Assembly (NCBI RefSeq): GCF_006345805.1
Contig: NW_021826231.1
Coordinates: 1-36,025, forward strand
Reading direction: 5' to 3'
Source: Octopus sinensis
Taxonomy: Eukaryota
Length of the DNA stretch: 36,025 bases
Positions 1 to 36,025 of the stretch are shown piece after piece. The notes beneath the pieces are model-generated. The model ran no database searches. It was not told the DNA's origin and was given only the letters and a program-made list of their open reading frames with translations. The translations under genes were made by a program, and so were the position numbers. The stretch's first letter is position 1. Each line of letters starts with the position of its first letter.

Positions 1-30
1 GATAATAATAATAATAACGATAATAATAAT

Positions 31-3000
31 AAGGGACTGAAAGAACACCGGGGGACTTTTAAGATGTAAGAAGGAAAATTCAGAGCTCCGAAACCTATCC
101 ACAAACATCGAAAACAAGGACATCCTATGGAGCCAAAGTTTTACTAACAAAGAATTGGACTGTACCCGAGTAAGTAATACAAATTGAAATTTATTACTAT
201 TTTCGAAACGAAATGATGTATTTTGACTCGATATCATCTCCACCTCTAACGCAACACATGTAAACATGCATGAAACATCACGCTCATCTCCGACCCCAAA
301 CACCATGTACAAAGGAACTACGAAGAAATTAAATGCCACCGATACTATTCAACCCAAGAATAACAATCGAGCGGTACGTACATTAAACCTACAACAAAAA
401 ATGTACGAAAAACTACACGTGCGAAATAATGTGACAACAGAAATAAACGGACCGGTACCCTACGAAAATGACGACCGTCAAAATAATGGGCCGGACGTTG
501 TACCTCAAAGACGTAAATGGACACGTGAGGAATACATTTCTATCTTACACGCATACTTCACAGCAGTACTCTACCCAAAAAATGAAAATACAACAACACA
601 TACATATAAAATATGGAAGGAAAATAATAGAGATATAGACTGGATACAGCAATGAACCCTAATAAATTAGCTAACGTACGAAGATACATTCTCAAAGCCA
701 AGAAAATATCAGAAATAGAAATAGAACATTTAAAAGAAAAAATACACCAGGAAAATGTAGATAGAAGCCACACAACAATGCCCAATAATATAAACACTGA
801 AACTGTAAAACACGAAGACAAACGCAACATTCCCAACAAACACGATGTAAACAACGAAGGGGAGCCTAATGATTATGATAATATAAAAAATAAAATAATC
901 AAAGAACTGAAAACCACAGAGCTCAAAATGGACCACCGACCATACCTCCCAAGAATCAAAATAAACGAAATAACAACACCTATTATAAACAGCATAAACC
1001 TAGCCGTCACTGAACTGATAGCCACTGAATCAAAAAAAAGTGATATCACTGAGCTAAATAACCTAATATACGCAGCAGCCACTGCAGCCACAAAAGAAGC
1101 TGGATACTCACCCAAACCCGCCCAGACAGGAGTACCACCATCCAAACAAACCCTGTGGATAAATAACATCCAAGCAAAATAAAAAAAAATAGAAAAGACC
1201 TGTCGATTCTTAATGAAATCAGCAAAGAATCAACGCTACTGAGCAACAAAAAGAGAACAAAATACTCCGCAAATATAACATCACAGAAAAAGATTTGCCT
1301 GAAATAAAAGAAAAGCTGAAGCAAGATATCCTTGCCAAAGCACAAAGGATCCGCCGGTACAAGAAACGCCAACGCTTCTTTGAAGAAAACAAAAAGTTCA
1401 ACTCCAACCCCAAAAAGTTCTACAAGAACTGGGCAAAAATAAAATAGAAGTCACTGCAGCACCAACGGCAGAAGAATTGGAAGAATTCTGGGGAGAAATA
1501 TGGTCGGCGAACGAACCACCAAGAAAAAGGAGTATCAAAATAACAAACTCGGCATCTGAACAAATTGGACCCCCATAACAACTGAAGAGGTCACCCAGGC
1601 ACTGCAAAGACTAAGCAACTGGAAGGCACCTGGCATGACAAGATCCCCAACTTCTGGTTGAAATATCTAACAGGAATGCACAAAAAGCTGGCTGAAAACT
1701 TTAACAACGTACTAGCAGAGCCAGAGACAATGCCTGAATGGCTCACGAAGGGGAAAACCATCTTAATTCCCAAATCAAATGAAACAGAAAAACCAGAAAA
1801 CTACAGACCAATAACCTGCCTCCCTACTATGTTCAAGGCATTTACTGCAGTGATATCACAAAGGCTGAACAAGCACCTGGACGAAAACAAACTGTTCCCA
1901 GAAGAGCAGAAAGGATGCTGCAAAGGCTCATATGGCTGTAAAGATCAACTAATGATTAATAAAGCCATAACTGAAGACAGCCACAGAAAGAAGAAAGGCC
2001 TCAGTATGGCCTGGATTGACTACAAAAAGGCGTTTGATAGCATCCCCCACACATGGATCCTCGAAACACTAGCCATTAACAAAGTAGCACCAACAATCAT
2101 AAAATTCATAGAGCACTCTATGAATAAATGGCAAACAGTCCTACACCTCCAAACAAAAGAGGGACTCATGAAAACCAAAGACATCCCCATTAGAAGAGGA
2201 ATATTCCAGGGAGATACGCTCTCTCCACTCCTTTTCTGCTTGGCACTGTCACCTCTATCTGATATGCTAAATAGAACTGGATGCGGATATAAATGTTACG
2301 GCAAAACGATCAGCCACCTTTTATATATGGATGACCTAAAACTATACGCTGCAAATGACAAACAGCTGGAAACACTATTAAAGACAGTTCATGGATTTAC
2401 CAAAGAAATAGATATGAAATTTGGATTAGAAAAATGCGCCAAAGTAACCATGAAAAGAGGAAAACTAGTTAAGAGTAACAACATCACACTAGATGAAGCA
2501 AATGAAATAAAAGAATTAGACCAAAGCCAAACTTACAAATACTTAGGAATCCATGAACTAGATAAGACACAACACACACAAATGAAAGAGAAAATAAAAA
2601 AAGAATATTATAGACGAGTTAGATCAATACTAAACACAGAGCTCAATGCTAAAAACAAGATAATAGGTATCAACACTTTAGCTGTCCCAGTTATAAGTTA
2701 CAGCTACATATCCTTAACTGGACACGAAATGAAATGACCAAAATAGACAGGAAAACAAGAAAAATAATGACAGGATCTAGGATGCATCACCCAAAATCTG
2801 ACATAGAAAGACTATATATACAACGTACAGAAGGTGGTAGAGGCCTTATACAGCTGGAAAACTACTATAAAATAACCACCATAGGACTGCAAAAATATCT
2901 ACTTCAGAAGGAAGGAAAACTGATCCAGATAGCGGCAAAACACGAGCAAAACAAAAAACTGTTCTCAGTATTTAAGGAAGCTGACAAATACAAACAAGAA

Positions 3001-3983
3001 ATCATACCACCTAATAAACATGAAGAAGAAGAAGAAGATGAAGAAACAACAAAAGCTATAAAAAAATGAAATCCAAACTAAAAATAGAACAGCAACGAAC
3101 CATGATAAAACGATGGCAAGAAAAGCCCCTTCATGGTAAATACTGGACTAAACTAAACGCAAAAGAAATAGACAAAGAAAAATCCCAGCAATGGTTGAGA
3201 AGCTCAGGACTCAAAGCAGAAACAGAGGGATTTTTAATTGCAGCACAAGACCAAAGCCTCCCCACCAGAAATTACCAAGACATGTAATGAAAAGAAATAT
3301 TACAAGTAACTGCAGAATATGTGGAGATGGACAAGAAACAATAAATCATATTATCTCTAGCTGCCCAGTCCTGGCTAAGAAGGAATATTTCACAGACATG
3401 ACAGAGTTGGAACTTACATACATTGGAAGCTATGCCAACATTATGGAATAACAACAGAAAAAAGATGGTATAGGCACACACCAGAAAAGGTCACAGAAAA
3501 CGAGAAAGCAACCATACTCTGGGATATGCCGATACACACAGATAGAGAAATTAAGGCCAACAGACCAGATATAGTTGTCAGAGACCATGAAGAAAAAAAA
3601 TGCTTTCTAATTGATGTATCAAGTACCGGCAGATGACAACGTGTCTCTAAAAGAAATGGAGAAACTCTCAAAATACAAAGACCTGGAAATAGAGGTAACT
3701 AGAATGTGGAATCTGAAAACAGAAACAATTCCTATCATAGTAGGTGCATTAGGCATGATAAAAAAATATTCAGACAAATACATAACAAAAACACCAGGAC
3801 TTACAAACACATATAACATACAGAAAATTGCACTACTAGGCACTGCACACATCCTACGCAGAACACTTTCCATACAATAACCATCAGAGCATCACAACAA
3901 ATCACAGCACATACCCAAGGCACACAGAGCTGCGCTCGGTAGTGAAGTGAAAGCACGCTATAAAAATAAAAATAAAACTACTG
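31..3983 (+). mobile_element. R4/Dong-clade RLE non-LTR retrotransposon, near full length, frameshifted (copy 1)
   Basis: ORF pieces 266-655, 652-1182, 1658-2737, 2734-3069, 3066-3287 and 3611-3880 join into one polyprotein. Motifs in order: Myb-like RRKWTREEY, RT (YRPITCL, WIDYKKAFDS, GIFQGDTLSPLLF, YMDD at 2324-2335), CRICx8HIISSC knuckle (from 3311), and RPDIVV...D...EKLSKYKDL restriction-like endonuclease. (TAA)n flanks both ends. Confidence 0.92.
266..3880 (+). pseudogene. Disrupted Myb-RT-CCHC-RLE polyprotein of R4/Dong copy 1
   Basis: Domains are in the canonical order but broken by several frameshifts, for example at about 652, 1183, 2734, 3066 and 3611. Confidence 0.88.
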
Positions 3984-3990
3984 AATAATA

Positions 3991-4032
<42 letters not shown>

Positions 4033-4193
4033 TATATAATAATAATAATAGTAATAATAATAATAATGATAATAATAATAATAATAATAATAAGATAATA
4101 AAATAATAATAATAAATTATATAATAATAATAATAAAATAATAAATATTAATAGTAATAATAATAATAAAATAATAATAATAAATTAATAATT

Positions 4194-4239
<46 letters not shown>
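3984..4239. repeat. (TAA)n microsatellite between the two R4 elements
   Basis: Imperfect (TAA)n seen directly. Shorter arrays lie at 1-30 and 6766-6932. Confidence 0.97.
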
Positions 4240-6765
4240 GGTGTCAAGGTAGAAGATATAAGATCTGCTCTCAGGAGGTCAAGCAAATGGAAGTCTCCAG
4301 GAAAGGATAAAATTCCTAACTTCTGGCTGAATGCCTTCCCAGAGAGCCATGAACTGCTAACAGAACTGTACAATGATGTTTTGCAACACCCTAGTAGGAT
4401 GCCTTCTTGGCTAGTTAATGGGTTAACATTCCTGCTTCCAAAAAGTAAGAAAAAAAAAAAATGAACCAAAAAACCCATAACCTGCTTAACAACTATGTAC
4501 AAAACACTAACATCTGTCCTGACGGAATATACCTATAGTTTTTTAACAGACAGCAGCATATTCCCTAATGAACAGAAAGGATGTAAACGTGGATCCTACG
4601 GCTGTAAAGACCAACTACTCATCAATAAGATGATCTTAGAAGATTGTCACAACGACACAAAAACTTATCAATAGCCTGGATAGACTATAAAAGGCTTTTG
4701 ATAGCCTACTACATAGCTGGATTAGGAAATGCCTTGAAATGTATAAGATAGCACCAACTCTGCGAAACTTCTTGACTGTAAGTATGAGATCATGGAGAAC
4801 CACACTAACTCTGAACAGTGACAATGAATCCCTAAATGCTGGTGATGTAAAAATTTCGTGTGGCATTTTCTAGGGTGACTCACTATCACCACTCCTCTTC
4901 TGTTTATCCTTAATACCTCTCTCAAAGCTGCTCAATGACGCGCAGTACGGGTATAAAATGTTTGATAAAAATATAAATCATCTCGTTTACATGGATGATT
5001 TAAAGCTTTTTGCAAAAAATGATCAACAACTCAAGGGCTTACTAGCGATAGTCAAACAATTCAGTGACGACATCAGAATGCAATTCGGCCTCGATAAATG
5101 TGCAAAGGCTACCTTTATCAAAGGAAAAATGACAGAAACATCTAACGTTAACCTTGACCAACAGAATGTCATAAAAGAACTAGACCCAGTGGAGAGCTAC
5201 AAGTACCTAGGGGTAATTGAAGGGAACGGAATAAGGCATTCAGAGATGAAGGAAAGGATCAGGAGAGAATGCTATCGAAGAGTGAGAGCAATACTCAAGA
5301 CAGAGCTGAATGCAAGAAACAGGATCGAAGCGATCAATGCATTAGCTATACCAGTCGTGACTTACAGTTTCAATATTGTTAACTGGTCAATTACTGAAAT
5401 ATGTCAGCTCGACAGAAAAATAAGGAAACTGTTGACAATGCATAGAATGCACCACACTAAGGCAGATACAGAACGACTCTATCTGCCAAGAAAAGAGGGG
5501 GCCATGGTCTTTTGCAACTGGCAATAACAATGAAGATTGCTACAATTGGCCTAGACACCTACCTGAAAAACTCTGAGGACTGGATGCTAAAACTTGTCTC
5601 AAAACATGAAAACAAGAAAGCATCATATTCAGTCACAAAACAGGCAAAGGAATATCTAAGTGAATTCCGAATACAAACAATTTCGGAATTAGAGATAGAT
5701 ATACAAGAAACAAGCACAGAAAAAGCTAGGCGCATGAAAACCCGTGCCAAAACTGCGGCCTTAGATATTCTGAATTATAAATGGCAAGAAAAACCTCTCT
5801 ATGGCAAATACCCAAAGAGAGCGAATAATGCAGATATCGACAAAGCCCTGACCCATCAATGGCTAATGGCCTCTGGCTTAAAATCTGAAACAGAGGGGTT
5901 TATCATAGCAGCTCAAGATCAATGCCTACCAACAAGAAGCTACCAGGCCAACATATTAAAGATCAGAAGCAGTCCAACGTGTCGTGTATGCAAGCAACAA
6001 AATGAAACCATTGACCATGTGGTCTCCAAGTGCAGTCTTCTAGCACCTACAGAGTATCTCAAAAGGCACGATAGAGCTGCACAATATATTCACTGGGTAA
6101 TCTGTAAAAAGCTGGATTTGCCCCATGAAAAAAACTGGTGGAACACAAACACCCCCAGTGCTTGAAAATGACCACATCTCACTCCTCTGGAACTTCACCA
6201 TTCAAACTGACAGGAAGATAGATGCAAATAGGCCAGACATCATATTGAAAGACTCTCAAACAAAGAACATGCCTCCTCATTGATATGACTGTCCCAATCG
6301 ATATAAACGTATCTGTCAAGACCTACCAAAAACTGAGCAAATATAAAGATCTTGAAATAGAAATCAGCAAAATGTGGAAGCTGAAGACTAAAACAATACC
6401 TGTTGTCATAGGTGCCCTGGGAATGATAGCGAAAGGGGCTGACTGCTACCTAACTCAGATACCAGGAAACCACAAAATGGCAGAAATTCAAAAGATAGTG
6501 CTCATGGGAACTGCTCATATCCTACGCAAAATACTCTCTATGTAATCTCAAGGTTTAAAACAAACATAATTTTCGGTTTTAAAAAAAGAAAAACAAACTT
6601 TTTTTTTTTTTTTTTAGACATTCATTAGTACAACATCCCCACCCCACAAATATATGGCACACTAGGCATAACAACAACATGAACTTCCAACCCTGTTGTC
6701 TCTTGAGGTCTCTGGGTGAGACTTGGAGCCAACTTGTACAAATATAAAGCAAAAGTCAAACATAG
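4240..6765 (+). mobile_element. 5'-truncated R4/Dong-clade RLE retrotransposon of a different subfamily (copy 2)
   Basis: Starts inside the RT region. Shows GCKRGSYGCKDQLLINK, YMDD at 4988-4999, CRVCKQQNETIDHVVSKC and EKL/QKLSKYKDLEIE. Stop at 6545 and a distinct 3' UTR ending in (TAA)n. Has stops and frameshifts. Confidence 0.9.
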
Positions 6766-6881
6766 AATAATAATAATAATAATGATAATATAATAATAAT
6801 AATAATAATAATATAATAATAATAATAATGATGATAATAATAATAATAATAATAATATAATAATATATAATAATAATAATG

Positions 6882-6926
<45 letters not shown>

Positions 6927-6932
6927 TAATAA
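6766..6932. repeat. (TAA)n microsatellite
   Basis: Seen directly. Confidence 0.97.
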
Positions 6933-6977
6933 CTTCTACTGAAGGCAGAAGGCCTGAAATTTGGGGAAGGATGATTA

Positions 6978-7362
6978 GTCAATTACAATGACCCCAGTGT
7001 TTCACTGATAGTTAATTTATTGACCCTGAAAGGATGAAAGTCAAAGTCTACCTTTGTGGAATTTGAACTCAGAACATAAAGGTGAATAAAATGCTGCTAA
7101 GCATTTTGACCAATGTGCTAATGTTTCTGCCAACTTGCCGCCATAATGATAATGATGATGATGATGATGATGAAGATAAAAACAATTTTGGTAAAGTGGA
7201 ATATAGAGTCCATTAATCAACCCCAGTATTCAACTGGTACTTATTTTACTGACCCTAACAGGATGAAAGGCAAAGTCAGCTTCATGGTAATCAGAATTTG
7301 GAATGTAAAGTCAGAAGAAATGCTACTAAGCGTTTTGCCTGATGTGCTCACATTTCCATCAC
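6978..7362 (-). mobile_element. Two degraded copies of tRNA-derived SINE family B (about 6978-7141 and 7208-7362)
   Basis: The reverse complement matches the element at 18113-18340 (…ggcagaaacattagca…ttctgagttcaaattcc…ctttcatcctttcagggtcaataaatt…). Confidence 0.65.
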
Positions 7363-7904
7363 CTTAACAACAATAACAACAACAATACTAATAATAAAAT
7401 GTGCTGTTTAGCCCTTGGTCAACCCTGACTGCGCAGGCCTCAGATCAAAAGCATTCTAGCTGTGACCATCCTGTCTTTTTCCTATTTGCAATGACCATAT
7501 AACCATGTGAGTTCACATGTCCTTGTTTTAAGATACGAGGCAGATGTGGCTGCTACATCTAACAGACATAACCACCACATACACGATCTCTCATTGGTTC
7601 ATTATTAGCTTGTGCAAATAAATAGACAGGAACAGTTTGACAGGACCCTGCTTAGATTTTCAGTAGACGCATCAGATAGCATTTTTATCTGATGTACTTA
7701 CTACTACCACAGATAACTGTGGTTGTTCAATAGGATTGAGTATTGGGTATATCTATTGATGAGGGGGTCTATTCATATCCATTCCCTGTCTTCAGTCATC
7801 ATATGTTGTCAGAATCATAAGGACGCCTTCCTTACACTCATATTTGGGTATTTTAAACATGATGTAGCTAACCCCTCTCTCTGTCAAACCACAGTGGAAT
7901 CTTT

Positions 7905-7967
7905 CAAGGAAAGAGAGAAAGAGAGAGAAAAAGAAAGAGAGAGAAAGAGAGAGAAAAAGAAAGAGAG

Positions 7968-8013
<46 letters not shown>

Positions 8014-8016
8014 AGA
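7905..8016. repeat. (GA)n/(GAAA)n purine microsatellite
   Basis: Seen directly. It explains ORFs 7723-8064 and 7792-8022. Confidence 0.95.
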
Positions 8017-9173
8017 GTGCAAAATATAATGATGTATTCCTTTCAGGACCTGACGTTGTATTGAAAGAATGAAAAAGCAAAGTTGACGTTGATGCGATTT
8101 GAACTCAGGGCACAGAATGCCAGAATGACTACTTCAATACATTCTAAGCAATCCGATAACAATCCTGTCGAATCCCCAAGTAACAACTGGCAGGTATTTA
8201 ATGCATGGAAGATGCTTGGATGGAGTTGAAAGGCAAGGGGAGGTAATCCCTGTTTCTCTTTACCAGTGAGTGTTGCTAATTAAACCATCACCCATGTTGC
8301 TAATTGCACTTTAATTAGCAGATCGTTCGCAGTCATTATCTCCTGTGTTAACATTTCCTTTATTTACATTTGACAGCAGTTCATTATAAAAAAATCTATT
8401 TGAAATGTCTCATCTTGTCAATCGGTTTCTACTATTTGGTTATTAATAACCAAATTTTGAATATGTTTTCATAATGATGCCTTTAATGGACTTATGTCTG
8501 CAAGTTTATTTGAAGTATGATAATTTTTTTTTGGTTTTATTCCAGTTTGTGAATTTGTTTCATATTAAAATTTTGTATGAAGTCACTACGTTTTACCCTC
8601 TTAATACATTTTGTTTGATTTTTAAATTTTAAAATTTAAAGCAAGATAAAAAGAAAAGAAAAACAGTTTTCATTAGGAGCAGTGTTATATATTTTTTAAT
8701 ATAAAAATGAGAAATTTAAAAGCAAATATTTGAACAGCATTGTTAATTCCTTATTTGAACAACATTGTGTAATTCCTTCTGTCACATATAATTCTTCAGA
8801 AAAGAACAAGCATTATCAATGTATTCTGTTTTTAATTTAATTATTTCTTCTCAATTCAATTTAGCTGTTTTCAAATTATTTCAGAGATTGCACTTGTGTA
8901 GATAATGCAACACTTAAGGGACATTGATAATTGAACAAGAATAGTTTACATATTTTCAGTTAATAATCTCATTACTTAATTTCAATAGGAATAATCCTTT
9001 ACAAGAGTCTTCCCCATGACCACCACCTCTCCTCCCGCTCATCCTTCCACACCTTCTCTTCAGGCTAAAAAATTATTCTCAATTTTCAGTTTTCAGGAAG
9101 CAAACGAATGTATCTGCCAATAATTTCCCAGACATATTTTTGATATTGTTGAGCAAACAGACACTGACTAAAA

Positions 9174-9210
<37 letters not shown>

Positions 9211-9334
9211 GTAACATATTGAATTCTTCAGGCTGGAATTACCTATAAAAGATATTTATATTGGAGTATTAGAGTGGATGGGATGGGGGGAAGGAAGAAT
9301 ATTTTTAAATCCTTCATTTACTGATGAAGTAATT

Positions 9335-9853
9335 TTAATTCCACAAGACCCGGCAGGACAAGTGAGACCATAACCCGTGGCCTCTACACGGGATGTAGCC
9401 AGTCCACTTATGCATACCGCTCCTTCTAGGGACACAAAACTCTACTTGTGAAGACCTGTTGAGGCAAGTGAGAATCGTAATACTAGTGCCGGTGGCACGT
9501 AAGAGAACCATCCGAACATGGTTGTTGCCAGCGCCGCCCCGACTGGCCTTGTGCCGGTGGCACATAAAAAGCACCATCCGTTCGTGGCCATTTGCCAGAC
9601 TCGCCTGTCCCCCATGCCGGTGGCACGTAAAAAGCACCATCGAATCGTGGCCGTTTGCCAGACGGGTCTGGCACTTGTGCCGGTGGCACGTAAAAAGCAC
9701 CCACTACACTCAAGGAGTGGTTGGCGTTAGGAAGGGCATCCAGCCGTAGAAACATTGCCAGATCAGACTGGGCCTGCTGGCTTCCCAGACCCCAGTTGAA
9801 CCGTCCAACCCATGACAGCATGGAAAGCGGACGCTAAACGATGATGATGATTA
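9335..9853 (+). mobile_element. 3' end of an RTE-type LINE (last codons plus 3' UTR) or its derived SINE
   Basis: aagacccggcaggacaagtga resembles the ORF end at about 16540. Internal GTGCCGGTGGCAC repeats and the tail gctaaacgatgatgatga are shared with 16287-17050. Confidence 0.75.
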
Positions 9854-9989
9854 TGAATTTTATGAGTTCAAATAAACAAAAGACACTGGAACGCCATCCT
9901 TCTCCACCGCCATTAATACAAAGATAATGAAGAACATAATCCAACCAACATCTATTTCACAAAGACACAAATATTAAAGTAAACAATAT

Positions 9990-11373
9990 TCTAGAAAAAA
10001 ACTTTCTTTTTGTTTTTTTTTTTTTGGTTTTTCAAAGAATTTCATTCTCGTTGCTTTCTTTGAAATGTACAGTCCAGTTTTCCTTATTCTTGTTCCAAAC
10101 AATTCTGTCAATTTCTCGACTCTCTCTCTCTCCAACAGTACTGCTCTTTCCTCGCTACCAAACACCTCTTCATCCAGTCTTACTCTTATTAAATTCTTCA
10201 CCTTTGCAATCTTTTCCTCAATTCACACAATCTTATCGCAAATTATCATCATTCAGTCGGCTGCTTTCTTTGCCTCACATATTCCATTCTCCTCCTTACT
10301 TCCCCTTTCCACTCCCATCATTTCTCCTCTTTGTCTATTTCTTCTCTCCTTCTTGTTGTTGGCTCTGGGGTTCGATTTTCACTCGTCTCTTTTCTCTACT
10401 AATTTTTTCTCTTGTACTTTTACCGCTTTTTTCTTCTTTTTCAGTTTTGGGCGTGACTCCGCATTGTTTTTCTTTTTCTGCCCCCTATTTCCTCCTCCTT
10501 TTCCTCCACCACTATTACTTCCTCCACCTCTGCTTAGTTCTCCGTTCTTTCCTCGTCTCTGGGGACACCTTGCCTTCATGTGTCCTCTTGTACCGCAATT
10601 ATAACATATTGGAGGCTTCCCCTCCACCACAATTCTCAACCGGGTGTCATCAGGGAGCACCAACTCCTCTGCTATCTTGTGCAAGTCAGGCAGGGTTATA
10701 TGGACCAAGATTTCCAGTCTAAATCCCCATCAGTTTATCTCAGCCAATTTTGCCACCTTGATAATCTTGGTCTCCTCCTCACAGTTGTACAGGATAGCTT
10801 CCAACAGCCATTCCTCCTCTATTTTGGGTGGCACTCTCCCTATCTGTACTCTTGCCACTCTTTTACCACATTAGGTTGGCAAAAGTGCCCACCTGGCTGA
10901 TCTCAACAGCATCGTGGAGTACTTTTTCGTTTCCTCCTCGTTCACGAAGTGAACCTCCACCGTGCCGTACTTCCTTCCCGAGAGTATAAAACGTCGTTAC
11001 TCCCTTCACTTCGCTCAGGCATTCATCTGCTACTTCCACTCTTTTTGTTTCTACATCCAGCATTCTGTATATTATTATTTTCCTCTCTGCTCTTTCCATC
11101 GCTTCTCCCGGGGGTATCAGCCTAAGGCAGTCTCCCTCTTTTTTAAATAATCCTTGTACTTTCCGAAATCCTTCTGCTTCAATACCAATTCTTTCAATCG
11201 CAGAATGTCAGCTGGCAGGCTTTTGCCCGCCACCGTGGCGTAACTGCCTATTCGTTGTTCCTCTATTTCACCCAAAAATGGGGAAGAAAAAGAAACAACA
11301 TTAACAACAATTAACAAATCTCAAATATATAACTGTATCAAAGTACAACAATGCACAACTCGCATCGACAATG
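9990..11373 (-). mobile_element. Tx1/L1-type LINE 5' portion: 5' UTR plus degenerate gag-like ORF1, no ORF2
   Basis: Minus frames give RKYGTVEVHF…ARVQIGRVPPKIEEEWL…LRIVVEGKPPICYNCGTRGHMKARC (CCHC knuckle at 10565-10606) followed by a basic low-complexity tail. Contains stops and frameshifts and ends in an A-rich tract at about 10000-10025. Confidence 0.72.
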
Positions 11374-12104
11374 CTATTCAAATTTTCTAAGACCCACAAA
11401 AGAAAAACAACATTATTTCATTACTTAAACATGCAAGTGGTTGTTGTTAATAGAAATTCAAACGGCCGGTTTCAAATTCCCTTAAGCCTATACAATTTTA
11501 TTACAACCATTTTTATTCTATACCCTTTCAAAGAGTAGATGAAAACCTATGGTTGCAGAAAGGGATCACCTCAGCAAATTTAAAGTTTTGGGCCCAAAAA
11601 CTTAAGGATGGAAGGGATTCCTTAACACACTTTACTTATTTATATTTACTCTGAAGTAAGGGTCCCTCAAAATAACAGACCATTCCAAAGAATATCTTTT
11701 CTCATTACTCTTTAAACCATGTATATAAGAGGCAAGTGTAGTAGAATTAAAGTATTTTTCATTCGAAAACAAATTCATGTGGGCCCTATGCCTACTGTAC
11801 TGCCTTTATAATTTATCTAAATTACCCTCCTCTTTAGCAACGCATGACTAATCTAAAAGTTAACCCAGCAGACTAGTTCAAATTTTCTGACACCCAGCCA
11901 CCAAAAAACGAATTATTTTATTGCTAATCATGCAGTGGTCGTTGTTAATAGAAATCCAAACCGTATAAACATACACATATACACAATATTTGTATATACA
12001 TATATATATATACACATACACACACACCTATATTTGTATATAGCCGAGCCGAGCCGAGCCCTGGCCCCCATAGCGCTCATTGGGGGGTCGAAGCCTTGGA
12101 CAGT

Positions 12105-12225
12105 GAGCCCCAACAGGTCTTTGCAAGCAGAGTTTAGTGTCCAATGAAGGAAAGGTACGCATAAGTAGGCTGGTTACACCCGCTGGCATAGGCCATGAGG
12201 TTATGGTCTCACTTGGCTTGTAACC
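12105..12225 (-). mobile_element. Fragment of the RTE-type 3' UTR
   Basis: The reverse complement (caagtgagaccataacc…cctacttatgcgtacc…gacactaaactctgcttgcaaagacctgttg) aligns with 9360-9465. Confidence 0.65.
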
Positions 12226-12777
12226 CATAAAAGCCCTCAATGACTCAACAGAGCTCAGAAACACGTCCTCCTCCGTCACGTCACCTTCAACACCATGGAC
12301 TTATCTAAACTAATACAAAACCCTGAATTAATTAGTCATGGTTCTAACAACGGAATGCTCACACCGAACCTGATCATGTCAAGACTACATCACTCACTTC
12401 TGACATATCCTTTTATTTTTTAACTGGTTCCAATCAGACTGTGGCCACACTGGAGCACTGATTTCAGAGTTTTATTTGATCTTATTCAGACTTGTACTTC
12501 TGTACTTTTCACTGGTGGTGTTGGTGATGGCAGTGGCGGAAGTTTGACCAAAACCCCTCAGATACCAAAAGATAAGTTCATTAAAAAGACAACAAATAAA
12601 AAAAAAACAGTAAAGAACAATAAAGTTGAAAACTTTCTTCTTTCTTTCGAAATGGTTTCTCATTCGATGGTTGATGCGATGAAAGGAGACTGAATGAATT
12701 TGTTAACTTTTAGTCATGGTTTGGGCCAAAGTTTATTAATTTGCATCTCTTAATGCTAATTAATTATTAGAAGCCAT

Positions 12778-13290
12778 GAGTGCAGGTGTGGTTTTGTGGT
12801 TGGGAAGTTGGCTTCCCACTCATATGATCCTGGGTTCAGTCCCACTGTGTGGCACCTTGGGCAAGTGTCTTCTACTACATCCCCAGACCAAGCACAGCCT
12901 TGGGAGTGGATTTGGTAGGCAGAAACTGAAAGAAGGTGGCGTGCTGGCAGAAACGTTAGCACGTCGGGCGAAATGCTTAGCGGTATTTCATCTGCCGCTA
13001 CGTTCTGTGTTCAAATTCCACCGTGGTCGCCGTTGCCTGAAGGCAAAACTGCACCAGGAATGGGTTTCAATTCCTATATATACCTTTTTATTTTACTTTA
13101 GTCATTTGACTGTAGCTATGCTGGGATATGGAATATGAAAGAGAGAGATAAGAAGGGTTTTAGTCGAACAATTGTTTTTAAGGTCTGGTACTTATTCTAT
13201 TGGTCTCCTTTGCACAAACCTCAAAGTTATGGGGAATGTAAACACACCAACACTGGTTGTCAACTGGCGGTAAAGAGACTTGCTTTACCA
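12778..13290. mobile_element. Cluster of SINE fragments: family A head (+, 12778-12935), family B head (+, 12940-13030), family A tail (-, 13086-13290)
   Basis: tRNA-like A/B boxes (ggttcagtccc) plus caccttgggcaagtg. Pieces match the copies at 18113 and 33868. Confidence 0.7.
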
Positions 13291-13294
13291 AAAG

Positions 13295-13490
13295 GTGAGG
13301 GGCCCTCATTCCCAGTGGTCTTTCAGCACGCCGGACACCATCCCGGAATTTCTGCGTACCCGTGCTAACATTTATTGGATGGCCGTTGACTCTCAAGAGG
13401 TCCTCCGCCCTTTGACGGGTTTTGTTTTTCATCCCGCAGGGTGTCCAATAAACACCCTCCTCACCAAGCAAGCTTGTATTGGGTTACATG
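13295..13490 (-). mobile_element. GC-rich repeat fragment, possibly a LINE 5' region
   Basis: Abrupt GC-rich insert with a short minus ORF (MKNKTRQRAEDLLRVNGHP…). Family not determined from the sequence. Confidence 0.35.
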
Positions 13491-13978
13491 TTACCAATAG
13501 CACTCGAAAGGGACCTGACTGCTACGTACATATGAACTAACTGTTCATGATATATATCGAAAAATCACTAGTCATACGAAAAAATCAAAAATTAATTCAC
13601 TTACCTTCGAGTCCAAAATAACTTTCAAAGAGATTTCTTCCAGAAACTGAAGATTTAAAACAACCGAAAAAGTCATCGTTTTTTCCACTGTTTTTCATTT
13701 AAAGATGGCTTTCGTTACATCATCCTAAAGACAATGCCTAAGCCCATTCTACGCAAAAAAAAAAACAACTTAACTAAACTATTCTTAACCTTTTGTACTT
13801 TTTGGTCAGAAACATTTTGGAGCTAAAGTAAACAATCATCAAGATATCGACCTCTATTGTGTTTGGGAACTGATCTGCCATTTCCGAAAGTATATATATT
13901 CAGACCAAATCAGCTACTTGTGCTGAAGCAGATCTTCCCATCGTGACATCAAAACCATCGGGTGTGTCTTTATGGACC

Positions 13979-14035
13979 ACACACACACACACACCATATA
14001 TATATATATATATACACGCGCATACGTTCATGAAT

Positions 14036-14074
<39 letters not shown>

Positions 14075-14085
14075 TACGTTCATGA

Positions 14086-14138
<53 letters not shown>

Positions 14139-14205
14139 CGCGCATACGTTCATGAATACACACACACACACACACATATATATATACGCGCATACGTTCA
14201 TGAAT

Positions 14206-14238
<33 letters not shown>

Positions 14239-14259
14239 CGCGCATACGGTCATGAATAT

Positions 14260-14335
<76 letters not shown>

Positions 14336-14353
14336 GCGCAAACGTTCATGAAT

Positions 14354-14391
<38 letters not shown>

Positions 14392-14400
14392 GTATATATA
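13979..14400. repeat. Compound minisatellite: six copies of CGCGCATACGTTCATGAATA separated by (CA)n(TA)n
   Basis: Core at about 14017, 14069, 14139, 14187, 14239 and 14335. Explains the spurious ORFs here. Confidence 0.93.
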
Positions 14401-14769
14401 TCTCAGGGGCGATTCCAGGTCATCAGCGTCACACGGGTTCATCAAAGTCTTCGTATAAGACACATTTTTACTCGAAGAATTTCACGTTTTCGCGCTTTAT
14501 TTCTAGCCCCAAATGGCTTATTTTTTTACATCTAACACGATGTCTTTCTCCGTTTCTAAGTTAAAGATTAAAATAAAGCAACCCTGCAAAACACAACTGA
14601 TCTTTGCGCACAGATGCACAGAATAAGAGCAATGAAATTACGACAGGGGAGTGCACAGCAAACATCAGCGATCTGACTGTCGCTTGTAATCTTGACAAGA
14701 GATGCCAGTTTGTCTTTTACACCTACCAGGCTCGTTCCTATTAGCCCGAGTTGCTGGATAAATTTCGTT

Positions 14770-15158
14770 TCGGATCTTTTCTGTTTGAACGGCAGTTTTT
14801 AAAATGATTTCCACGTAACTAAAACTTTTTAAACTTCGTATACTGGTAGAATGTGTTTATAAAACATCTTTTTCTCTTGGCTTTATTGAGAAAATTCTAT
14901 AGTATGTAAGATATTTGTTGTTTTTTTCTACAATTTCTGCAATTTCAACCAATCAATGACGTCTATTGAGGTAAAAAAAACATTCTGTGCCGTATGAATA
15001 TGTCCCTCGTTTAAGATTGGGTTTATTTACATTTCTGAAGAAAAAAAGATACCCTTCCCCCCACCCCTAACCCTAACCCTAACTAACCCTAAAACAGATT
15101 GAAATGCAATAGATCGATACTAGGGTCATAACTATGGGTGACAATTTCATATAACGTT
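14770..15158. mobile_element. Non-autonomous DNA element (MITE/Helitron-like) with internal (CCCTAA)n
   Basis: Distinct insert starting cggatcttttctgtttgaacggcagtttt. Contains cctaaccctaaccctaactaaccctaa at 15066-15092. Class is uncertain. Confidence 0.45.
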
Positions 15159-15552
15159 CCTTTAAGAATATTACAGAACGGAAACTTTTCATGGATTTGA
15201 ATTTAAATATTAATCTCTCAAAAAATTTATAGTTTCAAGAAAATATTGTATTTGAATTAATTTTAATTTTTACGATTATTGATAACAACTCGGGCTGTAA
15301 CTTCTGAGCCCGAGTCAGGCGCGTGTGAACGATGTCGAGAGAACGTCTACTACGAATGATATTTTCTGACACAGACGGTGAACGAAAATAAACCAACAGC
15401 GACCAGGCTCAATAAAAGGAGCCCAAGTTATTGGCTGCAATTACATACTTGAAGTCAGTGTTGGCAGAAATCAGCTTATAAATACACGTCCACCTTATTA
15501 AATTTATATTCGGGCTAAGCTCGAATGGCCCGAGTGCCGGAGTCGCCATATA

Positions 15553-15600
<48 letters not shown>

Positions 15601-15602
<2 letters not shown>

Positions 15603-15790
15603 CAATACAAGCAACAAGGATATCCAAAGGTAGTGTAGTACAATCGTTTCATGCTACTTCATTTAATTAAACAATGTAAGTATTACATCAGATTTAAAAT
15701 GTAAAGCACTCTTCAGCCACATATGGACCTTTTTAATTAAATTGACAATATTCATTTTTATACTTATTCCATTTAGACAGAGAGATAAAT
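15601..15790 (-). mobile_element. Short hammerhead-bearing element between (TA)n and (TATC)n (Penelope-like derived, inferred)
   Basis: About 190 bp bounded by microsatellites and containing the ribozyme at 15634-15721. Confidence 0.6.
15634..15721 (-). ncRNA. Type I hammerhead ribozyme motif
   Basis: Minus strand reads UGUGG-CUGAAGA-GUGCU…AGCAU-GAAA-CGAUU-GUA-CUACA. Stem I has 5 bp including one G·U. Stem II closes with G·U instead of G-C. Stem III ACGAUUGU is near-palindromic. Predicted cut between 15639 and 15638. Confidence 0.75.
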
Positions 15791-15896
15791 CTATCTATCT
15801 ATCTATCTATATATAATGGCGGTGCCCCAGCAGAATGGTGGTGCCCCAGCATGGTCACAGCTCGTGAGATGAAACTAGATAAAATAAAAATAAAAT

Positions 15897-16200
15897 CATC
15901 ATCATTGTTTAATGTCCATTCTCCTTGCTAGCATGGGTTGGACGGTTCGACCGGGATCTGGGAAGCCAGAAGGCTGCACCAGGCTCCAGTCTTATCTGGC
16001 AATGTTTCTACAGCTGGATGCCCTTCCTAACGCCAACCACTCCGAGAGTGTAGGGGTGCTTTTTTACGTGCCACCGGCACAGGTGCCAGGCGAGGCTGGC
16101 AACGGCCACGGTCGGATTGGTGCATTTTACGTGCCACCGGCACGGAAGCCAGTCGAGGCGGCGCTGGCATCGGCCACGAGTCGGATAGTGCTTTTTACGT
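15897..16200 (-). mobile_element. RTE-type 3' UTR/tail element
   Basis: Starts catcatcattgtttaa (reverse-complemented tail) and carries gtgccaccggcac repeats. Reverse complement of 9485-9853. Confidence 0.8.
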
Positions 16201-16286
16201 ACCACCAGACCAGGGGTTCTCTCTGGTTCAATTGGATTTCGATTCGAATTGAATATATATAATATATATAAAATAATATATATATA

Positions 16287-17048
16287 TGAGAGAAATGCTG
16301 GACATAACAAGCATCGGATGTGGCATGCAAGAAAGAAGTTTGCGCTGGTATAGTCATGTACTCCGGATGGATGAGGAGAGATGTGCGAAGAAGTGCCACT
16401 CCCAAACAGTTGAAGGTATCGGGGGTAGAGGTAGACCCAGAAGACATGGAATAAGGTGATCAAGCTTGATCTTCGAGCGTTGGGCCTCACAGAGGCAATG
16501 ACGAAAGACCGAGACCTCTGGAGATATGCTGTGACTGCGAAGACCCGACAAATAACGTGAGGCTGTTTCCTGCACCAGCTTCACATAACAGCCCCAACCC
16601 ATCGAAAATACCTTGGATCGCAGGACGGCCTACTGTGCTTACCTTGGATCGTAGGGTGACCTGCTGTGCTTGAGGAGACCTACTGAGTCAAGTACATCAA
16701 CATCGAAATAAAAGTCAAATGGAAATTGTAGTTGTGATACCCGTGCCAGTGGCACATACAAAACACCATCTCAACGAGGCTGATGCCACCGCCGTCTTGA
16801 CTGGCTTCCGTGCTAGGGGCACATAAAAAGCACCAACGATCGTGACCGTTGCCAGCCTCCTGGGGTACCTGTGCTGGTGGCACGTAAGAAGCGCCCTTTA
16901 AACTCAGAGTGGTGGCGTTAGGAAGGGCATCCAGTTGTAGAGACAATATCTGATCAGATTGGAGCCTGGTGCAGCCTCCTGGCTTCCCAGACGACGGTCG
17001 AACCGTCCAACCCATGCTAGCATGGAAAACTGACGTTAAACGATGATG

Positions 17049-17050
<2 letters not shown>
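16287..17050 (+). mobile_element. 5'-truncated RTE LINE: C-terminal ORF remnant plus 3' UTR and (GAT)n tail
   Basis: Translates to LRWYSHVLRMDEER…GRGRP/KTWNKVIKLDLRALGLTEAMTKDRDLWR, which is typical of an RTE ORF C-terminus. The shared UTR follows, ending gttaaacgatgatgat. Confidence 0.82.
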
Positions 17051-17092
<42 letters not shown>

Positions 17093-17111
17093 TAATATAT
17101 ATGTATATGTG

Positions 17112-17169
<58 letters not shown>

Positions 17170-17700
17170 TACATTTCTGTGTGTATGTATGTGGTATGTA
17201 TGTATGTATTATGTATGTATGTACGTATGTGTGTGTGTATGTACGTATGTACGTAAGTATGTGTGTATGTATATATGTATTATGTATGTATTATGTATGC
17301 GTGTATGTACGTATGTACGTCTGTATATACGTATGCATGTACGTATGTACGTATGTATGTATGTATGTGTATGTATGTATGTATGTATGTATGTACGTAA
17401 GAATGTATGTACGTAAGAATGTACGTAAGTATGTACGTATGTATGTATGTATGTACGTATTATGTATGTATGTATGTACGTATGTACGTATGTATGTATG
17501 TGCATGTATGTATGTATGTATGTACGTAAGAATGTACGTAAGTATGTATGTATGTACGTATGTATGTATGTATGTACGTATTATGTATGTATGTACGTAT
17601 GTACGTATGTATATACGTATGCATGTACGTATGTACGTATGTATGTATGTTTGTGTGTGTGTGTGTGTGTGCGTGTGTGTATTGTGGCTTTGTGTGTGTG
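17050..17700. repeat. (TA)n plus complex (TATG/TACG)n microsatellite
   Basis: Seen directly. Source of the MYV/HTY ORFs. Confidence 0.95.
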
Positions 17701-17870
17701 TCTGTTGTTTACGTTTATCTCCATGTGACTTAGCGGTTCGCTATAAAAGGCCAATAAAATCTACCAGACAAAAATGAGAAATAACTGGTGTCAATTTCTT
17801 AGATTAAAATTCTTCAATGCGGTGCCCCAGCGTAGCCGCAGTCTAATAACTGAAAAAGTGAAAAAAACTA
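17700..17870 (+). mobile_element. SINE family A 3' half
   Basis: gacttagcggttcg…gcggtgccccagcgtagccgcagtctaataactgaaa is the reverse complement of the family A tail at 33868-34070. Confidence 0.65.
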
Positions 17871-18112
17871 CAAAATTCCTTGGTAACACTTTAAACTAAG
17901 GGACATAACTCTTGTACCTCCCACTGTGGCTTTATCTGCTAGAAATAGCAGCCAAAATGGTTTTAAACCACATCCCAATGCTGGATCTTCAAGAACCAAA
18001 TGAAGAGCAGAGTTTCAATCCTGGGATCATCCTGATTCCAAAAGGGTAGAATATGTCTATGTAGACTGAGGGACAGGGGTCACAGGCACAAGGGAATTTC
18101 GCTTTTATTAAG

Positions 18113-18778
18113 GCGCGAGCTGGCAGAAACGTTTGCACGCCGGGCGAAATGCTTACCAGTATTTCCTCTGCCTTTACGTTCTGGGTTCAAATTCCGCCGA
18201 GGTCGACTTAGCCTTTCATTCTTTCGGGGTCCATTAAATAAGTACCAGTTACGCACTGGGGTCGAAATAGACGACTTAATCCGTTTGTCTGTCCTTGTTT
18301 GTCCTCTCTGTGTTTAGCCCCTTGTGGGTAGTAAAGAAATAGGTATTTCGTCTGCCGTTACGTTCTGAGTTCAAATTCAGCCGAGGTCGACTTTGCCTTT
18401 CATTCTTTCGGGGTCCATTAAATAAGTACCAGTTACGCACTGGGGTCGATACAGACGACTTAATCCGTTTGTCTGTCCTTGTTTGTCCCCTCTGTGTATA
18501 GCCCCTTGTGGGTAGTAAAGAAATAGGTATTTCGTCTGCCGTTACGTTCTGAGTTCAAATTCCGCCGAGGTCGACTTTGCCTTTCATCCTTTCGGGGTCC
18601 ATTAAATAAGTACCAGTTACGCACTGGGGTCGATATAGTTGACTTAATCCGTTTGTCTGTCCTTGTTTGTCCCGTCTGTGTTTAGCCCCTTGTGGGTAGT
18701 AAAGAAATAGGTATTTCGTCTGCCGTTACGTTCTGAGTTCAAATTCCGCCGAGGTCGACTTTGCCTTTCATCCTTTCG
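18113..18778 (+). mobile_element. SINE family B: one head followed by about 3.4 head-to-tail 184-bp body units
   Basis: tatttc(g/c)tctgcc starts at 18160, 18344, 18528 and 18712, a period of exactly 184 bp. The B-box-like gttcaaattcc recurs in each unit. Confidence 0.9.
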
Positions 18779-18791
18779 GATGTTATAATAT

Positions 18792-18852
18792 AACACACTC
18801 ACCGGTAAAATTCCCACTTTTTTCTTATTTTTATTGTACTTGCAACCTATAT

Positions 18853-18895
<43 letters not shown>

Positions 18896-18907
18896 TATAT
18901 ATATATG

Positions 18908-18944
<37 letters not shown>

Positions 18945-19015
18945 TAATATATATATATATATATTATATATATATATAATATTATATGTATATACATACA
19001 ACATATATATATATA

Positions 19016-19054
<39 letters not shown>

Positions 19055-19235
19055 TATATTATATACACATACATATGTATATAGGTTGCAAGACACAACG
19101 AAAATTTTAGGACAATAAAAAGAAGAAAAAAGTGGGAATTTTACCGGTGAGTGTTTTACATAATAAGGCACAAAAAGAAAATGATTCTCTCCAGACACAA
19201 CAGAATTATTGAACTTCAGTATACAACAACCAAAA
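18792..19235. repeat. Two inverted ends of one repeat family flanking a (TA)n array (18792-18851 and 19080-19235); third copy at 23613-23690
   Basis: aacacactcaccggtaaaattcccac…ttgcaaccta is the reverse complement of taggttgcaa…gtgggaattttaccggtgagtgtt. Confidence 0.8.
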
Positions 19236-19239
19236 AATA

Positions 19240-19720
19240 GAAACACATTTTCTTATGCGAATATAAGTGTTGCGTTGACAATTTCAATTTAAAGTTTTTA
19301 TTCATTCTGCAAATCTTGTCCGTTGATCCATGCTAAAACGTCCTTATAGACATTGGTTTGAGTTTTACCTGTAGGGGTGAAAATGATAAAATTGTCTTTG
19401 CTCCCCACTCTGGAACCCCAGGATATGTCTGTGTGAAAAACAACCTTCTCTAATTGCAAAGAAGTAACTTTGAATGTCTGATCTTGGTTACTTATCAATG
19501 GACATCGCAAGAGACTGACGTATGGAAATTGAAGTCGTTTGAGTTCGAAGGAATATTTGAAGGTATTAAACTTAAGTGAGGCATAAATATATCTTCACCT
19601 TTTCCAAAGACAAAAAATATTCTGGCTTCTATGATATTTCTCGTTAATTTTTTGGATCTTCTTTTGTTATGTCTGCTTTCATACAGGCGCACAAGAAGTG
19701 TTATGAACATACACACTACT
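19240..19720 (-). mobile_element. Helitron RepHel helicase C-terminal remnant
   Basis: Across frames: LTRNIIEARI…GKGEDIFMPHLSLIPSNIPFELKRLQFP…AMSIDK…QTFKV…LQLE…SRVGSKDNFIIFTPTGKTQTNVYKDVL. This matches the Pif1-like motifs V/VI and the T-N-VYKEVL ending of Helitron helicases. Confidence 0.8.
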
Positions 19721-19734
19721 TGTGTTTGTACTTC

Positions 19735-19779
<45 letters not shown>

Positions 19780-19814
19780 ATATATATATATATATAGATA
19801 TATATATTATATAT

Positions 19815-19978
19815 CTCACGGAGTGGTTGGCGTTAGGAGGGCATCCAGCTGTAGAAACATTGCCAAATTAGACTGGAGCCTGGGCAGCCTTCTGGCTTCC
19901 CAGACCCGGTCGAACCGTCCAACCATGCTAGCATGGAGAACGGACGTTAAACGACGATGATGATGATGATGATGATGA
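19815..19978 (+). mobile_element. RTE-type 3' tail fragment
   Basis: ggagtggttggcgttagg…ggacgttaaacgacgatgatgatg. Confidence 0.8.
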
Positions 19979-20548
19979 TCTGTATATATACATATATGAG
20001 TGCGAGTAGAGAGAGAGAAAGAGAGAAATATAAGTATAGATACAGGTACATAAAATACCTTAGGAATGTGAACTCAGGTTTCAAATTTCCCCAAGACACC
20101 TGATGAAGGCTTGAGGGTATAAAAAATAACATCTAGAATCACTTCCCTTGCGTCATATAAAAACGACGTGAGAGTTTCAAATTGAAATGGGTTCGTTTTT
20201 CGCTTGCGAAGGGGACACGAGCATTGGCACACCAAGAGACACACATACGCATGCAAGCTTCCTGCTGATACCTTTAACAATTAAACATCGACTAGCTTAT
20301 AATTTACATTTAATTACACACCACAACTATATAAAGTAACAACAATATCTAGTACAAACCTTTGTTATTATTTTGTTTCAGATATGCGTGTCTGAGTATA
20401 TACACCTATGTATGTATGTATGTATGTATGTATGTATGTATGTATGTATGTATGTATGTATGTATAAAGATATATATAGACATTTATAAAGGTATATATA
20501 AAGATAGATAGATAAATAGATAGATAGATATATAGATATATAGATACA

Positions 20549-21154
20549 TTTATTGCTTAGTATTACTTAAATTTTCCTCGAATGAGGCTTTTACATGCCG
20601 AAGACTACTTGGTGTAATTGATAATTATTCCAAATTAATTAATTTCACCCTTCATTATTACGGATAACCATATTTTATATCAGTAGATGACCACAGCATA
20701 TGTTTTGGCTACACGCGGGTGGGAAGGGGCTGGTGACACAATCCTTTCATTCAAGCATTGAATTTGGTGATACTAGTTGCGGGTTCTAGCTCGCTCTGAT
20801 ACTGAGTGAGTTGGTGCCTTCTAGTATCTCAAAATTCAATATATAATCATTATGATTATAGTATTCTACGCTGAAGAGAAAAGAAGTTTTTGGTAAGATA
20901 GAATTATTTAATATTTAATTCTTATGCTTTCCTAAAAACTTGATTTCGAAACGTACGTCCGTAGATAACTTAAAATTGTATGATAGATTGCCGTCATTCA
21001 TTCTCTCTTACCTGTTTGTGTCTGCCTTCAATTGCTGTTTTTACTGAGATCTCCCTTTTTAGTAGAGAAATAGCTATAACTCTTTGACTGCTATTTCTAA
21101 ATCGGTGTGGTAAGGCAATTCGTTGCTAAACCCTTTATTGCTTAGTATTACTTA
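20549..21154 (+). mobile_element. About 600-bp non-coding element with a 21-bp terminal direct repeat and an internal hammerhead (mini Penelope-like, inferred)
   Basis: TTTATTGCTTAGTATTACTTA is identical at 20549-20569 and 21134-21154. AT microsatellites flank it. A rearranged relative lies at 22733-22970. Confidence 0.7.
20865..20965 (+). ncRNA. Type I hammerhead ribozyme with intact consensus core
   Basis: UCUACG-CUGAAGA-GAAA…(AAGUUUUUGG/CUAAAAACUU extension)…UUUC-GAAA-CGUAC-GUC-CGUAGA. Perfect 6-bp stem I, G-C closed stem II, palindromic stem III ACGUACGU and a GUC triplet. Predicted cut after 20959. Confidence 0.88.
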
Positions 21155-21189
21155 TATCTATTATATATATATATTTTTTTTAATTTTTT

Positions 21190-21580
21190 TTTTTTACTTG
21201 TTTCAGTCATTTGACTGCGGCCATGCTGGAGCACCGCCTTTAGTCGAGCAAATCGACCCCGGGACTTATTCTTTGTAAGACCAGTACTTATTCTATCGGT
21301 CTCTTTTGCCGAACCTCTAAGTGACGGGGACGTACATACACCAGCATCGGTTGTCAAGCAATGCTAGGAGGACAAACACAGACACACAAACACACACATA
21401 CATATATATATATGTACATGTATACGATAGGCTTCTTTCAGTTTCCATCTACCATATCCACTCAAAAGGCTTTGGTCGGCCCGGGGCTATAGCAGTAGAC
21501 ACTTGCCCAAGATGCCACGCAGTGGGACTGAACCTAGAACCATGTGGTTGGTTAGCAAGCCACACTGCCACTCCAGCGAC
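21190..21580 (-). mobile_element. tRNA-derived CORE-like SINE family A, full length
   Basis: Minus-strand head ggagtggcagtgtgg…ggttctaggttcagtcccactgcgtggcatcttgggcaagtg, internal (CA/TA) tract and tail gactgaaacaagtaa. Confidence 0.85.
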
Positions 21581-21670
21581 TATGTTTATATATTTCTTGC
21601 CTAAACTGGCAAAATGACCATTCTGAATTATAACTATATATATATATATATATGTATACATATATGGTTG

Positions 21671-21721
<51 letters not shown>

Positions 21722-21740
21722 CTATATATATTGTATACTC

Positions 21741-21960
21741 TTTTACTCTTTTACATGTTTCAGTCATTTGACTGTGGCCATGCTGGAGCACCGACTTTTG
21801 TCCAGTAGATCGACCCGAGGACCTATTATTTGTAAACCTAGTACTTATTCTATCGGTCTCATATACCGAACCGCTAAGTTATGGGGACGTAAACACACCA
21901 GCATCGGTTGTGAAACTATGTTGGGAGGACAAACACAGACACAGTAACATACACACACAC

Positions 21961-21995
<35 letters not shown>

Positions 21996-22175
21996 TATAT
22001 ATATTCATATATACGACGGGCTTCCTTCTGTTTCCGTGTACAAAATCCACTGACAAAGCTTTGGTCGGTCCGTAGGCTATGGTAGAAGACATTTGCCCAT
22101 GGTGCCATGTAGTGGGATTGAACCCGGAACCATGTGGTTGGTAAGCGAGCTACTTCCCATACAGACACTCCTGTT
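21741..22175 (-). mobile_element. SINE family A, full length
   Basis: Same organisation as 21190-21580. Confidence 0.85.
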
Positions 22176-22457
22176 TATTAACCTGAGAACAAGTTGAAGG
22201 TGAGCTCTGACTGGTTGTATGCAAATTAGTTCATTAATGGGATCCGGAACTCTCGTGGGAGAAAAAAAATTTCGTGGCTGGGTCAAATGAGACGATGCGA
22301 CCACCTTGGGTATGGGTGGACTGTGCTCAAACACGCACAAACACCCACACATATAGATACATGCAAAGACGCACACTCGTAGCTATTTATGCTTTAAAAA
22401 TGTTGACCTTAAAACCGTGACATTCTGAAGAAATTGTATGAGTGTGTGGGTCAGCCA

Positions 22458-22494
<37 letters not shown>

Positions 22495-22700
22495 TTCATT
22501 TCTGTTTCGCTGAATTTGTGAAAGCGGGACGGAGAAGTTGTTGACATCGATAACAATTTTCGTATATTGCTTCTTCTTTTTTTAATTTTTTCAGTCATTA
22601 AATTGCGGCCATGCTGGGTTACTGCCTTGCAGGATTTTTAGTCGAACCAATTGACCTCATTAAAGTACATTTTTTCAGCCTGGTAAGTATCCGCTCAGTT

Positions 22701-22732
<32 letters not shown>

Positions 22733-22969
22733 CAGTAACAATAAAGGGTGAAATTAATTAATTTGGAATAATTATTAATTACACCAAGTAGATTTCGGCA
22801 TGTAAAAGCCCTCAGAAAATTTAGAAAATTAAGTATACTAAGCTAAAAATTAAGGTTTAGCAACTGAGATCCCCCTTTTAGTAGAAAGAATAGCTATAAC
22901 TCTTTGACTGCTATTTCTAAATTCGGTGGTGTGGTGAGGCAATTTGTTGCTAAACCCTTAATTGCTTAG

Positions 22970-22970
<1 letters not shown>
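22733..22970. mobile_element. Rearranged copy (inverted plus direct part) of the 20549-21154 element, inside (TA)n
   Basis: 22738-22863 is the reverse complement of the element's terminal region. 22864-22970 matches 21042-21145 in forward orientation. Confidence 0.75.
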
Positions 22971-23043
<73 letters not shown>

Positions 23044-24581
23044 TCCTTAAATCGTAGTCTTCGTTTCTGCTGGGGGCTCTTTCCATAAAGAAGTTTAGCA
23101 TATAGCATCTGTTTAGGGATCCTCTGATCATTAACCTAAAGAAAATGTCCAGTCCATCATTACTCTGTGCTTTTATAATTTGACAAATTCAACCTCTCTT
23201 CTCTGGGCAACATATTTTCGTTTTGATTCTTTTAAAATATGAAAATTACTTTGACAGTCATTGACCAGAACAAGATGAAGATCTCAGTCAGTAAAGGAAT
23301 TTGTGGGGGTCATCAAAGTTTGAAGTTACTCTTTTTAGTTTTATAAAGTCACTAAAAGTCTTACGTTTTCTCAATTTAAGAAAACTAACACTTTTATAAA
23401 TGAGTTTATTGCTACGCATTAAATGTTAAACTAATTTGCTCCAGCTGGTCTATATAAACAGTAACCTATAGCTTTGAACAGCTTTATTATTTTGTTGTGT
23501 ATTTACATGGCATATAATGTGTGAATAGAATTTCTCCCCCAGTTATCCAAGCAAAAAATCAGAAACTTATGTTATCAATTTATTTAGAATAATTTTGTAC
23601 AAAGTTTGATACAAAATAATTTTGTTGTGTCTGGGGAGAGTCATTCTCTTTTAGTGCCTTATTATTTAACACACTCACCGGTAAAATTTCGTTTTGCTTT
23701 AATAGTAATTATCAATTTCTGAATAAAGTTTTTTTATCTAATTTAAATATCTTGATTATTTAATTTGAAAACAATCAGGTTTGTTCACTTCTATCACAAA
23801 AGAATCCAATAAAAAGTGGAGAATACTTATGAATCTTCCTTTCCAATTCCACAAAAGTCTGCTCGGTAGAGCTTCCTGTCACATCTTATAATGTACATAA
23901 AGGTCTCATATGTTTTACTTATTTGATCTTGGTCTCTGCTGTAAGAACTTGAAATCTAATTTCAAATTAAAATAACAGTGGAGTAATATGAAGGTAAATA
24001 TTGTAAGGAAGAATTGTACTTTCCTTTATCTGAAGTTATTTAAAAAGAGGGAGACACATGCAGTTAAAACAACAAATGTTGTGTCATTATTTTATTTTAT
24101 CTCAGACTTTTTCAGCACAGCTATTGTTTAATTATAATTTTTTTGATTTATTTTCATATGTATAATAGTGAAGTTTTATTTTTACTGACGAAAATTTCAG
24201 TAATTAGTAAATAACGAAGGTCATAAAGTAAGAATATAAAATTAAAATATTGTATATTGCACTCAAAACCCCTGGAATTTTTATTCAACCACCACCACTT
24301 TGGAGAGGCCTGTCTTAAACCACAACAGGACAAAGTGAGATATATCCTTAGATACATCATGTATTATATAGAAATACTATCTCTATAGGATATATAAAGG
24401 GAAAAGACATCAATATATATATATATACCAGGCATTCTACTCTCAGCTAAAAATGAAGGTAGATAACTATCAATATAGCAGAAGATATTAAAGCTGTCTA
24501 TATAACAATGGGGTTGCTTAGGGGGGGGGGTTAGATATACAACAACAGCAACAACAATAAATGAACATTTCAAAGTTTGTC

Positions 24582-24587
24582 TTTATT
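24582..24587 (-). promoter_or_regulatory. Candidate polyadenylation signal (AATAAA) of the ANK-RING-Death gene
   Basis: AATAAA about 240 nt after the stop codon, followed on the minus strand by a GT-rich tract (24541-24557). Confidence 0.5.
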
Positions 24588-24829
24588 TTAAATGTGAATT
24601 TTTAACAAAGGAGCCAAACCAGTGAAGGGATCACTATGTGGTTGATATACCTGCTAGAATTGGTAGCTAAATTCACACGATATCACTGTACAGAAGGGCA
24701 TATTGGACAATGTGGTTGTGGGTTCTCTTTGGAAATAGGCATGATGGTCCTGGCTGGAATGCGTTTGATCATAAGTCTCTGTTTGGTCGAGGTTAATCTG
24801 AGGCTAAACAACAACAGTTACACAGAAAT

Positions 24830-25029
24830 TCACTTTGCGTCTAATGACAGACATTCCATCGCAGCGACACATTCAGCTTCTTCAAGAGCTGCACGTAATG
24901 TTGCGTGTGTCCGTGTTTCTGGGTCGCAATTCCTGTACCATTCGTAAAGCATCAGATAGCCTTGTTTTACAGCGTCAATAGACTCATCATCAATTTTCAG
25001 TTTAGTTGTATCAACTCCTAAAAAAATTG
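24830..25029 (-). CDS. Terminal exon: Death domain C-terminal part
   Basis: Acceptor ttgtgtcttttgcag, phase 1. Encodes (A)IFLGVDTTKLKIDDESIDAVKQGYLMLYEWYRNCDPETRTHATLRAALEEAECVAAMECLSLDAK*, with TGA at 24830-24832. The pattern LG…Y-ML-EW…T…L-AL is Death-fold-like. Confidence 0.85.
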
Positions 25030-25289
25030 CTGCAAAAGACACAACAATAAGAGATAAATGCAACAACCTTAACAATATTAACAATAATATAAAAGATGTG
25101 TGTTGTTATAAACATAACAAAGAAACTATTTCAAGAGAGAAATATAAAAAAATAGCTAAGAAACAAGAAAAATATAAGACATTGTTTTCTATTTCTAGGG
25201 ATGATGAGAAAAATAACAAAGTGGTTAAATTAAAGGTGATTTAAAAAAAAACATTAATTGAAGTTTACACTTGAGAATCTTTTAAGGTA

Positions 25290-25800
25290 AACCGATGGCA
25301 GATGTGTTTGTGAAGGCAAAAGTGCATGAGAACCTAAAGAATCAACATAGGGTACCAACAGGCAAACCATTTGATCCATTCATTTCCTCTGCTCAATATT
25401 TCTGGGATAGTTGTGGGGATAGAGTCCCCTGGCATTTCTTCCATTGGGGCCTATCAGATGTAACCATCATTACATATTTTGGTTGGATTCCCAAGCATCA
25501 ACAACTAAGTCTATGGATATCATCCAACTATTTACTGCTTGGTCTACCCCTGGGTCTCCTACTCCATTGGTTTGACTTTGAGAACCTGTCTTGTAATTCA
25601 TTCCTGCGACATTCTGATCACATGTCCTAGGTACCAGAGATGTGAAGAAGTGGCTCAACCTGGAGAGACTCCCAAATCTCTGAACTATAAATCCTATTGG
25701 GCAACATTACTCCAGAGACCCTTCAGAGAAATCCCATATATCTGTCTTAATCTGGCAGATTTCAGATCTGATATTCAAAGGTCATGAAAGTAATGTCTCT
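25290..25800 (-). mobile_element. Degraded RTE-clade LINE 3' fragment in an intron
   Basis: Minus frames give ESLQVEPLLH…GHVIRMSQE.ITRQVLKVKP…, with stops. Confidence 0.65.
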
Positions 25801-26535
25801 CTGTGAAATCAATCACCTTGCAAAGTTCCCAAAATGACACTGAAAATCAAATGAATAATGATAGACCAACAGTCGATTATTCTCAGTCAAATCCAATCCT
25901 TTTTGAATCTACTCCAGATTCAATCAATTCTCCTGAACCCATTCAGTTATTCTTATGTCTCAGTGAGAGAGAGAGACCAGCCATGGTCTGGCTTCACTTG
26001 TGAATATTCATTTTCTGTCAAATTTCCTTAAAGCCATTCTCTCTTTTTGGATGTGGGGAATATGATATGATTTGGCTGTGTCACCCCTACACTAAGTCTG
26101 TTTTTACTGAAGCATTTACAAACATATGTCATGTTGTAAAGTTATTCCAATATGGCAATATAAATTGCAATTATCACATTCAAACACAATAACCCAATCC
26201 CTAATGGCTTCAAGAAGACCCTAACTCATGGTCTTTTGATGGAGTAAAGACGAACCAAAAACGTTGTCATTAACTCAGCTGTTTACCCTTAACATATTTT
26301 TCTTCTTTCTTCCAATATTAAATGCTACTTGTATTTTCTTGTGTATCCATAATTACCAACCTCAGTGGATACTTTATGAAATACCAGTAATATCATTAAT
26401 AGAATTTATTTTGCAGCTAACCATTCCACTGGAAATTAGGAATGTAACCTGTTCTCTTTCATCCTGACAAATGAAATAGCTCAGGTGAATGTAAAATTTA
26501 TAGAAATCAATTAGGTAGTGTAATTTTATACTCAC

Positions 26536-26607
26536 CTACTTGCCACCAATCTCTTCCTAACCTCTTAGCCACTCTCAGAAGATCCTTCTCCTTCAGCTCT
26601 GGACTCC
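26536..26607 (-). CDS. Internal exon (72 nt): Death domain helices 1-2
   Basis: tatttatttcag|GG…GTAG|gtgagt, phase 1/1. Encodes (G)SPELKEKDLLRVAKRLGRDWWQV, which joins AIFLG to give the L..LA..LG.DW..LA..LG Death-domain pattern. Confidence 0.88.
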
Positions 26608-26854
26608 CTGAAATAAATATTTCCAAATTTTATAATTTATACTAAATTTCTTAATCTTTATTCTTGAGGCATGCTTATCATCAATGGTCAACTGGTGACC
26701 ACTATGATTTTGGTCAACCTTTTTAATCTATGTAATAGCTCAATATTTTGGTCCACAACAAAATAGATTCAACTTCTTAAACTTCGTCTCTCTATCAAGA
26801 CATCCTACATAATCTAACAATGTTGCATTTATCACATTTAATTATCATTTGATA

Positions 26855-27860
26855 AGACTATTTTTCTCACAGTTCTCTATTTCCCTTCTTATATCTGTAC
26901 CAAACCTGTGACATGACTTCACTCACCAACATTTTTCTCATCTTCTGCTTAATTCTAATGTCAAACAAGGTGTTTTCCAAAGACCTAATCACAAATACAC
27001 GGCAGACAAATTCATGTAGGATAAACATACACCTGACATCTTTGTTAAGGGTTGATGTTGGTAATCTTGAATCGTAACTCCGCACATCCCAGTTCACAAG
27101 AACATCATCTGATTCAGGAAATATTTTAAGACTCCTTAATAAAGAAGTTCTTTAAAACCCTTTATTCCCCAAAAGTTTTGGCTTATCTATTGCTTATAAG
27201 ATGTCTTCTTTTTGTGCTATTATCTCGATGCCTCTACTCTTGTGGGACAATGAGGTAGTGTACCATCACCCTAAACAGTTTCTCTTTAACCTTTGACATG
27301 CTTTCTTCTGCTACTTTGAATTTCACTTATTTCTGCTGAGCTTTGGCAAATGACGGCAACATTTATTTGCCTTCACCCTATTCTTGACCAACTAATTAAT
27401 TAATACAGTCTATTCAGAACTATTTGCATATCCTTTTGCTCTGTTGTTTGTTTTCTTATGTCATCCATTAATGTCGTCTTAGGGGACTTCACTCGAGTTA
27501 TTTCTTCTGATCAATCTGCTGATCTAATAAACATTTCCATAACAAGTACAAACAAAATGACTGATATTGTGCAACCCACGGCAATTCCAGTCTCCAGACA
27601 ATGCGAGTCTGTTGTGAAATATTCTGTCCTGAAGCACATTTTGAAATTATTACAGCAACTCTTCATTAGATTCTCAATCTTTTCTCGTATATAAAAGACG
27701 TCCGTTGTTTTCAGCAACAACTCGTGTAGTACAGAACGATAAGCATTAACCTGATCAAGCCATACAACATTCAAATCGTTTTTGTTCTTCTTTGTATCTT
27801 CTATCGCATCCCAGATTCAAAATGCAAGTTCCACACATTCAGGGATTCCTGTCTTCTCTC
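26855..27860 (-). mobile_element. Degraded RLE-type LINE RT fragment (HERO/NeSL-like)
   Basis: GIPECVELAF*IWDAIEDTKKNKNDLNVVWLDQVNAYRSVLHELL…LETGIAVGCTISVILFVLVME. GCTISVILF is the RT motif typical of HERO-like elements. Stops are present. Confidence 0.7.
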
Positions 27861-27861
27861 T

Positions 27862-28079
27862 TTTACTCTTTACTCTTTTATTTGTTTCAGTGAGCTGACT
27901 GTGGCCATGCTGGAGCACCGCTTTTAGTCGAGCATATCAACCCCAGGACTTATTCTTTGTAAGCCTGGTACTTATTCTATTGGTCTCTTTTCTCGAACAA
28001 ATAAGTTACGGGGACGTAAACAAACCAGCATCGGTTGTCAAGTGATGTTGGGGGAACAAACACAGACACACAAGCATAT

Positions 28080-28122
<43 letters not shown>

Positions 28123-28275
28123 ACGAGTTTATTTCTGTTTCCGTCTACCAAATCCACTCAAAAGGCCTTGCTCGGCCCGAGGCTATAGTAGAAGACAATT
28201 GTCCAAGGTGCCACGCAGTGGGAATGAACCCGGAACCATGTGGTCGGTAAGCAAGCTACTTACCACACAGACACT
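27862..28275 (-). mobile_element. SINE family A
   Basis: Same organisation as 21190-21580. Confidence 0.85.
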
Positions 28276-28719
28276 CTTTAATAGAATTACTTTACAGTTA
28301 AACTTTCAAAAAACGCAATTTGTTACATTATTGAGAGACATTCCTATCAGCAATGGTCAATTGGTAACCATTATGATTTTGGTCCACATTTTTCTAGTTT
28401 CTGTTCACCTGTTTACCCCTACACAACAACATATCTTAGTTCTTGGTTCCAAAAGACAATATTAACTCTATTGTGTTTTCTAATTTATCCATTTTTCCAT
28501 CCAAGGCAACAAAGATTTTATGAAATTTCAGCGATATATTTCATCGACTCCTTTTGCAGCTAACATTTCAAATGGAGATTAGAGATGGGCCCTGTTCTCA
28601 GTCCTTCTGACAAACAAAACAGCTCAGGGGGTGGAGAATTTATAGGAATCAGTTAGGTACATTGATTTCTATAAATTTTTCCATTGCTTGTGTTTTATGG
28701 CAACGAATTGGTCATAGCA

Positions 28720-28930
28720 AGTGGAGGCGCAGGGCTTAATGGTTAGGGTATTTGACTCATGATTGTAAGATTGGGGTTTCGATTCCTTCACCAGGCAATA
28801 CGTGCGTTCTTGAGCAAAACACTTCCATTCACTCAGCTGGCAAAAATAAGTAATTTTACAGCGAACTAGTGTCCTATTCAGGGAGGAATGTATACGCTAG
28901 AGAAACCGGGAAACCAACCCTATGCCTCTT
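28720..28930 (+). mobile_element. tRNA-derived SINE, third family
   Basis: ggaggcgcagggcttaatggttagg…ggtttcgattcc (A/B boxes) followed by ttcttgagcaaaacact. It interrupts the duplicated intron unit. Confidence 0.65.
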
Positions 28931-28969
28931 ATGGGATAACATAATTAGGTACAGTTATTTCATACTCAC

Positions 28970-29020
28970 CAACTGGTCCTGCCACCATCTGGACTTCCAT
29001 ATTTGACGAATTTGGACCAA
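28970..29020 (-). CDS. Internal mini-exon (51 nt): RING-Death linker
   Basis: tgtatttttcag|TT…GTTG|gtgagt, phase 1/1, open frame (V)GPNSSNMEVQMVAGPV. It is optional for the reading frame. Confidence 0.68.
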
Positions 29021-29514
29021 CTGAAAAATACATTTCAAAGTGGTTTTAGTAAAATTTCTTTATCCTTTCTAATAATCGATATTTTATTATTGTGAGACAT
29101 TCGTGTCATCACTGATGACAACATGCTTTTGTAGAACATTTGTATGCTTTCTACAGTGGGTCCAAGTAATGGTTCAATATTTAAGTCCACAACAGAATAG
29201 ACTACACTTAACAACCCTTCTCTGTCTCTTAAGTCATCCAACAATTCTAACAATTCTGAAATTATTTCATTTAATTATCCCCTAATAACCGATTTTCTCT
29301 TAGCTTCGTTTTGGTTTTCTTATGTTTGTGCCAGATCTATGACAAGACATCTCTAATCAACATTCGTCTCATCTTCTGCTTAAATCCAGTGTCAACCAAG
29401 TTGAGCATCGAAGTCCTAGCCTCAAACACGACACACCACTTCCAGACGGATATATATCTATATCTATCTATTTGTTTTGCAAGATTTTTGATGTGAAATC
29501 GTGTGTTGAAACAG

Positions 29515-30016
29515 ATATTGTTGTATTTAGGAATGGTCATTTTGCCAGTTTAGCCAATAAAAACACACGCACTATATATTTAGTGTTACTTTGCTTCAGC
29601 GTTATTTATTTTTTACTTTAATCTTAATCTTATTTCGGCAAGAGTTCTTTCATCACACTCCTGTGACCTCATCAGTGGTCCTTTGCTTTCTTCTTTCTTA
29701 TTTGTGTGTCTCTCCTTACTAACCATCAGCCCTTTTGTATTTTGTATTCCTATTGTACGTGTCTTCATTTGCGCATGCGTATATCTTTATGTGTGTCTAT
29801 GTTTAGTTAGTGTGCGTGGGGGGGGGTTGAAGTGCCTGTAATATTTGTATCTTCTGTTTATATACGTACGTGTAATTTGTTTTTGCTTTTGGCCGAAATA
29901 AGATTAAGATTAATGTAAAAAATAAATAAGACTGAAGCAAAGTAACACCAAATATATAGTGCGTGTGTTTTTATTGGCTAAACTGGCAAAATGACCATTC
30001 CCAAAAACAACAATAT
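29515..30016. mobile_element. Fold-back element with about 125-bp inverted arms (29515-29639 / 29892-30016) and a partial hammerhead core
   Basis: The arms are reverse complements with few mismatches. The core CUGAUGA…GCCGAAA lies on the minus strand at 29675-29633. A short piece of the same terminus is at about 21598-21625. Confidence 0.75.
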
Positions 30017-30892
30017 ATCTATCTATCTATCTCTCTCTCTCTATATATATATATATATAGATAGATATATATGTATATATATATACACTTGCTCTCTTTG
30101 TTATTGGTTACTACTAGTAATCTTTAATTTTAATTACCCACATCACAGTTCTCCAGAATGTAATCAGATGTGGGGAAATATCTGAAGATATTTCAATGTC
30201 ATTCATCCTCCTGAATAAAGCAGGTCGAACAGAAAGTGACATCAGGTCTAACAGGAAGTGATATCTTGTGTCCTAAATTAAAACACTATATTCACACAAA
30301 ACCTCATTAACGACATAAAACTTGTCATCCACGCATTATTGCTGTGAAAATATTTGAAACGGTTCAGAAGAACTGATACTCAGGAATACTAATCTATACA
30401 TCAATCAAAGTTTCCCACCCTTTTGATGTCCCCTCTCTAATGTTGGTCCCTAAACCCTCAGTTGAGATTTTCTTATTGAGTCTCCTATTTTATAAAGGCT
30501 CACTCTGATATTCATATAAATGCAGTTGTTTTTAATTATCGGCTTCCGAAGATATTGATAAATCATTAATCACTCTAATCACACACAAGATGTCGGTATT
30601 TACTGATAGAACCTTGGTGATTTATTGGTATTTAGTCACCATTTATAATTCAGTATTCTTTATTATTTTTATGTTGCAGAAAGCAACCATCTTGAAGTGT
30701 GACAAGTCTTCTAATTGGACAAGAACAATGTTTAGTGGGAGTAGTGAGAGAGACATAATATGACAGAGAAAAGACACCTGGAACATCTTTTATCAAAAGT
30801 GTGCTTGATTAAGTCAGAACTGGATCTACACAACAACATGAAATGCAATATTCCACACCATAAAGCCCAAGAGACAAACAGACAGATCTTAC

Positions 30893-31035
30893 CCAAACTA
30901 TTTTTGCTCGTTATATTCTGTCCACACTTGAGGCATTGTTTAGGTATCTTTTGGGGACAGCATTTCTTACACAGCGAAAGATGTTTACATGGAAAGAACG
31001 TCTCTGTGGCCACTTCGTCTTCACAAAACACACAT
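30893..31035 (-). CDS. Internal exon (143 nt): C3HC4 RING finger
   Basis: ttttgttcctcag|A…TTGG|gtaaga, phase 2/1. Encodes CVFCEDEVATETFFPCKHLSLCKKCCPQKIPKQCLKCGQNITSKNSL, spaced C-x2-C-x11-C-x-H-x3-C-x2-C-x8-C-x2-C. Confidence 0.9.
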
Positions 31036-31367
31036 CTGAGGAACAAAAACATGAACACATCCCATTAATAACATTCATTTATAACAAATATTACATTGTG
31101 TGCATATTTACAGTAGAGAATATTATGCGACACCACAATTAAACAATTACATATGGGCGAATTTGTGAGTATATAAATGCAGACACAGAAACACAGACAC
31201 ACAGACACAGACACAGGCACACACACACACACACATACACACACATATATATATATAAATGGACACAAATATTAATAAGTATATGTCATGACATTGATAC
31301 ATCACAAAAACTGATTTACGCAAAGTGAACAACATATATTCCAGAAATATAATTCACTTATATATAT

Positions 31368-31437
<70 letters not shown>

Positions 31438-31523
31438 CCGAGTCAGTCGCCATGATAGATTGTTAGCCGCTACACACATTTTTTTCTCTCCTTGTTTCTA
31501 TCCTTGTTTTTTTTTCCGTGTCC

Positions 31524-31559
31524 CTTTCTGTAGAAGAGCGAAGGCTCGAAACGTAAAAG
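31524..31559 (+). ncRNA. Minimal type I hammerhead-like motif with a core variant (A6U)
   Basis: CUUU-CUGUAGA-A-GAGC-GAAG-GCUC-GAAA-C-GUA-AAAG. Stems I and II are perfect and stem III ACGU is palindromic (needs a dimer). It lies in a roughly 200-bp element (31435-31622) between (TA/TG)n tracts. Confidence 0.6.
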
Positions 31560-31727
31560 ACTTTTTCTATTCCTTCAATACCACCTGTCATCGTCTTTTG
31601 TTTTTTTCGTAAACTCTCCCTATATATATATATATATGTATATATATGTATGTGTGTGTGTGTGTGCGTATATGTATATATATCTATATATATATATATA
31701 AAATAAAAACATGATGCGAAGGATTCA

Positions 31728-31805
31728 GCGGTACATATGTTTCGGGCCTTTATTAGACAGATTTATAACAATGCATAATGTATGTCTGTGGCCTTCTTCA
31801 GCCGC
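31728..31805 (-). ncRNA. Type I hammerhead motif (left arm of the palindrome)
   Basis: Mirror image of 32083-32160. Confidence 0.72.
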
Positions 31806-32082
31806 GCACAACAGCTTCCACAAGGACATGTGTTACATCAAAAATTCTTGGTTGGGGATGCAAATCCTCTCATTCACGCACGACATAATGCGGCAGCAGC
31901 ATAGAGTTGAAGCGTCCATCTCTTTCTTCTCTCAATGTAGAATCATTCTACATTGAGAGAAGAAAGAGATGGACGCTTCAACTCTATGCTGCTGCCGCAT
32001 TATGTCGTGCGTGAATGAGAGGATTTGCATCCCCAACCAAGAATTTTTGATGTAACACATGTCCTTGTGGAAGCTGTTGTGC

Positions 32083-32160
32083 GCGGCTGAAGAAGGCCAC
32101 AGACATACATTATGCATTGTTATAAATCTGTCTAATAAAGGCCCGAAACATATGTACCGC
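32083..32160 (+). ncRNA. Type I hammerhead motif (right arm of the palindrome)
   Basis: GCGG-CUGAAGA-AGGCC-ACAGA…UCUGU…GGCCC-GAAA-CAUAU-GUA-CCGC. Stem I is GCGG/CCGC and stem III ACAUAUGU is palindromic. The base of stem II is an A·C mismatch. Predicted cut after 32156. Confidence 0.72.
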
Positions 32161-32290
32161 TGAATCCTTCGCATCATGTTTTTATTTTATTTTGATCAAT
32201 TTACTCCACCACCTACACCACCAAACGGTATACACAGGTGCTTATAATTATCAAGTACTCACCCCGAATTTCTATATATATATATATATA

Positions 32291-33793
32291 CACGGGGGGA
32301 AATAAATATTCGTGCATGTCAAAATTCTTTATTTATTTAATTTCTAATGAACATAAATGGGATATACCACTATTAAATATTTGCATACAGATGCATAAAC
32401 TAAGAATATGCAAAAGAAACTAATAAATTATAGTAACTAAGGAATTTATATAAAATTATAAATATTTAGGGGTGAAAAAAGTATTCGTGCAGAATATAAA
32501 TAACTGATAATTCTGATATGATACTTCGTAGCATAACCATTATTCAGTTCCACTTCAACCAATCTCTTCTTGTAGTTCTTCACCAATGACTCGCATGTTT
32601 CTTTAGGAATTTTTTCCTATTCTTCTTGACAAATTTTCTTCAAATCTGTAATGCATGTTGGGGCTCTTGAATTTCAGTTTTCAAATAACGCCACAAATTT
32701 TCAATGGGGTTCAAGTCAGGTGACAGGCTTGGCCATTACAATAATTTTATATTGTGATTGACAATCCATATTTGGTAGACTTCACCGTGTGCTTAGGGCC
32801 GTTACCCTGTTGTAAAACCCACCCTTCACAAAGCTGGAGCTTTTCAACAGAGTCGCATAAATTATTGTTCAAAATATTTTGGTACATCTCTGCATTCATT
32901 CTACCATCTATCACATGTCAATTGCCAGTACCATTTGCAGAGAAACACCCCCACACCTCCAATCTTTACGGTAGGAATTGTGTTTTTACTCCAAACATGG
33001 GTAAGCGAATTTCGTCCAAACAATTCAATTTTCGTCTCGTCTGTCCATAGAACATTTTCCCAGAATGTATCAGATTTATCTTTATGTTCATAACAAATTT
33101 TAAACGGGCATCTCTATGCCTTTTAGTCAACAGAGGAGTTTTTCTAGGAGAGCGTGACTTCAGTTCATTCCTATGAAAACTCCTTTCTGGTGATTATTGC
33201 GTTTTTTTCCGATTCTTCGCTTCATTTTTCTTAAAGATCTTGGGGAAATCTTGCGTGGTGCTCCGGATCTTATTCTGTTTTCAACAGTTCCCGATTCCTT
33301 ATATCTTTGAATAAATGAAGATATGGTAGTAAGCGGAATACAAAGTGTCTCTGATATTTTCCTGTAATTTTTACCTACTTTCTACAGTTCAATAATTAAG
33401 TTTTTCACTGAATTTGCGAGTTCTTTACTTTTCGCCATTATTGCGATATCACTTTATGTTGTCTCAGTGCTGAATGAAGAAGCTAGTGTTTTGACACTCA
33501 AAAATGAAAACTGATAAGATTATTGGAATAAACAAGAAATTTCTAGTAAAAAAATATTTTAACAGTATTTTGTGGCATAGAAAATCATACATTTATTCTG
33601 TACGAATACTTTTTTCACCCCTAAATATTTATGATTGTATATAAATTCATTAGTTACTATAATTTATTAGTTTCTTTTGCATATTCTTAGTTTATGCATG
33701 TATATGCAAATATAGTATTGGTATATCCCATTTATGTTCATTAGAAATTAAATAAAGAATTTTGACAGACGAATATTTATTTCCTCCCCACAG
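32291..33793 (-). mobile_element. Tc1/mariner DNA transposon, degenerate, with about 200-bp TIRs
   Basis: TIRs at about 32291-32490 and 33600-33793 in TA context. Transposase remnant from about 33438 to 32515 (MAKSKEL…WTDETKIELFG…QQGNGPKHT…WPSLSPDLNPIENLW). The second catalytic Asp appears replaced and there are frameshifts. Confidence 0.88.
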
Positions 33794-33816
33794 TATATAT
33801 ATATATAATATATATA

Positions 33817-33866
<50 letters not shown>

Positions 33867-33867
33867 T

Positions 33868-34277
33868 TCTCTCTTTTCTCTTTTTACTTGTTTCAGTCAT
33901 TTTGACTGCGGCCATGCTGGTGCACCGCCTTTAATCGAGTAACACGACCCCGGGACTTATTCTTTGTAAGCCCAGTACTTATTCTATCGGTCTCTTTTGC
34001 CGAACCGCTAAGTGACGGGGACATAAACACACCAGCATTGGTTGTCAAGCAATGCTAGGGGGACAAACACAGACACACAAACATACACACACATACATAT
34101 ATATACATATATACGACGGGCTTCTTTCAGTTTCCGTCTACCAAATCCACTCACAAGGCTTTGGTCGGCCCAAGGCTATAGTAGAAGACACTTGCCCAAG
34201 GTGCCACACAGTGGGACTGAACCCGGAACCATGTGGTTGGTAAACAAGCTTCTTACCACACAGCCACTCCTGCGCCT
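33868..34277 (-). mobile_element. SINE family A, full length, well preserved
   Basis: Minus-strand head aggcgcaggagtggctgtgtgg…ggttcagtcccactgtgtggcaccttgggcaagtg and tail gactgaaacaagtaaaa. Confidence 0.88.
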
Positions 34278-34814
34278 ATATATGTATATATATGTATATA
34301 TATATATATATACATGTATGTATCTATGTATGCATGTATAAATACGTATGTATGTATGTATGTATCCATGTATGTACACTCATTGTATGTGTTTGTAGGC
34401 GATTTTCTCAGGATAGCTCACATGGACATGACTGGGTGGGACAGAGAAAACAGAGGAACAATCTGTTGGTAGACAGATAAATTCCATCACTTCACTATTT
34501 ACTTCTACATTTTCTCATTCGTCCCAAATCTTTAAAATAGGGAATTGAGAGAGGTGGGTGGGGATTTTAGGAGAGGTATAACAGTCAACGCAACCAATCA
34601 TTTGAATGTAATCAAAATAGTGTCCTTTCTTTTAATTAGCTTAACATCTGCATATTGTTTATTGTTCTTCTTACTGTTGTTGTCTAACCTTTCATTAAGC
34701 TACTAAGACAGTATAATGTATCAGTAGAATTAAAACAATAGAAACATATAAACATGGTTATATACAAAACAGAAAATGTAATGGTTTATCTTGTCATTGC
34801 CAGTGAATACTTAC

Positions 34815-34990
34815 TGCGGTGAGAATAACGTCTTTAACATCTTTTTTAAATCTTCCTCTTCTATTAGGTCCAATGGTGTTCTGCCAATTTTGTTTTTACA
34901 GTAAAAGTTGGCCCCGTGGTGGGCTAGGTAGCTGGCAACTACCACACCAGAGCACCTTTCTTCGTTTCCCAGTTTCAGCTCTACGCAGAA
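34815..34990 (-). CDS. Internal exon (176 nt): last ankyrin repeat and linker (Mind bomb-like)
   Basis: catcatttgtag|TTC…CCGCA|gtaagt, phase 0/2. Encodes FCVELKLGNEERCSGVVVASYLAHHGANFYCKNKIGRTPLDLIEEEDLKKMLKTLFSP(Q). GA…N..G.TPLDL is an ankyrin signature, and the phase matches the RING exon. Confidence 0.88.
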
Positions 34991-35496
34991 CTACAAATGA
35001 TGAAATATAAAATGATGAGTTAAAGATTACACAAACATATACAAAGGTACCCCAAATTACACAACAGTTCAACTACATTTTCACATAGTTTGTTTCCCCA
35101 GTGATTAAACTATTCACACAGCGTTGATTTCTTACATCATCTCTTAGTTGAGTCCACTTTTCATTATCATTTGTTTTTACTTTACGCTCTACATTAAGAC
35201 AAAAATTATGATCATTATATTGAACAAAACGCACATTAGTGGTCAACGTTATTGCTTAACAATGATATTTAATGAGTAAATATTTACTTGCCAATCACAA
35301 ATGTCACAAACTATTCAATAAAAACACAATATAAAGTTATTATAACATCAAGTCAAATATACAAAATATAAGGACAGAAATGTCACAATAATGAAAGACA
35401 ACAAACCAACAAGAACCTATCTCTACAACTGGCTTGATAAAGCCAAATGGCCATAGCAAGAGAAATACTTACGGAAGAGTATTGTACATATAAGTA

Positions 35497-36025
35497 CTAG
35501 CTTAAGGTGACCCGCTCTACGCGTGGGTGAGGGTGTGATTGTTACTTTCTGTTGCTTCCTTTGTTTCTTATCGCCATATTCACCCTCTTTGTTCCTCTCT
35601 CCTTTCTCTCTCGCATCCCCACTCTCTTACTCTTCCTTTATCTCGGACTCTCCCTCACTTTCTCTTGCTTTTTATCTTTCTCTATCTATCTATCTCTCAT
35701 TTATAAAAAAATTAGATTTCCGTGCTTAAATTACAAATCTTCTACTTTACCATGTTGAAAATTTGATTGAAATCGGGCAAAAGGTGTCCAATCTAAACCC
35801 TCAATTGTCCCCCAAAATCAATAAAACCCCTATTTTCACACCAAAACGACCACAGTAGCGCCCCAAAAGTCTCTCAAACAATTTCTCACCGCAAGTTACC
35901 CCCTCTTTTAAATTGTAATCCCCTTCCAGGCCCAATTACACATCTTTTTACATAAAAATCCAATTTGTATCATCGTTCGCCTTCTTCATTTGATAGATTA
36001 GAAATACATACCCGGCCTTGTTCGG
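35497..36025 (-). mobile_element. Putative non-autonomous Helitron, 3' end
   Basis: Minus strand ends …cccacgcgtagagcggg (GC hairpin)…aagCTAG|T at 35497. Confidence 0.45.

Follow-up and report, generated by a model that had tools for sequence, protein, structure and literature searches.

Does the unplaced Octopus sinensis contig VCDQ01007368.1, which at 36,025 bp is the whole of the window analysed here, carry the end of a gene that joins ankyrin repeats, a RING finger and a Death domain in one polypeptide, and, if it does, is that gene a Mind bomb (MIB) ubiquitin ligase or a member of a family peculiar to octopuses? Death-fold proteins and RING ligases are central to animal innate-immune and cell-death signalling, and oysters, amphioxus, cnidarians and echinoderms offer well-documented cases of lineage-specific expansion with new combinations of domains. 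Cephalopods have been reported to be poor in such expansions, both of TRADD-N (PMC8195603) and of inhibitors of apoptosis (IAPs), for which Octopus showed the least expansion of the molluscs studied (PMC8917759). Our search of the literature on octopuses and other cephalopods found nothing specific to an ankyrin-RING-Death family.

The initial annotation of the window proposed five minus-strand exons with AG/GT borders and compatible phases, spelling 213 amino acids without a stop, and this part of it holds throughout. An AG lies directly 5' of all five intervals and a GTAAGT, GTGAGT or GTAAGA directly 3' of exons 1 to 4; the exon lengths (176, 143, 51, 72 and 200 nt, 5' to 3' on the minus strand) give the proposed phases; and the joined exons form a 642-nt reading frame of 213 codons closed by a TGA at 24832-24830 (-). 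From the local base composition, the probability that 213 codons lack a stop by chance is about 4e-8, which rules out a chance reading frame. Exon 1 of the window (34815..34990, minus strand; acceptor TTTGTAG/TTC, donor GTAAGT) corresponds to coding exon 3 of the complete gene and encodes the last ankyrin repeat or cap and the linker to the RING (residues 1-58 plus 2 nt), with ankyrin matches in the PDB over residues 18-55; the acceptor AG is itself part of an in-frame TAG stop, so that exon 1 extends no further 5'. The gene had been described as hidden, which it is not: RefSeq already annotates it on the same contig as LOC115227419 (P0002, 163 aa), and names its relatives "MIB2-like". The RefSeq coding sequence starts at an internal methionine in exon 1 (ATG at 34840) and its product is identical to residues 51-213 of the spliced product, which thus has an independent gene model with the same four junctions. 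At the level of sequence, then, the five exons are confirmed as real and as the 3' end of a protein-coding gene. The window holds no other family exon and no second gene of the family, as tblastn of all the fetched proteins matches these five exons only; a search of the introns for the cassette exons of paralogues (HHGGGRRMDQALKGPIR, EAPKFEDRCVQTEATCQELGAASQAI and others) found none, and there are no tRNA or Rfam matches within the window.

The 5' exons were predicted to lie outside the window, and they do: they are past the contig end and are present on a twin contig, VCDQ01005868.1, which is collinear with the window over 21 kb at 99.7% identity. In the gene model of the twin (P0004) the acceptor at 34990 is used, in phase 0, with the donor CAG/GTAAGT of an upstream exon, and the two additional exons encode ankyrin repeats only. 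The coding sequence there opens with an ATG that lies about 11.8 kb 5' of the equivalent of exon 1, and in-frame stops occur just upstream of that ATG. With these exons the full product would be about 287 aa long and would start with two to three ankyrin repeats, continue with one C3HC4 RING of the IAP/MIB type and a short, disordered linker, and end in a Death domain; in Pfam scans this composite protein scores 38.3 bits for Ank_4, 32.5 for Ank and 29.7 for the RING. The window contig is probably a redundant haplotype.

Exon 2 (30893..31035, minus strand) encodes a complete C3HC4 RING. All eight zinc ligands are intact (C60, C63, C75, H77, C81, C84, C93 and C96) with C3HC4 spacing, and Pfam zf-C3HC4_3 (PF13920) matches the spliced product at 30.3 bits, above its cut-off of 27, so that the RING profile called for by the initial annotation is there; ligand spacing and profile both place the domain in the RING-HC zf-C3HC4_3 type (the IAP/MIB/MYLIP/CGRRF1 group). 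By sequence it aligns with the RINGs of CGRRF1, cIAP2, cIAP1 and XIAP, and its predicted model matches those of cIAP2, IDOL and XIAP in Foldseek. IAP-type RINGs usually stand at the extreme C-terminus, which this one does not.

What follows the RING is a 17-aa linker cassette, VGPNSSNMEVQMVAGPV, encoded by exon 3 (28970..29020, minus strand; AG/GT borders) and predicted to be disordered (pLDDT below 50 over residues 58-74 of the predicted model); among isoforms of the nearest paralogue, P0005 equals P0001 minus exactly the segment equivalent to exon 3. The remaining two exons encode the putative Death domain: exon 4 (26536..26607, minus strand; AG/GT borders) its N-terminal part, GSPELKEKDLLRVAKRLGRDWWQV, and exon 5 (24830..25029, minus strand) its C-terminal two-thirds and the TGA. 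No exon of the family is better conserved than exon 5, whose mean pairwise identity among members with distinct RINGs is 76%. On this protein alone the Pfam Death profile (PF00531) covers residues 132-207 at 17.4 bits, below the cut-off of 22.6, and to that extent the expected Death match falls short; it is recovered through the relatives, 16 of 30 of which match Pfam Death at E<=0.01 (best 6e-10), with 43.9 bits in the paralogue P0057. A family profile run against the PDB matched 31 sequences, all of them Death domains (RIPK1 at 1.7e-7, ankyrin-3 at 1.9e-7, and also PIDD, Fas, CRADD and FADD). The AlphaFold2 model of P0002 has a mean pLDDT of 72, with per-block values of 72-90 over residues 80-160, the Death-domain part; it has the all-helical death fold, and Foldseek matches it to the Death domains of RIPK1 (TM 0.74), FADD (0.80) and ankyrin-G (0.71), each with probability 1.00. 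By family profile, paralogues and matches of the predicted structure, the C-terminal domain is secured as a Death domain, and the proposed order of ankyrin repeat, single RING and C-terminal Death domain in one spliced product holds.

The protein was proposed to be lineage-specific, and in every search its family was confined to Octopus. Homologue searches returned 45, 80 and 14 matches, all from O. sinensis, O. vulgaris or O. bimaculoides; the third search, with a Death-domain-only profile, retrieved Octopus proteins only even at E<=10. In a HMMER search of 1.84 billion representatives the profile, of 297 positions, included ankyrin columns, and its best 150 matches were therefore dominated by giant ankyrin-repeat proteins; only its full-span matches are usable, and the ten looked up by name are all from Octopus. 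In the sequences searched, the combination of ankyrin repeats, one RING and a Death domain has so far turned up nowhere but in Octopus, in a large, uncharacterised family with dozens of loci. We fetched 116 Octopus relatives, counting isoforms; 41 of them have ankyrin repeats, one RING and a full Death domain, and 16, mostly isoforms of one locus, have ankyrin repeats and a full Death domain with no match to the RING zinc-ligand pattern used; some relatives have lost the last RING cysteine pair and kept the Death domain. The O. vulgaris genomic sample consisted of one 80-kb locus (L003). Public names in the family include "MIB2-like", "MIB1-like", "ankyrin-3-like", "RIPK1" and "26S proteasome subunit 10-like", and RefSeq calls Death-domain-only fragments of it "RIPK1" or "PIDD1-like"; such names are misleading and mask membership in a single family. 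Of the gene models in the family, many are incomplete and come from small, unplaced contigs.

With moderate confidence in the explanation as a whole, we read the window as carrying the last five coding exons of a real gene, LOC115227419, of an ankyrin-RING-Death family so far seen only in Octopus, and we hypothesize that the products of this family are ligases docked to Death-domain assemblies. The function that we infer is ubiquitin ligation at signalling complexes to which the Death domain recruits the protein. The Death domain would dock the protein into oligomeric assemblies like those of MyD88/IRAK, FADD/RIPK or PIDD; once clustered in such assemblies, the RINGs would lie close together, which would permit E2 recruitment and ubiquitination, either of components of the assembly or of clients held by the ankyrin repeats, and the outcome would be a tuning of immune or cell-death signalling. 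Docking would fall to the conserved Death domain as the constant part of the protein, and the variable parts would be the ankyrin repeats and RING, which change fast.

The divergence of the modules suggests a further, more tentative reading, namely that octopuses have evolved a multigene family of small ankyrin-RING-Death proteins acting as immune or cell-death regulators with a "variable head, constant tail". Positive selection and/or exchange of exons between paralogues would make the ankyrin and RING exons diverge while the Death-domain exons stay near-identical, so that every variant would plug into the same signalling hub. Among relatives with distinct RINGs, mean pairwise identity is 76-77% in the Death domain, the most conserved module of the family, and 46% in the RING and 59% in the terminal ankyrin repeat, the most variable ones. 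Exon 5 is identical to that of a paralogue (L004) at 199 of 200 positions, against 97.3% in flanking sequence. Compared with a third locus, which is 96-97% identical to the window, introns included, dN/dS is 1.9 overall and 0.57 in the linker and Death-domain part. Exon 1 has a dN/dS of 2.65 and a divergence five times that of its introns. The strong conservation of the Death domain could, however, reflect gene conversion and no functional constraint.

The alternative that survives best, though we consider it unlikely, is that the gene in the window encodes an adaptor or decoy without catalytic activity, which would keep the Death domain and ankyrin repeats, have a RING unable to activate E2~ubiquitin, and occupy Death-domain assemblies or pair with active paralogues. 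The proline of the RING CPxC motif, which contacts the E2, and the basic or aromatic "linchpin" after the last cysteine (commonly an arginine) aid binding and activation of E2~ubiquitin; the window RING reads CLKCG where CGRRF1, cIAP2 and XIAP read CPMCR, CPICR and CPMCY. As it lacks both the proline and the linchpin arginine, which are usual in active IAP-type RINGs, the window copy may have little or no ligase activity. The paralogue P0001, 96% identical, has CPMCR, and seven of the eight differences between the two RING exons are non-synonymous; the relatives that retain a Death domain with a defective RING (the 16 proteins above, mostly of one locus) would fit the same reading. On the other hand, the zinc ligands are intact and the Pfam cut-off is passed, some active RINGs lack the arginine, as XIAP with its tyrosine does, and several paralogues, as well as O. 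vulgaris, also have CLKCG (P0006, P0012 and P0014), which argues that the variant is maintained and is no one-off lesion.

Still less probable is that the window holds a decaying or redundant copy, an uncollapsed haplotype or very recent duplicate fragment that makes no functional protein. The identity and collinearity with the twin contig are consistent with this, as are the close resemblance of the third locus down to its introns, the overall dN/dS, the number of partial family models on small contigs, and a 1-bp deletion that shifts the frame in the last exon of the twin and truncates its Death domain. That deletion could, however, be an assembly error, and in the window itself all five exons are intact, with canonical splice sites and no stop, while the Death-domain exons are better conserved than the flanking introns and the linker and Death-domain part has the low dN/dS given above.

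A reading of these exons as the tail of a genuine Mind bomb (MIB1/MIB2) orthologue, with Mib_Herc2, ZZ and REP exons further upstream, is suggested by the RefSeq name of its relatives, by a PDB match of a MIB1 chain to residues 10-52 and by ankyrin repeats leading directly into a zf-C3HC4_3-type RING as in the C-terminal half of MIB1 and MIB2, and is rejected with near certainty on the ankyrin-only 5' exons and upstream stops of the twin, on the lack of any Mib_Herc2 or ZZ match in Pfam scans of the composite protein and of relatives up to 653 aa or in the precomputed Pfam lists for 45 and 80 relatives, and on the presence of just one RING, with a linker and Death domain after it, where Mind bomb proteins end in two or three C3HC4 RINGs. 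Of the MIB-like E3 ligase first proposed, the resemblance of the ankyrin and RING part thus stands; the upstream Mib_Herc2 and ZZ domains that were sought did not appear, and the gene falls outside the Mind bomb family.

If the preferred reading of a ligase docked to Death-domain assemblies is correct, dozens of Octopus loci with a Death domain straight after an IAP/MIB-type RING would represent an independent route for linking ubiquitination to such assemblies. On the more tentative "variable head, constant tail" reading, the family could be a cephalopod counterpart to the expansions of IAP, TRIM and Death/TRADD-N proteins in sessile marine invertebrates, reported as lacking or least in cephalopods. 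Its conserved Death domain and diversifying ankyrin repeats and RING would offer a useful way into the little-studied immune signalling of these animals.

Four known systems resemble parts of this architecture. The Death domains of RIPK1, PIDD and FADD match the C-terminal domain best, by sequence profile and by structure; the similarity is confined to the Death domain of about 85 aa, at roughly 20-30% identity, and the Octopus family has no kinase, no ZU5, UPA or LRR, and no DED. The ankyrins ANK1-3, ANKDD1A/B, NF-kB p100/p105 and DAPK1 share ankyrin repeats N-terminal to a C-terminal Death domain, that of ankyrin-3 being one of the two best PDB profile matches, but none of them has a RING, and the ankyrins carry ZU5-UPA before the Death domain, of which Pfam scans found none in the window or composite protein or in the relatives. 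In the MIB comparison, the Octopus family differs by the absence of Mib_Herc2, ZZ and REP, and by one RING that is not C-terminal and is followed by the Death domain; only one scanned relative, P0175 of O. sinensis, has two RINGs, with ankyrin repeats and without a Death domain, and it resembles the C-terminal half of MIB. The family proteins, at 160-650 aa, are also shorter than MIB proteins, which are roughly 1000 aa long. PMC7815719 describes vertebrate MIB2 as ubiquitinating RIPK1 and cFLIP, proteins of Death-domain pathways, and this serves, like the mollusc IAPs below, as a precedent for the proposed mechanism. Finally, cIAP1 and cIAP2 (BIR-UBA-CARD-RING) and the mollusc IAPs combine a death fold and an IAP-type C3HC4 RING in one polypeptide, as the Octopus family does, and show lineage-specific mollusc expansions; oyster BIRC11, for example, is TII-DD-RING (PMC8917759). 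Pfam scans of the window protein, the composite and the relatives gave no BIR match, the N-terminal module of the Octopus family being ankyrin repeats, and the order is reversed: in IAPs the death fold precedes a C-terminal RING, whereas in the Octopus family the RING precedes the Death domain.

On the minus strand of the window, five exons (34990-34815, 31035-30893, 29020-28970, 26607-26536 and 25029-24830) form the 3' end of a gene, as the initial annotation had proposed. Each interval is preceded by an AG that ends a pyrimidine-rich tract as CAG or TAG (five of five), the first four are followed by GT donors (GTAAGT, GTAAGA, GTGAGT and GTGAGT), and the exons, of 176, 143, 51, 72 and 200 nt, have the phases originally assigned to them. 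The spliced sequence of 642 nt comprises 213 codons and a stop (TGA at 24832-24830); at the base composition of the same strand, the chance of 213 stop-free codons is about 4e-8. Exon 1 starts exactly at 34990, since the TAG containing its acceptor AG closes the frame. The gene is not hidden, as had been thought: RefSeq already annotates it as LOC115227419 (CDS 34840-24830, minus strand, of VCDQ01007368.1, assembly GCA_006345805.1; the window is this complete contig). Its product, P0002 (uncharacterized protein LOC115227419, Octopus sinensis, 163 aa), matches peptide residues 51-213 at 100% identity, and the four junctions and the stop agree with the five-exon reading; the model starts at an internal exon-1 methionine because the contig stops short of the real 5' exons.

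Those 5' exons, rightly placed outside the window at the outset, are found on an unplaced contig of the same assembly, VCDQ01005868.1 (43850 bp), which aligns collinearly with window 36025-14984 over 21 kb, 99.7% identical (window 14984-36025 against 13906-34935) and is probably an uncollapsed haplotype, or else a very recent duplicate. This twin contig runs 13.9 kb past the window end and encodes a 231-aa "MIB2-like" model, P0004. The first coding exon of P0004 (3106-3117) reads ATGCTGAAGCAG and then GT, its ankyrin exon ends at about 11369 (CAG/GTAAGT), and its next acceptor (TTTGTAG/TTC) is the equivalent of window 34990, so exon 1 had been correctly extended to that point. Stops lie in frame just upstream of the ATG, and no further family exon was detectable in 11 kb upstream on the twin contig. 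Together with 74 twin-contig residues, the window peptide gives a 287-aa composite protein with Pfam scores of 38.3 (Ank_4), 32.5 (Ank), 32.4 (Ank_2), 29.7 (zf-C3HC4_3) and 17.0 bits (Death). In the last exon of the twin contig a 1-bp deletion (ACTAAAC to ACT-AAC, equivalent to window ~25000) gives 'TTN*' and cuts the Death domain short; the C-terminus of P0004 reads 'GVDTTN', and the window copy is intact at this site. The deletion could mark a genuine null allele, or it could be a consensus error.

Four lines of evidence settle that the C-terminal part of the window protein is a Death domain. The window protein alone scores 17.4 bits against Pfam's 22.6, but its relatives, a family profile and a structure model all match Death domains. 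PF00531 is matched at E<=0.01 by 16 of 30 relatives (best 6e-10), with the relative P0057 scoring 43.9 bits, and a profile built from eight family Death domains matched 31 distinct PDB sequences, all of them Death domains, including RIPK1 (1.7e-7), ankyrin-3 (1.9e-7), PIDD, Fas, CRADD, FADD, TRADD and THOC1. An AlphaFold2 model of P0002, built from the family alignment, has a mean pLDDT of 72 (72-90 in the Death-domain blocks, <50 in the linker); its PDB matches are limited to Death domains and IAP/IDOL-type RINGs, and the Death part of this predicted structure matches RIPK1, FADD and ankyrin-G with TM values of 0.74, 0.80 and 0.71. The RING is recognized in the spliced peptide itself (PF13920, 30.3 bits, cut-off 27), has all eight zinc ligands (C60, C63, C75, H77, C81, C84, C93 and C96), and finds its closest sequence matches among solved structures in the CGRRF1, cIAP2, cIAP1 and XIAP RINGs. 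Only the last ankyrin repeat or cap is encoded in the window, with PDB ankyrin proteins matching aa 18-55. The Pfam RING match, the relatives, the family profile and the predicted structure thus support a Death domain following a single RING in the spliced product.

The gene belongs to an uncharacterised multigene family, so far Octopus only, in which the RING-then-Death order is unusual. Its proposed lineage specificity held in the searches: three queries matched only O. sinensis, O. vulgaris and O. bimaculoides (45 matches for the 213-aa peptide, 80 for a RING and Death profile, and 14 at E<=10 for a Death-only profile, all Octopus), and the full-span matches looked up by name in an exhaustive search of representative sequences were all Octopus. 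The family is large: 116 of its proteins (isoforms included) were gathered, 41 of which combine ankyrin repeats, one RING and a complete Death domain, the others being partial models or missing one module. They are spread over about 30 O. sinensis contigs, many small and unplaced, and at least eight large O. vulgaris scaffolds, a locus count inflated by haplotigs, the window contig among them. Naming is inconsistent (MIB2-like, MIB1-like, ankyrin-3-like, 26S proteasome subunit 10-like, RIPK1, PIDD1-like, 'Death domain-containing protein'), and literature searches found no paper on an Octopus ankyrin-RING-Death family.

The linker between RING and Death domain is modular, with paralogues carrying short cassettes in one to several copies, among them EAPKFEDRCVQTEATCQELGAASQAI, NRTFEVKETQTLAEPVV and CPKSEEKAVQAVVESVV. 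Window exon 3 (17 aa) is one such cassette, and its equivalent is skipped in an isoform of the nearest paralogue. In the relatives P0036, P0038, P0021, P0075, P0069 and P0006 the linkers consist of near-identical 17-26-aa cassettes in varying number, some with Cys; EAPKFEDRCVQTEATCQELGAASQAI occurs one to three times and CPKSEEKAVQAVVESVV four to six times. The paralogue cassettes look like mini-exons that have been duplicated and are alternatively spliced, and none was found in the window introns. Two O. vulgaris proteins are unusual: P0035 joins family RING and Death segments to leucine-rich repeats and has two Death-domain C-terminal halves, and in P0045 the family last exon stands in a context unrelated to the family. 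Both reflect either Death-domain exon shuffling or gene-model fusions. At another O. vulgaris locus (CATOCA020000001.1, 3.25-3.33 Mb) one family gene model spans 60 kb and has two separate regions resembling the last Death exon (59039-59155 and 70308-70496), suggesting that the gene has alternative 3' exons or that a partial copy lies next to it.

The nearest paralogue, P0001 on O. sinensis contig VCDQ01009215.1, shares 96-97% identity with the window over the exons and introns of the gene alike, and exon identities were set against 300-bp flanks. Exon 1 (34815-34990) is 88.1% identical against 97.5% in its flanks (Fisher p = 2.4e-6), the RING exon (30893-31035) 94.4% against 95.3%, and the last exon 199/200 against 97.3%; the paralogue regions compared for the first two were 13076-13853 and 17807-18472. 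By the Nei-Gojobori method, exon 1 has 19 non-synonymous and 2 synonymous changes (dN/dS 2.65), the RING exon 7 and 1 (1.67), and the linker together with the Death domain 2 and 1 (0.57). The divergence of exon 1 and the RING exon could reflect positive selection, or exons may have been exchanged between paralogues; since the exon-1 variants FCVELKLGNEERCSG... and YLKDLKLGKKERYS... are each found again in other paralogues and O. vulgaris, exchange is at least as likely as positive selection in place. In pairwise comparisons of 14 family members whose RINGs are distinct, identity averages 46% in the RING, 59% in the terminal ankyrin exon and 76-77% in the Death domain, which is therefore the constant module, the RING and ankyrin parts being variable.

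Elsewhere, the window holds ORF fragments of one or two copies of a non-LTR (LINE-type) retrotransposon on the plus strand (266-6165), with RVT_1 reverse transcriptase ORFs at 1658-2737 (1.8e-32) and 4958-5527 (1.5e-7) and a zf-RVT ORF at 5512-6165 (26.9 bits, slightly below the 27.5 cut-off); these fragments probably account for the strong A-over-T skew of 0.25-0.43 at 1-6000. The remainder includes microsatellites, a 184-bp tandem repeat (18159-18779; 3.4 copies, 96% matches) and dispersed repeats: a ~410-bp element at 33842-34249 (intron 1) and 21153-21560 (copies ~89.5% identical), and a 493-bp segment at 31698-32190 (intron 1) that is found again, in opposite orientation, at another place on the twin contig. 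All three are probably interspersed repeats, SINE-like or of another kind. Short tandem arrays at 9552-9701 (plus strand) and 16056-16206 have periods of 63 and 68 bp and units that are mutual reverse complements (TGCCGGTGGCACGTAAAAAGCAC and GTGCTTTTTACGTGCCACCGGCA); judged by these units, they look like two copies from a single repeat family in opposite orientations. No tRNA or Rfam matches were found in the window.

The structural proposal of the initial annotation is supported, and the function is putative. The domain sequence suggests a RING ubiquitin ligase that would dock into oligomeric Death-domain assemblies through its own Death domain, with the ankyrin repeats as a possible client-binding surface. 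Because IAP-type RINGs work as dimers, clustering driven by the Death domain could activate the ligase. In RINGs, the proline and the residue following the last Cys help to bind and activate E2~ubiquitin. The window RING reads CLKCG, where P0001 (96% identical) has CPMCR and the aligned RINGs of CGRRF1, cIAP2 and XIAP have CPMCR, CPICR and CPMCY; several of the RING-exon changes from the paralogue lie here, around the last zinc-binding Cys pair. With this motif, the window protein may have weak ligase activity, or may act as an adaptor without catalysis. The CLKCG variant is present again in several paralogues and O. vulgaris, and is therefore a maintained type, not a lesion.

There are two precedents: vertebrate MIB2 is described as ubiquitinating RIPK1 and cFLIP (PMC7815719), and a death-fold domain and a RING occur together in cIAPs and in oyster 'TII-DD-RING' IAPs (PMC8917759). 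A Mind bomb orthologue is rejected: direct scans of the composite protein and of relatives up to 653 aa found no Mib_Herc2, ZZ or REP domain, and none is listed among the precomputed Pfam domains for the sets of 45 and 80 homologue matches. Longer relatives differ by extra ankyrin repeats (P0052, 545 aa; P0057, 505 aa; P0086, 653 aa). The description "MIB-like" therefore stands for the ankyrin and RING part and fails as a statement of orthology. The O. sinensis relative P0175, with ankyrin repeats and two RINGs but without a Death domain, has the Mind bomb C-terminal layout, which hints at a possible ancestral form, the family perhaps having arisen by a Death domain replacing the second RING. 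Compared with Mind bomb, the Octopus protein is alike in its ankyrin and RING part only.
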